Source: a plasmid. Taken from it: DNA of 64,000 nt. Positions 1 through 64,000 of this stretch are shown here, piece after piece. The stretch lies in the NCBI RefSeq assembly GCF_055900595.2, contig NZ_JBVWEU010000002.1; one strand, written 5' to 3'. Positions within the stretch are counted from its first letter, which is position 1; each line of letters starts with the position of its first letter. A model generated the notes under the pieces. That model was not told where the DNA came from and searched no databases. It worked only from the letters and a program-made list of their open reading frames with translations. Position numbers and translations under genes: made by a program.

Positions 1-3000
1 TATTATCAGCCAGCAGGCTCTCTCCGTTACGGCTGCCCTGCAGGGCCACGAACTGCGCATCCCCGCTGCCTTTCACACGGCCTTCACCACTGAATCCCCG
101 CAGCCCGTTTCCGTCATCCGTGGTCAGTGGGTTCAGCCAGATACCTGCTGACTTGCCGTTACGGTCAAACGCCGGCAGTGCCACATACGGCTGCGGATAT
201 TTGCGCCCCGGTGCAATAAACCGTGCAGGACTGTCTCCCCCGGCCAGCCCCGCCTGACGAAGAACGGCACGGCCTGCCGCCACGTCCCGCAGCTCCCGCG
301 CCGTACTGAACAGCCGCTCTGCATTCATGACCTCCCGGTCCGGTTTCGGCTCAAACACATCGTGGGCCGTACCTTTCTGTACGGCATTGTTGATGGCATC
401 CGTCCAGCCCTGACGGTTATCGGTGTACACCTGCACATGCTGCTTCATACGCGACAGGGCCACGTAGGCTGACTCAAAGCCGGCCATCAGTTTCCGGTTA
501 CCTTCCGTGCCTTCAAGCGCGATGGCAAAGGTTTCACTTGCCCCCTGCGCACCGTGGGCGGTGATGGCATAAGCCAGGTCAATATGTTGCTCTGCCCGCT
601 CCTGACCGGGGCGAATCACCCGGGTCTGCTGTCCGTCCGACAGCGTGACACTGTCACCGGAAACCGCTGTCACCGTCCAGACGCTGTTGGCCACATAGCC
701 GCGCTCCCGATCACTCTTCGTGAAGCGCATCCGGTCACCGGTTCCCACCCGGATGGTGTCCGGGGTGTACAGTGTGACGCCTTCAGCCACCGCCTCCCGG
801 GGCGAAATCAGCCGCGTGTTACCTTCCGCATCCTGCAGGGTTATCAGCCCGTCATCCTTACTGATACCGGCAATCCGGTGATACGCATTATCCACCAGGA
901 CAAGTGCGTCCCGATGTGTCTCCCAGGTGGAGAGACGACGCAGTTCTCCGTCACGTATATTCGCTGTGTTCAGGACAGGCACCATGACCTGCTCTTTGCC
1001 CAGCTCACCGGCCTTTTCCCGTGCATCATGAATCATGCTGTTCAGTACGCGCCGGTCCTCATTCAGGTGTGTGACAATCAGCGTCTGCTCCCGTGCTTCC
1101 GGTGTCCTGCCGGTATAGTCGCGGACAATGGCTTCATACAGTGTCATGGGGATATCCGGGAAAGCCTCGCCTTTCAGCATCGCCTTCTGCTGCGCTTCTG
1201 CCAGTTTCGCTTCCTGGCTGTGACTGAACTCCGTCACGGAGTGCTCCGGTGCCCATGCGCCCTCCAGACGTGGCACCTGAGACGGTTTCACGCTCTCAAG
1301 CCCGGACAGTGCCCTTTCCACATCCCGGTTAATCAGGCTGTATACCGCCTCCCGCAGTTCCGGCGTCTGACGCACAATCTCCTTCATGATGACCACATCG
1401 GCAGCACTGCGCGTCTGCTGGAGACGGAAAGGCTGACCGGGCGCGATGGCCTGCAGCTGGTCCGTGTCACCGCTGGCCACAGCCCGACCGCCACCGGCCG
1501 CAATCAGGGCGTATGCCCGTGCCATGTCGGTATTGCCCACCATTGAGCTCTCATCGAGCAGGAACAGCGTGTTGCTGAAATCCGGCGTTTCTCCGCTGCG
1601 CTGCTGCATCTGCGTGTCATGCAGAAAGGACGCCAGTGTCTGTGCATCCACGCCGGCGCTGCGCATCTCCCCGACCGCACGGTGCGTGGGGCCCAGCCCA
1701 ACGACACGGGGACGCTCACTCTCCGGCAGCATGTTCACGGCTGACATCACCGCCCGGAACTGTGTGGTCTTACCCACGCCGGCATAGCCCTGCACCACCG
1801 TGAAACGGTCGGACGTTTCCAGTATCATGCGGGTGGCGGCACGCTGTCCTGATGTCAGTTTCTCCATGAGTTCGCCAGGTACTCTCTCCATCAGCGGCGT
1901 GACCGCCTCCTTACCTTCGAGAATATGGCGAAGAATGCTCTTTTCTGCCTCATACGACGCACGGGAAACCAGCAGGCCTGTGCCATAGCCTTTTGCCACA
2001 TCCACATACAGTAAATCACCGCGTTTTATCTGCGCATTGATTTCCCCTCCCAGGTCGATAAAACTGGTTCCTTCTGCAGCAAACGACTTCGCCTCTGTCA
2101 GCAGGTCCACCATGCTGAAGGCCAGGTTTTTACTTTCCAGCACAGGAAGGGCCAGATGAATAGCCTGCTGTGCCGGCGTGTGAAGCCCGGCTTTCTGCAG
2201 ACTGATAGCGGTTTCCAGCAATGTCTCACCGGCACGCGCCTTTATCTGCTCAGAAACCACCGTAAAGGAGGGATGACGGGCAAGTTTTTCCGCAGTACGG
2301 GTTTCATCCAGTGAAGAATACAGCCGGACATCACGACCGCTGCGGGCCAGACCGTTCAGGGTGGCGTTGTCCATTGCCATCTGTGTGACGGAGGCAAAAA
2401 CCTTCGCACTGTCGCTGACGGAATGCCCGGGCGTTTCCACCCAGCCGTTCTCCAGCTTCAGTGCCGTGAACGGTGAATCAGCCACAGGCAGGGTGGCCGG
2501 TTCAGCCCGCCCCGGCACAACAACCGTCATCGCATCTTCACTGACGGATGCCACCTGCAGGCGGTCACCGCCGGAGACGCGGAGTCCGGGAATTTTCCCT
2601 GTCACCCTCAGACGCTCGCCGTCTGCCACCGGCATTTTTTCCGGCCGGAACAGCGACCAGCTGCTGTCCAGAGAAGAAATACGCACCACCTGCGTTTCAC
2701 CCTGCGCATCCCGCAGGGTCAGGCTGTGACTCTGCGCCGTCACCCGGTCTATCACATAGCGGTCATGACTGCGTGTCTCCGGGTTCCACTGCTCCATCAC
2801 CATTCCCGGGCGGTACATATCCCGCAGATAACGGCTCCGGCTGTCCAGCCAGACCGGTGACAGTGCCGTCATGGTCACCTCCTGATGTCCGAGCACGCCC
2901 TGTGTTTTCAGCTCACTGCGAATGGCCTGTGTCAGTATGGCCTGTTCCCGTACCCCGCTGACCTGTGCCACGCTCTCTTCTCCGGCTTTCACGCTGGCCG

Positions 3001-4762
3001 CAAAATCTCCTGCCAGCCGGGCATAGCGGACATTACGGTCCGGTTCACTGATGATGGTGGCCGGTCGCTGTTCTCCCCCCTGCCAGCGATATGTGTTCAC
3101 CCCGGCATCCTTCATGGCCATCAGCGCACTGCCTGTACCGGTTCGCTGCCCGCTGTCGGTTATCAGGACCTGTACGTTATGACGTGCGGCACCGTCCAGC
3201 AGGGTTAACGTCTCTTTCAGGGAGAGTTTTTCGCCCTGGTCAACGATAACAGTACTGCCCGGCGTGAAGGCCATGCCTTCCAGCAACTGACGACGTCCGG
3301 TTATCAGCTCACCGGACAGCCGTTCATCCTGCTTCAGGTTCATCTGCGAGCGACGGTCAGCAGCGATAATCTGCACTTCCCGCCCCTGCTCCCGGGCCAT
3401 CATGACCAGTTCAGCCACCCGCTCACGCTGCCCGGCTGCACCGCCCTGCCCGGACACAATGGCCAGCGACGGACGGTCCTGTGCCAGAACACTGACCGCA
3501 TCGCTGTAACCAGCCGTCCGGGGGACACTTTTCTCCGGATGTACGGTCACCCGGTTCTGTTTCATGATGTCACGACTGAGTGCCCGGACGGACAGCTCAT
3601 CGAGCACATGAATTCCTGATGCGAACAGCCCCTTCTCACGGTCGAGGGGGATAAGCTGCTCACGACTGATGGTCTCATCGATACCGGCGCGTGCCCGTTC
3701 AATCACACCATTTTCCGGCGGCAGTATACCGACCGTTCTGGCCAGCACGTCCGTGTACGTAAACTGCACTTTTCGTTCACTTAATCCGGCAATCGCCTGT
3801 GTCACCGCCTGCTGCACATCCGGCCCCTCCTGTGAAACAGCCCCGGGCGCCTGCGTGCGGGTCTCCGCACGCTGATCCGCCGCGTCACGATATGCCCGGA
3901 TGTCGAACCCGGTTTCCTTCAGCGTCTGCATCCATTCAGCCATTCTGACTTCAGGATCGACGTGCTGTTTGGATTTTCGCGTATCCAGTGCCGCCACATC
4001 CCGGGATTTCAGCGAGGCATCTTCCCCGACGGCCTCCCGGATTGCCTGTGAGCGTCCGGAAAAGGCCTCCACCGGTACGCCCGGCATCTCCCACATACCG
4101 TGCTTACCCACCACTTCGGTTTCATAGCCCAGCGCCTCAACCTGCTCTTTCAGTTTTTCCCGGTAGAGCCTGCCAAAGGCAATCTGATTAGCGTACACAT
4201 TCTCAATGAACCCCGTTTTCCCCACTTTGTCACTGCTCAGTGTCTTCCATTCGCCGTTATGCTGCGTGACATTAGCCACCACCGCATGCGTGTGTAACTG
4301 TGGTTCCTGATCGCGACTGGTGTCGTGGTTAAACAGTGCCATCACCAGATTACCGGTCAGCACCGTTTCTGACTGTCCGTCCGTCATCACCCGTGTGGAG
4401 GCCAGCGCCTCCACCTGACGAACAGCAAAGTCCACGGCCTGGTTATGTGCATCAATCAGGCGCTTATCGCCACCTAACATGGCCATCATGGAGACACTTT
4501 TGGGGGCGGAGAAGGTCAGGTCGTAGCCGGGACGATGCCTGTTACTGCCATCCTGCATGCGGCTTAGATCCGCTCCGTCCGGCAGCCTTCCCTCCAGAAG
4601 ACGGGTAAAAACATCCTTATCGACACTGCCCTGCAGTCCCAGCTGTTCAGCCCCCCTGCCGGCCCAGCGTTCTCCCATGCTGCCCAGCACATAGTAATTA
4701 TCCTTGTCGGTATAATAGTTACCGGCACTTCCGGCCGATCTGACCTGCGCGATACTCATCAT
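1..4762 (-). CDS. traI: TraI relaxase/helicase, N-terminal ~1587 codons; 3' end lies beyond window start
   Basis: Not in ORF track because no stop in window. Manual reverse-complement translation from 4762 gives [27 protein letters not shown], matching my memory of the F TraI N-terminus. Frame must be open to position 2, since no stop-terminated minus ORF is reported. ATG overlaps the traD stop (ATGA at 4760-4764). Confidence 0.9.
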   Translation of the reverse strand, partial: MMSIAQVRSAGSAGNYYTDKDNYYVLGSMGERWAGRGAEQLGLQGSVDKDVFTRLLEGRLPDGADLSRMQDGSNRHRPGYDLTFSAPKSVSMMAMLGGDKRLIDAHNQAVDFAVRQVEALASTRVMTDGQSETVLTGNLVMALFNHDTSRDQEPQLHTHAVVANVTQHNGEWKTLSSDKVGKTGFIENVYANQIAFGRLYREKLKEQVEALGYETEVVGKHGMWEMPGVPVEAFSGRSQAIREAVGEDASLKSRDVAALDTRKSKQHVDPEVRMAEWMQTLKETGFDIRAYRDAADQRAETRTQAPGAVSQEGPDVQQAVTQAIAGLSERKVQFTYTDVLARTVGILPPENGVIERARAGIDETISREQLIPLDREKGLFASGIHVLDELSVRALSRDIMKQNRVTVHPEKSVPRTAGYSDAVSVLAQDRPSLAIVSGQGGAAGQRERVAELVMMAREQGREVQIIAADRRSQMNLKQDERLSGELITGRRQLLEGMAFTPGSTVIVDQGEKLSLKETLTLLDGAARHNVQVLITDSGQRTGTGSALMAMKDAGVNTYRWQGGEQRPATIISEPDRNVRYARLAGDFAASVKAGEESVAQVSGVREQAILTQAIRSELKTQGVLGHQEVTMTALSPVWLDSRSRYLRDMYRPGMVMEQWNPETRSHDRYVIDRVTAQSHSLTLRDAQGETQVVRISSLDSSWSLFRPEKMPVADGERLRVTGKIPGLRVSGGDRLQVASVSEDAMTVVVPGRAEPATLPVADSPFTALKLENGWVETPGHSVSDSAKVFASVTQMAMDNATLNGLARSGRDVRLYSSLDETRTAEKLARHPSFTVVSEQIKARAGETLLETAISLQKAGLHTPAQQAIHLALPVLESKNLAFSMVDLLTEAKSFAAEGTSFIDLGGEINAQIKRGDLLYVDVAKGYGTGLLVSRASYEAEKSILRHILEGKEAVTPLMERVPGELMEKLTSGQRAATRMILETSDRFTVVQGYAGVGKTTQFRAVMSAVNMLPESERPRVVGLGPTHRAVGEMRSAGVDAQTLASFLHDTQMQQRSGETPDFSNTLFLLDESSMVGNTDMARAYALIAAGGGRAVASGDTDQLQAIAPGQPFRLQQTRSAADVVIMKEIVRQTPELREAVYSLINRDVERALSGLESVKPSQVPRLEGAWAPEHSVTEFSHSQEAKLAEAQQKAMLKGEAFPDIPMTLYEAIVRDYTGRTPEAREQTLIVTHLNEDRRVLNSMIHDAREKAGELGKEQVMVPVLNTANIRDGELRRLSTWETHRDALVLVDNAYHRIAGISKDDGLITLQDAEGNTRLISPREAVAEGVTLYTPDTIRVGTGDRMRFTKSDRERGYVANSVWTVTAVSGDSVTLSDGQQTRVIRPGQERAEQHIDLAYAITAHGAQGASETFAIALEGTEGNRKLMAGFESAYVALSRMKQHVQVYTDNRQGWTDAINNAVQKGTAHDVFEPKPDREVMNAERLFSTARELRDVAAGRAVLRQAGLAGGDSPARFIAPGRKYPQPYVALPAFDRNGKSAGIWLNPLTTDDGNGLRGFSGEGRVKGSGDAQFVALQGSRNGESLLADN

Positions 4763-6924
4763 CAGAAATCATCTCCCGGCTCAACATCCTCCCCGCGCTC
4801 CCGGTGCACATTAATGTTCACCTCTTCACGACGCTGCATCTGCTGCTGGATGTCCGGATGATTTTCCTGTTGCCATGCCTCATAAGCGGCCATATCCACC
4901 ACTTCACCGGATTCACTGATCCCGGGTGGCAGTTGCTGTTCCATCTCTTCTTCCGGTTTCATTTTCAGCTCCTGCTCGATCCCCCCTGCCGGAACATTCA
5001 CACCTGAATCTGACTTCTTATCGTTGATGGCAGGAGACACCGGCTGTTGCGGCTGTTGCGGCTGTTCAGCCTGAGTCACGTCTTCTCCGGAAACAACTTC
5101 CGGCACATCCGGTTCGAAGAGGCTGGCCATCTGACGACCTTCTGCTTCCCTTGCGGCAAGTACGGCACTCAGACGGTTCTCCATTTCCGGGTTGATGTCA
5201 CGCGGAATAAACTCCGGAGCGACCTTCGGACGTGCCTGATATTTCAGTGAGAGTTTTACTGCCGGATACGGTCCGGGCAGGGTGACATAACAGGTCAAAT
5301 CCGGCAGAGACTGAATGTCAGAATAACTGACCAGCGTCTGGCGCTCCATATCCTTACCGGTCGATACCCCGTCACGTACCGGATCAGCACCGTAGGAGTA
5401 CTGCTCGCTGGCTTTCAGGTGCTCTTTCTCACCAATCTCACCGGCAGCGAACTCTGCAATCTTATGGCTGGGAGAACGGAAAAAGGCACGGGTGTTCATG
5501 ACGTCAAACAGCGTGGCAGCCGCTTTCTCACCGTAGATATCTTCCAGCTGGGCATAGGACTGGATACCAAACACATAACAGCCACCGAACTTACGGGCTT
5601 CCGGCAGGATCTCCACCAGGTCCGGCAGTTTGTGTAACGTGGGTAGCTCATCACAGAAAAACCACACACGACGGTTACGGTTTTCTCCCATTGCCAGCAG
5701 ACCACGAATGGCAATGGACAGCCACATGGAGATCACCGGCTTCAGGGAGGCATGGGTGTCGGCATTCGACGAGATAAACAGCCAGCCGTTTTTCTGATCT
5801 TCCCGGACACCCCGCATCCAGTCACGGATGGTAAAAGACTCACCGTTATGCTCAATCCCCTGCAGGTAACGGATGGCTTTCACGTAGTTGGTCAGCACAG
5901 CACGGATGGAAATCGCCGTTTTCTCAATTTTCTCTTCCACCAGGTTGGCCGCCGGTGAATTACGCAGGAAGGTACGCAGTTTTTCGATTTTGATGGAAAG
6001 CAGTGTGTCCACCAGTTTGCTGTAGCTGCGGTTGGGGTCATTACGCATCAGGTACGCCGCTTCCGCAAAAATGGTACGTCCTGAACCCTGCCAGAACGGG
6101 TCCTCTTTTGTGCCCATCGGGATCAGGGTATTTGCCGTATTATCAAAATCCGGCTGTGTCAGACACTCCTTCCATAAATCCCAGGCGGCACAGCGGGCAT
6201 CCAGCGGATTCAGGATCTTATCGATGGAGGGATCATAGTAACTTTTAACAAATTCCCCTGAACGGTCATAAATCACCACCATATCACCGCGCTGACGGGC
6301 GTAGTTGGCCAGACGACGGATAACTTCCGACTTACCGGCCCCGACCGTGCCGTGCAGACAGAAGTTCTGGATTTCAGAATCCCGGATAATCGGCAGGTCG
6401 CCAATCCGGATATCGGAGTCCTTGCCGTCTTTTTTCAGCATCCGGGCAACGTCTTTCGGATTGTCTGTCAGCTGACGACCACCTGTGACTTCATTTTCGC
6501 TCTGTTGTTTACCCTGACGCCCCAGAATCCAGGAGACAACAAAGAAGGTAATCAGGCAAATAACCAGTGCCACAACTGTGGCCAGAACGAATGCGGACCA
6601 TAGCTGCTCTCCGCACCAGATCATATATTTATCATGCAGTACCTGAGCAGCATTCATCCGGAAGGTTTTGCCGTAATACTGGATCTCATAGACCGGCTGG
6701 GACTTGATTAAATCCCGCATGCCTTCCAGCGTGGTACACCACCAGTAAATACAGCCGTTCACAAACGTCTGCCAGCTTATTTTTACCCATAAAACCAGAC
6801 CAACGAGTATCCAGAAAAAAATAAACAGGCAGTAAAGCATGATATTGGCGATCTGGCTGAACATGCGGATACGCATGGACGCAATCTGACCGCCCTGGGT
6901 CATATCCTTTGCGTTAAAACTCAT
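4762..6924 (-). CDS. traD: TraD type IV coupling protein (720 aa)
   Basis: ORF track. Near-identical to recalled F TraD along its length, including the Walker A (GTVGAGKS), the QQP repeat tract and the C-terminal ...EDVEPGDDF. Confidence 0.95.
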
Positions 6925-7144
6925 GATGATATTCCGAAGAAAAAAAGTTAGTCGGACTGATTATTAATGATGAAAAGATTAATAACCGTTAAATTCCGGC
7001 TTCGCCGGCAACACTTCACGGTCGCACAAAGAATTTGCACAACCGCTCAGTGTTTTCATATTTATTTCGGAAACGCCGGGGAGAAATAAAATTTATTTTA
7101 TTTCTTTCCGGGGTTGGACAACGAGCAAAGCGAGGCGTCAGTCA

Positions 7145-7167
7145 GGAGGCCGGTCAGACCAGCCTCC
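7145..7167 (-). terminator. Stem-loop (GGAGGC..GCCTCC) just downstream of traT; possible terminator/attenuator ahead of traD
   Basis: Inverted repeat ggaggccggtcagaccagcctcc seen in sequence. No clear U-run, so weak. Confidence 0.3.
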
Positions 7168-7176
7168 GGAAGATAA

Positions 7177-7908
7177 TCAGAGAATATTTGCGATTGATTT
7201 GGCCAGCTGGTCTTCGAGAACAGGCTTCGCCTCTTCAAATTTCAGGTTAACCTTGTTCGCATTTGAGACCACACGGGTCTGGTATTTATGCTGGTTACCT
7301 GTTTCAGTACTGGTCTGAATTTTCGCACCTGATGTGCCCTGACGCAGGGCGGCTACATTGTCCGTTGTCACCGTTGCCTTAGTACGCTCTGCAATCTGCA
7401 CATCCGTGATCATGGTATAGTTCACATCTTCCACCATCGCATCTGCAGCCATACCCACCAGACCGGCAGCAAGGCCCACACCGAGTGTGGCACCGGCAGA
7501 ACTGGAATTATATCCGGTGATACCGGCACCTAACGCTGCACCAACTGCTGCGCCTTCATAACCACGGTTCAGCCATCCCTGAGACTCCCGCAGATCCATC
7601 TTATCGGCCTTCAGCACATTCGCCTGAATCCAGTAGTAGGCTTTATCCGGAGAAGTCACCACCTGATACCCTTTTGCTTTCACAGCATCAGCAATTTTGC
7701 CCTGCAGCCCACTCATGTCTTTATCAGACGTGTTTTTGATCTGCAGAAATACCGTGCGTTCGCTGGCGGGTTCAAGCCAGATGGTCTCACTCATCTGAGT
7801 CTTCACCTCAAGGTTACGCTTCTTGATTGCTGTGCTCATCGCACCACACCCTGAAACGGCCAGAGTGGAACTGACCAGTGCAACCATCATCAATTTTTTT
7901 GTTTTCAT
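7177..7908 (-). CDS. traT: TraT surface-exclusion outer-membrane lipoprotein (243 aa from [21 protein letters not shown])
   Basis: ORF 7177..8007 contains the recalled TraT sequence. True start taken at the internal Met preceding the lipoprotein signal peptide. Confidence 0.93.
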
Positions 7909-7939
7909 CAAATTACCTTTATTACAAACCACAGTTTTC

Positions 7940-8455
7940 TTATCGCCTGTCATCATAGTCCTGCCAACAAGTCCCAAAAGTATTTCCTGCTGAATCAAAT
8001 CCTCCATGCATAGCTAATCCTGTTGCCGGATTAGTACGATAAAAATCCACATAATCAAAATTCACATCATCAAAATCCAGATGCAAATCTTCATTAGTTT
8101 GTTCATTTACCTGAGATTGCATCCATTCTCTTACACTTACACAACCACTAATTCGCCTTAATTCGTATAGTGTACCAATGATAAAAACCATCAGGCTTAA
8201 TAACGGAGAGAGTAAGGAAGATACTGGCATCAGTATATACCAAACGCCTTTACTGAATTTAAACTCATCCGACACATGCCGTTTTTTTCGTATTTGAGAA
8301 AATAACCATATAAACAATCCCTGCCATAGTACAATAAAGCACAGGATAAAAACTGTTTCGGCACTCCCCCAATCAGCCAGATAACAGGCAATGAACTGTA
8401 TCACCGTCACCAGAGCAATATGAGCTAAATTTTTCATTATCATCTCCCCATACAA
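7940..8455 (-). CDS. traS: TraS entry-exclusion inner-membrane protein
   Basis: Hydrophobic ~170-aa ORF in the canonical position between traG and traT. Exact start uncertain (Met1, Met5 or Met7). Confidence 0.7.
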
Positions 8456-8457
8456 TA

Positions 8458-11280
8458 TTATTGCTTGTGCTTATCCTGATACTCCTTTGCTCTTTTCATC
8501 AGTTCCTGTGGACTGTCAGCCCCGGGCATTCTTTCCTGACCCGATTTTTCTTCATTATATTTATTATTCTGAGATAATGCCTCTGTTTTATGGTGATTTT
8601 GTAGTTCAGAATACTGTCTTCCTACAATATTTTCTTCGCCACGTATGCTGCTCTGAGTATCTCCGATATTGCCTCTGTATTCTGTGACCATATTATCAAC
8701 CTGATGTTTTACATCATTACGGATATTACTGTCCTGCGTTCTTTGCTCAATAATGGCCTGATGCCCCTGATGATCAGCAATAATATCCTGGCTGCCACCC
8801 CCCGAAGGTACGCTCTCCATTCCTTTACCGATGTCCCCACGGGATTCACGCCAGGCATTATCAACACCAGGCTGCACCTGTTCCTGAACAAAAGACCACG
8901 CCATAGCCCGACGGCGTTCTGCAATCTCCGGGGAACTGGTGTTTGTCAGAATAGCTTCGGCATCCTGCGGCGCGTGTTTCATCACATACTGTGCAAACTG
9001 TTGCGACAGGTCTTCACTCATCTGCCCACTCATGCTTTCAGTACGGGATGCCATTTCAGCATATTCATGGCTGCGGGTCATATTCGTCGTGTACTGGTCG
9101 TAACTCTGTTTTGCTGAGTTCAGGGCTGCAGACAGCTGGTCCACACGGGAATCGGCATTATTGTCCGTATGGCTGCCGGATTCACTGACCTTGCGACTGG
9201 TAAAGTAATCGCTGGCCTCTTTAAAGTCTTGTGTAGCCCTGGCATCGATATCATGGCGAGCATCATGGCTGGCCCGTGAACCACTGCTGGCCTGATGCGC
9301 ATCCTCATCACTCCAGTCAATACTTGCCCGACCACCACCTCTAACACCTACGCCACCACCAACACCAAGAATTTTAGGTTTAACCCCCCATTCAGCATGA
9401 GCATCGCCATACATCCCCGCAGAACCTCTCGTACTTCTTGATGCCAGTTCTCTTGTCGCCTGCTCATTACTGATATTATGCGCCTTCGCATAGCTTTCCA
9501 CTGCGCTGCGCATACGGCTGGCCATCATGGAGTCCTGTGCACTCATCGTGCTGTCAGCACCACCGGTGACAGAATCACTGCTCCCCCGGTTAGAACCAAA
9601 CTGACTGAGCGAGTTCCAGGCACTGGCAATACTGCTGCTGAACCCATGCAGGGCGCTTTCTGCTCTGTTCGACGCCTCCCGGGCCATTTCCTGTTGTGCC
9701 GCCGCAATCTGACGCGTTGCATTGATACCGACCGGTAAACGGGACATCGCCCCGCTCGCATCCATCACCATATTACCGTCACGGGTCTGTGTGGCGGTTG
9801 CGCCACTGCCGGTCTGGTACATCATCTGACCAAACGACGTGGTGCTGTTGGTGCTCCAGCTGAATCCGTTCACGTTTTCCGTCTGCATGTTGCCGTAGGA
9901 GTAATTACCGTCAACCACACTACCTGCCGCACTGGCAGTCGGGCTGATAGCAGAGGAAGCGAAATGGCTGTACACACTGGAAAATCCGGCCCCGAGTCCC
10001 CTGACCATCATCCAGGATAATGGCGGGATCATCATGGAAAGATACCCGGCAGTGGAAGCCAGATCGGAGTATTTCAGCTGTATCTGTGAAATTTCCGAGA
10101 GCACCACCGGTGCACCATTCTGCTTCGCATAAAATGTCATGGCGCTGTTCAGAATGGCGTACAACATTGGCCATGACTGCAACCACATCAGGGCAAACAC
10201 ATAGCCTTTCAGGACGGACAGCGTCAGTTTGTTGAAGACAGCCGCCAGTACCAGAAGCGGGAAAATACCGATGGCGATCCCCGTCAGGATGGTCTGCGTC
10301 ATGGGCAGTGTCCGCATCGCCACATGACCGATGGAGACATGTGCCAGACGTTGCTTCTCCATCGATGACGTGGTGGCCAGATTCACCAGGCTGGCTGAAT
10401 CACCATTACGCGCGGCATAACTGGTGATCCCCTCCTTCAGCGCATTGATGGTGACATTCTGGCGGATGATCTGGCTGGCTGATTTACTTGAGCCATAGAA
10501 GTAACTGTAACTGTCGCCAATCAGCGTACTGAACAACAGGTTCGGATCAGGGCGTCCACCAAATAGCTGCTGGGCATAATAATGCCAGGTTTTTCCGCCA
10601 CTCTGTGTATCCAGATTCAGCTTGTCTTTCAGCGAAACCGACGCGTCCTTACAGGTCACGAAATTATTATTGCTGTCATAAACGCCCCGTAGCGGACTGG
10701 GGCGGGAAAAAATCAGCGTGTAGGGATCAGCGGAGGCCATCAGCTCCTCCAGCGTGTATTTGTGGTTCAGGTAAATATCCCCCATCACGCAGTTCTGCAC
10801 ATAATCCTGGAAAAGATTGGCGATTTCCGGATTGCGGGACAAAAAGTCGGTGCTTTTTGATACCAGTTCTGCGCCAAACAGCATCCCCGTTTTGCTGTAG
10901 GTGACACTGTCCGGTTGCGTGAAGATCATCTCGTAACTGGCCACCATTGCATGCCCGATACGGGTCGTCAGTGAAAGTGGCATCGCCAGTCCGACCGGCA
11001 CATTATCCACCCGGTGAACTTTGACCAGGTCACTGTTATCAATAATCTGCACCGATGTGCGGACATTAACCAGCAGGCTGATAAGCACAAACACGGCCAC
11101 CCAGCCCAGCAAATCCATCACGTTGTGCCGCTGTACCCACATTACGGCCACCGCGAGAACAGACAATGTGAGCGCAATTTTTTCAATGGAATCCCACGTC
11201 CGGGTCCCCATAAAGGCGGCAATGGCATTCAGGTTATTCCGCAACCACTCACCACCGGCAATCACATAAACTTCATTCAC
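8458..11280 (-). CDS. traG: TraG mating-pair stabilisation / pilus assembly protein (940 aa)
   Basis: Size and position (F TraG is ~938 aa). N-terminal polytopic membrane domain plus large periplasmic C-terminal domain. Confidence 0.93.
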   Translation of the reverse strand: MNEVYVIAGGEWLRNNLNAIAAFMGTRTWDSIEKIALTLSVLAVAVMWVQRHNVMDLLGWVAVFVLISLLVNVRTSVQIIDNSDLVKVHRVDNVPVGLAMPLSLTTRIGHAMVASYEMIFTQPDSVTYSKTGMLFGAELVSKSTDFLSRNPEIANLFQDYVQNCVMGDIYLNHKYTLEELMASADPYTLIFSRPSPLRGVYDSNNNFVTCKDASVSLKDKLNLDTQSGGKTWHYYAQQLFGGRPDPNLLFSTLIGDSYSYFYGSSKSASQIIRQNVTINALKEGITSYAARNGDSASLVNLATTSSMEKQRLAHVSIGHVAMRTLPMTQTILTGIAIGIFPLLVLAAVFNKLTLSVLKGYVFALMWLQSWPMLYAILNSAMTFYAKQNGAPVVLSEISQIQLKYSDLASTAGYLSMMIPPLSWMMVRGLGAGFSSVYSHFASSAISPTASAAGSVVDGNYSYGNMQTENVNGFSWSTNSTTSFGQMMYQTGSGATATQTRDGNMVMDASGAMSRLPVGINATRQIAAAQQEMAREASNRAESALHGFSSSIASAWNSLSQFGSNRGSSDSVTGGADSTMSAQDSMMASRMRSAVESYAKAHNISNEQATRELASRSTRGSAGMYGDAHAEWGVKPKILGVGGGVGVRGGGRASIDWSDEDAHQASSGSRASHDARHDIDARATQDFKEASDYFTSRKVSESGSHTDNNADSRVDQLSAALNSAKQSYDQYTTNMTRSHEYAEMASRTESMSGQMSEDLSQQFAQYVMKHAPQDAEAILTNTSSPEIAERRRAMAWSFVQEQVQPGVDNAWRESRGDIGKGMESVPSGGGSQDIIADHQGHQAIIEQRTQDSNIRNDVKHQVDNMVTEYRGNIGDTQSSIRGEENIVGRQYSELQNHHKTEALSQNNKYNEEKSGQERMPGADSPQELMKRAKEYQDKHKQ

Positions 11281-12653
11281 AGCGTGCTCCCTCCGAAGTG
11301 ATAGTTGTTCTGGTAACGACTGAGCATGCGGGCGGAAAGCTGCTGACGCATGTAGCTCATCTGACGATCGACGACCAGCAGCGCATCCTGCTGTACCTGC
11401 ACCTGTGACTGAAACGCCGCAATCTGCCGGGTGGCATCATTCATGTTGTCGTTAATATGTTCGATAACTGCTTCGTCATAATTTCCTGTGGCCACCATCG
11501 CCCGGGCCTGCTGTATCAGCTCCTGAATGTACTGCAGCAGGATGTCGTAACCGATATAGTCCGTCAGCTGGTAAATCATACTGTTGGAAACACCGAGCAT
11601 TTGCGGGTCAACCAGGTATTTGAAGACGGGGATGGTGGTACTGGAAATAAAGCCTTTTTCCTTGTCATCCAGAGGCGTGTCACTGACCGCCTTGTTCTGA
11701 ATGCTGGCCAGAAGTTTAGTAATCTGAGACTTCAGTGCATTATCCCGGCTGATGGTCACCGGTGTGTCTGCCACCACTTTCAGGCATTTATCAGAATCGT
11801 TGCAGTGATAAATTTTTGCTGTGCCGCCTTCCATCATGACCCGGATAATTGAGCGGTCAGTGGTTCTGGCTGACAAGGGTGTGATTTCGCCGTTAGGACC
11901 AAACACCAGTGAGCCGGTCAACGTCATCACAAACTCTTTCAGCTCTTTGTTGCCGTCAAACATTCTGTTTTTGGAAAGCGCATTCCACATGATGTTGATG
12001 TTTTTGGTCACCCGCTCCTTATCCTTGTCGCTGGCTTTATCCCTGACACTGTCAGATTTCCCGCCAACGGTACATCCCTGCCGGGAAGCCGCCCAGTCAG
12101 CAAAAATATTGCTCTCACCGGCAATGTCCTGACAGACTTTCTGCTGGGACACCTGCGTCCGGGGGAAAAGCCCGCCGATAATCCCCTGTGCCGCCTGGCA
12201 GGAACTGAGGTTCATACTGTTAATGTCGCTTGCCATTTTCTGCAGGAAGTCTTTTGCGGTTTTGATTTCCGGCACCGTTGTCTGCAGGGCAAGGTCAAAA
12301 AAGTAACCGGCAGCATTGCTCATAATCTGCTTAACAAAACGCTGCAGCTGCTCGCCATTAATAAAACTGAACGAGCCGAGATAAGCGTCGATGCCGCCAC
12401 ATCCGGCATTGATATCCGGCAGCGTCATGGAAATCAGCTGAACATTTTTGACCTGAGTACGGGCATACAGGGAGCCACCGTAAGCATAACCGGCGGCCTG
12501 CCCCTGCCAGACGCCCGGCTGTGTGGTATTGGAGGCGAAGCCCAGCTTGTTAAAGAACTGATTCATGTCGCTGTTCACATCCGCTGACGCTGCGGGTGTG
12601 ACCGTCAGTAAAGCAGCACAAAGAACCAGAAGAGGTTTAATGCGTGGCATCAT
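11277..12653 (-). CDS. traH: TraH pilus assembly protein (458 aa, signal peptide)
   Basis: Size identical to F TraH. Synteny traH then traG, with 4-nt overlap. Confidence 0.93.
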   Translation of the reverse strand: MMPRIKPLLVLCAALLTVTPAASADVNSDMNQFFNKLGFASNTTQPGVWQGQAAGYAYGGSLYARTQVKNVQLISMTLPDINAGCGGIDAYLGSFSFINGEQLQRFVKQIMSNAAGYFFDLALQTTVPEIKTAKDFLQKMASDINSMNLSSCQAAQGIIGGLFPRTQVSQQKVCQDIAGESNIFADWAASRQGCTVGGKSDSVRDKASDKDKERVTKNINIMWNALSKNRMFDGNKELKEFVMTLTGSLVFGPNGEITPLSARTTDRSIIRVMMEGGTAKIYHCNDSDKCLKVVADTPVTISRDNALKSQITKLLASIQNKAVSDTPLDDKEKGFISSTTIPVFKYLVDPQMLGVSNSMIYQLTDYIGYDILLQYIQELIQQARAMVATGNYDEAVIEHINDNMNDATRQIAAFQSQVQVQQDALLVVDRQMSYMRQQLSARMLSRYQNNYHFGGSTL

Positions 12654-13045
12654 TCTTGCCCTCCCTTAATTTGTTCTCCCGGCGCATACGACATTTCAGC
12701 AGGAATATCCCGATATTTCCGTCCAGTCCTGCGGCTGTAATATATTTCAGACACCGAAATCCATCCCACAATTGCCCCCACAAAAAACACAACAGAAACA
12801 GAAAAGGTAAGGCACAGCGAAACGACAATTTCTACAGGGCTGGCGGGATAAAAAAGCCCCTGATGGATAAAGGGGATATTCAGGCTGACGATTATTCCCG
12901 TCGCGATGCCGGATATTCCGGCAATGAGTAACACCACCTGCTTATTTCGCACCTTTTTTTCCTCCGTACATCTGCAGAACGGTATCCATCCGCGCCATAA
13001 AACCGGCGGCATCCGTTGCCCCCTGTAAAAGCGGTAATGCCTCAA
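12650..13045 (-). CDS. trbF: Small membrane protein in the TrbF/TrbJ position (131-aa ORF)
   Basis: Position between trbB and traH. Size close to F TrbF (~126 aa). Overlaps the 3' end of trbB. No separate trbJ ORF of 60 aa or more was seen. Confidence 0.5.
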   Translation of the reverse strand: MRHYRFYRGQRMPPVLWRGWIPFCRCTEEKKVRNKQVVLLIAGISGIATGIIVSLNIPFIHQGLFYPASPVEIVVSLCLTFSVSVVFFVGAIVGWISVSEIYYSRRTGRKYRDIPAEMSYAPGEQIKGGQE

Positions 13046-13487
13046 GCGTGTTGACGTTGACCAGGAAGGTGGTCGGTGTGGCCACCGGGATATTCGGGAA
13101 GAAGGTCTGCATCACGTCCGGTGGCACCGGTAATGCTTCCGGAAAGGCGGTATCCCCCTGACCATCCAGGGTGTAGGGAAAAACGGAAAAGCCGTACTGC
13201 TGTGCCAACTGCTTCAGTACCGGGTCAAACTGGTGACAGTAAGGGCAATGCCCCTGCATAAACAGCACCACCTTCCAGTCGGCCAGGTTAACCTGCCTGC
13301 CGTTGCTGAGGCGGAACCAGCGGGGGGCCGGCTTTTCTGTCCTGGCTGACGTGTCTGCTGCCGGTTGTGCAGGCTGCGCGGCCATACCCTGCGGATTCCA
13401 GAGTCGCTCTATTTCATCCCGGGTGGAGGCCTGCACACCTGTGGCCATCATCAACAAAATGACCGGCAGTAAGTTAGTGAGAGACAT
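12942..13487 (-). CDS. trbB: TrbB periplasmic thioredoxin-fold disulfide isomerase (181 aa)
   Basis: CxxC motif (GHCPYCHQ), signal peptide, size equals F TrbB. Confidence 0.87.
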   Translation of the reverse strand: MSLTNLLPVILLMMATGVQASTRDEIERLWNPQGMAAQPAQPAADTSARTEKPAPRWFRLSNGRQVNLADWKVVLFMQGHCPYCHQFDPVLKQLAQQYGFSVFPYTLDGQGDTAFPEALPVPPDVMQTFFPNIPVATPTTFLVNVNTLEALPLLQGATDAAGFMARMDTVLQMYGGKKGAK

Positions 13488-13758
13488 GTCCGCCCTCCTG
13501 CTGCTCTGCCATCATGGCCTGTTGCCTGGCTTCCAGTGCCTCACGCTCTTCCCGGCTGACACGGGCAATCCATGCATCCAGCACCTGGTATGCGCCGAAC
13601 AGCACAAGGATGGCCGCAATCAACTCCGCCAGAAAAAAAGCCATCCAGGGTTTGCTGTAAACAAGACGGGCGACGATATGAAACCAGACACCCAGGGAAA
13701 ATACCCACATTCCCGTAATATCAAGCCGGGGTAAAGAGAATCTGCGTTTACTTATCAT
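13474..13758 (-). CDS. traQ: TraQ pilin chaperone (94 aa)
   Basis: Size equals F TraQ. Membrane helix plus charged C-terminus. Synteny. Confidence 0.85.
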   Translation of the reverse strand: MISKRRFSLPRLDITGMWVFSLGVWFHIVARLVYSKPWMAFFLAELIAAILVLFGAYQVLDAWIARVSREEREALEARQQAMMAEQQEGGHVSH

Positions 13759-13876
13759 GTTAAACTCCGGTTATTATTTACATGAGAGTATTTATGTCTG
13801 TAATATTCGCGTTTGTGTGATATTAATCAGATCAACCTCATTATTTTGTATGGTTTTTATTACCGTTTTATATGAC

Positions 13877-14224
13877 TTAGCCTGTCATAAGCCCCCTTAT
13901 AAAAAACCACATCACTCCGGACCATACTGATGACAACATAATACAGATAAATATTCTTCTGAACCCGTCGAAGCTCGTAACGTTCGGTAATGAGCCAATA
14001 ACCATTGGAACAACCATTGCTGCGCCCTGATTCATAATTGCACCACACAGAAACCAGAGACTGGCAGTCAGCACATATAAACACGCGATATTAATAACAA
14101 GGAAAACCAGTGAGCTCAGGAGAAACATTTTCCTGTCATTACGCTCAGAAAAGAAATAACCGGCAATAATGACAAATATTAACAGAACAACACCTGTAAA
14201 CAGTTTCAAATAATCTTCACTCAT
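13877..14224 (-). CDS. trbA: TrbA inner-membrane protein (115 aa)
   Basis: Size equals F TrbA. Hydrophobic. Position between traF and traQ. Confidence 0.75.
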   Translation of the reverse strand: MSEDYLKLFTGVVLLIFVIIAGYFFSERNDRKMFLLSSLVFLVINIACLYVLTASLWFLCGAIMNQGAAMVVPMVIGSLPNVTSFDGFRRIFICIMLSSVWSGVMWFFIRGLMTG

Positions 14225-14239
14225 AAATCAAATCCGCGA

Positions 14240-14983
14240 TTAAAAATTGGGTTTAAAATCTTCAGAAACGTTCAGGAATTGTTTTGCCAGGTCGTCCTGC
14301 GAAATAAAGCCGTATGATAACGGGCGAACACTGCCCTGTTTCGGGTCAACCAGCATCATGGCCGGGAAATATTTCACGCCGAGGCGCTGCGCCTGCCCCT
14401 GGTCAGTCCGGGAATCCGGCAACAGCGGATTAATCACACCATCCACGGAAACGGGAATAACACTCAGACCATAGGTATCCCTGAAGCCATTAATGACCTG
14501 CGCCAGCTGCCCGTCGATGGGGTCCTGCCCCCGGTAAAAGAACATGATGCCGTAGTGTTCAGCCAGTTTCGCAATGGCCTGTCGCTGCTGCACCTGGTCT
14601 GCCGCCAGCTGGTTCCGGACCGTGCCGTTGTAATGGCTGTACTGCAGGTTATAGTCCAGTTCGGGATGCGCCAGCATGGCTTTTTTGGCGCTCATGGTGA
14701 AAAGCCCGGCCTGCTGAGTCCAGTAATTCTGCAGCCGGAAATATTTCACAAAATTATCCACGCCGGGATACAGAATGGCTTCGTACAGCGCCCGCTTTGT
14801 TGCCGTCTGCAGTGCGGCCAGTTTCTGCATAATGTCCGGCTCCTGACGGGGGGCTGCAGGTACTGGTTTATTTTCTTTTTCCTTCGGATTTATTTTCTCG
14901 TTATACCACTGCCAGCCTGCATCTTTTCCTGACGCCGGAAAAATAAAGCAGCAGAGTAACAGTGGCAGTAATGCTTTATTCAT
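14240..14983 (-). CDS. traF: TraF pilus assembly protein, thioredoxin-like fold (247 aa from MNKALLPLLL)
   Basis: ORF 14240..15013. Start trimmed to the Met giving the F TraF length and a signal peptide. Confidence 0.9.
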   Translation of the reverse strand: MNKALLPLLLCCFIFPASGKDAGWQWYNEKINPKEKENKPVPAAPRQEPDIMQKLAALQTATKRALYEAILYPGVDNFVKYFRLQNYWTQQAGLFTMSAKKAMLAHPELDYNLQYSHYNGTVRNQLAADQVQQRQAIAKLAEHYGIMFFYRGQDPIDGQLAQVINGFRDTYGLSVIPVSVDGVINPLLPDSRTDQGQAQRLGVKYFPAMMLVDPKQGSVRPLSYGFISQDDLAKQFLNVSEDFKPNF

Positions 14984-15203
14984 CTTCATTCCTTTCATCA
15001 CTTTTTCTTTCATCAGGTTTCTGCAGGTCAGTCAGGGCAGAAAAACAAAAATACAGAATAAACAGGAGCACACCGGAGTAAAAAATAACGAAAGCAGCAG
15101 CAAGTATCTCACCTGCAGTGGTTTCTTTTACCGTATCCCACGACCAGATAATTACCGGGGAAATGACAATCGCTGTAATCAAAAGCCGGATGCGTATTCT
15201 CAT
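14976..15203 (-). CDS. trbE: TrbE small membrane protein, probably 5'-truncated (75 aa versus ~86 aa in F)
   Basis: Hydrophobic small ORF overlapping the traF start. Its ATG directly abuts the IS-type terminal motif at 15203, and an in-frame stop lies 4 codons upstream. Confidence 0.6.
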   Translation of the reverse strand: MRIRIRLLITAIVISPVIIWSWDTVKETTAGEILAAAFVIFYSGVLLFILYFCFSALTDLQKPDERKSDERNEDE

Positions 15204-15290
15204 GAAAGGAGATCACTCAATAACTTCCATCGAGATCGGGTAATAACGGCGTTTTTCAAGGTAGTTGTCGCCTTTTGTAATAAAATTACG

Positions 15291-16196
15291 TTATGCCGCT
15301 TCTTTTTCTGGATTCAGATAAACTGCCTGAATGAGTTCCCAGTCACGCAACTGTTTGCTCCAGCGCTCAGGATGACGTTTGCGAGCTTCGCGATAAACTT
15401 TTTTTCTGGCTTCCAGTATTTGTGCGTCAATTCCGCGATGGCGTTCATCCGGAGTAACATACTTAATACCGCTGTGCTTGTGTTCCAGGTTGTACCATCG
15501 CGTGAACTTGCTTAACCAACTTCTGGCTTCATCTATGGTTCGAAAACCATTCTCTGGCCACCATGGACAATACTTAATCGTCCGGAAGAGCGATTCGGAA
15601 TAAGGGTTATCATTGCTGACCCGGGGACGGGAATAAGAACTTAATACGCCAAGCGCGTACATTTTTGCCAGTAACGTACAACTGCGCATTGGTCCTCCGT
15701 TATCAGAATGAAGCACGAGATTGCGGGATGAACATTTTTCATTCCATACAGCACGTTGAAGCAGTTCTGCCGCATACTGCCCAGATTCTTTCGTAAATAC
15801 TTCGGCAGCAATAATTTTTCGGCTATAAATATCGACGATCATATAGAGATAAAAATGCTGCCCCTTAACCCACGATGGGATATAACTAATATCCCAGCTC
15901 CACACCTGGTTGGGGGCTACAGCTTTGAGTACTTCAGGCCGCTTATATTGGTGTTCACGGGTTCTCCTTGTCAGTTGGTTAGCTGATTTTAATACGCGAT
16001 AAAAAGTTGATTCTGACGCGATATAAACCCCTCTGTCGGCAAGAGTCGGAACAATAATATTCGGAGACAATGATGCAAACTCCGGAGAATTGCATACATC
16101 AAGTATTCTTAATCTTTCTGTTTCTGACAGTTTATTCCCCGGGGTACGCCTTGATGCACCTGGTCTCTGATCTGTATGAACCACACCACCCTGCAT
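15291..16196 (-). CDS. IS3-family transposase OrfB (DDE/rve integrase core, 301 aa)
   Basis: Motifs WSWDISYIP, HSDNGGPM and YSESLFRTIKY (E-x7-K) are typical of IS3-family / retroviral-integrase catalytic domains. Confidence 0.85.
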   Translation of the reverse strand: MQGGVVHTDQRPGASRRTPGNKLSETERLRILDVCNSPEFASLSPNIIVPTLADRGVYIASESTFYRVLKSANQLTRRTREHQYKRPEVLKAVAPNQVWSWDISYIPSWVKGQHFYLYMIVDIYSRKIIAAEVFTKESGQYAAELLQRAVWNEKCSSRNLVLHSDNGGPMRSCTLLAKMYALGVLSSYSRPRVSNDNPYSESLFRTIKYCPWWPENGFRTIDEARSWLSKFTRWYNLEHKHSGIKYVTPDERHRGIDAQILEARKKVYREARKRHPERWSKQLRDWELIQAVYLNPEKEAA

Positions 16197-16315
16197 CCAA
16201 CGTTGAAGTGTTCTGACTGAAATACCAATACACTGGCAGGCTTGTGTTTTTCTCGCTCCTGAACTGACAGCCTCGCTGACCAGATTAATAATCTTCTGCC
16301 GCTCTGGAAGAGGAG

Positions 16316-16861
16316 TCAGCCTTCCTCGCTGTTGTCCCAGAGGGCATTGAACTTTTCCCTTAACATCAAAAGAGCAGCTGCTTCCGCCAGAGCTTTATCT
16401 TTACGGAGAAGTTCTTTTTCCAGTTCCCGTAACTGGGTCTTTGCTTCGCGTAATTCTTTATCAGCACGGCGACTTTCTGCCATTTTCATTTCATGAGCCT
16501 GAATGGATATAGCTCTCCATTCTTTAACTTGCTCAACAAATAACCCCATTCTCCGACAATAATCAGCCAGTTCCATTTCAGATAATGTTGCAGTTTCAAT
16601 TACAACAGAAAATCGTCGCTCCGGTGTCCATTCATTTCCATCGACAGAAGATATTTTTTCATTTTCAGGTAACAGGCCTTGTTGCACCAGTTCAAGTCTC
16701 CATCTTGCTATTACTGAAGGGCTCAGGTCCAGTTTACGAGCAATATGCCGTATGGACCAACTATAAGGTGGTAATAACCAGGTAACACCTTGTTCTTTTA
16801 TATCAATTGGTACTGCATGTGCGGGCATAGTCTCTCTCCTGTGTAAAAATCTAGGCGACAA
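16316..16861 (-). CDS. IS3-family transposase OrfA (HTH DNA-binding, leucine-zipper-like C-terminus)
   Basis: Immediately upstream of orfB in a different frame. The 120-nt gap between orfA stop and the first orfB ATG may indicate a frameshift-fusion arrangement or decay. Confidence 0.7.
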   Translation of the reverse strand: MSPRFLHRRETMPAHAVPIDIKEQGVTWLLPPYSWSIRHIARKLDLSPSVIARWRLELVQQGLLPENEKISSVDGNEWTPERRFSVVIETATLSEMELADYCRRMGLFVEQVKEWRAISIQAHEMKMAESRRADKELREAKTQLRELEKELLRKDKALAEAAALLMLREKFNALWDNSEEG

Positions 16862-17020
16862 CTATGCTGACACAGGGGGATAACATTTGAACAGATCGCT
16901 GAATAACATCGATGGAGATCACTTTTGACTCATTTTGTTATTCAGTGATCTCCATCAATGTTATTGGAACTTCACAGGTGTGTTGATCTGTATCTTTTGC
17001 CATTCCGGTAAAGGATACCT

Positions 17021-18562
17021 ATGCCAACAGTTCCAATTTCTATGAGAAAACTTAAAGAAATTCTTAGGCTTAAATACGGTGTTGGACTCAGCCATCGACA
17101 AATTGGTCGTAGTCTTGCAATCTCCCCTTCCGTTGTATCCAGATATGCTAATCGGGCGGCTCAACTTGGCATAAAGCAGTGGCCCTTACCTACAGGATGG
17201 GATGATACAAAACTAAAACATGCGTTCCTTCAGACCCAGGTTAAGATGAAGAAGCACTCTCTGCCTGACTGGGCTACAGTACACCGGGAACTGCGTAATA
17301 AATGCGTGACGCTGCAGCTACTCTGGGAAGAATACTGTGAGCGTAATCCAGGCGGTTTTTACAGCTATAACCATTACTGCCGGATGTACCGTGAATGGCT
17401 CAAAACCACTTCACCATCAATGCGTCAGGTACATAAAGCTGGCGAAAAACTTTTCGTTGATTACTGTGGACCTACCGTTGGCGTTACCGACCCTGAGACC
17501 GGAGAAATAAGAACTGCTCAGGTCATCGTAGCTGTTCTCGGGGCATCAAGTTACACATGGGCAGAGGCCACCTGGTCTCAGCAGCTTGAAGACTGGGTGA
17601 TGAGTCATGTTCGCTGCTTCCAGTGGTTGGGTGGCGTTCCTGAACTTGTTGTTCCGGACAATCTGAAAAGCGCCACATCCAGGGCATGTAAGTATGATCC
17701 TGACGTTAACCCTACCTACCAGCAGATGCTTGAGCATTATAATGTCGCAGTTTTGCCTGCGCGGCCACGTAAACCGAAAGATAAAGCCAAAGCTGAAGTT
17801 GGCGTTCAGGTTGTTGAACGCTGGATCATGGCCCGAATCAGGCATGAGATCTTCTACAGCCTTGCATCGCTTAATCAGCGCATTCGGGAGTTGCTGGAAA
17901 GACTGAATAACAAAATAATGCAGAAGTTGGGTTATTCACGTGCAGAACTCTTCATCCAGCTTGATAAACCCGCACTGAAGCCTCTTCCTGAAGCCAGTTA
18001 CAGTTACACCCTGGTGAAGAAAGTCAGAGTTCATGCCGATTACCACGTGGAAATCGACAAACATTACTACTCGGTTCCATGTTCGCTGTTAGGCCAGCAA
18101 CTGGAAGCATGGATCTCCGGAGAACTGGTAAGACTCTTCAATCAGGGGCAGGAGGTTGCTGTGCACCCGCGCAAGCGTACTTATGGCTACAGTACCCGCA
18201 ACGAGCACATGCCTGAAGCTCATCGACAGCATGCCACCTGGACGCCAGAGCGTCTTCTGGAATGGGCGGGGCACATAGGCAGTGAAACTCATAGTTATGT
18301 GCTTCATATACTGAACTCTCGTCCACATCCGGAACAAAGCTATCGCTTCTGCCTTGGACTCCTGAACCTTCATAAAAAATACAGTAAAGCCAGACTTAAT
18401 GCAGCATGTGCAAGAGCTCTGAAAACAAAGGTATGGCGTCTGTCAGGTATTAAATCGATCCTGGAAAAAGGTCTGGATAAACAACCTGTTCAGGATCCAA
18501 AACCAGATCTGTTATCCACGATGGAACACGAAAACGTACGCGGCAGTGAGTATTACCACTGA
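17021..18562 (+). CDS. istA: IS21-family transposase IstA (513 aa)
   Basis: N-terminal HTH plus DDE core typical of IstA. Followed 11 nt later by istB. Confidence 0.9.
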   Translation: MPTVPISMRKLKEILRLKYGVGLSHRQIGRSLAISPSVVSRYANRAAQLGIKQWPLPTGWDDTKLKHAFLQTQVKMKKHSLPDWATVHRELRNKCVTLQLLWEEYCERNPGGFYSYNHYCRMYREWLKTTSPSMRQVHKAGEKLFVDYCGPTVGVTDPETGEIRTAQVIVAVLGASSYTWAEATWSQQLEDWVMSHVRCFQWLGGVPELVVPDNLKSATSRACKYDPDVNPTYQQMLEHYNVAVLPARPRKPKDKAKAEVGVQVVERWIMARIRHEIFYSLASLNQRIRELLERLNNKIMQKLGYSRAELFIQLDKPALKPLPEASYSYTLVKKVRVHADYHVEIDKHYYSVPCSLLGQQLEAWISGELVRLFNQGQEVAVHPRKRTYGYSTRNEHMPEAHRQHATWTPERLLEWAGHIGSETHSYVLHILNSRPHPEQSYRFCLGLLNLHKKYSKARLNAACARALKTKVWRLSGIKSILEKGLDKQPVQDPKPDLLSTMEHENVRGSEYYH

Positions 18563-18573
18563 TACGGGATCCA

Positions 18574-19323
18574 ATGATGAATCATCTTTACGAACAACTG
18601 ACCGCACTTAAACTCACCGGCTTCCGTGATGCGCTTAAAAAGCAACTTGCTCAGCCGGGCACATACCAGGAGCTGGGCTTCGAAGAACGCCTGTCATTAC
18701 TGACAGCAGAAGAACTAACCTGCCGTGAAAACAGGAAGGCAGAGCGTCTGATCAAACATGCACGGTTCAGACTTAATGCTGAGTTATCAAAGCTGGATTA
18801 TCGTAACAATAGAGGGCTGGACAGGGCCCTCATCCGTTCACTCAGTCAGGGAAACTGGTTAACCCTGAAACAAAATATTTTACTGACCGGGGCCACCGGC
18901 AGCGGTAAAACGTTCCTGGCATGTGCACTTGGTCATAATGCCTGCCGACAGGGATACAAGGTCTACTATTATCGCCTTAAAGCGCTGATGGAACAGTGCT
19001 ATCAGGGGCATGCTGATGGAAGATACAGCAAACTTTTGACCAGGCTGAATAATAGCGATCTGCTGCTTCTGGATGACTGGGGGCTGGAACCTCTCTCATC
19101 AGAACAGCGTAGCGACCTGCTGGAAATAGTGGATCTGATGTACCAACGAGGCTCAATCATCGTAGTGAGCCAGTTGCCGGTGGAAAACTGGTACAAAATG
19201 ATCGGAGACTCCACACATGCGGATGCCATCCTAGATCGACTGGTTCATGGCAGTATCAAGATCGAACTTAAAGGAGAATCAATGCGGAAAATACAATCTC
19301 CGTTGACCGAAGGAGATCAGTGA
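18574..19323 (+). CDS. istB: IS21-family helper ATPase IstB (249 aa)
   Basis: Walker A LTGATGSGKTF and Walker B LLLLDDWG. DnaC-like AAA+ protein as in IS21 IstB. Confidence 0.9.
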   Translation: MMNHLYEQLTALKLTGFRDALKKQLAQPGTYQELGFEERLSLLTAEELTCRENRKAERLIKHARFRLNAELSKLDYRNNRGLDRALIRSLSQGNWLTLKQNILLTGATGSGKTFLACALGHNACRQGYKVYYYRLKALMEQCYQGHADGRYSKLLTRLNNSDLLLLDDWGLEPLSSEQRSDLLEIVDLMYQRGSIIVVSQLPVENWYKMIGDSTHADAILDRLVHGSIKIELKGESMRKIQSPLTEGDQ

Positions 19324-19482
19324 AGGTAATTTAAAAACGGTTCTGTGAAAGTGACACGAACCGATCTCCATCGATGTTACTCACCGATCTCCTTCACGGT
19401 AATACGCACCGGATAAGAAAATCAATAAAACGGTTCGACGTGAATATGACTTTCATCATTTTCCCCGGTTATTTTCCCTACC

Positions 19483-21291
19483 TTACTGTCCTGCCTGTTT
19501 CAGCTGGTCAGCAATCTGCTCTTTCACTTTCTGCGTCAGAACACCACTGTCCGGGATTTTCTGGTTATTCATCAGGTCTTCGTAGAAGTTAGTGAAATCC
19601 AGTCTGTCGAACTGAATTTTCTGCAGCTCATCAACCGTAATCCCCCGACAGTCAGGATGCTTCGCACTGCCAAAACTGATACGCAGCTGTCCGTTGCGCC
19701 CCTGCTGCTGGACTATCTGCGCCAGCTTCGAATCAAACTGACAGTAACTGCGTTTTTTCTCCAGGCAGACACCCAGCACTTTCTTCGAACAGAACTCTCC
19801 GACACTGACGGTCAGTTTGTTTGATTTTGCTTTAGCCAGGGCTTTTTCATCACTGCTGCATTTGGCCAGCCCGATGTCCTGTCCCCAGCCGCTGTCCTTA
19901 CAGCAGTTGCTGTATCCGGCTGCAGCCTTCTTACAAAATTTCGCCTGACCGGTGAAAGCACGGACATCCACCCCGTTCAGCGCCGCAACATCCTTACCTG
20001 CTGCGGCCAGTGCCGCCAGCTGAGAAACGGCTTCGGCAAAATCATTACTCTTCCCGCTCTGAGCCTTATCGCATTCGCCATCGAGACAGAAGACGTCTCC
20101 CCCACAGACCATCACTTTCCCGGATGTTTTTGACTCACAGGAGTACGTGGCATATTCATGCAGACAGGCACCTTCTTCGGAGTAAAAGGCACACTGGTGT
20201 GACACCAGGGTACAGGCTGGATTGTCGGTGTAGGTCTGACAGGTTCCCTTGTCTGCTGACTGTGTGACATACGTGTCCCGGTATGCCCAGCAGCTCTGGT
20301 ACATGCTGTATGACTGACCGTCTTTCACCAGCGTCCTGTTCCCGCCAGCCTCCGTACATTCTGTTTTTGTCAGTTTCCCCAGCTCCTTGCTGAACGGGCA
20401 GCTTTCAGACCAGACAACATACGGGGTGTACGAGGCTTTTTTTACCCTGACAACCAGACGCAGCTTCATTGCCGTATGACGTTTGAATTTTGTATTCCCG
20501 ACCCGGACGGGGTGAGATGACGTAAAAGCAACACCGGCAGTCAGTGTTTTCTGTACTGGTGTAAATGAGGCATCTGCTGAGTATTTGGCATTCCAGCTCA
20601 GTGGGGTTCCCAGTACTGTAATTGTCATAGGTACACTCTTCTGCAGGTAAGTACGACTCCAGCTGTAATGCGCATCGACAATTTCACCGGTAACGGGAGA
20701 GGTAATGGAGACAACATACTGACCATTCACTTCACGTGCAGGTAGCTGACTCATTTCATACTCCAGCGTCCGGGTTTCCCATGTGGTACTCCCCTGCAGC
20801 TCCATACGGGCAGTTCGTGTGCAGTACTGCTCCACCTGTAAATCCCGCTCACAGGTGTAATTCGTGTATTCACTCCGGCTAATCTCCTGCGCACTGCACT
20901 GCTGCCCGGTGTTTCCCACAATGCTGTCAGCCCGGTTCACCACATCCCTGCCGGTCTGGATAAACGGTGCATCCGGTGAAAGAATGTCTTTCGGCTTGTT
21001 CATGAATGACTCTGTGATGGTTTTTCCGGTTTCACCGGTCGCCCATTCCGTGGTGCCGTCATTTTTCAGGCCGCCATCCCCGCCGGCAGTCACGCCACCG
21101 TAGTATTTTGTCTCGTCCGGATTCGCGTTATAGCCGGGGATACTCTCCTGTGGCTTAAAGCCCTGAATACTGCTGCTTCCCTGTCCTTTGATCTGGTGAG
21201 CAAAATCAGAGCCGGCCCGGTAATCACTGTTGCTGTCAGCCTGTGCCATGCCGGCAACCAGAGCCAGTATCAGAGGTAAAATACGTTTCAT
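19483..21291 (-). CDS. traN: TraN outer-membrane mating-pair stabilisation protein (602 aa, Cys-rich)
   Basis: Size equals F TraN. Signal peptide, many conserved cysteines, synteny with trbC. Confidence 0.93.
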   Translation of the reverse strand: MKRILPLILALVAGMAQADSNSDYRAGSDFAHQIKGQGSSSIQGFKPQESIPGYNANPDETKYYGGVTAGGDGGLKNDGTTEWATGETGKTITESFMNKPKDILSPDAPFIQTGRDVVNRADSIVGNTGQQCSAQEISRSEYTNYTCERDLQVEQYCTRTARMELQGSTTWETRTLEYEMSQLPAREVNGQYVVSITSPVTGEIVDAHYSWSRTYLQKSVPMTITVLGTPLSWNAKYSADASFTPVQKTLTAGVAFTSSHPVRVGNTKFKRHTAMKLRLVVRVKKASYTPYVVWSESCPFSKELGKLTKTECTEAGGNRTLVKDGQSYSMYQSCWAYRDTYVTQSADKGTCQTYTDNPACTLVSHQCAFYSEEGACLHEYATYSCESKTSGKVMVCGGDVFCLDGECDKAQSGKSNDFAEAVSQLAALAAAGKDVAALNGVDVRAFTGQAKFCKKAAAGYSNCCKDSGWGQDIGLAKCSSDEKALAKAKSNKLTVSVGEFCSKKVLGVCLEKKRSYCQFDSKLAQIVQQQGRNGQLRISFGSAKHPDCRGITVDELQKIQFDRLDFTNFYEDLMNNQKIPDSGVLTQKVKEQIADQLKQAGQ

Positions 21292-21929
21292 TTCCCGGAA
21301 TCTCCTTTCCCTGCCAGTAAATCATGAGCCACCTGCCGGCAGTCACCCGTGGCGGCCACTTTCTCCAGCGCCTGGCCGACCCGCAGGTTTCCCCGGATGA
21401 TGTCGTATCCCTGACTGCAGAACACCACCAGTGCCGGTACACTGCGAATGCCGTACTGTGAAAACAGCGTCGGGTCGATCTGAACACCATCAGTCGCGCC
21501 GTCTTTCACCAGGGACAGCACGGCTTCAGCGGTGGTCTTCAGGTCATTGTTCACCATGCCCCGCAGTGTGGCGGGTATACCGTAGTGCCGGGTTTCGCCC
21601 AGCATTCGTTTCAGCCCCTCTTCGGAAATGGAAAACGACACAAAATACAGAGCACCCTGCCGGGGTTTCCCGTCCTGCGAAGCCTGCTGTTTACGAACCA
21701 GCTCATCCAGGAAATGGTTATCTGAACGCTGAAGGGGGTTTTCCAGCACCTGCTTCTCCGCCCAGGCTTTCAGCTGATGGTCAGGTTTTTCACGCAGTTG
21801 TCTGCTTAAATTTTCCTGCTGCTTCAGGAACTGGCGGTTTTCAGGAGTGTTCACGTTTTCTGACGCCATAACCGCCCCGTTCAGCATCATCAGCAGTGCT
21901 GCCAGAAATTTCATACTCAGCTTCATCAT
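21288..21929 (-). CDS. trbC: TrbC periplasmic pilus assembly protein (~212 aa)
   Basis: Size, signal peptide, synteny between traU and traN. Confidence 0.88.
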   Translation of the reverse strand: MMKLSMKFLAALLMMLNGAVMASENVNTPENRQFLKQQENLSRQLREKPDHQLKAWAEKQVLENPLQRSDNHFLDELVRKQQASQDGKPRQGALYFVSFSISEEGLKRMLGETRHYGIPATLRGMVNNDLKTTAEAVLSLVKDGATDGVQIDPTLFSQYGIRSVPALVVFCSQGYDIIRGNLRVGQALEKVAATGDCRQVAHDLLAGKGDSGK

Positions 21930-21934
21930 TCACC

Positions 21935-22927
21935 TCACAGGAAGACACAGTTACGTTTACGCCACATCAGGTAGCCGAAGTTTTTCTTTGTGTTGGGCGG
22001 ATTTTTCCCGGTTTCCCAGCGGGTCACGCTGCGCCCGAACGGGTGGCACTGTCCGCTGTCCGGATACATATTCACCATCTGGTAACGCCAGCGTTCTTTG
22101 GGCAGGATTGGGGACGGATATTCATTACAGACGGCGTTATTTTTCCCGATGGTTTCCATAATCATGCCCTGACGGTGCAGCTTGAACGCCATGCGTTCAC
22201 TGACCAGCAGGGAGGACTGCAACGGACTGGACTCATTACTCACCCAGCCATTGAACGGGTACATACTTCCCTGCGAACCGGCACACCAGAACAGAACATC
22301 GAGAGGCATATTAAAGGCGCTGGCAATCGCATCTGCTGCGCAGGCTCCCTGTGCTATCGGATTGGCAAAGATGACAGCTTCCGGATTGAGAATGGTGGTC
22401 AGGCTGCTGTCCGTCCAGGTGGGGTCGATTTCAGAAAGATAAGCGATATCCAGGTCACCACCTTCCAGACAGCCCAGCGATGTGATGATGTTAAGCCAGT
22501 ACGTCAGCGGGTATTTGTACCAGTGAACGTGATAGAACGCCCCGTTCACCTGCTTCTCATCCTTTTTCGCCGTTCCCTGTGCCGTTTTACCAAAAGCCGG
22601 CAGGCTGAAGCCCAGGTTAACCATGCATCCCGGTGATCGGGTGACGTCCGTCAGCGCCATCGGCTCCCAGTAACCAATGGCCAGCCCGATACGCCTGAAC
22701 AGCGGCGGCGGTGCCGGACAAATCTGAATGGGCATCGACGGGTTCGCCGTGTCGGGGACCTTACCCTGACTGACTTTGATACTGCCCAGCGAGAGCGGGA
22801 AAATACAGCTCCAGCAGATATCCGTGATCGGGTTTACAAAACGCCCCTCACAGGCAGAATCCGCAGACGCTGCAGGGACATGACCGGCGAGAAGGAATAA
22901 CATCAGCAGCCACAGGCTTCGCTTCAT
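21935..22927 (-). CDS. traU: TraU pilus assembly protein (330 aa)
   Basis: Size identical to F TraU. Signal peptide. Synteny. Confidence 0.93.
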   Translation of the reverse strand: MKRSLWLLMLFLLAGHVPAASADSACEGRFVNPITDICWSCIFPLSLGSIKVSQGKVPDTANPSMPIQICPAPPPLFRRIGLAIGYWEPMALTDVTRSPGCMVNLGFSLPAFGKTAQGTAKKDEKQVNGAFYHVHWYKYPLTYWLNIITSLGCLEGGDLDIAYLSEIDPTWTDSSLTTILNPEAVIFANPIAQGACAADAIASAFNMPLDVLFWCAGSQGSMYPFNGWVSNESSPLQSSLLVSERMAFKLHRQGMIMETIGKNNAVCNEYPSPILPKERWRYQMVNMYPDSGQCHPFGRSVTRWETGKNPPNTKKNFGYLMWRKRNCVFL

Positions 22928-23559
22928 TTTCTGCCCTCCTCTGCCGGAATAAATTCCACCTTCAGGAAGCGATCGCCGGGAACGGCGCTCACCCGTGCCG
23001 GGACCTGATCAATGCCGAGGCGCTGGCAGAGCACACCGTTCTGGTCAAAGTAAACACGGCTGTCCAGAGACTTCTGCATCTCCGGGATACTGCCCTGCAC
23101 GAGGATAATTTTGCTCTCCAGTGTGGGCGGCGTCTGGCGTTTCATCCAGGCCACCTGCGCCGGATCATCGCCATTGATGAAATACAGCGTCTGGTTAAAA
23201 GGAACATACTGCAGCGGATTCATCACTTCACCCTGACGGGCAAACACCCGCCCTTCGTTATCCCGGATATCCGCAGCCAGTCTGACGGACGGGTCAAACA
23301 ACCGGCTGCCGTATTTCTCCGTGCGTCCGATACCGGGCACGGCAGGGGGCCGCAGACTGTTGCGGATCACCCGCTCCTTAAAGGCATCCATTTTCCGGCC
23401 CATCTCACCGGACTGCTCCAGTGCCGTCAGGCGCTGCATGATCACCGTCAGCATGTCCGGCTCCTTTACCGGCCACAGATCGCCCCAGGTACCAAGATCG
23501 GCGGCGGCCACACTCTGCCCCCATATCAGCAGGGCAATCAGCCCCCGGCATCTCATGGC
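22924..23559 (-). CDS. traW: TraW pilus assembly protein (~211 aa from MRCRGLIALLIWG signal peptide)
   Basis: ORF 22924..23670 trimmed to the internal Met that gives the F TraW length and a signal peptide. Confidence 0.88.
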   Translation of the reverse strand, partial: AMRCRGLIALLIWGQSVAAADLGTWGDLWPVKEPDMLTVIMQRLTALEQSGEMGRKMDAFKERVIRNSLRPPAVPGIGRTEKYGSRLFDPSVRLAADIRDNEGRVFARQGEVMNPLQYVPFNQTLYFINGDDPAQVAWMKRQTPPTLESKIILVQGSIPEMQKSLDSRVYFDQNGVLCQRLGIDQVPARVSAVPGDRFLKVEFIPAEEGRK

Positions 23560-23939
23560 TCCGCCCTCATTCGCCGGGCGATATCCTGCTGGATTTCCCG
23601 GGTGATATCCGGAGCCCCCTGTACCACGGCAGGCGACACCAGAATGACCGCGTGGTGTTTCTGCTGCCATGCCTGCAGGCTGGCTTCCAGTGCCGTGTTA
23701 AAACGCGCTGAAAGGGCTTTTGACTGTACTTCTGACAGTTGTTTCTGACTGGCGCTGTCAAAAAACGCATCCACGGTCTGTTTCATGTTGAAGGCGGCAG
23801 TCACCGGTGCGTTCAGTCTGACAATGCCGTAACTGATGGCTGCGTTCAGTAACACCATTGCCAGGCATCCCGGCACCGTCCACCACCAGTGGCTGCGTCG
23901 ACGGGCTGTAACGTCAGTCGTTTTTTGCGTTGTGGTCAT
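23553..23939 (-). CDS. trbI: TrbI inner-membrane protein (128 aa)
   Basis: Size equals F TrbI. Position between traC and traW. Confidence 0.85.
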   Translation of the reverse strand: MTTTQKTTDVTARRRSHWWWTVPGCLAMVLLNAAISYGIVRLNAPVTAAFNMKQTVDAFFDSASQKQLSEVQSKALSARFNTALEASLQAWQQKHHAVILVSPAVVQGAPDITREIQQDIARRMRAEP

Positions 23940-26566
23940 GCAACACTCCTGTATTTCTCATGTTCTTCCAGCCAGGCTTCCAGCGAAGCCATCTCCGGCC
24001 CTGACTTCTTCCACGCCAGCTGCCACACCGCCTCATGAATACTCAGCCCCTCTTTACGTTTCTGCTGCACAAACTCAAAATCCGGGCCGTCAGAGCTGTA
24101 CATGGCGCGGCTTAACGGGTCCACAAACAGGCGGTGCCAGGAGGAATGGTTTTCCACCTGCAGCAGGAAGGAACTGAACCACTGATCTTTGGCCGCACCG
24201 AACTTACCAATCATGTCACGCTGCAGTGGCAGGAACTGGTCCGGATACAGCTGGTTGTATTTCGCGAACTCCTTCGCACTCTGTTTGAGGATAATTTTGT
24301 AGGAGGAGTTACCCCATGCTGCACGGGCCGCACTGGAGGCCTTGTCAGAGTCAAAGTCGACGATGTTCTGTGTGATGGTGATATAGGCACCGGTATGACG
24401 GCGGGCGGTACGGTAGCCTTTCTCAATAAATTCACCGACCTTGTGATTTTTGAAGTCCAGCAGACGCCAGCCTTCATCAATGACGTTCAGTTTCTTGAGG
24501 TTACGCGGCGTGCGGTACATCCGGTTCTCAATGTAAATGATAAGGCTGAACATCACCGCAACCAGCAGGGATGGACGGTCTTCCAGTCCGCCCAGCTCCA
24601 GCACCACCATTTTCGCATCATCCCGCAGGGACGGCTCATCGGAGTTGAAATACTGGCCATAAGTGCCGTTAGCAGTGTACTGGTCAAGCAGCACAATCAT
24701 TTCGTCCAGACGGCTGCGGATGGTCGGTGATTCGGCATACTGCTCGCTGTCACTGGCGTTTTTCAGGAAATCCACCACGTCATCAATACGTGCCCTGTTC
24801 TCTTTGGCCAGCCATGATGCCCTGACTGCCTGCAGCAGCAGACCTTCATGCACTTCATCCAGGTTACCGTTGGGGCTGGCCATCACCGACAGCTGGTCGC
24901 GGACACGCTCCGCTGACTGGTCAATATCGGTGATGTTCGCAAACGGGTTAAAGCGCAGGGTTTCACCGTCCAGATATACGCCCCCCATGTTCTCACACAG
25001 GGACTTGTAGCCATCCCCCATGTCGAACACCACGGCAAAGCCCCCGGAGTCCAGCACGCTGCGGATAAGTGGCTGTATCAGCCCGGTTTTACCGGCCCCG
25101 GAGGTGCCACAGACCGCCATGTTATAGTTGGTGTTATTCATCCCCCGGAAGAAAATATCGATAAACGCCAGCTGGTTACGGTAGGTGGGTGCCAGCAGAC
25201 CTGCCGGTGTCAGGGGGTTATCCGCCACTAACGGCATCAGGTTGGCCACATTAAAGCTCTCTGCGCGCTGTACCACTCCGGCCTCTTTCAGCTGTTTAAA
25301 CAACCCTTTCCCGGCCATAAAGGGCAGACAGGTCAGGAAATTGCGCATGTGGTTAAAGCGCGGTGAAATCAGCTCAAAACCGTTTTTACGGAAGCTGTTC
25401 AGGATGTCCTGCTCCACTTCCAGTGCCGTTTCATTATTGTCCTTGCAGAAGGCTGTGATGTTGAGGAAGTAGGACACGACAGAGGACTGACCGGAGCCCA
25501 GCCGCTGACGCAGTTCCCCCCACTCCTTCGCCTCTTTCTCCACGGACGGAAACCATTTGGCATAGGAGGTCTTCGACTTTTTCTCCAGGTCCATGTACTT
25601 CAGGTTGGCTTCGCTGTGGGTTTTCACCTGGTCTTCCACCACCAGAGTCAGCGTCAGGATGAACGGACAGGAGATGGACAGTTCCGGGTTCAGCAGGTTG
25701 CTGTAGTTGTCGGCCATGTTCCACAGGAAGGCGATTTCCGGGTTACGGGCCAGATGGAAATTCAGGATGCGGGCCGTGCTGTTCCTGCCGTTCTCACGCA
25801 GGCCCAGCGTCAGGTAATCAGCCCGGACTTTCAGGTCAAAACTGTCCTCCACACACTGATAATTCAGATCAGAATACGGGTCCAGCTGACGTCTTTTCGG
25901 GTACAGGGAGTCCGGGTTATGGTTAATCATCTCCCCGACAATATCGATAAAGGCCTGTGCATCCACCGTCTGTGTGGTGATACTGGCCCCCTGTAACGAC
26001 GCCCGGATGATTTTCACCAGGTTTTCCATTTCCAGAATGTCGGCCCGGCTTTTTTTCTTCGAAGGAGAACAGTACGAGATAAACACCCGGTAATGGCGCA
26101 GGGTCAGGGGCAGATTCATCCCCTCCGGCAGCGGAAACTGTGTCGCTGCCGCTTTCATATAATAGGCCCGGGTAATGGCGTTAAACCGTTCAGCCTGTTC
26201 ACCTGACCAGGAGAACTCACGCAGCCCGTATTCAATCCTGTCACCAACCAGCTGACTGGACATCAGATGGATACACAACGGAATACCGCGCGGCAGTTTG
26301 GTGCGCAGCATGTGATCGAGGGCCTCCACAATGGACTCATTCGCCCCATTGATGGGAATGGCTTCCAGCATAAAGCCCATCGTGGTGTCATTCATGAACA
26401 GACCGGATTCCTGGTTGTAATCACGATACGGCAGCAGACGGCTGAACTGCGGGAAGCTCATTTCGCCCAGCACTTCATTGGCCTTTGCTGATTCGTCAGG
26501 CAGTTTCAGTGCTGTGACGAGGGAGTTAACCGCCTGAGTGACGGCCTCAAGTGGGTTATTACTCAT
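23936..26566 (-). CDS. traC: TraC (VirB4-like) pilus assembly ATPase (876 aa)
   Basis: Size (F TraC is ~875 aa). Walker A GTSGAGKTG. Synteny. Confidence 0.95.
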   Translation of the reverse strand: MSNNPLEAVTQAVNSLVTALKLPDESAKANEVLGEMSFPQFSRLLPYRDYNQESGLFMNDTTMGFMLEAIPINGANESIVEALDHMLRTKLPRGIPLCIHLMSSQLVGDRIEYGLREFSWSGEQAERFNAITRAYYMKAAATQFPLPEGMNLPLTLRHYRVFISYCSPSKKKSRADILEMENLVKIIRASLQGASITTQTVDAQAFIDIVGEMINHNPDSLYPKRRQLDPYSDLNYQCVEDSFDLKVRADYLTLGLRENGRNSTARILNFHLARNPEIAFLWNMADNYSNLLNPELSISCPFILTLTLVVEDQVKTHSEANLKYMDLEKKSKTSYAKWFPSVEKEAKEWGELRQRLGSGQSSVVSYFLNITAFCKDNNETALEVEQDILNSFRKNGFELISPRFNHMRNFLTCLPFMAGKGLFKQLKEAGVVQRAESFNVANLMPLVADNPLTPAGLLAPTYRNQLAFIDIFFRGMNNTNYNMAVCGTSGAGKTGLIQPLIRSVLDSGGFAVVFDMGDGYKSLCENMGGVYLDGETLRFNPFANITDIDQSAERVRDQLSVMASPNGNLDEVHEGLLLQAVRASWLAKENRARIDDVVDFLKNASDSEQYAESPTIRSRLDEMIVLLDQYTANGTYGQYFNSDEPSLRDDAKMVVLELGGLEDRPSLLVAVMFSLIIYIENRMYRTPRNLKKLNVIDEGWRLLDFKNHKVGEFIEKGYRTARRHTGAYITITQNIVDFDSDKASSAARAAWGNSSYKIILKQSAKEFAKYNQLYPDQFLPLQRDMIGKFGAAKDQWFSSFLLQVENHSSWHRLFVDPLSRAMYSSDGPDFEFVQQKRKEGLSIHEAVWQLAWKKSGPEMASLEAWLEEHEKYRSVA

Positions 26567-26691
26567 ATGAGTATTCCTTAGTGCGTTTAAAAAAGGAAAA
26601 TATCAGTCTGTGGCCGTGGATATATCACGCAGTGCCATTCCTGAAACCACAGCACAAATAAGAGATGGAGGCTTTTAACAGGAAACCAGGA

Positions 26692-27081
26692 TTAACGTTC
26701 CTTTACTGAATGAGCATCATTTAATGCCTGAATTTGTTTTTCGCGAATCTTATTGCGCTCATTTTCTCTTACCCGTTTCACCTCTGCCATTTCGTTTCTT
26801 TCTCTACACGCTGATGCAAGCTCTTTTGCCTTACCAAGACTTAAAGGTTCAGGCTGATAATCAGATGTGTCAGACTTAATAGCTTCCTTAAATGCTTCTG
26901 CTGCACAGGGGATATCCTGTGTAATCTCTGTCAGTTGTTCTGGTGTTGCAGGTTGTTGCTCAAGGTAGTCATTGTAAAAAAGACCACATATCAACATAGC
27001 CATAACGCCAACAAATATAAAAGCCAGAACAGATTTTAAATATATCGACTTCATTTCATTTTCCTTCGAAGCAGTAAGCAC
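26692..27081 (-). CDS. Hypothetical protein, N-terminal signal-anchor (129 aa), in the traR-traC interval
   Basis: ORF track. Hydrophobic N-terminus, charged C-terminus. No family recognised. Confidence 0.5.
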   Translation of the reverse strand: MLTASKENEMKSIYLKSVLAFIFVGVMAMLICGLFYNDYLEQQPATPEQLTEITQDIPCAAEAFKEAIKSDTSDYQPEPLSLGKAKELASACRERNEMAEVKRVRENERNKIREKQIQALNDAHSVKER

Positions 27082-27300
27082 TCATTGCCCACCACCATTC
27101 AGTGTTTCCATCACGTTGTTCAAAGGTTCATTTGTTTTAACTTCAATACATTCCCCTGTATTTCCAAAGCCCCTGCCTCCGTGTGCTTCGATTGTCCGAA
27201 GAACCTGCACGCATACGTCCGTATTTGGCATGGGAGTAACATTCCAGCTTCCGCCACCGTTAATATTTTTTATCAGCACAAGAAAAATAAAGGTATGCAT
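27082..27300 (-). CDS. Hypothetical small secreted protein (72 aa), traR-traC interval
   Basis: ORF track. N-terminal hydrophobic segment. Tight spacing with neighbours. Confidence 0.35.
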   Translation of the reverse strand: MHTFIFLVLIKNINGGGSWNVTPMPNTDVCVQVLRTIEAHGGRGFGNTGECIEVKTNEPLNNVMETLNGGGQ

Positions 27301-27379
27301 TCTTTATTACCGCCTGTTAAATATTAATCACTGAATATCCCTTCAGTTAACTTATGAGGTCATAAAACACTGCAGATTC

Positions 27380-27895
27380 TCATTCGGATTTATTCTCTTC
27401 AGTAAACTTCCGGATGGTATCCTGTTCACGCTGACGGGTGGCAGACTCCTGCATTGCATCCACTTTCTCCTGCCAGAGACGCCGGATATCCTGTTCATCC
27501 CGACCAGTCAGTTTTTTACCGGACAACAAACGGTTAAGCAGTTCCTGTCTCGCATCCGGTACGTCTTCAGTCAGACGCATAAGCTGAAGCAGGCTCTGAC
27601 GGCTGAGGACCATGCGTGATTCCTCCGGTACGCTGTAATAATTAAAAATACGACTGAATACCCCACAACAGCAGGCAACGGACAGGCACAGGGATTTCAG
27701 ATACAGGCCAGAAACACAGAATGTGGCAACACCACAAAGAATAGCTATAACTAAAAAGCCCTTACCCAGCGCCATACACAAAGAACCCTGTTTTCTGGAT
27801 ATCCGCTCATGCTCATCCAGAATAAAATCTATTTTTTCATTTTCTGATTTATGCATAGTGTTTCCTCTGCCTTTCCTGATACGCCTGACATTCAA
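27380..27895 (-). CDS. Hypothetical membrane / coiled-coil protein (171 aa), traR-traC interval; overlaps the traR 3' end
   Basis: ORF track. Central Cys-rich transmembrane segment followed by a charged helical tail. Confidence 0.5.
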   Translation of the reverse strand: MNVRRIRKGRGNTMHKSENEKIDFILDEHERISRKQGSLCMALGKGFLVIAILCGVATFCVSGLYLKSLCLSVACCCGVFSRIFNYYSVPEESRMVLSRQSLLQLMRLTEDVPDARQELLNRLLSGKKLTGRDEQDIRRLWQEKVDAMQESATRQREQDTIRKFTEENKSE

Positions 27896-28070
27896 CGCAC
27901 AACGTCACACCGGGAAATATTTTCCGCCGGGCTTCCGGAATAGGATTTCCGCATGCTTCACAGAGATAAACAGGAATACCATGAGCATTTATTTTCTGGC
28001 GTATCCGGTTTATTCCTGTCATGGTCAGTTGTTCTGTCACTGAATATGCTTCATCGACTTCATCACTCAC
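27849..28070 (-). CDS. traR: TraR, DksA-like C4 zinc-finger protein (73 aa)
   Basis: Sequence matches recalled F TraR (MSDE.DEAYSVTEQ...CEACGNPIP...CVECQ). Confidence 0.9.
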   Translation of the reverse strand: MSDEVDEAYSVTEQLTMTGINRIRQKINAHGIPVYLCEACGNPIPEARRKIFPGVTLCVECQAYQERQRKHYA

Positions 28071-28204
28071 GGAATATTCCTCCCGACATGTTCTGACACG
28101 CTACCGCCCATCCCTTTTCACGCACAGGGCACTCGTTTTACAGGCAGATTTTGAATACAGAAAGCCCGCCGGCATTGCCGGCTGATATACAACTTCAGGG
28201 CCAG

Positions 28205-28720
28205 TTAATTAATACGTGGTTTTCCCCACGCAGACGGTTTAATAACAAAAAACACGCTGGATGGCTGATGATAAACATCCTGATTATCAATATAAGGCGC
28301 TATCCATAATGCTGCCGTCTGCTCACCCGTTCTTAGCGGACGGGGAGGCGTTACCGGCGCAACTGAACTGACCGGGACAACCGTTTTCACTTCCCGGGCT
28401 GCAGTAAACAGCGGGCGAGGTGTCAGCAGTTTCTGCTCCGGAAGTGTCGTCACCGCAGGTCTGCTGCCGGACGGAGTGGTTGCGGTGATGGTCTGCACCG
28501 GCATTGTCCGGAAGTTCCCTTCAGCCAGGCGCGGCAGTGATGCCGCAACCGGCTTTGCTTCTGAGGACTGCTCCAGTTTTTTGGCCTTCTCATTGGCCTG
28601 CTCCATCGTCATACAGGTATCGGATGTGGTGGCGTTACACTCAAATTCCGTATTTGTTCCTGCGCAGCCGGAAAGTAATAAGGTTCCCAGCAGAGGAATA
28701 AATAAAGAAATCTGTTTCAT
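28205..28720 (-). CDS. traV: TraV outer-membrane lipoprotein (171 aa)
   Basis: Lipobox LLSGCAG. Size equals F TraV. Confidence 0.9.
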   Translation of the reverse strand: MKQISLFIPLLGTLLLSGCAGTNTEFECNATTSDTCMTMEQANEKAKKLEQSSEAKPVAASLPRLAEGNFRTMPVQTITATTPSGSRPAVTTLPEQKLLTPRPLFTAAREVKTVVPVSSVAPVTPPRPLRTGEQTAALWIAPYIDNQDVYHQPSSVFFVIKPSAWGKPRIN

Positions 28721-29085
28721 TGCCCTTCTCCTTTTTTATTACTCCCCACAACAGCAGAAATTAACTCTGCTGTCAGATTTGTTTTCCCTGCACAGGGATG
28801 TCCGGAGACCACTGTATTTCCCGGAGAAGAAAATAAGCTCATCGACATTCCCTTCTTCATCACACCGACAGCAGCCATATTAAAATTGTGCGGCAATGAT
28901 TCAGAACTGAACTCCTTCGGAGCAGGAAGAACTATTTTTGTGGTGCAGTTACTGAGAACAGCATGCATAAAATCATCTGATACGTTTTTATCCGGCACAA
29001 CGCGGGCTGTAATAACATTAATATTACGCATGTTCATTTTTATCTCCGTTGCCTCTGTTTGTTCGGTCATCAGGGAAATAAACAT
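28717..29085 (-). CDS. trbG: Small ORF in the TrbD/TrbG position
   Basis: Position between traP and traV. Only one ORF fits where F has trbD + trbG. Start uncertain (internal Met at MNMRNINV likely). Confidence 0.5.
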   Translation of the reverse strand: MFISLMTEQTEATEIKMNMRNINVITARVVPDKNVSDDFMHAVLSNCTTKIVLPAPKEFSSESLPHNFNMAAVGVMKKGMSMSLFSSPGNTVVSGHPCAGKTNLTAELISAVVGSNKKGEGQ

Positions 29086-29614
29086 GGCATTTCCTGATTT
29101 TTCCCGGCAGGGAAGCGTCTTCCGTATAAACGTCCTTCAGATATTCATCTGCGGTTACCACCCGGATACATTTCATTTTTCCGGGCAGCACCGGATATTT
29201 CCCGGTGATCGCTGCCAGCGAGACATACATCAGTGCCAGTGTTGCCCATAATGCGGTGACCAGTTGCATCAGTGACCGGTCAGTCTCCCTGACATAATCT
29301 GCAGCATCAGCCGCGCGGTAATGGCAGATATCCTGTATTTCTGATCTGCCTGAAGAATCAGAGGAAGAAAACCAGCATTCACTGACCGGGAACTGTCCGG
29401 CAGGTGCTGTTTGTCTTACGAAGTTAATCTCCTTAACCAGTAATTTCCCCGGCGTGGTGTTGTCCTTCCATAAAACAAACAGAGCCATCAGGGCCATTGT
29501 GGCCAGTGGCAGAATGACGGTGTACTTCAGACACCAGAACAGTCCTCGCAGAACCCGGGCGACAACATACCGGGCGGCATGGCACGCCTGACGGGACGAC
29601 ATATTATTTGCCAT
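29024..29614 (-). CDS. traP: TraP inner-membrane protein (196 aa)
   Basis: Size identical to F TraP. Synteny after traB. Confidence 0.85.
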   Translation of the reverse strand: MANNMSSRQACHAARYVVARVLRGLFWCLKYTVILPLATMALMALFVLWKDNTTPGKLLVKEINFVRQTAPAGQFPVSECWFSSSDSSGRSEIQDICHYRAADAADYVRETDRSLMQLVTALWATLALMYVSLAAITGKYPVLPGKMKCIRVVTADEYLKDVYTEDASLPGKIRKCHVYFPDDRTNRGNGDKNEHA

Positions 29615-31031
29615 CGTTGCCCCCTCCCTGGCTGCCGGACATAAACTGCTGCGGATTCAGGTTGCCCAGCTGCTTCAGCATCTGGTCAGTATTAAAGCCG
29701 TTAAGATGACTTTCAGCCGATGGCGGAACAGGAACCGGACTTTCCGGATTGTCTTCTTCCGCTCTGCTCTGCGTGCGTTCCAGCGCCATCTCTTCCACGG
29801 TTTTCAGCTGGAAGCCGTCCTGGAACACCACGGTCACTTCGTTGCCCGCACCAATCGGTATCACCGGGTGATACTGTTCGGCACGTTTGATGTAGTAGTC
29901 ACTGAGCGTCTGTGCGGCTTTCGATGCGCCGCCACCGATACCCATTTTCAGGACATCACCAGCCCCGTAAGCGGCTGTGGCACCCAGCCCGACAGCCGGC
30001 TGGGAAGCGCGCTCCATTCCCTGACCGATACCGTCAACAAATCCCGCGCCCCATGCCCAGCCGAGGATTTTGCCGTTACGCATCACCACTTCGCCCTTGA
30101 TACCGTTTTTACCCCGGAAGCTGACATGCCCCTTAATCGGCATATCAATGGTTTTGCCGTCCTTCAGGCAGCTGATATTGCGGGTGCGTACAATGGCACG
30201 TTCACTGGACACATCCCCCCAGGCTTCCAGCCCCACAAAACATCCCGTTGCGTCATACGTTTTGCTGTTCGGCATTTCCACCAGACCGGTGATACGCAGC
30301 TGCATCGGCACCGTGGATTCATTACCGGTGACTGAGGCATTGGCATCCGCTCCTTCAATCAGCATGGCTTTCGCAAAACTTCCTGACGGAATGTACGGCA
30401 GTGATGGTCCCTGTTTTCCCTCATTACGGGTGAACACCTTACGCTGTATCCGGTTAGGCACCGGTACAGACTGGTACGTCACCTGCGGTGGTGGCGTGAC
30501 ACCATTACCTGGATAAAACGCCGTCGGCGGTGGAACAGCAACGCTGCCCTGCGGCGGGAAAGATACGGGTGTGTTTCCTGGCTGTGGTTCGCCTTCCGGG
30601 CCGGGCGGTGAGGCTGGCGTCTGCGGTACTGGCTCACCGGTCGCGGTGACAGGATTTGCACCCAGGGCTTTCACCTGCTCTGCCAGTGCAGCATTGTCCT
30701 GTCCCAGCTTTTCAATACGACGCTGGTCATCACCGCGCTGTTTGTTCAGGACATCCAGCTCACGACGGATTTCCTCATACTGCTTCTGCATCTGTGCTGC
30801 CGTCACCTGCATCTCTGTGGTGGCATGCTGACGCACCTTGTCATCAAAGGTCGTATCCACCACACCGGTCATATCCGGCACAGGCTCCTGTTCAGCCACG
30901 GCTTCACCGTTACCGGACATGTCCACATCAGACAGATACAGTGCCCCACCAATCGCGGAGGCTGCACCGACAACCACAATCCCCAGCCACAGGTACTGCT
31001 TGCGTTTCACAATGGTATTGATACTGGCCAT
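29604..31031 (-). CDS. traB: TraB (VirB10-like) (475 aa)
   Basis: Size identical to F TraB. Pro-rich linker. Synteny. Confidence 0.95.
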   Translation of the reverse strand: MASINTIVKRKQYLWLGIVVVGAASAIGGALYLSDVDMSGNGEAVAEQEPVPDMTGVVDTTFDDKVRQHATTEMQVTAAQMQKQYEEIRRELDVLNKQRGDDQRRIEKLGQDNAALAEQVKALGANPVTATGEPVPQTPASPPGPEGEPQPGNTPVSFPPQGSVAVPPPTAFYPGNGVTPPPQVTYQSVPVPNRIQRKVFTRNEGKQGPSLPYIPSGSFAKAMLIEGADANASVTGNESTVPMQLRITGLVEMPNSKTYDATGCFVGLEAWGDVSSERAIVRTRNISCLKDGKTIDMPIKGHVSFRGKNGIKGEVVMRNGKILGWAWGAGFVDGIGQGMERASQPAVGLGATAAYGAGDVLKMGIGGGASKAAQTLSDYYIKRAEQYHPVIPIGAGNEVTVVFQDGFQLKTVEEMALERTQSRAEEDNPESPVPVPPSAESHLNGFNTDQMLKQLGNLNPQQFMSGSQGGGNDGK

Positions 31032-31759
31032 CAGTTGCCCTCCCCGTCACGGATGACATACACATCCATGCGCGCACCTGCCAGTAACTGGCTGGCAGGC
31101 TGGCTGAACATCACGGCACGGGTTCCCGGCTGCCAGAAATCACTTTCCCGGATATTCAGGGCAGACAGCGTTTTATTTTCCACGGCAAAGCGGACCATCT
31201 TCAGGTGATTCCCCGTCCATACGGCATCTGCCACTGAAGACAGCCCCGCCGGGGCCTGCAGGGTTTCCTTTGTCACCGGGACCTGATACCAGCCTGCGGG
31301 TAATTTTCCGCCACGGACGGCCTGGCTGATGGTCACAAGCAGGGATTCGTAAGGCGTGGACGTTTCCCACGCACCGGCTTCTTCTCCGGTTCCGCGCAGG
31401 TCACTGACCAGCTGAATGGTACGCCCCGCGCCTTCACGGGGAACGGCCTGAATGGAAAGATTCAGACCACGTTCTGTTTCCAGAATGAACGTAAAGGGCT
31501 TTTTGTTGACGGTGGCCACCACCACACCGCCGGAGGCGGTCTGCTCATTATTGGTCAGGGCACCATCCAGACTGTTCACGGCGATAATCCGGTCACCGGG
31601 AACGGTAAACAGATTCGGGCTGGTATTGCTGATGGCAATACTGGCCTGACCACCGTTCACCATTGGCACCACGGTGGGGGCCAGCGTACCTGTACCGGCC
31701 ATCACGCTGCAGGAAAAAAACAGGCTGCCGAATATTATTGCCGTATTATTTTTTCTCAT
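31031..31759 (-). CDS. traK: TraK (VirB9-like/secretin-like) (242 aa)
   Basis: Size identical to F TraK. Signal peptide. Confidence 0.95.
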
Positions 31760-32312
31760 CGTCTGTTTCCCCGAAATTATCCAGCCAGGTCACCCCGTTT
31801 TCCCGCTTCAGAATAAGGATGTAATGTTTGATATCAGTGAAAGGTTTTGAATCACCAATCCAGGTTTTAAGCACACCACGAATTTCCACACGGCCATACT
31901 GAGGCCAGACACGAACACTGGTCTGGAAAAAGGCTGAGTTCACGTTATCGTTTTTAATACGCTTCGCTTCTTCAGCCAGAATAACTTTCATCTGGTTCTG
32001 TGCGCCCGGGCGGATATATTGCAGAAGCGCCTGATGTGAGGCATCGACGGTTTCTGATGAAACATTCAGACGGAGGGCAATAAATGACAGCGCCATCTGC
32101 TGTAAATAAGAGGCGTCGGCACTGTTCTGTGACACGGCAAAGGGAGCATTAAATGCCATTGGCGTCACGGCAGTGCGTTGCTCATTCTGAAGACGGTAGT
32201 TATTCACCCCCTGAATGACGTTAACAGAGAGGCTGAGAACAATAAGCACTGACATAAATATAAAGGCGATGGCCATTACACGACTGGTACTTAAACGGGC
32301 ACCGTGTTCCAT
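31746..32312 (-). CDS. traE: TraE (VirB5/VirB8-like) pilus assembly protein (188 aa)
   Basis: Size identical to F TraE. Single N-terminal TM. Confidence 0.95.
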
Positions 32313-32333
32313 ATAACAATCCTGGTATCAGTT

Positions 32334-32645
32334 CTATTTAATCCACTGCCGGAAACACGAATCGGGAACATTATGAAAAATACCGCGCAGCAGGGCTGTT
32401 GGCATATACCAGTAAATCAGGTCACGTAACCAGGAACTGCCCCGCCCTTTTTTCAGTTTTTTAATCCCGAAATAAACCAGAACCGCTGCACCAATACCGA
32501 ACAGATATTTCGATGTTGTGATACCCCAGCCAATACAGATTGCTGCGGGGATCAGTTCATCCAGTGGCAGGCCAAACCAGCGGCTCTGGTTGGTCAGTGT
32601 TTCCGGGAAACGATATTTCTTAAGTTTATTCTCGTCTCCCGACAT
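32334..32645 (-). CDS. traL: TraL (VirB3-like) (ORF 103 aa)
   Basis: Sequence as recalled for F TraL. Start codon choice uncertain. Confidence 0.9.
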
Positions 32646-32659
32646 CGTTTTATTTCCTG

Positions 32660-33019
32660 TCAGAGGCCAACGACGGCCATACCCACAGCAATAAATACAG
32701 AGATGATGGCAAAACCGGCCAGGAACTTGACGTTTTTGGTCATCATGTACATGACAGCACCGACCAGAACTTCAGCCAGAACAACCCATTTAACAACACT
32801 GGAGTCCTTACCGAAGGTCGCCTTAACCGTGGTGTTACCGCTTGCCATCAGGTCCTGGCCCTGTGCTGCCATTGCCAGTTGCGGGAAGAACATCATCAGA
32901 ACAGCAGCCGGGATCACAGCGCGAGCCAGGCGAAGCATATTCAGACGAGTGAATTTAGAAAAAAACGATTTCTTTTTGACGGGCGCAGAAGCACCCTGAA
33001 CACTTAAAACAGCATTCAT
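32660..33019 (-). CDS. traA: TraA propilin (119 aa); mature N-terminus [13 protein letters not shown]...
   Basis: Matches F propilin except in the N-terminal epitope region (F has AGSSGQDLMA). Confidence 0.95.
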
Positions 33020-33051
33020 AAGTTACCTCAATTTCGGATAAATGAATAAAA

Positions 33052-33453
33052 CTAGAGTGTATTAAATGTTATATCTTCCTCTTTATCTGCCTCCCTGAAT
33101 ATCTCCGAGTTATAAAAATCAGGAAACTTGATCAAATGATCAATAACTCTGTCTGCAGCCTCATCTGTTTTACACCATCCACTACGATTTTTGGCTGCAA
33201 TAAGTAGCTGGTTAGTTTCATCATCCAGACGCATTGTCAGATACTTAACCAGCGACTTACCATAGATATTCCCTGCCCTGTTAAACTTTGGATAGCGGTG
33301 AAGATGATCTTTAAGTCTTATTACTGCCTCAAACGATCGACTTCTTCCGCTTCTGTTACTTGCCTCAATTAATAGACTTTCCACATCTACAGGTAATTTT
33401 AGTTTTACCATCTTACCTGTTGCAGAACGTGTACCAAATCTTTTCAATAACAC
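33052..33453 (-). CDS. traY: TraY ribbon-helix-helix oriT-binding protein
   Basis: Near-identical to recalled F TraY (..KRFGTRSATGKMVKLKLPVDVESLL..). Confidence 0.9.
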   Translation of the reverse strand: MLLKRFGTRSATGKMVKLKLPVDVESLLIEASNRSGRSRSFEAVIRLKDHLHRYPKFNRAGNIYGKSLVKYLTMRLDDETNQLLIAAKNRSGWCKTDEAADRVIDHLIKFPDFYNSEIFREADKEEDITFNTL

Positions 33454-33545
33454 CTCCCGCTGTTTATCTTCTGGTTACCACTTATGTTTGCAGAATAATC
33501 AGAAAAGGTAAATAGACGGAAAGTCTATATTTTATTAACACTTTA
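33454..33545 (-). promoter_or_regulatory. P_Y region (main tra operon promoter, TraJ/ArcA-dependent in F)
   Basis: Position between traJ stop and traY start. Assigned by analogy with F only. Confidence 0.35.
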
Positions 33546-34235
33546 TTAACGCGTATTTATGATACACATAGCCTTCTCGTACAAATAATGAATAAACTTT
33601 TTATTGTAGAGTAAGATGATTAACTCATCTTTATTAGAAACAGAGAAGTAGTCGCATATCAGAGATGCGTGTTTCTTTGATGTGGAGATGGATATTTTTA
33701 ATATTCTTGCTATAGCATTATGACTGATTCCGGTGCTATATAAGTAAAAGACATCATTTACATATGATGATACAGAAGAATCATCACTCATTCTTCTGAT
33801 TATATTTCTGATATCATCACTGACAATCGTTTTTTGATTATAACTGTCTTTATGACGAACATGAGCAGCATCATAAAATTGCCACAGAATGATATTTCTG
33901 TGTCCATTAAGAAATGACTGGATAGATATTGTCCAGAATCTGTTCTGAATAAAAACATCCTCTACAAGATTAAGATGCGTATGCTCATTCCTGTATGCTT
34001 CCATCTCTGTGACAGAGATCAATTCACAAAAATCTCTCTGCGACAGAAGCCATTTTTCAGCACTTTGATCTTGTGTAAGAAATGACTCATGAAACAGCGT
34101 ATTGCAAAAAATAAATTTTCCAGTTTCGTCCCTGATACAGGCTGGATTTGGATAATCCTGAATAACTGCCGTCAGATTTTCCAGCAGATCTATTTGACGA
34201 GCATGTTTTTGTTGAATACGATCCATCGGATACAT
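33546..34235 (-). CDS. traJ: TraJ transfer activator, F-type allele (229 aa from MYPMDRIQQ)
   Basis: ORF 33546..34316 trimmed to the Met giving the recalled F TraJ sequence. Confidence 0.9.
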   Translation of the reverse strand: MYPMDRIQQKHARQIDLLENLTAVIQDYPNPACIRDETGKFIFCNTLFHESFLTQDQSAEKWLLSQRDFCELISVTEMEAYRNEHTHLNLVEDVFIQNRFWTISIQSFLNGHRNIILWQFYDAAHVRHKDSYNQKTIVSDDIRNIIRRMSDDSSVSSYVNDVFYLYSTGISHNAIARILKISISTSKKHASLICDYFSVSNKDELIILLYNKKFIHYLYEKAMCIINTR

Positions 34236-34305
34236 AGGAACCTCCTCACAAAGGATTCTATGGACAGTCGATGCAGGGAGGAGAGAACTCCCTGCATCGG
34301 CGATT
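34227..34305 (+). ncRNA. finP: FinP antisense RNA (approximate ends)
   Basis: Antisense to the traJ leader/RBS. Stem-loop GATGCAGGGA-GGAGAGAAC-TCCCTGCATC followed by GGCGATTTT on the plus strand ends ~34305. Length placed by analogy with F FinP (~79 nt). Confidence 0.55.
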
Positions 34306-34421
34306 TTCAAATTCAAATTTTAACGTGGCATTAACCACGTAATTAATATACTAATTATCTTTCGTACTGTCACCTTTTTAAATAATAAAAACTCTGATAT
34401 TTGAACGAAGTCAAATTTCTT

Positions 34422-34805
34422 TTATTCATCATCATTTTTTGGAAAAAATCGTTCCATCTCAGATGATACCTTCTCCCTGATATCTTCAACCATATTGGCA
34501 TATTCAAACTTTGGATTTCCGGAGACATGAGGACTGAGAGACTCAATACCCAAAATTTTCGCTACTGATGATTGTGTTTTTACAACGCATTCAAGAAGCA
34601 ATTTATTAAACTCAGTCTGATTAAATGCAGACTCTTTACGCTCCATCTGAGCCTCATGTACACGAAGCCCCAGTTCAAGAAGCATTGAAGCTGTTGCTGA
34701 AAAACTGACATCTTTTTCCCTTGCCCCTTCCTGTCGACGCTTCTCAATAATCGCATTTATTTTTTCATAGGCATCATTGCTGATATACAGGTTCACCTTA
34801 GCCAT
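34422..34805 (-). CDS. traM: TraM relaxosome accessory protein (127 aa)
   Basis: Sequence matches recalled F TraM (MAKVNLYISNDAYEKINAIIEKRRQEGAREKDVSFS...). Confidence 0.95.
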   Translation of the reverse strand: MAKVNLYISNDAYEKINAIIEKRRQEGAREKDVSFSATASMLLELGLRVHEAQMERKESAFNQTEFNKLLLECVVKTQSSVAKILGIESLSPHVSGNPKFEYANMVEDIREKVSSEMERFFPKNDDE

Positions 34806-35180
34806 TAGAGATTACCTTTTTTGAACATAAAATAAAGTTAATTTCGAAACACTAAAATTCATAATGCAAACAGGGACGCACCGCTAGCAGAGCCCCTGGC
34901 GGTATCCTATAAAAAAACACACCGCGCCGCTAGCAGCACCCCTAATATAAAATAATGTTTTTTATAAAAATAGTCAGTACCACCCCTACAAAGCGGTGTC
35001 GGCGCGTTGTTGTAGCCGCGCCGACACCGCTTTTTTAAATATCATAAAGAGAGTAAGAGAAACTAATTTTTCATAACACTCTATTTATAAAGAAAAATCA
35101 GCAAAAACTTGTTTTTGCGTGGGGTGTGGTGCTTTTGGTGGTGAGAACCACCAACCTGTTGAGCCTTTTTGTGGAGTGGG
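34806..35180. other. oriT: oriT region; F-type nic sequence GCGTGGGGTGT|GGTGCTTTT at ~35117-35136, preceded by direct repeats CACCGC(G)CCGCTAGCAG and an AT-rich bend region
   Basis: Sequence tttgcgtggggtgtggtgcttttggtggtgag seen at 35113-35144. Direct repeats at 34877-34950. Position between traM and gene X. Confidence 0.85.
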
Positions 35181-35218
35181 TTAAATTATTTACGGATAAA
35201 GTCACCAGAGGTGGAAAA

Positions 35219-35728
35219 ATGAAAAAATGGATGTTAGCCATCTGCCTGATGTTTATAAATGAGATCTGCCAGGCCACTGATTGCTTTGATCTTGCAGGCC
35301 GGGATTACAAAATAGATCCTGATTTACTGAGAGCAATATCATGGAAAGAATCCCGTTACCGGGTTAATGCCATCGGTATTAATCCGGTAACGGGATATGG
35401 CAGCGGACTGATGCAGGTAGATTCCCAGCATTTTAACGAACTGGCCCGCTACGGAATTAAGCCGGAACATCTGACAACAGATCCCTGCATGAACATTTAT
35501 ACCGGTGCTTATTATCTGGCAATAGCATTTAAAAAATGGGGCGTCACCTGGGAGGCCGTTGGTGCATACAATGCAGGATTCAGGAAATCCGAACGCCAGA
35601 ACCAGAGACGTCTTGCCTACGCATCAGAGGTTTACCGGATTTATACCGGGATAAAAAGCAGTAAAGGTATCCGGCTTCCGGCCACGAAGAAATCACTTCC
35701 GGAAATTAACAGCGTGCAGAACAATTAA
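35219..35728 (+). CDS. Gene X / orf169 lytic transglycosylase (169 aa from [12 protein letters not shown])
   Basis: SLT-domain motifs ([13 protein letters not shown]). ORF 35126..35728 trimmed, since the longer ORF would run across the nic site. Confidence 0.85.
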
Positions 35729-35987
35729 TCTTACAGACATTGTCAGATACCGGTTATGCCGCAAAAGCGGCATGGAAGGCCACACAAAAAAATATCATAT
35801 GAGTGACAATACTGACTGGCCGAAGCCCCGCGAAGCGGGAACCCATCTTATATATACCCGGTAACTGCGCAGCCTCCTGCCAGACCATTTTTCGCGGGCA
35901 CAATATTTACAGACAACCGGAAAGCCGGTTGATGAAATTGAGGTATATCAGACGACACAGCAATGCCGAAAAATGATAATATAAGTA

Positions 35988-36015
35988 AAGCCCCGAAAAT
36001 TTTTTCGGGGCTTTA
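35988..36015. terminator. Perfect palindrome AAAGCCCCGAAAATTTTTTCGGGGCTTT; bidirectional terminator between convergent gene X and the 300-aa ORF
   Basis: GC stem flanked by A/T runs on both strands, seen in sequence. Confidence 0.6.
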
Positions 36016-36024
36016 CTTATATTA

Positions 36025-36927
36025 TCATGACTTCCACTTTCTGAACTGTTCGGCAATCACCCATAACGCCTTGTTGATTCTTATATCACCATCAATACCT
36101 GTAATGGCTCTTGTCCTGGTATTTTTCCCGGAGGCACTTCGCCCCGATAATCCACCTTTTATCATATTCTCCTGAACCCGCTGCCAGGTTGTCCAGAGAT
36201 CGTTCTGTTTGTCTTCCCGACGACGGGGAGTAATTATCTGTTCAGGTGTCACTGGCGTTTTATTTTCATCTTCATACCTGACCATCAGTGCAGCTCTGCC
36301 AAATAAATGTTGCTCGTCACTGTTAAGATGAATTTCTTTCATCGCCTCCATATTATCAGTGACCTTATCAAAGACACCGAGCACTTCATACGCTCCCTCG
36401 ATAACCTGCCCGACAATATCACCTTTATGTGGAACGCGGATTTCGCCAAAATTATTTCCGCACACCAGGCCATTTGTGCAGACAAAACGAAAAATTCCGG
36501 GGATCATCTGATAACTGGATGAACCATCATGTGAATTAAGCAGGATAATTTCAGGAACTTCCTGCCCGTTAATATGCCCTTCCCTGCGAAGACGTAACAT
36601 ATGTTTACTGTATTCGCGACGTCCCAAATCACGAACCCGACTCTGACAGGCAAAGAATGGCTGGAAACCTTCATCACGTAACTTATTGATGATATTGATT
36701 GTTGGAATATACGTATAACGTTCACTCCGGGACTCATGTTTATCACCGGAAAATACCGAAGGCACGAACTGCATTAATTCATCATCCGTTAAAGGACGTT
36801 CACGGCGGATGGAATTATACCGACCAAAACGGGAAGCTAATCGCATAACAGCTACTCCTTTATGAAAGAATAAATTTAATAAAAAATTTTTCCGCTTAAT
36901 ATCATCCCTCCCGGTCACCATTAACAA
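36025..36927 (-). CDS. Leading-region protein, tentatively DUF932-like (ORF 300 aa; likely start at MRLASRFGRY)
   Basis: ORF track. Family assignment from memory of leading-region gene content only. Confidence 0.55.
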   Translation of the reverse strand: MLMVTGRDDIKRKNFLLNLFFHKGVAVMRLASRFGRYNSIRRERPLTDDELMQFVPSVFSGDKHESRSERYTYIPTINIINKLRDEGFQPFFACQSRVRDLGRREYSKHMLRLRREGHINGQEVPEIILLNSHDGSSSYQMIPGIFRFVCTNGLVCGNNFGEIRVPHKGDIVGQVIEGAYEVLGVFDKVTDNMEAMKEIHLNSDEQHLFGRAALMVRYEDENKTPVTPEQIITPRRREDKQNDLWTTWQRVQENMIKGGLSGRSASGKNTRTRAITGIDGDIRINKALWVIAEQFRKWKS

Positions 36928-36964
36928 GATTGCAACAATCAGGAGGGATATTCATCACATCCGG

Positions 36965-37252
36965 TCAGCAGATCGCTCGGATATCGAGGCCGGCACGCTT
37001 AATCTGACGCAGGAACTGTTTGAAGTGATCGGCTTCCGCAATGTTGATATGGCGGAACTGCTTATCCACACCCTGACTGAGCGCGTAGCTATAACTGAAG
37101 GCCATCTTTTCCGGGTGGCTTTTGCGATATTTTTTCAGCTCAGTCAGGCTGCTGAATTCCAGGACGTCCCACTCTTCCCCGGTGTTTTTTTTCTTCCCGG
37201 CAACAAGAAGCGTGTACGACGCGGTGTTAACGTGGATATTTCGGGTACTCAT
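36965..37252 (-). CDS. Hypothetical leading-region protein (95 aa)
   Basis: ORF track. Immediately downstream of the Frpo-like element and co-oriented with the following gene. Confidence 0.5.
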   Translation of the reverse strand: MSTRNIHVNTASYTLLVAGKKKNTGEEWDVLEFSSLTELKKYRKSHPEKMAFSYSYALSQGVDKQFRHINIAEADHFKQFLRQIKRAGLDIRAIC

Positions 37253-37259
37253 CCTGCTT

Positions 37260-37790
37260 TCTCCTCTCTCTGGTTTTCAGCCCCCATCATCGGTTGAGTT
37301 TCGGGAGCCGCCGCAGGCCACAGCGCGACAGAGGCGGCGCGACCGGAACGGTCGCTGCAAGCCCGGGGTTTCGCGTCATGGATGGAAGTCCGCCAGGGCG
37401 GAGACAGCTCCGCTGGCTCCGTTCACGACAGCCCGCCCCGCCAGGGGGACGCCCGGGAAAGGCACAGGCAGAAGAAGAACAAGACAGACAGGAATCAGGG
37501 CAGCAGTAATCAGAGTCAGAACAGGAGGAAAAAGAGAATAATCACAGGGAAGGTGATGTGGTTTCCGACAGGTCATAAACAGAGAAGGCGGGGGAAAAGA
37601 ACGGGCGCCGCAGACGCACGTTCATCCCCGTTCCCGAAGGGAAACGGCCTTCCTGGCAGTCTGGTTGTTCATGCCCGTACAATGCCAGCAAGGAGAAAGG
37701 GGCCACCGGCGAACCAGCAGCCCCTTTATAAAGGCGCTTCAGTGCAGTCAGACCAGCATCAGACCTGAAAAGGCGGGCCTGCGCCCGCCT
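37260..37790. promoter_or_regulatory. GC-rich structured non-coding element, Frpo/ssi-like single-strand promoter candidate (copy 1)
   Basis: No credible ORF. About 180 bp (37262-37445) repeated at 42309-42840. Multiple short hairpins (e.g. GCGACCGGAACGGTCGC). Confidence 0.5.
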
Positions 37791-37798
37791 CCAGGTTG

Positions 37799-37957
37799 CT
37801 ACTTACCGGATTCGTAAGCCATGAAAGCCGCCACCTCCCTGTATCCGTCTCTGTAACGAATCTCGCACAGCGATTTTCGTGTCAGATAAGTGAATATCAA
37901 CAGTGTGAGACACACGATCAACACACACCAGACAAGAGAGCTGCGTGGTAGTTTCAT
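37799..37957 (-). CDS. hok: Hok-family toxin (52 aa) of the flm/hok-sok post-segregational killing locus
   Basis: C-terminal 52 aa of ORF 37799..38098 reads [52 protein letters not shown], which matches Hok as I recall it. Confidence 0.9.
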
Positions 37958-38015
37958 GGCCTTCTTCTCCTTGCGCAAAGCGCGGTAAGAGGCTATCCTG
38001 ATGTTGTCTAAGCAT
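37803..38015 (-). CDS. mok: Mok (modulation of killing) overlapping reading frame (70 aa)
   Basis: 70-codon ORF overlapping hok in another frame, as in hok/sok systems. Confidence 0.7.
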
Positions 38016-38060
38016 GCAGGGGCCTCGTGGGTTAATGAAAAATTAACTACGGGGCTTTTG
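37990..38060 (+). ncRNA. sok: Sok-type antisense RNA (position approximate)
   Basis: Placed antisense to the mok start/hok leader by analogy. Ends not determined. Confidence 0.3.
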
Positions 38061-38227
38061 TCCTTCTGCCACACAACACGGCAACAAACCACCTTCACGT
38101 CATGAGGCAGAAAGCCTCAAGCGCCGGGCACATCATAGCCCATATACCTGCACGCTGACCACACTCACTTTTCCTGAAAATAACCCGCTCATTCAGGCTA
38201 CGGGTAATCCGTGTGATTGTTGTCGCA

Positions 38228-38947
38228 TCACGCTGCCTCCCGGAGTTTGTTCGGCACCATCCACCGCTCCATCTCACGGACAGCGTGACCAGCCTCTCTT
38301 GCTGCAAGACTGGCTTCCGCAATAACCTGCCAGAATGGCATATCCTGCCACTGCCAGCGTTCCATTCCGGCCAGTGACGGAAAACGCTCGCCCCACTGCC
38401 AGAACAGGGTTTCCAGATCATGCTCTGCCACCCTGTCACTCCAGCGGGCATGCCAGCTTCCGACTGTTTCCGGTGAATGGAACGCCAGTTCGATTTCCGC
38501 CTGAGCGACCAGCGCCTGGTACGCACGGGCTTTCTGCTCTACCTCCCGTGCCTGCTGACGGCTGTACTTCTGCATGACCAGTGCGGATTTGTGGCGACTG
38601 CGCTCCCTGACACGGAACCGCACCGACGGGAACAGCCGCTCTGCTGCATCGCCGGGAAGGGGAAGAAGGCAGACCTCGCCCTGAGTTTCAATCAGCACAT
38701 CGACTGCATACAGCCACTGAGAACGGTTGCCGCGCAGTTCTTCTGCGGTCAGGGACGGCATGAAAAATCGCAGGTCAGACAACGACATCCTGCGGCTTCC
38801 GTTCAGACAGCGGAAAAACGCCCCCGCATACGGATATTCCGCCAGCAAGTTTCCCTGATGGCGGCGTTTTTCCGTCTCCGCCACCGCCCGCCATGTGGCC
38901 TGTTGCTCTGCGCTGAGGGGAACCAGTGCCTGTGAACGTGCGCTCAT
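38228..38947 (-). CDS. psiA: PsiA (239 aa)
   Basis: Size equals F PsiA. Immediately downstream of psiB with 4-nt overlap. Confidence 0.88.
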
Positions 38948-39378
38948 GCCTGACCTCCTTCCGCCATCAGAATATGGATGATGTCGTTAACGCTGTACCT
39001 CTGCGTATCCAGTGACGCCGCCAGTGCCAGTGAATGGCTGACGGCTTCCGGTGCAAACCGCCGCTGTACCTGAATCACCGCAAACGGCTCACCACCGGCA
39101 TTCACCAGAACCAGCACCCAGACCTGAGAGACATCGCCCGGTGAACATAACGCCAGGTGAAAACGTTCGTGGGCAGGCGTGAAACGGACCTGGACGGGGA
39201 AAAAGCCGCCAAACTCGCTGCCGTACTCGCCGTTCATCGTCCAGTTATCCGGCGCATCCAGCTCCCGCATCACGGCGTGAGTCAGCTCACGGCGTTCATC
39301 ACTTCCGGCAGCCCGGATATCTTCATATTCCTGTGCGTTCATGGTCTGTAATACATTCAGGGTCAGTTCAGTTTTCAT
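38944..39378 (-). CDS. psiB: PsiB SOS inhibitor (144 aa)
   Basis: Sequence near-identical to recalled F PsiB ([41 protein letters not shown]...). Confidence 0.92.
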
Positions 39379-39432
39379 CACGGTATCTCCCTTGCTGCCG
39401 CCCCGTCTCCGGCGGGGCGGTGTGGTTGTTCA

Positions 39433-64000: not shown

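Follow-up and report, generated by a model that had tools for sequence, protein, structure and literature searches.

The junction of traD and traI raises the question of whether the contact between their stop and start codons ties synthesis of the relaxase to that of the coupling protein, and whether it bears on the effect of an insertion sequence located upstream. The tra operon occupies the minus strand of the window (the whole stretch of 64,000 nt analyzed here), and its gene order from traM to traI is collinear with that of F and p135-3, save for an IS composite in trbE. By tblastn, the product of the upstream gene is 98.6% identical to F TraD across all 717 residues, and a near-identical gene in NCBI is also named traD. 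Residues 1-330 of the downstream product match PDB entries 1P4D and 5N8O (N-terminal relaxase domain) from residue 1, with E about 1e-213. Direct reading and translation of the minus strand give ...GAT GAT TTC TGA TGA TGA GTA TCG... at the junction, and as two long conserved genes are joined by this overlap, it is no chance match. The gene names, the coordinates (traD TGA 4762-4764, traI ATG 4760-4762) and the shared base in the initial annotation were all correct, but the motif ATGA in its title was not: the stop precedes the start, which makes the junction a TGATG with a 1-nt overlap rather than a 4-nt ATGA. The letters ATGA are present at 4762..4759, but the TGA among them is not the traD stop. 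The overlap is a real, ordinary and unremarkable arrangement that is already annotated and very common in bacterial operons, -1 and -4 being by far the commonest distances between same-strand prokaryotic genes (PMC10666635; PMC6728339). The triple in-frame TGA (TGATGATGA) might be read as a fail-safe stop by design, but this was rejected: the repetition arises from Met-Met and does not occur where codon 2 of traI is TTG or CTG.

Table 1. Features of the traD-traI junction, other overlapping tra junctions and the IS composite; gene pairs are written in the order of transcription.
Feature	Position	Strand	Basis
TGATG: traD stop TGA 4764..4762 and traI start ATG 4762..4760, A4762 common to both	4760..4764	-	direct reading, translation; NCBI annotation of relatives
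traD, type IV coupling protein, 720 aa	4762..6924	-	ORF list; 98.6% identical to F TraD
traI, relaxase/helicase, first 1587 codons, no stop; runs off window start	1..4762	-	97.7% identical to F TraI residues 1-1587
Second ATG, Met2 of TraI, sole plausible alternative start	4757..4759	-	sequence
In-frame TGA closing the traI frame three codons before the first ATG	4769..4771	-	upstream frame translates ...AGR*FL then M
Shine-Dalgarno-like GGGAG within traD Pro-Gly-Asp codons, 10 nt before the first ATG	4773..4777	-	-7.4 kcal/mol duplex with 16S rRNA 3' end
Last 8 traD codons, D-V-E-P-G-D-D-F: TraM-binding tail and predicted traI ribosome-binding site	4765..4788	-	translation; PMC7555446
traH>traG, GTGA, 4-nt overlap; identical in F	11277..11280	-	junction table
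trbJ>traH, ATGATG at trbJ stop: 1-nt overlap (F-homologous start 12650) or 4-nt (start 12653)	12648..12653	-	
trbC>traN, ATGA, 4-nt overlap	21288..21291	-	junction table
traW>traU, ATGA, 4-nt overlap	22924..22927	-	junction table
trbI>traW, ATGA, 4-nt overlap	23553..23556	-	junction table
traC>trbI, ATGA, 4-nt overlap	23936..23939	-	junction table
trbD>traV, ATGA, 4-nt overlap	28717..28720	-	junction table
traK>traB, TGATG, 1-nt overlap; identical in F	31029..31033	-	junction table
4218-bp IS composite splitting trbE	15191..19408	.	split trbE in tblastn; breakpoints vs uninterrupted p135-3
IS21-family ISEc12-like element	istA 17021..18562; istB 18574..19323	+	Pfam, NCBIfam matches
IS3-family element nested in ISEc12-like element	about 15245..16880; ORFs 16861..16316, 16196..15291	-	Pfam, NCBIfam

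The direct junction is widespread among related plasmids. NCBI annotations of the seven relatives inspected, namely the near-identical p135-3 and six divergent plasmids, all contain the 1-nt overlap, and TGATG is identical in the six divergent ones (70-93% DNA identity), which include Klebsiella and Edwardsiella plasmids. The two genes are contiguous in 3689 of the best 5000 plasmid matches. Judged from its sequence, the window thus holds the majority F-like form of the junction. Plasmids lacking a vapBC insert (pKF3-70, pKpQIL-571, p135-3 and thousands of IncF plasmids) show the same gene order and the same TGATG, preceded at 7-9 nt by a G-rich site. They do not differ in substance from the window, except at the second traI codon, an ATG in the window that is replaced by TTG or CTG in some of them; the length of traD also varies among the insert-free relatives because of a Gln/Pro repeat.

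For the F plasmid itself, comparison of junctions as the initial annotation had proposed confirmed the type of every other tra junction but not of this one. In F (NC_002483) traD and traI are kept apart by a 715-bp segment that bears vapBC in the opposite orientation, whereas the window has no insert; F-type inserts at this position were found in 1178 PLSDB records. The textbook plasmid is therefore the exception at the traD-traI junction and not its model, which corrects a natural assumption. traD of F still ends in TGATG, as in the window, but the ATG there opens a 239-codon frame, trbH, that ends in ATGA on the traI start. In F-type plasmids the trbH frame spans the vapBC cassette, from the traD stop to the traI start.

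The best account, which we hold with good confidence, is a normal ancestral-type traD-traI junction of an F-like (MOBF12/MPF-F) plasmid, with traI starting at the first ATG and likely translated by termination-reinitiation. On the mRNA the motif reads UGAUG, and ribosomes ending traD would most likely stay on the message and restart on the overlapping traI AUG, aided by the GGGAG inside the last traD codons, so that TraI synthesis would be tied to TraD synthesis. The junction has the traits of coupled stop-start pairs, namely genes on the same strand, a 1-nt overlap and a Shine-Dalgarno (SD) site in the 3' end of the upstream gene. The -1 (UGAUG) and -4 (AUGA) pairs of Huber et al. 2019/2023, translated by termination-reinitiation, are alike in these respects. 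Of five native overlapping gene pairs examined in E. coli, all with 4-nt overlaps, four proved to be coupled (PMC6728339). No experiment on the traD-traI pair turned up in the literature covered by our searches; we infer both a probable link between traD and traI translation through the overlap and the degree of that link. Classical E. coli examples of termination-reinitiation are trpE-trpD and trpB-trpA.

For the SD-like site, a G-rich sequence was found at the matching position in all six relatives (-7.4 to -10.3 kcal/mol), at a distance of 7-9 nt from the first ATG by the 8-mer measure in the window and the relatives. The site at the end of traD is moderate and its 10-nt spacing exceeds the optimum; GGGAG at -7.4 kcal/mol is weaker than the -8.4 kcal/mol cut-off used for a 'strong SD' (PMC6728339). 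The codons that carry it appear to serve twice, as a predicted ribosome-binding site for traI and as the tail through which, according to a review, TraD Asp710-Phe717 binds the TraM tetramerization domain (PMC7555446); a comparison of the C-terminal 60 aa of TraD with PDB sequences gave no match. The 130-nt junction RNA had no structure above shuffled controls (-33.8 versus a shuffled mean of -36.3 kcal/mol, z = +0.74), and coupling through the unmasking of an occluded ribosome-binding site was accordingly rejected. An Rfam scan of the whole window placed no element at the junction, with only the traJ 5'UTR/FinP, AS-traI, AS-traG and sok elements found elsewhere, and a simple promoter/terminator scan detected no minus-strand promoter-like site in 4500..8600, with fewer sites than in shuffles, an outcome that carries no weight for or against a promoter of traD or traI. 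As no structured RNA bars direct ribosome binding at the internal SD site, coupling may be partial.

The same observations leave some room for a rather unlikely alternative, in which the overlap reflects gene packing only and traI ribosomes bind their own SD site de novo, independently of traD translation. The GGGAG is available for this purpose without an occluding RNA structure, and bioBF, the remaining one of the five tested E. coli overlapping pairs, initiated de novo (PMC6728339). Moreover, F-type plasmids function with traD and traI separated; as F conjugates with the two genes 715 bp apart, direct abutment is not essential. However, coupling prevailed among the tested E. coli pairs, TGATG is invariant in the relatives while the flanking codons diverge, and the lineages with a vapBC insert keep an open frame from the traD stop to the traI start. 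Under termination-reinitiation, traD and traI would form one expression unit, and blocking traD translation near its end would likely lower TraI.

The open frame across the insert suggests a further, unlikely proposition: that traD-traI coupling is under real selection, that trbH is a translational relay and not itself a protein-coding gene, and that the window retains the ancestral direct link. The vapBC cassette with the antisense trbH frame occurs in F, pSLT-like, E. albertii and Shigella plasmids and in an Edwardsiella plasmid (73% DNA identity); the trbH ATG overlaps the traD TGA, a presumed relic of the window-type TGATG, and the trbH TGA overlaps the traI ATG (ATGA). When vapBC was resampled synonymously, the probability of an open trbH frame per lineage was 0.03-0.09 under tra codon usage and 0.21-0.26 under that of vapBC itself, and the matching antisense frame was free of stops in three of eight vapBC homologues located elsewhere. 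F and pSLT are not independent for this test, since nearly all at-risk codons are common to both. If true, the relay would provide a function for an orphan reading frame of F and a natural case of selection keeping translational coupling across an inserted cassette.

A different reading concerns the traI start codon. If the second ATG (4759..4757) were the true start of traI, no nucleotide would be common to the functional stop and start codons; this ATG directly follows the first in frame, and the window alone cannot tell them apart. It is nevertheless very unlikely. Codon 2 is ATG, TTG or CTG in the six relatives, so the second ATG is not conserved as a start, while the first is invariant; the SD spacing would become 13 nt; and every solved TraI construct and every NCBI annotation inspected uses the first ATG. 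The in-frame TGA rules out any start further upstream, and between this stop and the first ATG there is no canonical start codon. Past the second ATG, the frame offers no candidate before Val25 and Met29, both downstream of the catalytic residues Tyr16/Tyr17. TraI chains in PDB entries 1P4D, 2A0I, 2Q7T and 5N8O all open with MMSIAQV, and N-terminal sequencing of F helicase I by Bradshaw et al. in 1990 reportedly agreed with Met-Met-Ser. In addition, tblastn matches down to 76% protein identity begin at residue 1, and traD is annotated across their first codon. The traI start is the first ATG (4762..4760), giving MMSIAQV..., and the original placement of the start at the overlapping codon, with none downstream, is borne out by conservation, NCBI annotations and PDB N-termini. 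The junction is of modest import; it settles which codon starts traI on this plasmid. That some ribosomes slip -1 at GAU UUC UGA (tRNA-Phe shifting from UUC onto UUU while the stop occupies the A site) to make a TraD-TraI fusion can practically be dismissed: traI does lie in the -1 frame of traD, U UUC permits re-pairing on UUU and the post-slip frame is open (UUU CUG AUG AUG...), but relatives do not preserve the slippery context (they carry C AUC UGA or C UUC UGA), the junction has neither a stimulatory RNA structure nor an Rfam element, and we know of no TraD-TraI product of roughly 270 kDa.

For the remaining tra genes, overlaps occur at no fewer than 14 of 29 tabulated junctions, nine of them of the -1 or -4 form. 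The initial annotation saw the same tight coupling at five other pairs. All five do overlap, but only traK>traB has the form seen at traD-traI, and the other four are 4-nt overlaps; two of the pairs, cited as traU/traW and trbI/traC, were also given against the direction of transcription, the real order being traW>traU and traC>trbI. Three further junctions of the -1/-4 type were absent from that list (trbD>traV, trbI>traW and trbJ>traH).

These overlaps had been offered as predictors of polarity from an upstream IS insertion. The insertion is real, but its link to the overlaps is weak. The composite has the termini TGCGTATT...AATACGCA and is flanked by a 5-bp direct repeat, CCGGA, at 15186..15190 and 19409..19413; in PLSDB its left junction is intact in no record and its right junction in one, only as two joined pieces. 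It lies about 10.4 kb upstream of the traD-traI junction, with five non-overlapping junctions between (traF>trbA, 15 nt; trbA>traQ, 118; traG>traS, 14; traS>traT, 31; traT>traD, 252). Because of this distance and these gaps the traD/traI overlap says little on IS polarity and is no help in predicting the effect of the distant insertion in trbE. Polarity of IS elements is mainly transcriptional and, irrespective of junction type, extends over every downstream gene as far as the next promoter. Translational coupling works only between genes that overlap or are separated by a very short gap (PMC10666635), and so no translational effect of the IS could reach traI by this route. The sole junction where coupling bears on the insertion is trbE>traF, an 8-nt overlap also missing from the earlier list. 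An IS can even drive, rather than silence, downstream tra genes, as in pED208 (PMC8406263).

The transfer (tra) region of this IncF plasmid lies on the minus strand of the window, with traM to traI in F order and mostly 90-100% identical to the F plasmid (NC_002483) when F Tra proteins were used as tblastn queries. Positions 1..53141 are collinear with the E. coli plasmid p135-3 (NZ_CP080263) at 99.97-100% identity, except that a repeat in traD differs in length by 36 nt and that trbE carries a 4.2-kb insertion. The collinearity stops at 53141, and the following ~10.9 kb (53142-64000) derive from something else. At 720 aa, TraD of the window compares with 717 aa for the F protein and 732 aa for that of p135-3, which is otherwise near-identical; the 36-nt difference is located in a Gln/Pro-rich repeat of the C-terminal region.

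Features of the tra region and neighboring elements (window positions)
Feature	Position	Strand	Remark
AS-traI (antisense RNA within traI)	1837-1913	+	Rfam match above gathering score
ATG2	4759..4757	-	in-frame ATG directly following ATG1
traI	starts at ATG1, 4762..4760	-	1587 codons up to window edge
traD	6924..4762	-	stop TGA at 4764..4762
TGA in traI frame	4771..4769	-	three codons before ATG1
traD repeat difference	~5041-5066	-	36 nt
traS	7940-8443	-	Pfam TraS match
AS-traG	10476-10561	+	Rfam match above gathering score
trbJ>traH junction	12648-12653	-	classed as 1-nt overlap; ambiguous
trbE insert	15191..19408		4218 bp; 15186-19413 with direct repeats
Nested IS3-family element	~15245-16880		co-oriented with tra
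trbD	28717-29031	-	104 aa
FinP with traJ 5' UTR	34229-34340		Rfam match above gathering score
sok	37955-38126	-	Rfam match above gathering score

At the traD/traI junction the minus strand reads ...GAT GAT TTC TGA TGA TGA GTA TCG CGC..., and the traD stop and traI start have a single nucleotide in common, A4762, exactly where the initial annotation had placed it; the motif is TGATG with a 1-nt overlap, not the 4-nt ATGA given in its title. An upstream in-frame TGA closes the traI frame, so ATG1 is the first canonical start, and the in-frame candidates beyond ATG2 (Val25 and Met29) both lie past Tyr16/Tyr17 of TraI, the relaxase's catalytic tyrosines. TGATG is kept in all six relatives at 70-93% DNA identity (pKF3-70, a K. 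pneumoniae plasmid, pKpQIL-571, a K. variicola plasmid, an Edwardsiella hoshinae plasmid and pBone2IncF), each annotated with a 1-nt overlap, while codon 2 varies between ATG, TTG and CTG, which identifies ATG1 as the conserved start. Upstream lies a G-rich Shine-Dalgarno-like site (GGGAG, -7.4 kcal/mol in the window and up to -10.3 in the relatives), 10 nt from ATG1 and 13 nt from ATG2. The N-terminal sequence in TraI structures 1P4D, 2A0I, 2Q7T and 5N8O is MMSIAQV, and tblastn matches as low as 76% protein identity begin at residue 1, with annotated traD covering the first codon. The overlap is real but an ordinary one, annotated in public records before.

No other distance between same-strand genes comes close in frequency to overlaps of -1 and -4 nt, and translational coupling was observed in four of five native overlapping E. 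coli pairs tested but is lost once the gap reaches ~20 nt (PMC6728339, PMC10666635). We infer that traD and traI translation is coupled; a literature search found no direct test at this junction. RNA structure at the junction did not exceed that of shuffled controls (z = +0.74), and an Rfam scan gave no family matches there. Any coupling would therefore proceed via termination-reinitiation helped by the internal Shine-Dalgarno site rather than by hairpin unmasking, and some independent traI initiation may also occur. This site sits within the Pro-Gly-Asp codons of the TraD tail DVEPGDDF, which, as Asp710-Phe717, is given as the TraM-binding peptide in a review (PMC7555446), so that these 24 nt have two functions.

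At least 14 of the 29 tra junctions overlap, compared with about 15% of same-strand prokaryotic gene pairs (PMC6728339). The 4-nt form ATGA is found at trbD>traV, traC>trbI, trbI>traW, traW>traU and trbC>traN, with GTGA at traH>traG, and longer overlaps occur at traE>traK (14), traB>traP (11), traP>trbD (8), traQ>trbB (14) and trbB>trbJ (71). Of five junctions previously said to repeat the traD/traI coupling, only traK>traB has the same 1-nt TGATG form, the other four do not, and two had been named against the direction of transcription ('traU/traW' and 'trbI/traC'). The trbJ stop is surrounded by ATGATG, a mirror of the traD/traI ambiguity: traH may start at 12653, giving 458 aa and a 4-nt ATGA overlap, or at 12650, giving 457 aa and a 1-nt overlap, the latter being annotated in F and p135-3.

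The insert that splits trbE has the termini TGCGTATT...AATACGCA and ends in perfect terminal inverted repeats of 8 bp; on both sides it is bordered by the 5-bp direct repeat CCGGA (target duplication). It is a composite: an IS21-family ISEc12-like element, whose istA and istB genes are on the plus strand, carries a nested IS3-family element close to its left end. Among 72,556 PLSDB plasmids none has the exact left junction, the right one has a single match, only as two joined pieces, and the insertion looks recent. It had been proposed that the overlaps help to predict polarity of this insertion. However, it lies ~10.4 kb upstream of traD/traI in the direction of transcription, with five gapped junctions (14-252 nt) in between, so no translational effect can reach traD/traI, and IS polarity is expected to be transcriptional, independent of junction type; the proposal is unsupported. 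The junction directly touched is trbE>traF. An IS is also able to drive tra expression, for example in pED208 (PMC8406263), and the nested, tra-oriented IS3-family genes could read out into traF.

All other listed junction types are identical in F, but traD/traI differs: instead of the direct overlap, the two genes have 715 bp between them, in which the toxin-antitoxin pair vapBC is encoded on the opposite strand. A 240-nt junction probe occurs in one piece in 3689 of the best 5000 PLSDB matches, the F-type insert is present in 1178 PLSDB records (among them 800 Escherichia, 222 Salmonella and 134 Shigella), and trbH was found in only 8% of 256 MOBF12 plasmids (Fernandez-Lopez et al., PMC5102898); the window thus represents the common state and F the exception. 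The contiguous arrangement is presumably ancestral. Elsewhere in the region, the 104-aa trbD of the window, which overlaps traV, contrasts with a 63-aa trbD plus trbG in F, and F TrbG as query had no match anywhere in the window. The traS allele has no similarity to F TraS detectable by tblastn, yet Pfam TraS matches it, a combination suggestive of a different entry-exclusion type.

In F, the ATG overlapping the traD TGA (TGATG) is the start of the old 'trbH', a frame of 239 codons (L002, the F plasmid, 27958..28677), which runs antisense through vapC and vapB, its final TGA overlapping the traI ATG (ATGA). A pSLT-like plasmid (86% identical) shares this arrangement, as do copies from E. albertii, E. 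coli and Shigella. An Edwardsiella anguillarum plasmid (NZ_CP094314), whose identity is only 73%, has it too, and its frame is 272 codons long (+99 nt, 33 codons). The traD gene of this last plasmid breaks into two frames around codon 501 (L029 2493-2505), through either a frameshift or a mistake in the assembly, and the PLSDB gene table does not list it. The trbH frame is open in 9 of 10 copies inspected, the broken one belonging to an S. Choleraesuis plasmid without annotated traI. It lies codon-on-codon antisense to vapC and stays open while vapC avoids TTA, CTA and TCA codons; the at-risk codons are nearly all common to F and pSLT, and 6 of 9 are different between F and Edwardsiella. Synonymous-codon resampling gave a per-lineage probability of an open frame of 0.03-0.09 with tra codon usage and 0.21-0.26 with vapBC's own usage. 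Of eight vapBC homologues located elsewhere than between traD and traI, three are free of stops in this frame and five, both copies upstream of traD among them, have 1-3. A 2025 preprint describes trbH as an antisense transcript of unknown function. It may be a relay frame by which the coupling of traD to traI survives the vapBC insert; the pattern fits, the statistics being only suggestive. A second vapBC lineage, 77% identical to the F copy in DNA and 87% in protein and with two stops in the antisense frame, is located between a DUF2726 gene and the traD start in E. coli plasmids CP057153 and NZ_CP010124, and this different site indicates that the distal tra region has acquired vapBC on at least two occasions.

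Follow-up and report, generated by a model that had tools for sequence, protein, structure and literature searches.

Among conjugative plasmids related to F, does a short run of glutamine and proline codons near the 3' end of traD carry a function of its own, or is it a stretch whose length the coupling protein simply tolerates? The question was raised by a plasmid segment of 64,000 nucleotides (hereafter the window), where a sequence-only reading had noticed three tandem 9-bp repeats at 5041-5067. It described them as a minus-strand (QQP) tract in the C-terminal tail of TraD, of a kind that can expand or contract by slippage and differ between alleles.

The traD gene and its surroundings

The open reading frame at 4762..6924 on the minus strand encodes a protein of 720 aa, and its full-length family match, domain architecture and operon position identify it as F-type TraD, the type IV coupling protein. 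The NCBIfam model NF010254 covers residues 1-720 with 1655 bits (cut-off 1221), and TIGR02759 covers residues 8-577 with 834.7 bits (cut-off 521). Pfam places TraD_N at residues 32-128, TrwB_AAD_bind at 172-561 and TraG-D_C at 419-541. A Walker A motif (GTVGAGKS) is found at residues 192-199, and all of its residues but A196 are invariant in nine aligned TraDs. The gene is located between traT (7177..8007), upstream in the tra operon, and the 5' part of the relaxase/helicase gene traI (1..4762), which runs off the start of the window and is annotated as such in matching records. Both neighbours, as well as traG (8458-11280), are encoded on the minus strand like traD, and each of the three scores above its NCBIfam cut-off.

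The start of traI overlaps the stop codon of traD, an arrangement as in R100. In the record of F, a vapC/vapB toxin-antitoxin pair separates traD from traI (31958-32674), and a similar pair is found in pSLT. In this respect the window joins an F-type TraD tail to an R100-type traD/traI junction. No PLSDB record matches positions 1-20000 of the window better than 97% over 92% of the length, and the plasmid is therefore regarded as a mosaic IncF plasmid that is absent from PLSDB. The TraD protein itself has been encountered before. It is identical to the traD translation of a Salmonella record, NZ_CP130104, where it is named WP_052944470.1, and the same accession names the TraD of the E. coli record NZ_CP027439.

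Between the traD genes of the window and of NZ_CP130104 there are 24 differences in 2163 nucleotides, every one of them synonymous, a sign that TraD is under strong purifying selection outside the repeat. Elsewhere in the transfer region, amid the minus-strand tra operon, an ORF of 513 aa lies on the opposite strand (17021-18562, +). The best-matching plasmids annotate the istA/istB genes of the IS21-like ISEc12 at this place, and the ORF probably belongs to an insertion sequence located in this region.

A 9-bp tandem array in frame with traD

On the plus strand, positions 5041-5067 read cggctgttg cggctgttg cggctgttc. Tandem Repeats Finder (TRF) reported 2.9 copies of CGGCTGTTG at 5041..5066, with a period of 9, 100% matches and a score of 52. 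The minus strand, which is the coding strand, reads GAACAGCCG CAACAGCCG CAACAGCCG, that is, the codons GAA CAG CCG / CAA CAG CCG / CAA CAG CCG and the peptide EQP-QQP-QQP. Three in-frame units of 9 bp are thus present as first described, but the last base of the third unit deviates, which makes 2.9 identical copies rather than three. Likewise, two of the units are true QQP units, while the first in coding direction is EQP. The peptide extends from E620 to P628 (E-Q-P-Q-Q-P-Q-Q-P) of the 720-aa protein, which leaves 92 residues up to the C-terminus. The array keeps precisely to the codons of traD, since codon 620 starts at position 5067 and (6924-5067)/3 equals 619.

Chance does not account for the presence of the array. 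It is the sole perfect tandem array in the 64 kb with a period of at least 6 and at least 2.5 copies. In 200 dinucleotide-preserving shuffles, a match-run of at least 17 at any lag from 4 to 30 was never obtained, the largest run being 14. Analytically, about 8e-5 such arrays would be expected.

Several other repeats were noted in the window. At 44729-44919 there are 3.9 copies of a 43-bp tandem repeat (89% matches), each with the palindrome GGGACCGTGGTCCC. They adjoin, on the downstream side, two minus-strand ORFs (45011-47157; 323 and 391 aa). We take this array to resemble a short partition centromere of the sopC type adjoining sopAB; the sopC of F has 12 copies. The longest simple repeat of the window is (AAG)n with 11.7 copies at 42866-42900. 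The surrounding stretch is rich in G+C, and the overlapping ORFs that it contains on both strands look mechanical, with poly-K, poly-R, poly-S, poly-L and poly-F translations. TRF also reported 2.5 copies of 15 bp (86% matches) at 8042-8079, in or beside a traS-sized ORF upstream of traT, and 2.5 copies of 21 bp (80% matches) at 63745-63796, close to the end of the window.

Position of the tract in the TraD tail

Beyond the TIGR02759 core match, residues 577-720 (4765..5196, minus strand) make up a C-terminal domain or extension that is acidic (net charge -21) and rich in P/Q/E/S/G. Its residues 604-677 consist to 70% of P/Q/E/S/G/K/D and have a net charge of -13. The array is in frame inside this extension, as the sequence-only reading had placed it. 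In the alignment of the nine TraDs, together with their C-termini, four segments can be told apart. The first, conserved and located behind the ATPase domain (including LAAREAEG and LFEPD), is followed by a variable low-complexity stretch, then by conserved blocks (among them AGG.EQEL, LPPG, GE..DM.A and a W) and finally by a terminal motif. The QQP array is found within the variable stretch in the F, R100, pSLT and Citrobacter lineages. The TraDs of Klebsiella and Enterobacter have no QQP there, and instead encode a longer, non-repetitive stretch rich in Pro/Ala/Ser/Thr/Glu between the same conserved blocks.

The TraD C-terminal domain has been described as unstructured (PMC10939261, PMC3245843). 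Specific binding of TraM has been assigned to the last ~8-15 residues of the protein (PMC10939261, PMC3245843), and the last 15 residues (C15) represent a TraM-specific discrimination motif (PMC10939261). The effect of the C15 tail on transfer is 10^4-10^5-fold, whereas the remaining C-terminal domain contributes only about 10-30-fold (PMC10939261). In the window, the last 15 residues (4765..4809, minus strand) are identical to those of F TraD. The identity encompasses all 92 residues that follow the tract, including the end EPGDDF, so that TraM specificity of the F type would be expected. It had been proposed that the tail which bears the repeats mediates TraM contact in F. This is true of the tail according to the literature, but not of the tract itself, because the contact comes 92 residues after it; the tract forms part of a variable linker within this tail.

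Structural searches added little. An AlphaFold2 model built from the nine-sequence alignment was poor overall (mean pLDDT 45, pTM 0.29). Residues 603-677 were modelled as coil with a pLDDT of 24-27, but some parts of the ATPase domain score as low, and the model was therefore not used as evidence of disorder. No match was obtained when the last 145 residues of TraD were compared with the sequences of the PDB; the TraM-bound TraD peptide is shorter than the 20-residue minimum of the library.

Copy number among F-like plasmids

A megablast search using the last 639 bases of traD as a query retrieved 4122 plasmid records, as well as 3213 records from 2803 of 5426 complete E. coli genomes. From both rankings evenly spaced samples were drawn, consisting of 56 plasmid records and 58 E. 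coli records. Length differences relative to the window were exact multiples of 9 bp in 55/56 and 57/58 of these, respectively, or 112/114 combined. Judged by span, which is off by one unit for R100-type flanks that lack the DVP just upstream of the tract, the sampled alleles ranged from -2 to +17 units relative to the window. The window's own length was found in one of the 56 plasmid records and none of the 58 E. coli records. The most frequent class, which makes up about 20% of the sample, was one unit shorter (2 units). No allele with fewer than 2 units was present among the 114 sampled records. This absence could reflect a selective floor, or a low slippage rate of very short arrays.

Because of the deviation at R100-type flanks, the key counts were made on fetched sequences, where arrays of 2, 3, 6, 7, 8, 10, 11, 12, 13, 15 and 21 units were found. 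Two units are encoded by F, pMRGN1031, pEco15-2 and the Salmonella plasmid pST1539, and three by the window, NZ_CP027439 and NZ_CP130104. R100 has 10 units, pSLT 11, pF16EC0593-2 15 and pMRSN124611_p3 21. Arrays of 6, 7 and 15 units occur in three records that match the window at 100% over the 639-bp flanks, so that up to 12 units separate alleles which do not differ in their flanks. The expectation that copy number differs between TraD alleles is thereby borne out, both by the proposed comparison of F, R100 and pSLT (2, 10 and 11 units) and by the overall spread from 2 to 21; an identical number in all F-like alleles would have spoken against it. The count for F (EQP and QQP) agrees with the QPQQP given by Lang et al. 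2011, where the region comprises 5 Q/P residues in F and 23 in R1 (PMC3245843). The 3-unit allele of the window is short, rare and one unit above F.

Frame-breaking lengths were observed in two of the 114 sampled records, and separately in p62. CP026798 is longer by 62 bp and NZ_CP044149 by 152 bp; in the latter traD is split into two CDS. In plasmid p62 of E. coli 746 (NZ_CP023354, tract at 384-481) one base is missing, giving CACAGCCG instead of CAACAGCCG. This splits the array into 5+5 units and breaks the frame, and traD is unannotated in that record. The missing base reflects either a genuine pseudogene or a mistake of long-read assembly. Single-base changes, and not gains or losses of whole units, underlie the few cases in which the frame is broken. 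Assembly errors may account for some of the copy numbers found in public assemblies, and the tract is a spot where traD assemblies and annotations can err.

Origin of the length variation

Although a QQP unit can be written in 16 synonymous versions, every array keeps to one of them throughout. The unit is CAACAGCCG (CAA CAG CCG) between F-type and pSLT-type flanks, CAACAGCCA (CAA CAG CCA) between R100-type flanks, and CAGCAGCCA (CAG CAG CCA) in the Citrobacter plasmid pCFR-e790. Homogeneous arrays with lineage-specific codons fit concerted evolution by recent duplication and deletion in situ, rather than an anciently conserved peptide repeat.

Lengths also differ among plasmids of the pO165 type. 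Six of these (about 74-76 kb) agree at every position of 712 bp of flanking sequence, and yet carry 6, 7, 8, 10, 12 and 13 units. Three of them, NZ_CP027446, NZ_CP013028 and AP026762, which have 6, 12 and 13 units among them, differ by only ~0.05-0.1% in substitutions over about 20 kb. In all three the tra operon has decayed to a remnant of traS, traT, traD, a fragmented traI, traX and finO. The traD of pO165_JNE102603 (AP026762) shows an 11-bp gap relative to the window and is out of frame after about codon 123. In the other two plasmids traD is absent from the gene table, a table that omits pseudogenes. The array thus changes even where TraD cannot be under selection, so that the variation is mutational and selection is unnecessary to account for it. 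The spread of lengths in pO165-type plasmids points to a high mutability of the array.

Taken together, we consider it very probable that the array is an in-frame, slippage-prone 9-bp VNTR that provides a flexible and nearly neutral spacer in the TraD tail. It would represent a coding minisatellite inside the low-complexity C-terminal domain, with the Gln-Gln-Pro spacer linking a conserved helix behind the ATPase domain to the conserved C-terminal region, which ends in the TraM-binding tail. For short direct repeats without mismatches, slippage during replication is the textbook mechanism. Strand slippage at replication (or unequal recombination between units) would gain or lose whole units here because the units are perfect 9-bp direct repeats. 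Since the unit is a multiple of three, such changes would always keep the frame and alter the spacer by three residues at a time. A wide range of lengths would then be tolerated, and length as such is probably close to neutral. Of the proposal that the tract expands or contracts by slippage, the gain and loss of whole units is what the multiples of 9 bp bear out, and slippage is the mechanism we infer.

A different view of the same variation is adaptive tuning, in which the array acts as a contingency-like length switch under diversifying selection. Length would affect how far the TraM-binding tail reaches or how it moves, and thereby relaxosome docking, plasmid specificity, mobilisation of other plasmids or sensitivity to the RNA phage R17. 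It has been suggested that heterogeneity of the TraD C-terminus, including QQP length, is a possible basis of the different R17 sensitivity of F and R1, and phage resistance has been proposed as a driver of diversification (PMC3245843). The retention of the tract in the F, R100, pSLT and Citrobacter lineages despite diverged flanks, and the lack of alleles below 2 units in the 114 samples, are consistent with this speculation. Nevertheless, the arrays of pO165-type plasmids, with frameshifted traD and a decayed transfer operon, are equally broad (6-13 units), and self-transmission is attributed to F, R100 and pSLT alike, with 2, 10 and 11 units. Furthermore, once its last 15 residues are set aside, the C-terminal domain adds only about 10-30-fold to transfer (PMC10939261). 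We therefore regard adaptive tuning as unlikely. Slightly less likely still is its strongest form, a selected and fast-evolving length dial that would serve conjugative plasmids as a frame-preserving contingency locus, tuning relaxosome docking, cross-mobilisation of other plasmids or susceptibility to pilus-specific RNA phages. If length does modulate transfer or phage sensitivity, it would offer a simple, naturally occurring means of tuning how resistance plasmids spread.

Whole units could also be exchanged by RecA-dependent unequal recombination, between units or between plasmid copies, instead of by replication slippage. Arrays of up to 189 bp (21 units) offer some homology, and large jumps between near-identical plasmids, such as 6 versus 15 units with identical flanks, might be produced in this way. 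Most arrays are, however, far below the length of efficient RecA substrates. Both processes yield the same whole-unit changes and are not separated by sequence data; recombination of this kind is in our judgement a doubtful substitute for slippage.

That the 3-unit allele is an artefact, a longer array collapsed during assembly, is very improbable. The nearest relatives by flank identity do carry 6, 7 and 15 units, and the 3-unit length is as rare in the samples as given above (1/56 and 0/58). Against this, the same 3-unit array is shared by the independent records NZ_CP027439 and NZ_CP130104, both of which carry WP_052944470.1, the Salmonella protein being identical to that of the window, and the short allele is therefore not peculiar to the window assembly. 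In addition, the array of F is even shorter, and ordinary sequencing reads are long enough to cover arrays of 27-135 bp with ease.

Finally, it is hardly credible that the repeat serves an element of the other strand or an RNA (an antisense ORF, promoter, terminator or non-coding RNA): a mechanical plus-strand ORF of 67 aa with a TTG start (5047..5250) and one weak promoter-like site (4997-5024) are present, but the ORF is without a Pfam match, promoter-like sites are no more numerous than in shuffled sequence, terminator-like sites are in excess (2 against a shuffle mean of 0.3) but located outside the tract at 4924-4941 and 5330-5342, an Rfam search at permissive E-values gave no match near gathering score, and the repeat is in exact codon register with traD.

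Relation to known systems

The QQP motif and its variable length are already known. Lang et al. 2011 (Mol Microbiol 82:1071, Discussion and Fig. 8; PMC3245843) reported the motif as a region of F-like TraD that varies, and theirs was the only work on the tract retrieved by our literature search. The tract of the window is found in the same gene, with the same tripeptide and in the same position upstream of the TraM-interaction domain, and only the allele differs, being QPQQPQQP (3 units) here. Compared to F TraD (WP_000009350.1, 717 aa), the protein of the window is 99% identical and has one QQP unit more. The additions made here are small: the lineage-specific codon choice, the homogeneity of units at the DNA level, the range of 2-21 units and the variation in pseudogenised traD. 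Beyond bookkeeping the significance is slight, the window contributing one more allele of a published feature. Copy number does separate near-identical IncF plasmids, and as a fast-evolving marker it could aid fine-scale plasmid epidemiology.

The array has features in common with the simple-sequence contingency loci of bacterial pathogens, as both are tandem repeats in coding sequence, in the TraD array probably hypermutable ones, whose copy number varies among near-identical isolates. The on/off switching of expression by repeat number, through frameshift or altered promoter spacing, that characterises phase-variable contingency loci is absent from the TraD array, because a 9-bp unit in codon register keeps the frame. 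A looser parallel may be drawn with TonB, whose (Glu-Pro)n/(Lys-Pro)n region is a proline-rich spacer. By analogy, the QQP tract may be seen as a periodic, proline-containing low-complexity segment which, like that of TonB, links a membrane-anchored machine to a distal binding motif, although the two share no homology.

Follow-up and report, generated by a model that had tools for sequence, protein, structure and literature searches.

A trbJ gene with a trbF-derived 3' end between trbB and traH of F-like plasmids

Results

One long reading frame between trbB and traH

The window (the whole stretch of plasmid DNA analysed, 64,000 nucleotides of contig NZ_JBVWEU010000002.1, assembly GCF_055900595.2) carries its tra operon on the minus strand, with a single long open reading frame, 12650..13045 (-), between trbB and traH. 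The same interval of the F plasmid (NC_002483) holds two genes, trbJ at 83347-83688 and trbF at 83675-84055. The frame and its neighbours in the window are:

11277..12653, minus strand: traH, the downstream neighbour, NCBIfam-confirmed
12650..13045, minus strand: the frame in question as called mechanically, 131 aa from a TTG start, the first 11 codons probably untranslated
12942..13487, minus strand: trbB, the upstream neighbour (NF010288, 330 bits)
13474..13758, minus strand: traQ, NCBIfam-confirmed
13877..14224, minus strand: trbA, NCBIfam-confirmed
14240..15013, minus strand: traF, NCBIfam-confirmed

The frame overlaps the 3' end of trbB by 104 nt and encodes two strongly hydrophobic segments on the Kyte-Doolittle scale. 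An earlier description made from the letters alone (the sequence-only reading) had reported exactly this, a lone 131-aa membrane ORF running into trbB where F has two genes. The length of 131 aa is a product of the mechanical rule that takes the first start after a stop; credible starts give 120 or 100 aa. At the downstream end, traH begins with two adjacent ATG codons (ATGATG, 12648-12653), of which the mechanical ORF takes the first (458 aa) and PGAP the second, at 12650 (457 aa). The TGA stop of the upstream frame spans both.

The sequence-only reading had also denied the presence of any separate trbJ-sized ORF of at least 60 aa. No such ORF resembles TrbJ, but two frames above that size do exist: a 95-aa ORF on the opposite strand of 12644..12931, and a nested one:

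12637..12828, minus strand: ORF in another frame, 63 aa from a TTG, probably not a gene

Neither shows any likeness to TrbJ. The last 28 residues of the nested frame are a remnant of the C-terminus of R100-type TrbF (..IFLLKCRMRRENKLREGKNDATH) and match the TrbF model at positions 113-140 of 140, with only 21.7 bits (cut-off 144). The search for short ORFs in 12900-13100 that had been recommended was run down to 20 aa and yielded no further candidate.

The frame encodes an F-type TrbJ

Which of the two F genes does the single frame represent? Matched against NF010265, the NCBIfam model of F-plasmid TrbJ (PRK13711), it scores 240.2 bits (E 2.9e-72; cut-off 164). The profile aligns over almost its whole length, positions 1-114 of 115, beginning at ORF residue 12, and the 100-aa version that starts from a GTG still exceeds the cut-off with 187.7 bits. 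The TrbF model NF010306 (PRK13743; cut-off 144 bits) finds no match in the frame at E <= 0.01, whereas its positive controls, the TrbF proteins of F and R100, reach 195 and 238 bits. No Pfam family matches the frame at E <= 0.01 either, so it finds no place among the P-type TrbJ proteins (RP4/Ti, VirB5-like).

Searches of the window with the F proteins lead to the same assignment. With F TrbJ, tblastn gives one sole match, at 13012..12686. With F TrbF, only residues 88-126 (the last ~39) align, at 12778..12653; the TrbF body (residues 1-103, with two hydrophobic segments) is absent across the 64-kb window. Thus trbJ is present and trbF is missing. The sequence-only reading, which by implication took the frame for the trbF counterpart, had the two genes reversed, and the comparison with F TrbJ and TrbF that it proposed speaks against a missing trbJ. 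Of the three fates it offered for trbJ (absent, fused, or below the ORF threshold), "fused" comes nearest: the gene is present as a trbJ-trbF chimera that ends in the last 23 trbF codons.

The frame is therefore a member of the F-type TrbJ family with a variant C-terminus, and is neither TrbF nor a P-type TrbJ. As in F, R100 and R1, it lies directly downstream of trbB and overlaps its 3' end. Two putative transmembrane segments are predicted by Kyte-Doolittle at residues 4-29 and 37-72 of the 100-aa form, matching those of F TrbJ. The native acidic C-terminus (..LNESSEISEGTYNERK), after which trbF would follow, is replaced by a TrbF tail, a variant feature that does not disqualify the frame from the family. 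Many E. coli IncF plasmids share the surrounding 1.4 kb at 100% identity. PGAP names the gene trbJ in the 100%-identical plasmids, in the order trbB-trbJ-traH and without trbF.

The product name of NF010265, "P-type conjugative transfer protein TrbJ", is misleading and apparently a naming slip; its matches all lie in MPF_F plasmids. The model also seems to take in sequences of the fusion type, as its last positions are weakly matched by the F TrbF tail.

Two credible starts

The TTG at 13045 is unlikely to be the true start, as no Shine-Dalgarno-like sequence lies upstream of it and the TrbJ profile match begins only at residue 12. The start is likely one of two others:

12650..13012, minus strand: trbJ in the PGAP form, 120 aa, from an ATG inside trbB with AGGGGG 6 nt upstream (equal to trbJ 1751-2113 of locus L001)
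12650..12952, minus strand: trbJ from a GTG 8 nt before the trbB stop (GTGCGAAATAA), 100 aa, with GGAGG 8 nt upstream

PGAP uses the GTG at 12952 in plasmid p2005FS026. This GTG corresponds to the start of the classical F TrbJ product, which is reportedly 93 aa long. By its own terms, the sequence-only reading would fall if this stretch held a homologue of TrbJ beginning with a codon other than ATG, and the form beginning at GTG 12952 is arguably one.

Structure of the trbJ-trbF fusion

Aligned to F, the DNA of the window shows a single gap of 346 nt with near-identity on either side. The segment that the window lacks, NC_002483 83637-83982, has 36% GC, compared with 48-57% in the flanks. The chimeric gene can be divided as follows:

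12723..13012, minus strand: trbJ-derived part, 97 codons from the ATG, the last being the split Gly codon GG|A; it holds both hydrophobic segments
12722..12723, minus strand: probable deletion junction, inside a Gly codon (GG from trbJ, A from trbF)
12650..12722, minus strand: trbF-derived tail, 23 codons (RKYRDIPAEMSYAPGEQIKGGQE) and a TGA stop, in the frame used by F trbF

The trbJ part is identical to F TrbJ in 93 of 97 residues. The tail matches the 3' end of F trbF in 22 of 23 residues and 96% of nucleotides. Lost relative to F are the last 16 trbJ codons with their stop, and trbF codons 1-103.

Like F TrbJ, the window gene follows trbB, starts within the trbB 3' end, encodes the same pair of hydrophobic segments and falls under the same NCBIfam model. 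Unlike F TrbJ, it carries 23 TrbF residues in place of the final 16 (LNESSEISEGTYNERK), and the next gene is traH rather than trbF. With F TrbF (126 aa) it shares the C-terminal 23 residues and the overlap of the TGA stop with the traH start (ATGATG). Residues 1-103 with both hydrophobic segments, present in F TrbF as well as in the R100/R1 protein (130 aa), are missing from it. TrbJ and TrbF are themselves alike in that a basic tail follows their two hydrophobic segments.

The junction is common among F-like plasmids

The junction was traced with a 54-nt probe, 27 nt from each side, such that no 28-nt megablast word fits one side alone. The probe matched 780 PLSDB plasmids, none below 95% identity and 558 of them at 99% or more. 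Of the 3,904 plasmids with a match to this operon segment they make up about 20%, and 774 of the 780 are predicted by MOB-suite to be conjugative. Among 5,426 complete E. coli genomes, 683 (about 13%) carry the junction. Carriers include pAPEC-O2-R (NC_006671) and a plasmid of strain DSM 30083 (= ATCC 11775). In pAPEC-O2-R and p135-3 (NZ_CP080263; WP_010379880.1), junction and gene order are identical to those of the window, and no difference is seen at the locus; p135-3 is 100% identical over 12400-13800, and its copy of the same allele is already annotated trbJ.

The layout with trbJ and without trbF is thus ordinary and already known, since the allele stands annotated in hundreds of public records. 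Published gene lists of IncFII(pCoo) plasmids show trbJ without trbF (PMC8703133), and a survey of 256 F-like plasmids found non-essential tra genes variably present (PMC5102898).

A bioRxiv paper on pTA-Mob 2.0, in which trbF is mentioned many times, was set aside. It concerns an unrelated conjugation system, RP4/IncP-type judging by its gene set, where both trbF and trbJ are essential.

trbF alleles and their reading frames

The 103-aa TrbF body was detected by tblastn in 4,618 PLSDB plasmids. Of the plasmids inspected, R100 and R1 carry it between trbB and traH, and so, with a sequence 33-40% identical, do two IncFII-typed plasmids of Klebsiella/Enterobacter (L013, L014). In these two, as in the window, a lone gene for a small membrane protein separates trbB from traH. 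They are nevertheless the mirror image of the window: their lone gene is trbF (147 aa), set apart from trbB by just 45 nt in the order trbB-trbF-traH, and no trbJ could be detected. This suggests that trbJ is restricted to the E. coli-type F/R100 group and that trbF is the older gene.

The alleles of trbF are diverse, at 72-100% nucleotide identity in about 2,800 trbF-bearing plasmids (an approximate count, since the query joined 316 nt of trbF to 30 nt of the shared tail). The junction allele, unlike these, is nearly uniform. Divergence between F and R100 is locally concentrated in the trbF body, which has 76% nucleotide identity, compared with 96% in trbJ, 97% in traQ, 93% in trbB and 84% in traH.

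Near the 3' end of trbF (around 2955-2975 of the F locus L003, compared with L004-L012 and L015), a run of T's counts seven in F and in the Shigella pINV allele, and six in pHS13-1 and p2005FS026. Because of this difference, the last ~30 codons of F TrbF (126 aa) are read in another frame than those of the R100/R1-type protein (130 aa), which ends in ..LKRRMRRE.. and terminates 14 nt inside traH. The last ~75 nt before traH (window 12650-12722) contain two open frames in every allele examined, and which of them encodes the TrbF C-terminus differs between plasmid lineages. Constraint from the traH ribosome-binding region, or genuine dual coding, might underlie this. With its trbF tail frame-shifted relative to R100-type alleles, F is not a typical reference at this locus.

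Discussion

Loss of trbF or gain of trbF?

How did a single gene come to stand where F has two? The gene is very probably the F-type trbJ of a widespread F-like plasmid lineage in which one deletion of 346 bp fused trbJ codon 97 in frame with the final 23 codons of an F-type trbF. The tail of the window and its traH are F-type (96-97.5% of nucleotides) and not R100-type (80-84%), which places the deletion allele inside the diversity of trbF-bearing plasmids. Judging by the identity of the junction across plasmids, it would have a single origin. The alignment with F reveals no microhomology at the breakpoints that would account for such a deletion. F does contain a 10-bp direct repeat, CGGAAATATC (L003 2651-2660 and 2985-2994), whose copies lie 14 nt in from the left breakpoint and 1 nt in from the right. 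Had they recombined, 14 nt now absent from the window would have stayed behind, and a repeat-mediated deletion was rejected. An unequal crossover between TrbJ and TrbF as paralogues was likewise set aside as unsupported: BLASTP returned only a 38-residue hydrophobic match with E = 0.006 in a single comparison.

Could the window instead preserve the ancestral state? On this account trbJ at first ended with the present tail, and an AT-rich insert of 346 bp, as found in F, R100 and R1, split trbJ and created trbF. The low GC content of the F-specific segment (36% against 48-57%) would suit such an insert, as would the clean breakpoints without microhomology and the fact that the TrbJ profile spans the fused form (positions 1-114 of 115). 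Yet distant F-like plasmids of Klebsiella and Enterobacter carry trbF in the same slot with no trbJ, diversity among trbF alleles far exceeds that of the junction allele, the tail lies in the trbF reading frame in every allele examined, and both the tail and the traH of the window fall inside the F-type lineage; gain of trbF by insertion is accordingly very improbable. It is scarcely credible that the ORF is a trbF counterpart, with trbJ missing or hidden in a short unlisted ORF: its 131 aa approach the 126 aa of F TrbF and its 23 C-terminal residues are genuine TrbF sequence, but it earns 240 bits from the TrbJ model and no match from the TrbF model, F TrbJ aligns to 13012..12686, and the ORF scan down to 20 aa left no other candidate for trbJ. 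An assembly or sequencing artefact can be dismissed, as 780 plasmids sequenced independently, and 683 complete genomes, share the identical junction.

Neutral scar or functional tail?

Under the preferred reading, a deletion that removed trbF, the event would most likely be a single illegitimate deletion that cost the plasmid an accessory gene and was neutral or nearly so. It would have happened to be in frame and to have kept the compact packing of trbB, the altered trbJ and traH, with the GTG start overlapping the trbB end and the TGA overlapping the traH ATG as in F. The product would be a small protein with two predicted membrane helices, combining the TrbJ hairpin with the C-terminal tail of TrbF. 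Because both TrbJ and TrbF consist of two hydrophobic segments and a basic tail, the fusion should keep the predicted hairpin topology. By the positive-inside rule the tail would be cytoplasmic, as expected for TrbF too. Translational coupling into traH is likely preserved, given that the stop/start overlap is retained.

The same facts might be read as signs of selection. The fusion is in frame, an outcome with a chance of 1 in 3, and stops right at the start of traH, as trbF does in F; of the three substitutions that separate the F and window tails, two are silent in this frame; and the allele is common among plasmids predicted to be conjugative. Perhaps, then, the TrbF tail supplies what matters of TrbF, or coupled translation of traH needs it. 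Three substitutions, however, are not enough to demonstrate selection, the R100-type plasmids translate this DNA in a different frame, and each of the three frames would end at the traH start or immediately to either side of it, so we consider selection for the in-frame fusion unlikely. Quite unlikely, too, is the more specific proposal that the chimera is more than a neutral scar, its cytoplasmic tail being the relevant part that contacts another Tra protein or keeps traH translation coupled. Were the tail functional in this way, it would explain how an in-frame fusion that stops precisely at the traH start became so widespread, reaching about 13% of the complete E. coli genomes.

Loss of trbF by deletion, with the TrbF body absent from the window, suggests that TrbF and the native C-terminus of TrbJ are dispensable for conjugation. 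Plasmid pEC_B24, which by its published description lacks trbF and artA, is nonetheless "easily transferred by conjugation" (PMC2887853). Natural variation adds evidence that neither TrbF nor the TrbJ C-terminus is needed for transfer. For annotation, the puzzle posed by the single ORF is corrected: comparisons against F should expect a common lineage without trbF, in which trbJ bears a trbF-derived tail.

Other features of this tra operon

Between traN and traF, an insertion of ~4.2 kb (15192-19408) lies inside trbE, about 14 codons from its start. About 6 nt are apparently duplicated at its ends (15186-15191 and 19409-19414). Its ORFs comprise an IS3-family transposase gene and an IS21-family istA/istB pair:

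15291..16196, minus strand: insertion ORF
17021..18562, plus strand: insertion ORF
18574..19323, plus strand: insertion ORF

The insertion may exert polarity on transcription from the main tra promoter into traF-trbJ-traH-traG, and may matter more for the transfer of this plasmid than the trbF deletion does.

The spacer between trbA and traQ (13759-13876) measures 118 nt in the window and in R100, compared with 396 nt in F. The F antisense gene artA is absent from the window, as in R100, with only its last 14 codons left.

Follow-up and report, generated by a model that had tools for sequence, protein, structure and literature searches.

Probable targeted insertion of an IS3-family element at a terminal repeat of ISEc12 in trbE of an F-like plasmid

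In the window, i.e. the whole 64,000-nucleotide stretch of plasmid DNA analysed here, an IS3-family element, which we designate X, lies inside a copy of the IS21-family element ISEc12, which itself sits in trbE. Comparison with other copies of both elements indicates that this nested pair very probably arose by targeted transposition of X at ISEc12-type repeats. Judged from the target sites of X and its relatives, the nesting of X in ISEc12 is not a matter of chance. The features of the region are as follows.

14976-15190, minus strand: 3' part of trbE, with CCGGA, the left target-duplication copy of ISEc12, in its last five positions (15186-15190)
15191-15246, plus strand: left terminal inverted repeat of ISEc12; 98% identity with the initial 57 bp of intact copies (records L001 and L002)
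15191-15223 and 15224-15246, plus strand: repeats L1 and L2, each with GAGATC-N5-ATAA; motif matches at 15209 and 15232, TG tip at 15191
15243-15246 (left) and 16880-16883 (right), no strand assigned: ATAA, the 4-bp target duplication of X; intact ISEc12 has GGGTAATAACATTTG once
15247-16879, minus strand: X, IS3-family element of 1,633 bp; precisely the same end points are seen in 10 other contexts, in copies of 99-100% identity
15291-16196, minus strand: orfB of X, DDE catalytic part; NF033516 (IS3 family transposase), 173 bits (cut-off 160)
16316-16828, minus strand: orfA of X, 170 aa from the ATG at 16828; from the list of open reading frames; in identical copies PGAP starts the CDS at the corresponding base
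16884-17020, plus strand: remaining left-end sequence of ISEc12, preceding istA; in intact copies it follows directly on 15246
17021-18562, plus strand: istA, ISEc12 transposase, 513 aa, intact; NF033546, 310 bits (cut-off 160); 100% identical to PGAP-named ISEc12 copies
18574-19323, plus strand: istB, AAA+ helper ATPase, 249 aa, intact; NF038214, 270 bits (cut-off 200)
19354-19408, minus strand: right terminal inverted repeat of ISEc12; R1 is 19377-19408 with the CA tip at 19408, and R2 lies further in
19409-19456, minus strand: 5' part of trbE; its first five positions (19409-19413) hold CCGGA, the right target-duplication copy of ISEc12

A preliminary description of this DNA had offered two readings, one of which was an IS3-family element within the multi-repeat left arm of a longer IS21-family element of about 4.2 kb. 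This reading proved to be right. Alignment to intact ISEc12 copies, the CCGGA duplication and the empty site place the borders of ISEc12 at 15191-19408, i.e. 4,218 bp including the nested X, and in intact copies the base at window position 15246 joins directly to 16884 onward. The ISEc12 sequence proper amounts to 2,581 bp, which is also the length of intact copies, and over 2,529 bp the window is 99.96-100% identical to copies annotated as ISEc12 by PGAP. A single base change distinguishes the left tip region of the window's ISEc12 (TGCGTATTCTCATG) from that of other copies (TGCGTATTTTCATG). The element has istA and istB, TG...CA tips, several direct repeats and a 5-bp target duplication, which falls in the range of 4-8 bp used to define the IS21 family. 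Its left tip is at 15191 (TGCGTATT...) and its right tip at 19408 (...AATACGCA). IS21-type termini had previously been recognised near 15203 and 19395; the similarity is genuine, but the ends lie 12-13 bp further out. The motif at 15203-15237 (TGAAAGGAGATCACTCAATAACTTCCATCGAGATC) does pair as an inverted repeat with the right end of ISEc12, the arms being 15206-15239 and 19361-19394 (34 nt, 79% complementary). Tips at 15203 and 19395, with the flank GCGTATT... taken as target sequence, were likewise dropped in favour of 15191 and 19408 on the basis of intact copies and the empty site.

The junctions of L1 and L2 are spaced 23 bp apart, and a spacing of 23 bp has been described for IS21-family terminal repeats (PMC10122671). 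A third left-end repeat is located at 16892-16907, just past X, so that position 16888, at first taken for a terminus, is in fact internal to the left end. Within the window the motif GAGATC-N5-RTAAC occurs seven times versus 1.46 expected, a number reached by none of 100 shuffled sequences, and five of the seven matches lie inside the element. The hairpin noted earlier within 16898-16965 is real as well; its arms are 16902-16923 and 16944-16965 (22 nt, 95% complementary), and as single-stranded DNA the segment 16902-16965 has a folding energy of -17.4 kcal/mol (z = -5.5; 0 of 200 shuffles as good). A scan of 15100-17100 for promoters and terminators gave no signal above shuffled sequences.

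ISEc12 interrupts trbE in the F-type tra operon. Positions 15091-15190 align to an intact trbE (record L008) at 8235-8334 and the right flank aligns from 8330 onward, with an overlap of 5 bp. Target duplications are present at both levels, CCGGA around ISEc12 and ATAA around X. The exact empty trbE site is found in the sister plasmid pMTY1886_IncF, which is 99.9% identical to the window. An ISEc12 copy in that plasmid is flanked by an 8-bp target duplication (GCTATAAC); ISEc12 has been described to make a 5-bp duplication (PMC10711316). Two orders of events come into question, namely insertion of ISEc12 followed by X, or arrival of the composite as a whole. ISEc12 occurs nearby in four other F plasmids (L001, L002, L144 and L145), each time at a different site, and the closest backbone, pMTY1886_IncF, bears neither ISEc12 nor the composite at the trbE site. 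The genes of X run in the same direction as the F transfer operon.

X is present once in the window, where it is inserted 56 bp inside the left tip of ISEc12, directly after repeat L2. The IS3-like element had been put at about 15204-16887; its actual span is 15247-16879. It is bounded by imperfect inverted repeats of 26 bp, CGGCGTTTTTCAAGGTAGTTGTCGCC and CCCCCTGTGTCAGCATAGTTGTCGCC (15247-15272 and 16854-16879; 18 of 26 positions match), which are unrelated to the repeats of ISEc12. The ends read CGGCG... and ...GGGGG with a TAGTTGTC core, and neither X nor any of its relatives has the TG...CA ends usual in the IS3 family. On this basis X is assigned, from its sequence, to an atypical subclade of the IS3 family. 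The target duplications have the 3-5 bp typical of the family: ATAA in the window, GTAA in L006, TTAC in L141 and TAT in L142. The relatives of X share the same ends and provide nine clean examples of 4-bp duplications.

The two genes of X are overlapping open reading frames in frames 0 and -1, and in 100%-identical copies PGAP joins the coding sequence from two pieces with the label 'programmed frameshift'. This layout predicts that an OrfAB fusion (15291-16828) is made by a -1 frameshift, which probably takes place at the A-AAA-G stretch near 16352-16358, where we infer the slippage position to be. An alternative TTG start of orfA at 16861 would extend the product to 181 aa. OrfA has a pair of helix-turn-helix regions, and its C-terminus resembles a leucine zipper. 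Public protein collections contain the exact 170-aa protein; no IS name was among the public protein names for X proteins.

Evidence for a preferred target comes from the flanks of other copies. More than 340 records hold most of X; of the enteric copies, about 45 were sampled for the census. All 15 copies of X, X2 and X3 that were fetched from E. coli and plasmids abut ISEc12-type termini, and every sampled E. coli relative of X at 75% identity does likewise. In a metagenome census, GATC stands at -13 in 23 of 29 distinct flanks from the enteric subclade, with the junction exactly 9 nt after GATC, whereas this pattern occurs in only 2 of 94 flanks of the sister (non-enteric) subclades, which insert at unrelated sites with 4-bp duplications (Fisher p = 2.5e-17). 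The same enteric flanks have a TGCRWA tip 32-34 or 56 nt upstream, and at least eight different, diverged terminus sequences show the identical GATC + 9 nt spacing. A few junctions depart from the rule: those in L007, L015 and L142 are 1 nt off, and in L009 and L014 the distance from GATC is 15 nt instead of 9. X thus inserts recurrently at one fixed position in a foreign terminal repeat. In our literature searches on ISEc12, on IS1353 with IS1326 and on nested IS21/IS3 elements we found no account of such targeting.

A preferred site allows predictions. We synthesised in silico the junction sequences for combinations of site and orientation that had not yet been seen and searched for them in E. 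coli genomes. The junction for orientation 2 at the R1 site was found in 22 records (100% identity), among them L141, in which TTAC flanks X on either side. Orientation 2 was also found at L1 in at least six records and at L2 in four, and orientation 1 at L1 in two. Since orientation 1 at R1 is represented by record L006 and orientation 1 at L2 by this window, all six combinations of site (L1, L2, R1) and orientation exist. The insertions in orientation 2 weaken the idea of a single orientation with chimeras generated by adjacent deletion from the GGGGG end, but such deletions apparently do take place as well (L014 to L009). Insertion of X into a pre-existing 65-bp miniature element of ISEc12 ends joined to each other was rejected, as the chimeras are devoid of the expected 4-bp duplication.

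These data point to a model in which X and its enteric relatives would use the inner edges of the repeats bound by IstA (L1, L2 and R1) as insertion sites for both orientations. The insertion point would lie exactly 9 bp past the GATC of each repeat, i.e. 33, 56 and 32 bp from the tip, respectively. If two directly oriented copies of X, one at each end of a single ISEc12, recombined, istAB would be deleted, and such a deletion would leave the common 1.7-kb chimeras with the order tip-X-tip. In the window X follows L2, so that the tip is still joined to the two repeats without interruption; istA, istB and the right end are likewise undamaged. By its sequence, the 4.2-kb composite thus retains all cis sites for IstAB-driven movement. 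The genes of X point outward, towards the left tip of ISEc12, and 1.6 kb of antisense X now separates istA from any promoter that abutted ends would form.

How the repeats would be recognised is suggested by the N-terminus of OrfA, which resembles the first helix-turn-helix (HTH-1) of IstA. Residues 1-52 of X2 OrfA match residues 1-51 of IstA at 22 of 52 positions (E = 1e-6), and X OrfA matches the IstA N-terminus at 12 of 28 positions (E = 9e-5). No such match was seen when OrfA of non-targeting relatives was compared with the IstA N-terminus. The C-terminal part of these relatives is about 48% identical to X2; one of them has an N-terminus to which that of X2 is 34% identical, and consequently this is not a clean domain swap. 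HTH-1 comprises IstA residues 1-39 and contacts block CS2 of each repeat (PMC10122671). It reads the inner conserved repeat block, and a domain resembling it at the N-terminus of OrfA or OrfAB would dock the X transpososome on the sites of IstA; this is probably how targeting works. The similarity is short, and Pfam returns weak generic helix-turn-helix matches for both OrfA and the IstA N-terminus, mostly with E > 0.01, except for Sigma70_r4 matches of IstA at 0.0005-0.0015. A tentative further proposal is that an IS3-family lineage may have become a parasite of another IS by way of an evolved or captured IstA-like HTH-1 at the N-terminus of OrfA/OrfAB, its transpososome docking on IstA repeats and integrating 9 bp past GATC, and the istAB-less chimeras could then ride on IstAB in trans.

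Targeting might instead be real but directed by IstA itself. Many DDE transposases favour bent targets, and X could recognise repeat-bound IstA or the sharp bend that IstA makes at a repeat junction. We regard this as possible but rather unlikely. The insertion points coincide with repeat junctions, and at the R1-R2 junction the DNA is sharply bent, by about 70 degrees (PMC10122671); the weakness of the similarity between OrfA and the IstA helix-turn-helix also speaks for it. On the other hand, OrfA of the enteric subclade is shifted towards IstA HTH-1 specifically in the region of the recognition helix, which is not the case in the non-targeting relatives, and some insertions occupy the termini of elements that have lost the gene for IstA, although IstA could act in trans.

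Descent rather than targeting is improbable. According to this explanation, X without any site preference entered an ISEc12 end once, and the tip-X-tip composite was spread by IstAB in trans and by recombination. Most enteric copies of X do lie in chimeras without adjacent istAB, so part of the association could reflect the descent of one composite. Moreover, the same chimera (IRR'32|X|IRL'33) is located at three sites (L003, L011, L073), where a direct repeat of 5-7 bp particular to the site lies outside the tips, and mixed outer ends (L012, L127) demonstrate that recombination occurs. Against a single entry stand the simple insertions that carry X's own 3-4-bp duplication in otherwise contiguous ISEc12 ends, at three repeats and in each of the two orientations. 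For four of the junction types, prediction preceded discovery, and the GATC + 9 nt rule extends across the diverged terminus types. Spread by IstAB is also difficult to reconcile with the common chimeras keeping one repeat per end, given that IstA of IS5376 requires two repeats per end in vitro (PMC10122671).

F-type plasmids frequently contain nested insertion sequences, and this exact ISEc12::X arrangement was found in the window and in no other record, yet chance nesting without site preference is very improbable in view of the difference between enteric and sister flanks and of positions that recur to the base pair. The other early reading, in which a single unusual terminal architecture is common to the IS3-like and the IS21-like element and the motif at 15203-15237, just outside the IS3-like genes, is an IS3-like end, can practically be dismissed: X has its own unrelated inverted repeats, its ends recur in relatives (from Vibrio, Enterococcus, Peptoclostridium and many metagenomes) whose insertion sites lack an IS21-like flank, and 15191-15246 is the beginning of more than 2,000 intact ISEc12 copies. 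Unrelated repeats of the IS3-like element had been named beforehand as a sign that the similarity at 15203 is coincidental; X does have them, but the similarity is not coincidental, because the motif belongs to the ISEc12 left end.

With targeting at IS21-type repeats as the preferred explanation, comparable cases can be considered. The outer element is a regular ISEc12 in identity (99.9-100% to PGAP-named copies), genes, tips, multiple terminal repeats and 5-bp duplication; it differs in carrying a 1,633-bp passenger IS after L2. Among IS3-family elements, IS1397 and ISKpn1 insert preferentially into REP/BIME palindromes, and IS911 into sequences that resemble its own ends. Like X, these elements strongly prefer a short structured target; however, their targets are host repeats or copies of their own ends, whereas X uses the transposase-binding repeat of another IS family, which does not resemble its ends. 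By analogy, the closest counterparts of X targeting are IS1353 inside IS1326 and the IS4321/IS5075 group. IS1353, in integron In2 of Tn21 on plasmid R100, belongs to the IS3 family and measures about 1.6 kb. It immediately follows the first terminal repeat of IS1326, a member of the IS21 family, at a distance of 28 nt from the left tip, and is placed between this repeat and istA with its genes pointing outward. Unlike X, it has TG...CA ends (TGGGG...CCCCA) and an apparent 2-bp duplication, and it is known from a single instance, which does not demonstrate a preference. Membership of IS1353 in the X lineage was rejected, since tblastn and blastn gave no significant match to X. According to the part of PMC11187229 that cites Partridge and Hall 2003, IS4321 and IS5075 are directed to one particular position within the terminal repeats of a foreign transposable element (the Tn21 ends). 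These elements use a DEDD recombinase guided by a seekRNA, insert in one fixed orientation and leave no DDE-type duplication, while X has an IS3-type DDE enzyme, inserts in both orientations and makes a 3-4-bp duplication. X is thus like this group in behaviour but not a member of it.

The mobile unit in the window is the 4,218-bp ISEc12::X composite with complete tips, which interrupts trbE. For annotation, this implies that fragments of ISEc12 ends beside X would be footprints of targeting and not independent ISEc12 remnants. More generally, the findings point to a subclade of the IS3 family for which the repeats bound by IS21-family transposases would be a safe place to land, a choice that would spare host genes. 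At the same time, insertion of X can cripple or hijack the host IS, as at L1 or R1 the two repeats needed by IstA get split. Targeting would also yield small chimeric elements in E. coli genomes that are annotated merely as 'IS3 family transposase'. If the IstA-like helix-turn-helix accounts for the specificity, X would be a simple example of a DDE transposase gaining a new target, i.e. a natural retargeting by a changed DNA-binding module, together with two-level hitch-hiking between IS families.

The insertion lies in trbE of an F-like conjugative plasmid, of which the window is a part, and comprises the following features:

14240-15013, minus strand: traF
between traF and traN, minus strand: trbE, interrupted by ISEc12
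15191 and 19408: tips of ISEc12 (IS21 family), placed by alignment to intact copies
within ISEc12: istA (513 aa) and istB (249 aa), both intact and exceeding their NCBIfam cut-offs
15247-16879, minus strand: IS3-family element X, 1,633 bp, with identical end bases in other copies
19483-21291, minus strand: traN

In a megablast search against 72,556 plasmids, thousands of copies matched the outer element, which PGAP names 'IS21-like element ISEc12'. Two intact copies (L001, L002) correspond to window 15191-15247 followed directly by 16880-19408, with alignments overlapping by ATAAC, and the intact element measures 2,581 bp, starting with TGCGTATT and ending with AATACGCA. The preliminary description had placed the borders at 15203 and 19395; the real tips lie 12 and 13 bp farther out. 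The terminal motif that it quoted is nevertheless present at 15203-15237 and pairs with the far end as an inverted repeat (34-nt arms 15206-15239 and 19361-19394, 79% complementary). The motif GAGATC-N5-RTAAC occurs seven times in the window (1.46 expected; seven reached in 0 of 100 shuffles), five times within 15209-19391. The hairpin noticed earlier was also borne out (16902-16923 and 16944-16965, 22-nt arms, 95% complementary; -17.4 kcal/mol as single-stranded DNA, z = -5.5). Taken together, these features are real and not a product of chance.

ISEc12 is flanked on both sides by CCGGA (15186-15190 and 19409-19413), and its flanks align to the intact trbE of a comparison record (L008) with a 5-bp overlap. 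The closest record, pMTY1886_IncF (NZ_CP128971.1; 99.9% identity over window 1-25000, the studied insertion excepted), has the empty site, in which the flanks are joined with a single CCGGA. A 5-bp duplication of ISEc12 is also on record (PMC10711316). While trbE is intact in pMTY1886_IncF, this plasmid carries ISEc12 without X elsewhere (NZ_CP128971.1, 96813-99393) with an 8-bp duplication, GCTATAAC, at a site that is empty in the window (37088-37095). This backbone has therefore seen recent ISEc12 activity, and the duplications that the element makes vary in length between 5 and 8 bp. At least four further independent ISEc12 insertions were noted in the traN-trbE-traF-trbB stretch of F-like plasmids (L001, L002, L144, L145), which seems to be a frequent target or a region where insertions are well tolerated.

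X is found at 99-100% identity, with the same two end bases, in 99 plasmid and 242 E. coli records. Its two ORFs overlap and are read from the minus strand; OrfB exceeds the IS3-family profile cut-off, and PGAP annotates a programmed frameshift in 100%-identical copies. Its inverted repeats, CGGCGTTTTTCAAGGTAGTTGTCGCC and CCCCCTGTGTCAGCATAGTTGTCGCC, match at 18 of 26 positions, and its ends are devoid of the TG...CA typical of the IS3 family. X is thus an atypical member of this family, and no IS name for it was found in public protein sources. ATAA stands on either side of X, whereas intact ISEc12 has it only once, and therefore represents a 4-bp target duplication. Since X is located 56 bp inside the left tip, immediately past the second terminal repeat, the first of the two alternatives proposed there, an IS3-family element within the left arm of a longer IS21-family element, is correct, and the unit spans 4,218 bp. 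The second, a common end architecture, fails because the ends of X are unrelated to the ISEc12 repeats. As then described, this is an ordinary nested insertion, rightly guessed; the exact arrangement was absent from all other records searched.

All other X copies whose flanks were fetched adjoin ISEc12 terminal sequence, with three sites used repeatedly:

site L1, junction directly after GGAGATCACTCAATAA, 33 nt from the left tip
site L2, junction directly after CGAGATCGGGTAATAA, 56 nt from the left tip (the site in the window)
site R1, junction directly after GGAGATCGGTGAGTAA, 32 nt from the right tip

The relatives X2 and X3, about 75% identical to X internally and sharing its terminal 40 nt, follow the same junction pattern, even beside diverged IS21-type termini such as TGCAAAATGGCATCTGAATCGATCGCAGTTTGG, and for all three elements the junction as a rule falls 9 nt past a GATC. 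In the terminus type TGCAAAATGGCATCTGAATCGATCGCAGTTTGG, the end of the second repeat is 56 nt away from the tip, and this terminus is likewise used by X relatives (L013, L067, L080, L109, L131). X and X2 (L011) differ internally, yet about 40 terminal nt are identical at both ends, which suggests either that the ends are strongly constrained or that lineages exchange them.

A metagenome scan with the 23-nt end of X returned 120 loci and revealed that this end is a property of a large IS3 clade. Non-enteric subclades occupy unrelated sites with clean 4-bp duplications (e.g. ATAA, TTAA, ACCA, ATGA, CAAG, GTAA, GTCC, GTAC, AGCG), which establishes the ends and duplication length of the clade. In the enteric subclade, GATC is found at -13 in 23 of 29 distinct flanks, all 23 of which are also preceded by a TGCRWA tip at a distance of 32-34 or 56 nt, versus 2 of 94 flanks in the other subclades (Fisher p = 2.5e-17). 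No IS21-like flanks accompany the more distant relatives carried by Vibrio, Enterococcus and Peptoclostridium plasmids (50-56% identity in OrfB, ends of the same kind). These comparisons of sequence show that the nesting of X in ISEc12 is not accidental and that X has a base-pair-precise target preference. On four metagenome contigs (L057, L118, L139, L068), an ISEc12-type terminus adjoins only about 25 nt of the CGGCG end of X, beyond which the DNA is unrelated; such loci are leftovers of targeted insertions that were truncated later.

Alternatively, the association could merely reflect descent from a single composite. If X targets these sites and can enter them either way round, each site should be found with simple, duplication-flanked insertions in both orientations. 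Two insertions in orientation 1 had already been seen, at L2 (window) and at R1 (L006, duplication GTAA); we composed the junctions expected for the other four combinations and looked for them in 5,426 complete E. coli genomes. We retrieved R1 in orientation 2 (22 records at 100% identity; TTAC on both sides in L141), L1 in orientation 2 (at least six records; 3-bp duplication in L142), L2 in orientation 2 (four records) and L1 in orientation 1 (two records). Therefore all six combinations exist, which argues strongly against descent from a single composite as the sole explanation.

As to how the sites could be read, IS21-family ends contain direct repeats spaced 23 bp, and HTH-1 of IstA (residues 1-39) touches the inner conserved block CS2 of each repeat (PMC10122671). 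The ISEc12 junctions L1 and L2 are likewise 23 bp apart, at repeat borders. X2 OrfA aligns from residue 1 with IstA 1-51 (22/52 identical, E = 1e-6) and X OrfA over the recognition-helix region (12/28, E = 9e-5), a short similarity for which Pfam shows generic HTH signals only; OrfAs of non-targeting subclades gave no such match in the same comparison. The first ~60 residues of enteric OrfAs are 32-43% identical to IstA versus 15-28% to their own relatives, although the X2 N-terminus still resembles one relative; in the rest of the protein, identity to relatives is about 48%. Because of this N-terminal likeness, missing in non-targeting subclades, we propose that the HTH of OrfA/OrfAB may read the GAGATC block and set integration 9 bp downstream; provided that the targeting is real, we give this an even chance. 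The main rival is that X recognises IstA itself or an IstA-made bend; a sharp bend has been described at the R1-R2 junction of an IS21-family end (PMC10122671). The core of the target repeat is conserved as GATC, a Dam methylation site (15213-15216, 15236-15239, 19376-19391); whether it is methylated might control binding by IstA, targeting by X or both.

The same architecture is known from IS1353 inside IS1326 (integron In2, Tn21). In R100 (L140, NC_002134.1, ~7380-9010), 28 nt separate IS1353 from the IS1326 left tip. IS1353 follows immediately on the first AAATTGACCCAC repeat, its genes point outward as in X, and it has an apparent 2-bp duplication (AC); however, it belongs to an unrelated IS3-family lineage. 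The nearest functional parallel, IS4321/IS5075, homes to the terminal repeats of Tn21-family transposons, but employs a DEDD enzyme and a guide RNA (PMC11187229). No paper on IS3-family targeting of IS21-family repeats was found in the open literature (ISfinder and subscription literature lay outside the search), and the preference appears to be undescribed.

Most copies in the enteric subclade do not lie within a complete ISEc12. They occur in 1.7-kb chimeras, in which X lies between inward-pointing termini on both sides (IRL33-X-IRR32, IRR'32-X-IRL'33, IRL56-X-IRR33 and mixed terminus types), often with 5-7-bp direct repeats beyond the tips. With both orientations in use, such units would most simply have arisen from two direct-orientation X copies, one per ISEc12 end, between which homologous recombination deleted istAB. 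One chimera resides at three unrelated sites (L003, L011, L073), each with its own flanking repeat, which suggests that IstAB acting in trans can mobilise chimeras as well. However, IS5376 IstA requires two complete repeats per end in vitro (PMC10122671), whereas the chimeras retain only one. In the cdiA region of two E. coli chromosomes (L009, L014), X copies 99% and 96% identical to that in the window share locus and left junction, with right junctions 43 nt apart, which suggests stepwise deletion from the GGGGG end of X or replacement of X by recombination.

In the window, the X genes point outward over the left tip and share their direction with trbE', traF and the remainder of the transfer operon. 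istA still has its 137 bp of upstream sequence attached, hairpin included. In IS21, abutting of the two ends creates a promoter; by analogy, any such promoter of ISEc12 would now be cut off from istA by 1.6 kb of antisense X. Insertions at L1 or R1, unlike that at L2, would split a repeat pair. Since X follows L2, leaving the left tip contiguous with both repeats, and istA, istB and the right end are intact, the 4.2-kb unit keeps every cis site predicted to be needed for its movement by IstAB.

Follow-up and report, generated by a model that had tools for sequence, protein, structure and literature searches.

ISEc12 carrying a nested IS3-family element interrupts trbE in the tra operon of an F-like plasmid

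The distal part of the tra operon described here is interrupted, within trbE, by a single insertion of the IS21-family element ISEc12, which itself houses a nested IS3-type element, and it is likely that the consequence for the transfer genes downstream is a partial rather than a full polarity. The insertion lies in a stretch of 64,000 nucleotides of plasmid DNA (the window), and the foreign DNA totals 4218 bp (15191-19408). The features at the site are:

14240-14983, minus strand: traF, intact; first essential gene downstream of the insertion
14976-15203, minus strand: hybrid trbE ORF, 75 codons (MRIR from the ISEc12 left end, in frame with trbE codons 15-85)
15186-15190, no strand: left target duplication of ISEc12, CCGGA; the healed sequence matches plasmids with intact trbE
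15191-19408, plus strand: ISEc12 (IS21 family), 2581 bp after removal of the nested element, recognised from annotated reference copies
15191-15246, plus strand: ISEc12 left terminal segment, 56 bp, severed by the nested element, with two GAGATC-type repeat units
17021-18562, plus strand: istA, 513 aa, ISEc12 transposase, antisense to tra (WP_001298859.1 in reference copies)
18574-19323, plus strand: istB, helper ATPase of ISEc12, by NCBIfam profile match
19409-19413: right target duplication of ISEc12, CCGGA, within the trbE 5' fragment
19409-19459, minus strand: trbE 5' fragment, first 16 codons, from comparison with the intact trbE of a reference plasmid (L001) and translation
19483-21291, minus strand: traN, 602 aa, intact, last gene ahead of the insertion; ORF and traN annotation in matching plasmids

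ISEc12 is bounded by ends of the 5'-TG...CA-3' type (TGCGTATT...AATACGCA), both of which contain GAGATC-type repeat units, and differs from six reference copies at only 1-2 positions over 2581 bp (including a T to C change at position 9). Its two genes match the corresponding profiles, istA with 310 bits (NCBIfam NF033546, cut-off 160) and istB with 270 bits (NF038214, cut-off 200). A 5-bp target duplication is also present at six other ISEc12 copies examined (once 7-bp among the copies in tra operons), and has been described for this element in the literature (PMC10711316). When both elements and one copy of CCGGA were cut out in silico, the healed traF-trbE-traN region (2378 bp) was 100% identical to that of at least 10 plasmids with an intact trbE, annotated as traN, TrbE and traF. 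The gene order traN-trbE-traF is thereby restored and trbE becomes an ORF of 85/86 codons (MMKVIF...NEDE), so that, as read from the sequence, one transposition event has placed ISEc12 between codons 16 and 17 of trbE and duplicated CCGGA.

The two parts of trbE are found on either side of the foreign DNA. The start codons (ATGATG, 19459-19454) adjoin traN, whose stop is at 19483, and the 5' fragment runs into the ISEc12 right end until a stop codon is reached (MMKVIFTSNRFIDFLIRCVLP*), giving a 21-codon stub. The 74 bp at 19409-19482 are native plasmid DNA (16 trbE codons plus the traN-trbE spacer). A preliminary description of this region had counted them as IS DNA, while missing 13 bp of the element at the other end (it placed the IS span at 15204-19482), and had proposed that the 5' end of trbE was replaced; by sequence, this end is displaced across the IS, neither replaced nor deleted. 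The remainder of the gene is read as the hybrid ORF, which falls 10-11 codons short of the 85/86 aa of intact TrbE, in agreement with the shortening of about 11 codons first noticed. This ORF does start at what had been taken as the IS boundary, but its ATG (15203-15201, minus strand) and four codons belong to the ISEc12 left terminal segment; no clear ribosome-binding site was seen upstream of it.

The IS3-type element is inserted 56 bp inward of the left tip of ISEc12, within the left terminal repeats, and consists of:

15247-16879, minus strand: nested IS3-family element, 1633 bp, genes co-directional with the tra operon
16316-16828, minus strand: orfA
15291-16196, minus strand: orfB, frame open from 16394, -1 relative to orfA
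15243-15246 and 16880-16883: 4-bp duplication ATAA

The two reading frames overlap at 16394-16316, where an A-rich motif (GGGAAAAG) is found and a frameshift is predicted, and an identical copy of the element is annotated as 'IS3 family transposase, programmed frameshift'. The catalytic domain of OrfB matches the DDE integrase core (Pfam rve, 6e-16; rve_3, 7e-12), and the element scores 173 bits against NF033516 (cut-off 160). Its ends are of the form C...G (CCCCCTGTG... and ...AAAAACGCCG) instead of the IS3-typical 5'-TG...CA-3', and its 26-bp ends match well only at the inner 11 bp, features by which it is classed as an atypical member of the IS3 family. The boundaries were set from 18 other copies and 113 distant ones; since the base preceding GGCG is a C in 112 of the 113 distant copies, this C belongs to the element, which fixes the boundary and reduces a candidate 5-bp duplication (ATAAC) to the 4-bp ATAA. 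The nested element may have entered an ISEc12 already resident in trbE, or the two may have arrived together as a composite; neither intermediate was present in the databases searched.

The preliminary description was right that IS3-family orfA/orfB (15291-16828, minus) and IS21-family istA/istB (17021-18562 and 18574-19323, plus) are present, and that about 4.2 kb of such DNA separates traN from the remainder of trbE and from traF onward, although the site is inside trbE and not in the gap between the two genes. It understood them as two separate insertions side by side in the traN-trbE gap, with the 5' end of trbE replaced, as the position of both gene pairs between traN and a shortened trbE ORF could suggest. 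Such an arrangement is now hardly credible: only ISEc12 ends touch plasmid DNA, the IS3-type element is flanked on both sides by ISEc12 and has its own ATAA duplication, and the 5' codons of trbE survive at 19409-19459. The identity of the healed sequence to intact plasmids, together with the alignment of ISEc12 across the nested element, refutes it. An inverted repeat (15147-15163 / 19460-19476) that had been considered as extended IS ends is native sequence of the trbE region, found in uninterrupted plasmids too. The likeness between the right tip of ISEc12 and its target (GTAAT...CCGGA) was taken as chance, and is the reason why matches in the junction search begin at query base 65.

The exact junction was found in none of 72,556 plasmids and 5,426 E. 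coli genomes searched, whereas reference plasmids have an intact trbE without any IS, so the splitting of the operon stands. Given that all the remaining tra frames are undamaged and that healing yields the exact sequence of sister plasmids, the insertion is judged to be recent, an ordinary, newly seen allele that marks a lineage-specific event in the plasmid. The distal tra ORFs are all intact, with traI open for 1589 codons as far as the window edge, and over its backbone the plasmid has 99.9% identity with AP026455.1/NZ_CP128971.1, by which the host plasmid is a close relative of AP026455.1. It is a large, F-like plasmid with colicin- and fimbria-related genes aboard.

ISEc12 is also present in other F-like tra operons, between the traN stop and the trbE start in pR14-S7K7-1 (NZ_CP107148.1), at the 3' end of trbE in pE308_IMP6 (NZ_AP022353.1), and also in p14408_1, pRIVM_C039205_2 and pMTY2830_IncF. 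As in the window, the 2581-bp element of these plasmids (with 1-2 differences) lies in the distal tra stretch, in or beside non-essential genes, and is bordered by duplications of 5 bp (once 7 bp), but at five other positions, without the codon-16 junction and without the nested IS3-type element. The six tra-operon insertions (window, L001 and L012-L015) all have istAB antisense to tra; this apparent orientation bias is an ascertainment artefact, because the search joins only pieces of the same strand and plasmids with the same orientation rank top. The literature searched for ISEc12 together with trbE, and for transfer data on the sister plasmids, yielded nothing usable. A copy in tssM of E. 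coli ST131 clade C likewise disrupts a gene, with a 5-bp duplication, and serves as a lineage marker (PMC10711316); unlike the copy in the window, it lies in a chromosomal type VI secretion gene, lacks a nested element and raises no question of operon polarity.

The insertion moves traF through traI 4.2 kb further from the P_Y promoter, and traF and traH are essential (PMC5102898), so that polarity on the distal genes, raised from the beginning, is a legitimate concern. RfaH is an activator of the F tra operon and keeps NusG out (PMC7593976), and a predicted loading site for RfaH lies ahead of the insertion:

28097-28108, minus strand (tra sense): ops element, GGCGGTAGCGTG, located just after traV and 8.7 kb ahead of the insertion

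It matches the 12-nt ops sequence GGCGGTAGNNTG exactly (2 matches versus 0.06 expected). Since trbE itself, as Maneewannakul et al. are said to have shown in 1992, is dispensable for F transfer, a phenotype, if any, would arise from polarity. Transcripts from P_Y would have to traverse some 2.5 kb of istB/istA RNA, antisense and untranslated, before reaching IS3 orfA/orfB, which are co-directional with them. A partial, Rho-type polarity would be expected rather than a full block, because the tra-sense strand has no strong intrinsic terminator, because RNA polymerase should already carry RfaH from ops, and because the IS3 genes could be translated on read-through RNA. Retention of RfaH 8.7 kb beyond ops, and over untranslated RNA, is assumed here. 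Expression of the distal genes, and transfer with it, would thus probably be reduced and not abolished, and the upstream ops site could blunt the polarity.

The sequence of the IS DNA gives some room to a stronger effect, in which the insertion would be fully polar, silencing traF, traQ, traH, traG and later genes and abolishing self-transfer, the plasmid being then a dead-end variant that decays or is kept by vertical inheritance or mobilisation. The 4.2 kb of foreign DNA, the untranslated antisense RNA of about 2.5 kb, with several C-rich, G-poor stretches that are candidate Rho loading sites, and an excess of terminator-like hairpins (12 versus 4.9 expected, both strands) are compatible with it, as is the fact that the junction is in no other record searched, in keeping with a lack of spread. 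The hairpins are, however, short (5-7 pairs) with poor T tails, those in the tra sense are weak, and a sequence scan found no strong terminator on the tra strand of the IS DNA. The ops/RfaH system upstream, the presence of ISEc12 at five other distal tra sites in otherwise complete F-like plasmids (one of these junctions being shared by three plasmids of different sizes) and the integrity of all the distal tra genes also argue against complete silencing, which we regard as unlikely.

An even less probable alternative is that traF onward is driven independently of P_Y by an IS-borne promoter, either that of the IS3-type transposase or a hybrid one at the outward end. IS2 has reportedly served as a source of promoters for the tra operon of pED208 and for ampC, and resident promoters of IS3-family elements are typically weak. 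The IS3-type genes point in the same direction as the tra genes, the stretch from orfB (15291) to the trbE remainder has no terminator-like site, and a TTGAAA hexamer is located at a distance of 6 bp from the element's outward tip, but there is no fitting -10 at 16-18 bp from it. A -35 hexamer facing outward is frequent at the right ends of IS3- and IS21-family elements, and transposase genes are documented to be co-transcribed with genes downstream of them (PMC9330008), which would favour such a promoter. Against it, the best sigma-70-like candidate on the tra-sense strand of 14900-19600 does not rise above the shuffled background (8.2 versus a mean best score of 11.7 in shuffled sequence, in a scan whose reach does not extend to weak or non-sigma-70 promoters), and a consensus promoter scan of that strand found none. 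With no promoter predicted, which would also fit full polarity, nothing obvious would rescue expression should read-through fail.

In pED208, IS2 is reportedly found upstream of the tra operon. In F, the IS3 copy in finO is a natural insertion that alters tra expression (PMC7690428). As in these two cases, an IS within an F-like transfer region is expected to change tra expression in the window, but those insertions raise transfer (because a repressor is lost or a promoter gained), whereas the one in the window is in the middle of the operon, without a predicted promoter, and is expected to lower distal expression. Partial polarity of this kind may weaken the downstream transfer genes and lower self-transfer of the plasmid, which is relevant to predicting spread from sequence, as typing by gene content would still class the plasmid as conjugative. 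The insertion also offers a natural test of how well RfaH/ops antitermination guards a 30-kb operon against IS polarity.

The location of the nested element points to a preference of its own. The 18 copies inspected in E. coli and relatives are all inside IS21-type ends, and include relatives of 76-78% identity within the ends of further IS21-like elements. In E. coli the element appears to specialise on IS21-type ends, which would account for the two ISs of the window sitting together. Insertion occurs there directly after the repeat unit GAGATC(A/G)(C/G)(T/G)NA(A/G)TAA, presumably an IstA-binding site. Simple insertions with 4-bp duplications are found at two different ISEc12 repeat units, in the window (ATAA) and in a second copy (L005, GTAA), and two more such sites are known as junctions, so that four different units are used overall. 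Many copies are chimeras devoid of istAB (an IS21 end fragment, the IS3-type element and another IS21 end fragment), and at unrelated genomic sites these are bordered by target duplications of 5-6 bp in the IS21 style. Two types of chimera are each present at two different sites, which suggests that IstA/IstB can move them in trans, giving the IS3-type element two routes of spread.

It is tentatively proposed, as a possibility somewhat short of an even chance, that the E. coli/Salmonella clade of this element inserts specifically in IS21-family terminal repeat units, being in effect an IS parasite. Such targeting does not extend to the whole IS family, since the flanks of copies from Vibrio, Pseudomonas, Marinomonas and other genera are diverse, and no description of an IS targeting IS21-family terminal repeats was found in the literature searched. 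If true, this would be a further example of an IS that specialises on another IS, with chimeras that look mobilisable. For annotation, the IS21-end pieces around the IS3-type element can easily be taken for independent events, as they were in the first reading.

Other site-specific ISs are IS1397/ISKpn1, in REP/BIME repeats, and IS4321/IS5075, in the inverted repeats of the Tn21 family. Like them, the nested element inserts at one fixed point within a short repeat, although its target is the terminal repeats of IS21-family elements. IS1353 (IS3 family), inserted in IS1326 (IS21 family) in integron In2 of Tn21 (plasmid R100), was considered as a relative and rejected, as no similarity was detected by blastn or tblastn; the two cases also differ in their ends and target sequence, and the R100 pair is outside any tra operon. 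The topology is nevertheless the same, with an IS3-family element in the left terminal region of an IS21-family one, upstream of and divergent from istA, and with istA/istB intact.

The foreign IS DNA seen in the preliminary description, with IS3-family orfA/orfB and IS21-family istA/istB pairs, is real. It does not lie between traN and trbE as described there: it lies inside trbE, after codon 16, in a tra operon that runs on the minus strand of the window with its genes in the order known from F. The tra frames on both sides of the insertion region are open, including that of traI, which stays open for 1589 codons until the window ends. The layout is as follows.

Tra genes and insertion region
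Minus strand, traM and traJ, continuing to traC
23936-26566, minus strand, traC, followed by traW, traU and trbC
19483-21291, minus strand, traN
19409-19459, minus strand, first 16 codons of trbE, kept beside traN
15191-19408, ISEc12 (IS21 family, istA/istB)
15247-16879, minus strand, IS3-type element inside ISEc12 (1633 bp, orfA/orfB pair, co-directional with the tra operon)
14976-15203, 75-codon ORF that includes the remainder of trbE, which restarts at 15190

In a megablast search of region 14700-19800 against 72,556 plasmids, ISEc12 accounted for about half of the query and matched the window as two pieces. Comparison with six uninterrupted copies (L001, L002, L012-L015) placed its ends at 15191 (TGCGTATT...) and 19408 (...AATACGCA), with a length of 2581 bp once the inner insert is removed, and IstA and IstB score well above the cut-offs of the IS21 transposase and helper ATPase models. 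The terminal repeat unit is GAGATCRSKNARTAA. The sole change common to all six comparisons is T to C at position 9 (window 15199), in the terminal inverted repeat, where the window has C and every reference copy T; some copies also vary at position 1827. ISEc12 is bordered on either side by a copy of the plasmid sequence CCGGA (15186-15190 and 19409-19413), and the nested element by an ATAA duplication. A 5-bp duplication also borders the other ISEc12 copies compared, in line with the literature (PMC10711316).

Intact trbE reads MKVIFTSNRFIDFLIRLLITAIV... in L001, one of the reference loci, and in thousands of plasmids. In the window, its first 16 codons continue into the right end of ISEc12, where they reach a stop (MMKVIFTSNRFIDFLIRCVLP*). 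The ATG and four codons (MRIR) of the 75-codon ORF are supplied by the left end of ISEc12, and the ORF continues in frame from trbE codon 15 onward; no obvious ribosome-binding site was seen for it. The 5' end of trbE, thought earlier to have been replaced, is therefore present. When the IS and one CCGGA copy were removed in silico (13800-15190 joined to 19414-20400), the healed sequence of 2378 bp matched at least 10 plasmids with traN, TrbE, traF and trbA annotations from end to end at 100% identity, which identifies a clean, simple insertion within trbE. Outside the tra genes, the window matches two of these intact-trbE plasmids, AP026455.1 and NZ_CP128971.1, at 99.9% identity, which makes the insertion recent in their lineage. 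The target site (GTAATCAAAAGCCGGA; 19394-19413 against intact trbE) resembles the adjoining right tip of ISEc12 (GTAATACGCA plus CCGGA), probably by chance.

The ISEc12-trbE junction of the window was found in none of the 72,556 plasmids and 5,426 complete E. coli genomes searched. Five other independent ISEc12 positions were found in the distal tra operon of otherwise complete F-like plasmids (L001, L012-L015): the traN-trbE spacer, the 3' end of trbE, after traF, trbJ/trbF and trbF/traH, all in or beside non-essential genes. Insertions of this kind are ordinary in IncF plasmids, and the one in the window is a new allele. These positions are compatible with tolerance of distal tra insertions, which is not proof of transfer proficiency. 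The orientation shared by these five copies proved to be an artefact of the match ranking of the search.

The gene trbE is said to have been found dispensable for F transfer by Maneewannakul et al. 1992. Both traF and traH are counted among the essential genes (PMC5102898). Given both points, the functional question is one of polarity, reasonably raised in the preliminary description. A transcript from P_Y, the distal tra promoter, has to traverse about 2.5 kb of antisense istB/istA that contains no long ORF; the co-directional IS3 orfA/orfB follows. On the tra-sense strand across the IS, terminator-like hairpins are weak only (5-7 pairs, poor T tails), and a few C-rich, G-poor windows are candidate Rho-loading sites. 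The best sigma-70-like promoter on this strand scored 8.2 against a shuffled mean of 11.7, and a second scan found none; the IS3-type element has a TTGAAA hexamer close to its outward tip but no -10 at a workable distance from it. The sequence thus offers no evidence of a rescue promoter within the IS. The tra-sense strand also has an exact ops element (GGCGGTAGCGTG), at 28097-28108, between traV and the insertion. Such a site recruits RfaH, which activates the F tra operon and keeps NusG off the polymerase (PMC7593976); once loaded there, RfaH would lessen Rho-type polarity across the IS. Our best estimate is that distal tra expression would be lowered, not abolished; a full block is rather unlikely, and rescue driven by the IS still less likely. 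A second exact ops element (58961-58972) is found in a fimbrial usher/chaperone-type cluster whose genes share its minus-strand orientation; the usher ORF spans 59079-61649, and 0.06 exact matches per window are expected by chance.

Both IS pairs of the preliminary description stand, as parts of one nested structure: the IS3-type element splits ISEc12 at a point 56 bp in from the left tip and is flanked by ISEc12 on either side. Its boundaries were set from 18 other copies and 113 distant copies in other genera; because the base preceding GGCGTTTTT is C in 112 of the latter, the duplication is read as the 4-bp ATAA (15243-15246, 16880-16883). In keeping with the IS3 family, OrfB scores above threshold in the NCBIfam IS3 model and has rve integrase-core domains; orfB lies in the -1 frame relative to orfA, and the two frames overlap by 79 nt. 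Another copy, 100% identical, carries the annotation "IS3 family transposase, programmed frameshift". The ends are atypical for the IS3 family, being C...G instead of the usual TG...CA, with only the inner 11 bp well matched. IS1353 in IS1326 (Tn21, R100) is likewise an IS3-family element in an IS21-family left end, divergent from istA, although it has no detectable similarity to the present element.

A side finding, which would be more unusual than the trbE insertion, is an apparent specialisation of this element on IS21-type ends. Such terminal sequence surrounds it in all 18 other loci inspected, representing at least 12 independent contexts in E. coli, E. fergusonii, E. albertii and Salmonella (L003-L011, L016-L019, L141-L144; relatives of 76-78% identity included). 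The insertion point directly follows the repeat unit GAGATC(A/G)(C/G)(T/G)NA(A/G)TAA, and four different ISEc12 repeat units have been used. Two simple insertions into full-length ISEc12, each with its own 4-bp duplication, lie after different units, GAGATCGGGTAATAA at the left end in the window and GGAGATCGGTGAGTAA at the right end in L005; two further units, ...GGAGATCACTCAATAA and ...GGAGATCACTGAATAA, are seen as junctions. The pattern indicates that insertion is sequence-specific and takes place after the terminal repeat unit of ISEc12. In distant relatives from Vibrio, Pseudomonas, Marinomonas, Alteromonas, Photobacterium and others (L021-L140, from a genome contig scan), the 24-nt end GGCGTTTTTCAAGGYAGTTGTCGC is conserved despite OrfB identities of 53-59%; their flanks vary, showing a mild preference for T/A at 3-4 bases ahead of the element, and the habit therefore seems to belong to the enterobacterial clade.

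Many copies are istAB-less chimeras. In these, the IS3-type element has 10-57 bp of one IS21-type end on one side and 31-79 bp of a different end on the other, and duplications of 5-6 bp border the whole at unrelated sites.

Duplications flanking istAB-less chimeras
L003, ATCGG
L004, AGTGC
L006, GCCAG
L007, TTAAG
L009, TAAAG
L016, CATGG
L017, CTGTGG
L019, TTCATG

Two of the chimera types have each been found at a pair of different sites (L003 and L009; L006 and L007), which fits movement through the IS21-type ends and suggests mobilisation in trans by IstA/IstB. The recurrence may also reflect repeated formation in place. In the E. coli VTB97379v chromosome (L143), the element lies between two inverted ISEc12 left ends joined at the same repeat unit, with no outer duplication around them, and looks like a rearrangement between copies. 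In the F-like plasmid of E. coli CH4797 (L144), an ISEc12-end/IS3 chimera lies near traQ in the distal tra region, where over 40 bp of the adjoining plasmid sequence stands as a direct repeat on either side.

What the first reader, a model, noticed from the sequence alone, without database searches (positions are those of the whole stretch)
32660..33019. Pilin N-terminal epitope differs from F (AQGQDLMA versus AGSSGQDLMA)
The propilin is otherwise F-identical but is two residues shorter at the mature N-terminus, the region that defines F-like pilus serotypes and some pilus-phage interactions. From memory this resembles the ColB2-type pilin, but I cannot verify that here.
Basis: partly seen in the sequence, partly recalled or inferred. 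Interest (0 to 1): 0.3.

Follow-up and report, generated by a model that had tools for sequence, protein, structure and literature searches.

The report
Common ColB2-type F-pilin allele
This is the pilin gene of an F-type conjugative plasmid of E. coli, carrying a long-known and very common natural variant of the pilin's exposed N-terminal tip (AQGQD instead of F's AGSSGQD), so it is ordinary.

Summary
Window 32660-33019 (minus strand) is an intact traA gene for a 119-aa propilin. It is identical to F plasmid TraA except at the start of the mature protein, where AQGQD replaces AGSSGQD, making it two residues shorter. The mature protein equals R1 pilin minus R1's extra C-terminal lysine. It differs from the F, R1, R100 and pED208 types, which leaves the ColB2 type (group II) among the five published natural F-like pilin types. 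I could not retrieve the ColB2 reference sequence itself. The allele is not rare. A 60-nt probe across the site matches exactly in 781 sequenced plasmids, against 760 for the F-type site, and matches in 793 of 5,426 complete E. coli genomes. The exact protein has a UniProt name (PIL6_ECOLX). All DNA differences from F within about 1.2 kb lie in one 112-nt patch of traA whose synonymous sites match R1, so the epitope probably arrived by a short recombination. The changed residues lie in the flexible, surface-exposed tail. In the MS2-F-pilus cryo-EM structure, density attributed to that tail enters a pocket on the phage maturation protein, so a small effect on serotype and phage binding is plausible but untested. 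Separately, this plasmid carries a 4.2-kb double IS insertion in trbE, upstream of the pilin chaperone gene traQ. Verdict: already known, low interest.

The parts
32660..33019 (-). traA, propilin gene (119 codons plus stop)
   Evidence: ORF list; Pfam TraA PF05513 E=2.9e-66; annotated as traA in identical plasmid genes
33026..33029 (-). Shine-Dalgarno GAGG, 6 nt upstream of the traA ATG
   Evidence: Read directly from the sequence; inference, not tested
32867..33019 (-). 51-codon leader peptide ending in the AMA|A leader-peptidase site. The amino acid sequence is identical to F despite 6 synonymous nucleotide differences.
   Evidence: Alignments. The cleavage position is taken from F pilin literature, Ala51/Ala52 (PMC7555446).
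32663..32866 (-). Mature 68-aa pilin (F is 70 aa, R1 is 69 aa)
   Evidence: PDB F-pilus chains 5LER/6NM5 are identical over residues QDLMAS...VVGL
32852..32866 (-). Variable N-terminal codons AQGQD (F has AGSSGQD). AQG replaces the flexible AGSSG tail. The Asp that corresponds to F Asp7 is kept.
   Evidence: role of the tail and of Asp7 from PMC6635492
32858..32969 (-). 112-nt patch that holds every window-versus-F difference within window 32300-33500. Its synonymous sites match R1. Probable recombination tract.
   Evidence: Poisson P of about 3e-4 or less against the local background rate
33052..33453 (-). traY, upstream neighbour, F-type two-domain form, 100% identical to F
32334..32645 (-). 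traL, downstream neighbour, 100% identical to F
13474..13758 (-). traQ, pilin chaperone needed for propilin insertion and accumulation; 97.9% identical to F TraQ
   Evidence: Pfam TraQ PF09679 E=4e-41; role from PMC10939261 and PMC7690428
15192..19408 (.). 4,217-bp insertion of two IS elements inside trbE, between traN and traF, upstream of traQ in the tra operon. One is IS3-family with its genes on the minus strand. The other is IS21-family, ISEc12-like, with istA/istB on the plus strand. This bears on whether the pilin is matured in this plasmid.
   Evidence: Breakpoints and 6-bp flank overlap relative to pB771; Pfam rve, HTH_Tnp_1 and IstB_IS21 matches; ISEc12 annotations in related plasmids; trbE matches F only from residue 10

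Best explanation
This is the traA gene of an F-type (MPF_F, IncF) conjugative plasmid of E. coli. It encodes the group II, 'ColB2-type', variant of F-like pilin. By analogy with F, the pathway is as follows. The 119-aa propilin is inserted into the inner membrane with the help of TraQ. Host leader peptidase removes its 51-residue leader after Ala-Met-Ala. TraX acetylates the new N-terminal alanine. The 68-residue pilin is then polymerised with phospholipid into the conjugative pilus by the TraL/E/K/B/V/C/W/U/F/H/G machinery, which is also F-type here. Only the first residues of the mature protein differ from F: AQG replaces AGSSG. These residues form the flexible, surface-exposed tail of each subunit. 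The expected effects are a different dominant antigenic type and possibly a modest change in how MS2/R17-type RNA phages grip the pilus. Pilus assembly and DNA transfer should not change. The variant sits on a roughly 112-nt R1-like patch in an otherwise F-identical traY-traA-traL stretch, so it was most likely acquired by short-tract homologous recombination between F-like plasmids. Shown here: the sequence identity, the context, the allele frequency and the patch. Inferred: processing, acetylation, the serotype consequence and the phage consequence.
For: The gene and protein are as described. The protein is identical to F TraA outside the N-terminal site. The mature part is identical to R1 pilin apart from R1's extra C-terminal Lys, and the protein differs from R100 at many positions. 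pED208 pilin is only distantly related (5LEG, E=1.4e-12). The exact protein is in public collections on at least 1000 contigs under the UniRef name PIL6_ECOLX. The AQGQD-site probe is exact in 781 plasmids and matches in 793 of 5,426 complete E. coli genomes. The F-site probe is exact in 760 plasmids. The surrounding tra genes are F-type: TraY, TraL, TraE, TraC and TraW 100%, TraN 99.8%, TraQ 97.9%. The window is about 99.9% identical to the E. coli plasmid pB771_128330, which has an intact traX. The published classification lists ColB2 as one of five natural pilin types (PMC3245843; PMC2836999). The tail is flexible and may contact the phage (PMC6635492). Domain I and the C-terminus are surface-exposed (PMC10939261). 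R17 infects cells carrying R1, whose pilin has the same N-terminus (PMC3245843). For the patch, 14 differing columns fall in 112 nt, with none in traY, traL or the last 195 nt of traA. The patch's synonymous sites equal R1, and P is about 3e-4 or less.
Against: The ColB2 reference sequence could not be fetched, so the label 'ColB2-type' rests on elimination, on the R1 relationship and on my memory of Frost et al. 1985. traX lies outside the window, so acetylation is inferred from the near-identical plasmid. In this plasmid a 4.2-kb IS insertion in trbE lies between the tra promoter and traF, traQ, traH, traG, traD, traI and traX. It could reduce their expression and hence pilin maturation, but nothing here tests expression. 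No data accessible here measure phage or antibody binding to this variant.
Confidence: 0.9

Rival explanations
1. It is an F (group I) pilin gene with a private 6-nt deletion or an assembly error at the N-terminal codons.
For: The rest of the protein is identical to F.
Against: The same 60-nt site is exact in 781 independent plasmid records and matches in 793 complete genomes. It is linked to 6 synonymous changes shared with R1. The change is a substitution plus a length change, not a simple deletion.
Confidence: 0.01
2. It is the R1-19 (group III) pilin type.
For: It has the same AQGQD N-terminus and the same leader synonymous sites as R1.
Against: R1 TraA ends in ...VVGLK (120 aa) and has Thr3 in the leader. 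The window protein ends in ...VVGL, as F does. The 120-aa K-ending form exists as a separate common protein (P0003).
Confidence: 0.02
3. It is a previously unrecognised pilus serotype or phage-escape variant.
For: The ColB2 reference could not be aligned directly. The changed residues are in the tail that may contact the MS2 maturation protein.
Against: The exact protein has a curated UniProt-style name (PIL6_ECOLX) and is extremely common. Its N-terminus is that of the classic plasmid R1, which supports R17 infection (PMC3245843).
Confidence: 0.04
4. The gene is intact, but in this particular plasmid few or no pili are made. The reason would be that the two IS elements in trbE are polar on the distal tra genes, including the chaperone gene traQ and the assembly genes traF, traH and traG.
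For: A 4,217-bp insertion splits trbE between traN and traF. TraQ is needed for F pilin to accumulate (PMC10939261). No plasmid in PLSDB has this exact double-IS arrangement.
Against: ISEc12 insertions between traN and traF recur in several other plasmids, so such insertions are tolerated. IS elements and internal promoters can drive downstream genes. All distal tra ORFs in the window are intact. Expression cannot be tested here.
Confidence: 0.3

Closest known systems
ColB2 pilin (group II F-like pilin; subtypes IIa ColB2 and IIb R124; Finlay et al. 1984, Frost et al. 1985)
   Same: By elimination among the five published types, and by the relation to R1, the mature sequence should be identical: [12 protein letters not shown]... 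with an F-type C-terminus (the exact ColB2 sequence is from memory).
   Different: The reference was not available for direct alignment. The plasmid backbone here is F-like (traM, traJ and traY 99-100% identical to F), not necessarily that of ColB2.
F plasmid TraA (group I; NC_002483 traA; PDB 9moq_A, 5LER, 6NM5)
   Same: The 51-aa leader is identical, and mature residues from Gly5/Gln6 to the C-terminus are identical. Gene order and flanking genes are the same.
   Different: The mature N-terminus is AQG instead of AGSSG (68 versus 70 residues). There are 6 synonymous differences in the leader.
R1 / R1-19 TraA (group III; NZ_KY749247)
   Same: Same AQGQD N-terminus, and the same nucleotides at all 6 leader sites that distinguish the window from F.
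   Different: R1 has an extra C-terminal Lys and Thr3 in the leader. Its traJ and traY are of a different type: traJ is 81% identical and traY is the short 75-aa form.
R100 / R100-1 TraA (group IV; NC_002134)
   Same: Same length (119 aa) and same family.
   Different: The N-terminus is AGKGDLMAKGND, and there are further substitutions in the leader and near the C-terminus.

Membership tests
F-type conjugative pilin TraA (Pfam PF05513) | Full-length match to the TraA family profile | tested here: met
   E=2.9e-66, 221 bits against a cut-off of 22.6, residues 1-117 on profile positions 1-118
F-type conjugative pilin TraA (Pfam PF05513) | Long (about 51-aa) leader ending in Ala-X-Ala, followed by Ala as the first mature residue (substrate of LepB and TraX) | tested here: met
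   The leader is identical to F, with ...QLAMA|A conserved. The cleavage site in F is from PMC7555446.
F-type conjugative pilin TraA (Pfam PF05513) | [quoted passage not shown] | tested here: met
F-type conjugative pilin TraA (Pfam PF05513) | Cognate maturation genes traQ (chaperone) and traX (acetylase) present | tested here: inconclusive
   traQ is present and intact at 13474-13758. traX lies beyond the window start. It is intact in the 99.9%-identical plasmid pB771.
F-type conjugative pilin TraA (Pfam PF05513) | N-terminal acetylation and assembly into a pilus | not testable with these tools
   Needs mass spectrometry or electron microscopy
Group II (ColB2-type) F-like pilin | Mature N-terminus AQGQD, as in ColB2 | tested here: inconclusive
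   AQGQD is present and equals the R1 N-terminus. The ColB2 sequence was not retrievable, and the statement that R1-19 has a ColB2-like N-terminus is from memory of Frost et al. 1985.
Group II (ColB2-type) F-like pilin | F-type C-terminus (...VVGL) without the extra Lys of group III | tested here: met
Group II (ColB2-type) F-like pilin | Remainder of the mature pilin identical to F | tested here: met
Group II (ColB2-type) F-like pilin | Reacts with anti-ColB2 serum but not with F N-terminus-specific antibody | not testable with these tools
   Serology required
Group I (F-type) pilin | Mature N-terminus AGSSGQD | tested here: not met
Group III (R1-19-type) pilin | Extra C-terminal Lys | tested here: not met
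Group IV (R100-1-type) pilin | N-terminus AGKGDLMAKGND plus substitutions near the C-terminus | tested here: not met

The most novel reading that the evidence does not exclude
The exposed N-terminal tail of F-like pilins may be passed between otherwise different plasmid backbones as a roughly 100-nt mini-cassette. Here an R1-like patch sits in an F-identical traY-traA-traL stretch, and the same tail occurs on F-type and R1-type regulatory backbones. The exchange may be kept at balanced frequency (about 780 versus 760 plasmids) by selection from RNA phages whose maturation protein has a pocket for that tail. If so, the two-residue-shorter AQG tail would measurably change MS2/R17 adsorption.
Probability: 0.2. 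Interest if true: 0.35.

Novelty: already known. Interest (0 to 1): 0.07.

Why it matters
It matters little as a discovery. The allele was sequenced in the 1980s and is carried by roughly a sixth to a fifth of sequenced traA-bearing IncF plasmids. Its practical value is for typing. Antibodies or phage-derived reagents raised against the F N-terminus should not be assumed to recognise pili of this large plasmid group. The MS2-F-pilus structural model, built on the AGSSG tail, may not transfer unchanged to them. The sharply bounded recombination patch is a tidy example of mosaicism in F-like transfer regions, which is a known phenomenon.

Tried and rejected
(1) I tried to read the primary ColB2 and F-like pilin papers: PMC219321, PMC214732, PMC372961, PMC94017 and doi 10.1128/jb.163.1.331-335.1985. 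None is held. (2) A full-text search for AQGQD, Ala-Gln-Gly-Gln, 'ColB2 pilin' and 'ColB2-like' found no paper stating the sequence. Other literature searches gave only the type lists. (3) Accessions AP001918 and KY749247 are not in the collections under those names. NC_002483 and NZ_KY749247 worked. (4) The pEntH10407 paper was checked for a statement on traA type. It has a 121-aa F/R100-like TraA and is not informative. (5) I rejected the sequencing-artefact, R1-type and new-serotype readings; see the rivals. (6) I did not run structure prediction, the large protein searches or collection scans. The protein is identical to solved F pilin outside a tail that is disordered in the structures, so those runs could not change the verdict.

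Full report
**1. The observation**

Window 32660-33019 on the minus strand is an ATG-initiated ORF of 119 codons plus a stop. A GAGG sits 6 nt upstream of the ATG. The protein matches Pfam TraA (PF05513) end to end, E=2.9e-66.

I aligned it to the 121-aa full-length pilin chain in PDB 9moq_A and to traA of the F plasmid, NC_002483. It is identical at every residue except directly after the leader-peptidase site, where ...QLAMA|[10 protein letters not shown]... replaces F's ...QLAMA|[12 protein letters not shown]....

**2. Context**

- The neighbours are traM, traJ, traY, then traA, traL, traE, traK, traB, and so on down the minus strand.
- The window is about 99.9% identical to E. coli plasmid pB771_128330 (NZ_CP120558.1; IncFIA/FIB/FIC, MPF_F).
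- Protein by protein, the transfer system is F-type. TraY, TraL, TraE, TraC and TraW are 100% identical to F. TraN is 99.8%, TraB 99.4%, TraK 99.2% and TraQ 97.9%.
- The window begins inside traI, so the acetylase gene traX is outside it. traX is intact in pB771.

**3. Which pilin type it is**

I aligned the protein with the reference plasmids available.

- R1 (NZ_KY749247) has the same AQGQD N-terminus but ends in ...VVGLK and has Thr3 in the leader.
- R100 (NC_002134) has AGKGDLMAKGND and further substitutions.
- pED208 pilin is only distantly related (PDB 5LEG, E=1.4e-12).

Published text lists five natural F-like pilin types: F, ColB2, R1-19, R100-1 and pED208 (PMC3245843). It also lists traA subtypes I (F, ColVBtrp), IIa (ColB2), IIb (R124), III (R1) and IV (R100) (PMC2836999). 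The window protein fails the distinguishing feature of four of the five types, which leaves type II.

My recollection of Frost et al. 1985 is that R1-19 has a ColB2-like N-terminus plus an additional C-terminal lysine. That is exactly the relation I see between R1 and the window protein. I could not obtain the ColB2 sequence or the 1984/1985 papers. The label is therefore well supported but not directly verified.

**4. How common it is**

- The exact protein is in the public protein collection on at least 1000 contigs and carries the UniRef name PIL6_ECOLX.
- The whole gene is 100% identical in 6 plasmid records and at least 99% identical in 626 of 4,223 plasmid records that match traA.
- A 60-nt probe centred on the variable site is exact in 781 plasmids. 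It matches in 793 of 5,426 complete E. coli genomes.
- The corresponding 66-nt F-type probe is exact in 760 plasmids.

The 'variant' N-terminus is therefore as frequent as the textbook one. The R1-like form with the terminal Lys is also common (P0003, 701 contigs).

**5. A recombination patch**

Across traM to traB the window and F differ at 79 of 6,006 aligned columns. Within window 32300-33500, all 14 differing columns fall between 32858 and 32969, which is traA nt 51-162. They comprise six synonymous substitutions in the leader plus the N-terminal codons. traY (402 nt), traL (312 nt) and the last 195 nt of traA have no differences.

At all six synonymous sites the window equals R1. Against the local background rate of 1.1%, seven or more events in 112 nt has a Poisson probability of about 3e-4.

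Synonymous changes are not expected from selection on the epitope alone. A short recombination or gene-conversion tract from an R1/ColB2-like allele into an F-like backbone, or the reverse into F, is the simplest reading. The same tail also occurs on two very different regulatory backbones: F-type traJ/traY here, and R1-type traJ/traY in R1, where traJ is 81% identical and traY does not align. Mosaicism of F-like tra regions is known in kind.

**6. Mechanism (inferred from F)**

- The propilin is inserted into the inner membrane and stabilised by TraQ (PMC10939261; PMC7690428).
- LepB cleaves between Ala51 and Ala52, and TraX acetylates the new N-terminus (PMC7555446; PMC7690428).
- The leader, the cleavage motif and the N-terminal Ala are all conserved here, and traQ is present.
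- The deposited F-pilus chains (5LER, 5LFB, 6NM5) start at Gln6.
- The MS2-F-pilus study states that the first five residues, AGSSG, are flexible in the free pilus. In the complex, extra density that may correspond to them extends into a hydrophobic pocket of the maturation protein, while Asp7 and Asp23 form salt bridges (PMC6635492).

In the window pilin the tail is AQG, three residues instead of five, and the Asp corresponding to Asp7 is kept. I therefore expect a different dominant antigenic type and at most a quantitative effect on binding of MS2/R17-type phages. R17 productively infects cells carrying R1, whose pilin has the same N-terminus (PMC3245843), so the variant does not abolish infection by group I RNA phages. 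None of this was measured here.

**7. A caveat specific to this plasmid**

Relative to pB771, the window has a 4,217-bp insertion at 15192-19408, with 6 bp of the flanks duplicated. It contains an IS3-family element and an IS21-family (ISEc12-like) element. It splits trbE, which matches F only from residue 10.

trbE itself is dispensable in F (my own knowledge). However, the insertion lies between the tra promoter and traF, traQ, traH, traG, traD, traI and traX, so polarity on pilin maturation and pilus assembly is possible. ISEc12 insertions between traN and traF recur in other plasmids, which argues that they are tolerated. Expression cannot be judged from sequence.

**8. Verdict**

The feature is a known and very common allele of a well-understood gene. 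Novelty: already known. Interest: low.

Noticed in passing
window 15192-19408: A 4,217-bp insertion absent from the closest plasmid (pB771), flanked by a 6-bp duplication. It splits trbE between traN and traF. It holds an IS3-family element (ORFs at 15291-16196 and 16316-16861, minus strand) and an IS21-family ISEc12-like element (istA 17021-18562, istB 18574-19323, plus strand). No PLSDB record has this double-IS arrangement in one place. It may be polar on the distal tra genes, including traQ.
   Followed up: partly
window 32858-32969: Every window-versus-F difference in the 1.2 kb spanning traY, traA and traL lies in this 112-nt patch of traA. The six synonymous sites in it match R1. This looks like a short recombination tract carrying the N-terminal epitope.
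   Followed up: yes
window 7940-8455 (minus strand) and 8458-11280 (traG): F TraS has no detectable match in the window. The ORF at the traS position is annotated only as hypothetical in pB771. TraG is 91.7% identical to F. The plasmid therefore probably belongs to a different entry-exclusion specificity group from F, despite its F-type pilus genes and F-type TraN (99.8%).
   Followed up: partly
window 4762-6924 (traD, minus strand): TraD is 720 aa here, 756 aa in pB771 and 717 aa in F. The difference from pB771 is a 108-nt length change at about window 5041-5066, seen as overlapping blast segments, which suggests variation in repeat copy number.
   Followed up: no
window 26566-27852: About 1.3 kb with three small ORFs lies between traR and traC. 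F has only about 160 nt there. The ORFs are annotated as hypothetical proteins in p135-3 and pB771.
   Followed up: no
window 12650-13045: The trbJ/trbF region is diverged from F. TrbJ is 87% identical, and only the last 39 residues of F TrbF find a match, at 64%. pB771 annotates no trbF.
   Followed up: no
window 1-4762: The window starts inside traI: residues 1-1587 of the 1,756-residue F TraI are matched at 97.7%. traX and finO therefore lie outside the window. In pB771, traI is not listed among the protein-coding genes of the PLSDB table.
   Followed up: partly
E. coli genome search: Nine of the 833 matches to the AQGQD-site probe are on chromosomes rather than plasmids. These may be integrated F-like elements.
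   Followed up: no

Follow-up and report, generated by a model that had tools for sequence, protein, structure and literature searches.

The two genes at positions 36,025 to 37,252 of the window (the whole 64,000 nt stretch of plasmid DNA that was analyzed) correspond, by sequence and gene order, to an already known operon, the ygeB-ygeA (yubO-yubP, ORF95-ORF273) pair of the F-like leading region, and the main new point is that in this plasmid the pair is present while its single-stranded DNA promoter, Frpo1, is absent. The names ygeA and ygeB are those of Couturier et al. 2023 (PMC9849209), and yubP and yubO are found in PMC3438092. The account we favor, and regard as likely, is that this is the F-like operon with Frpo1 deleted, that it is not zygotically induced, and, more speculatively, that it specifies an enzyme-like YgeA whose dose is balanced with that of YgeB. 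Annotation by position, in which the first genes behind an Frpo element are for that reason taken to be early genes, would mislead here. DUF932, the family of YgeA, is very large on plasmids, integrative elements and phages, and loss of its member in F cuts transfer about 24-fold. The features of the region are as follows.

32660-34805, minus strand: traA, traY, traJ and traM, left of the nic site
About 34230-34340: FinP and the traJ 5' UTR (Rfam search)
35119-35135, plus strand: F-type oriT nic sequence, exact match
35126-35728, plus strand: SLT/gene X ORF, start of the leading region
35723-35911, plus strand: homologue of F ssiE, a single-strand initiation sequence, with the SLT/gene X ORF on one side and the ygeA terminator on the other
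35977-36024, both strands folded: intrinsic terminator of ygeA, a perfect palindrome with a GC core at 35987-36015
36025-36846, minus strand: ygeA (yubP, ORF273), DUF932 protein of 273 aa, intact
36847-36964, minus strand: ygeB-ygeA intergenic spacer of 118 nt, holding the ygeA ribosome-binding site (AAAGGAG)
36965-37252, minus strand: ygeB (yubO, ORF95), orphan protein of 95 aa, intact
37253-37311, minus strand: ygeB leader remnant, with the sole surviving piece of Frpo1/ssiD inside it
37312-37480: GC-rich repeat of 169 nt, 93% identical to 42694-42862
37765-37798, minus strand: 3' hairpin of the hok/flm mRNA followed by UUUU (RNA fold -29 kcal/mol, z -3.6)
37955-38126: sok RNA (RF01794, Rfam search)
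42311-42660, plus strand: Frpo2, an ssiD-type ssDNA promoter upstream of ssb, intact

The operon and its place in the leading region

The plasmid from which the window comes is conjugative and F-like (IncF). Its plus strand holds an exact match to the F-type nic sequence, GTGGGGTGT|GGTGCTTT (chance expectation 0.01), which identifies this strand as the one transferred, with 5' to 3' entry toward higher coordinates. Beyond nic, the minus strand carries, in order, the 273-aa ORF, the 95-aa ORF, hok/sok, psiA, psiB and a 674-aa ParB-like gene, and then the intact Frpo; the ORFs between the ParB-like gene and this Frpo are, by F gene order, a DUF905 gene and ssb. All of these minus-strand leading-region genes are templated by the transferred strand, and ygeA and ygeB are the first genes on it of which this is true. 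The order hok, ygeB, ygeA, SLT, oriT, traM matches that of F, and the pair resembles its F counterpart in the genes themselves, in its place between hok/flm and SLT/oriT, and in its orientation to the transferred strand. Three RefSeq IncF plasmids match the 2 kb region at 100% identity, and ygeB-ygeA DNA is matched in at least 5000 plasmid records, mostly from E. coli, Klebsiella, Salmonella and Shigella.

Reference sequences for F ssiE and for F ssiD/Frpo were those of Supplementary file 4 of PMC11541004. The ssiE homologue is 97.4% identical to F over 190/190 nt (blastn to D90180). In the Rfam search, sok, FinP and the traJ 5' UTR were the only families recovered from the region; matches to MIR8643 and RsmY at the ygeA terminator were weak, below threshold, and were rejected. 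YfjB/HerB (PMC13370423) corresponds to the neighboring ParB-like gene and not to the ygeB-ygeA pair.

The earlier note described a block of two genes, of about 273-300 aa and 95 aa, and both ORFs are indeed intact on the minus strand. The larger begins at the ATG at 36846, behind the AAAGGAG motif, and the resulting length of 273 aa agrees with that of the RefSeq CDS WP_001234469.1 in a plasmid that is 100% identical; the 300-aa ORF that starts at a TTG (36025-36927) is a mechanical maximum only. The inferred proteins are 99.3% (YgeA) and 97.9% (YgeB) identical to those of F (tblastn). In the spacer between the genes, a scan of the minus strand detected no sigma-70-like site. The perfect terminator proposed to close the block at 35988-36015 is real, and is larger than described, being a 26 bp perfect stem (35977-36024) that abuts the stop codon of ygeA and folds with -41.4 kcal/mol on the minus strand and -40.4 kcal/mol on the plus strand (z -11 and -12). 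Only on the minus (ygeA) strand does the stem end in a U5 tail. The palindrome aligns with that of F over 46/48 nt.

The missing Frpo1 and the intact Frpo2

In F, Frpo1 is positioned upstream of ygeA and ygeB (PMC9849209), with the 351 nt ssiD/Frpo1 hairpin directly upstream of ygeB. An Frpo-like element had also been placed directly in front of the pair in the window, and this proved to be incorrect. In contrast to F, the window keeps 32 of the 351 nt, a remnant found by blastn at 37281-37311 that corresponds to ssiD positions 1-32. Alignment to F and to pLD39-1-134kb shows that about 355 bp are absent, the gap lying between ...TTTCGGGAGCCGC and CGCAGGCCAC..., and the segment lost comprises the ssiD hairpin and about 30 nt. 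The deletion junction is at about 37311/37312, inside a CGGGAGCCGC|CGCAGG microhomology, and short imperfect direct repeats (CGGGAGCCGC / CGGGAGCGC) flank the break.

What had been named Frpo-like copy 1 is the GC-rich repeat at 37312-37480, and in F this sequence stands upstream of Frpo, outside the promoter hairpin. Single-stranded DNA folds of the repeat, and of larger stretches, gave z values from -0.4 to -1.7, which are not significant and led to the comparison with the published ssiD, from which it became clear that the repeat is flanking DNA. The 350 nt directly upstream of ygeB (37253-37602) fold with -53 kcal/mol (z +0.26), and 52 of 100 shuffled sequences did as well, so that the hairpin itself is gone. 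In Frpo2 the TTGACG box falls near sequence position 36, in the 5' arm of the transferred strand, a part that was deleted here; since ssiD 1-32 alone was kept, copy 1 has no -35 box. Placement of the -35/-10 boxes on the 3' arm of the Frpo stem was also considered and is ruled out by the position of TTGACG on the 5' arm, with no effect on this conclusion. A scan of the minus strand from 37253 to 37800 found no sigma-70-like site. Copy 1 therefore fails as a promoter of Frpo/ssi class 1 by sequence, by hairpin energy and by the -35 box, and is a scar; the remnant and the flanking GC-rich repeat together point to a second Frpo copy having once stood in front of ygeB.

The class (F ssiD; ColIb-P9 ssi1-3) has one intact member in the window, Frpo2, which serves as an internal control. 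It is 95.7% identical to F ssiD over 351/351 nt (blastn), and as single-stranded DNA it folds into one near-continuous hairpin of about 330 nt (-99.7 kcal/mol, z -8.8, 0/100 shuffles as good). When the transferred strand was scanned from 35128 to 52000 in sliding 300 nt segments, using the -75 kcal/mol criterion of PMC12672017, energies of that order occurred at about 42328-42850 only (-75 to -90 kcal/mol at Frpo2), and the segments upstream of ygeB gave -39 to -56 kcal/mol against a background median of -42 kcal/mol. The ColIb Frpo1 sequence likewise matches the window at copy 2 only and not upstream of ygeB.

According to the literature on F, the incoming transferred strand folds into the Frpo1/ssiD hairpin of about 330 nt, and host RNA polymerase uses this hairpin as a promoter. 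Transcription of ygeB and ygeA thus starts on single-stranded DNA, minutes after entry, and is switched off once the complementary strand is made; full transconjugant yield needs the operon. YgeA-sfGFP is seen in F transconjugants transiently, before ss-to-ds conversion, and deletion of Frpo1 abolishes the signal with Frpo2 intact (PMC9849209). In donor-elimination RNA-seq, Frpo1- and Frpo2-regulated genes are induced in recipient cells (PMC12672017). The window copy has lost Frpo1 by a microhomology-flanked deletion of about 355 bp that left the genes and terminator intact. Because the F deletion mutant shows no YgeA-sfGFP in spite of its Frpo2, zygotic induction of ygeB-ygeA has most likely been lost in the window plasmid as well, although the boundaries of the engineered deletion may differ. 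The prediction of very early expression in the recipient, made from position, consequently holds for the pair in plasmid F, where it is driven by Frpo1, and does not hold for this copy, from which Frpo1 has been deleted. A weak conventional promoter, or read-through from hok or Frpo2 transcripts, may still drive the pair; the hok 3' hairpin limits read-through into ygeB, and expression past this terminator would be weak at most.

Distribution and decay of the pair

The earlier note took a lack of conservation of the pair across plasmids as grounds for refutation, and this applies by half only. The ygeB-ygeA pairing is found in thousands of IncF plasmids; the two genes are split in IncFII(K)-type plasmids, and the small genes upstream of distant DUF932 genes are unrelated. 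In the IncFII(K)-type plasmids of Enterobacter and Klebsiella, a YgeB-like gene (104 aa, 63% identical) comes first behind one Frpo core, and a 154-aa gene, a 66-aa gene, an N6-methylase and others lie between it and the DUF932 gene, which follows another Frpo core and an unrelated 97-aa ORF. This ORF has its first 15 codons alone in common with the YgeB-like gene. Pantoea plasmids carry YgeB-like genes with no DUF932 gene nearby. A conserved small partner of DUF932 was sought and rejected, as the ORFs of about 100 aa upstream of distant DUF932 genes are related neither to YgeB nor to each other. In these comparisons the pair is conserved as a module only within F-like plasmids, and the recurring theme is a DUF932 gene behind an ssDNA promoter, with YgeB as a lineage-specific first gene.

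A 120 nt query across the deletion junction gave a single full-length match in 23 PLSDB plasmids, and in other plasmids it matched as two pieces lying about 350 bp further apart. Collinearity with the window revealed NZ_CP031323 as a 24th carrier, which brings the count to at least 24 plasmids. Of these, 21 have a frameshift in ygeA or ygeB or an IS that splits one of the two. The loss of 1 nt from ygeA (window position 36345), breaking the frame near codon 170, is common to 19 of the 24. Some members of this group carry a further lesion in ygeB, either a frameshift in the A8 run (T8 on the plus strand, 37185-37192) or an IS3 element that divides the gene. Frameshifts of ygeB at 37192 are present in several relatives, pO103-type plasmids among them. 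The window-type allele occurs in at least one further plasmid, AP026455, where an IS21-family element interrupts ygeB at about 37084-37097; NZ_CP128971, equal to it in length and match coordinates, was counted as a second copy of that plasmid. Both genes are intact, as in the window, in three carriers only: NZ_CP080263 (p135-3), NZ_CP120558 and NZ_MW808987.

The window sequence is a mosaic with a breakpoint at about 37230, to the right of which it is essentially identical to the frameshifted lineage, and to the left of which it carries a different, intact allele. The two intact genes could mean that the pair is still used, or that an intact allele was recently gained by recombination. Promoter deletion and gene decay occur together mostly within one inherited lineage, and so reflect few independent events. 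Nor is promoter loss required for decay, since in pO103-type plasmids, which lack ssb, psiAB and hok, both ygeA and ygeB carry frameshifts although the single Frpo in front of them is intact. In pCFSAN004180G, an IS110 element lies between Frpo1 and an intact ygeB-ygeA. Natural IncF plasmids have repeatedly disabled the pair, by promoter deletion, by IS insertions and by frameshifts, including those in the A8 run.

A similar history has been described for the ssi3 operon of IncI ESBL plasmids, also a leading-region operon with an ssDNA promoter, which was repeatedly lost in experimental evolution via promoter deletions, frameshifts and insertions (PMC10104558). The ssi3 operon (yfhA-psiB-psiA) differs from ygeB-ygeA in its genes and plasmid group, and its losses were laboratory-born and raised transfer in one host. 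In the published genetics of F, after 3 h, transconjugants amounted to 92.6% for wild-type F, 25.2% for dFrpo1, 32.7% for dFrpo1 dygeAB, 14.5% for dFrpo1 dygeA and 3.9% (about a 24-fold drop) for dygeA, and a deletion of ygeB only could not be constructed (PMC9849209). The natural lesion pattern fits these values, in which one partner without the other is worse than neither. If the doses of YgeA and YgeB, a lineage-specific small partner, must be balanced, this would explain why natural plasmids lose the promoter jointly with one or both of the genes.

The encoded proteins and their possible roles

The tentative assignment of the larger protein to DUF932 is confirmed. YgeA matches the full length of PF06067 (profile positions 1-227/227; E 2.3e-52; 178.5 bits, with a gathering cut-off of 23 bits), and the family is also matched by 107/107 of its aligned homologues. 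It lies outside the related NCBIfam family TIGR03299 (phage/plasmid-like protein), scoring 19.5 bits against a cut-off of 110.7. The DUF932 family has 5595 cluster representatives at 50% identity. Across the 107 homologues (about 40% identity), residues H82, C123, N125, H140, E226 and G231 of YgeA are invariant, and many Arg and Gly residues are near-invariant. An AlphaFold2 model of YgeA is confident (pLDDT 94, pTM 0.89); sequence and fold searches gave no significant structural relative of it in the PDB and no relative with a known activity. The smaller protein was said to have no recognizable family, and this also stands, as profile searches of Pfam, NCBIfam, PHROGs and PADLOC were empty. 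YgeB homologues (n = 163) are confined to Enterobacterales, and its model is moderate (pLDDT 67), with no significant match in a fold search. Literature searches (DUF932, DUF945, yafZ/yfjQ, ygeA/ygeB) retrieved no functional study beyond PMC9849209, and none of the papers found assigns a molecular function to DUF932, YgeA or YgeB.

Speculatively, YgeA may be an enzyme of new fold, or a metal-dependent factor, that acts on incoming DNA or on the host during establishment. Polar residues that never vary, a length that stays constant and a family so widespread would suit such a protein rather than a fast-evolving inhibitor, a suggestion we make with low confidence. The promoter-less variant of the window, with the decay seen in its relatives, provides a testable handle on the part played by DUF932 in plasmid establishment.

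Several other readings of the pair were weighed against the favored one. It is conceivable that the deletion had little effect, and that the pair is still expressed early through transcripts from Frpo2 or the hok promoter that read through psiB, psiA and hok into ygeB-ygeA. All of these genes share one strand and are templated by the transferred strand, both genes of the pair remain intact, and the hok 3' hairpin, with just four U behind it, is not a strong terminator. We nevertheless think this very unlikely, as deletion of Frpo1 alone was enough to abolish the YgeA-sfGFP signal of an F plasmid in which Frpo2 was present (PMC9849209), and ygeA or ygeB has been lost in 21 of at least 24 deletion carriers, as expected of genes that are no longer under selection. 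Alternatively, ygeB-ygeA might be an addiction module of toxin-antitoxin type, with a small antidote gene and a larger toxin gene, that stabilizes the leading region and is not an establishment factor. The small gene does precede the larger; in F, the ygeB-only deletion was unobtainable and dygeAB was better tolerated than dygeA alone (PMC9849209); and among natural plasmids, a disrupted ygeB beside an intact ygeA was observed only where Frpo1 is missing as well. However, a simple module of this kind predicts the opposite of what was found on removal of the supposed toxin, as loss of ygeA lowers transfer 24-fold (PMC9849209). Furthermore, neither protein matches a toxin or antitoxin in Pfam, NCBIfam or PADLOC, or has a significant match in fold searches. 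A spacer of 118 nt separates the genes, and each is also found on its own, YgeB-like genes at a distance from DUF932 and DUF932 with no YgeB. On balance an addiction module is improbable.

The same F genetics and natural lesions would be accommodated by a further possibility, which we consider unlikely: that YgeB and YgeA antagonize each other and are kept in balanced doses, and that YgeA is a metal-dependent enzyme of new fold acting on incoming plasmid DNA or on a host target. Either partner alone would then be harmful, and the operon would be removed as a unit, as by promoter deletion, by IS110 between promoter and genes, and by frameshifts or insertions in both genes. If so, the window would represent a rare intermediate, with its promoter gone and both genes intact, and natural dFrpo1 plasmids would be ready-made tools for studying the role of DUF932. 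It has also to be asked whether YgeA, YgeB or both are anti-defense proteins, that is, inhibitors of restriction, CRISPR or other host immunity. Leading regions that bear Frpo elements are enriched in anti-defense genes (PMC11541004). Plasmid DUF932 genes are found beside ssb and genes for KlcA-like antirestriction, methylase and ParB-like proteins. Homology of YgeA or YgeB to a known defense inhibitor was absent from Pfam, NCBIfam, PHROGs and the fold searches, which are general libraries. We give an anti-defense role a low probability. The DUF932 family also has chromosomal members. In its cryptic elements, E. coli K-12 carries two DUF932 genes of similar length to ygeA, yafZ in CP4-6 and yfjQ in CP4-57, for which the literature search found no functional data, and we know of no YgeB-like partner at either locus. 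Their islands also carry genes for KlcA-like antirestriction and DUF905 proteins, as leading regions do.

Lesions around ygeB-ygeA in other plasmids

In the related plasmid NZ_CP012500.1 (L027), an IS110-family insertion (3719-4723) separates the Frpo1 hairpin from an intact ygeB-ygeA operon, and the match to ssiD in this plasmid starts at position 17. The insertion is an independent route by which the operon has been uncoupled from its ssDNA promoter. A different arrangement is found in the pO103-type plasmids (L026, L028 and L029), which carry one Frpo copy, flanked directly by DUF1380/antirestriction genes and by frameshifted ygeB/ygeA, and which lack ssb, the ParB-like gene, psiAB and hok. 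Deletion through recombination between Frpo1 and Frpo2 was predicted as possible by Couturier et al. (PMC9849209), and the pO103-type arrangement has the appearance of that event.

A homopolymer within ygeB is the site of 1- or 2-nt frameshifts in several plasmids, namely L015, L017 and those of the pO103 type. In the window, this run lies at:

37185-37192, T8 on the plus strand, that is, A8 within ygeB codons 21-23

The run could be a slippage hot spot or, instead, the frameshifts seen in long-read assemblies could be sequencing errors.

Frpo copies and other folds of the transferred strand

The IncFII(K)-type plasmids (L004-L007) carry three copies of the Frpo core hairpin, with core sites upstream of 5001 and of 8026/9447, and each copy precedes an operon of its own. 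The first 15 codons (MHTRNVNVKTAAQES) are common to two of the genes that come first behind these cores, so that the repeated promoter module includes the beginning of the ORF that follows it.

Almost the whole of a 68-aa ORF, which annotation lists as a hypothetical protein, sits within the Frpo hairpin sequence:

42307-42513, minus strand, 68-aa ORF in the window
4377-4583, 68-aa ORF in L002

It is presumably what some annotations call yubN at the Frpo1 position, and it is probably not a real gene.

Two further ssDNA folds of the transferred strand, at 44148-44487 and 40768-41087, narrowly miss the threshold of -75 kcal/mol per 300 nt, with values of -71 to -73. The former is upstream of additional ORFs of the leading region and could represent another class of ssDNA promoter.

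Neighboring elements: ssiE and a putative partition locus

The window also carries a single-strand initiation sequence of a second kind, a homologue of the ssiE of F (97% over 190 nt):

35723-35911, ssiE homologue, with the SLT gene on one side and the ygeA terminator on the other

Because of this position, the 48-nt perfect palindrome adjoins ssiE on the transferred strand.

Near the leading region, at 44731-44945, is a tandem array of four to five 43-bp repeats that contain an internal inverted repeat (TGGGACCGTGGTCCCA...), adjoined by ORFs of 323 and 391 aa on the minus strand (45011-47157). Together, the repeats and these genes of ParB and ParA size look like a putative partition centromere locus.
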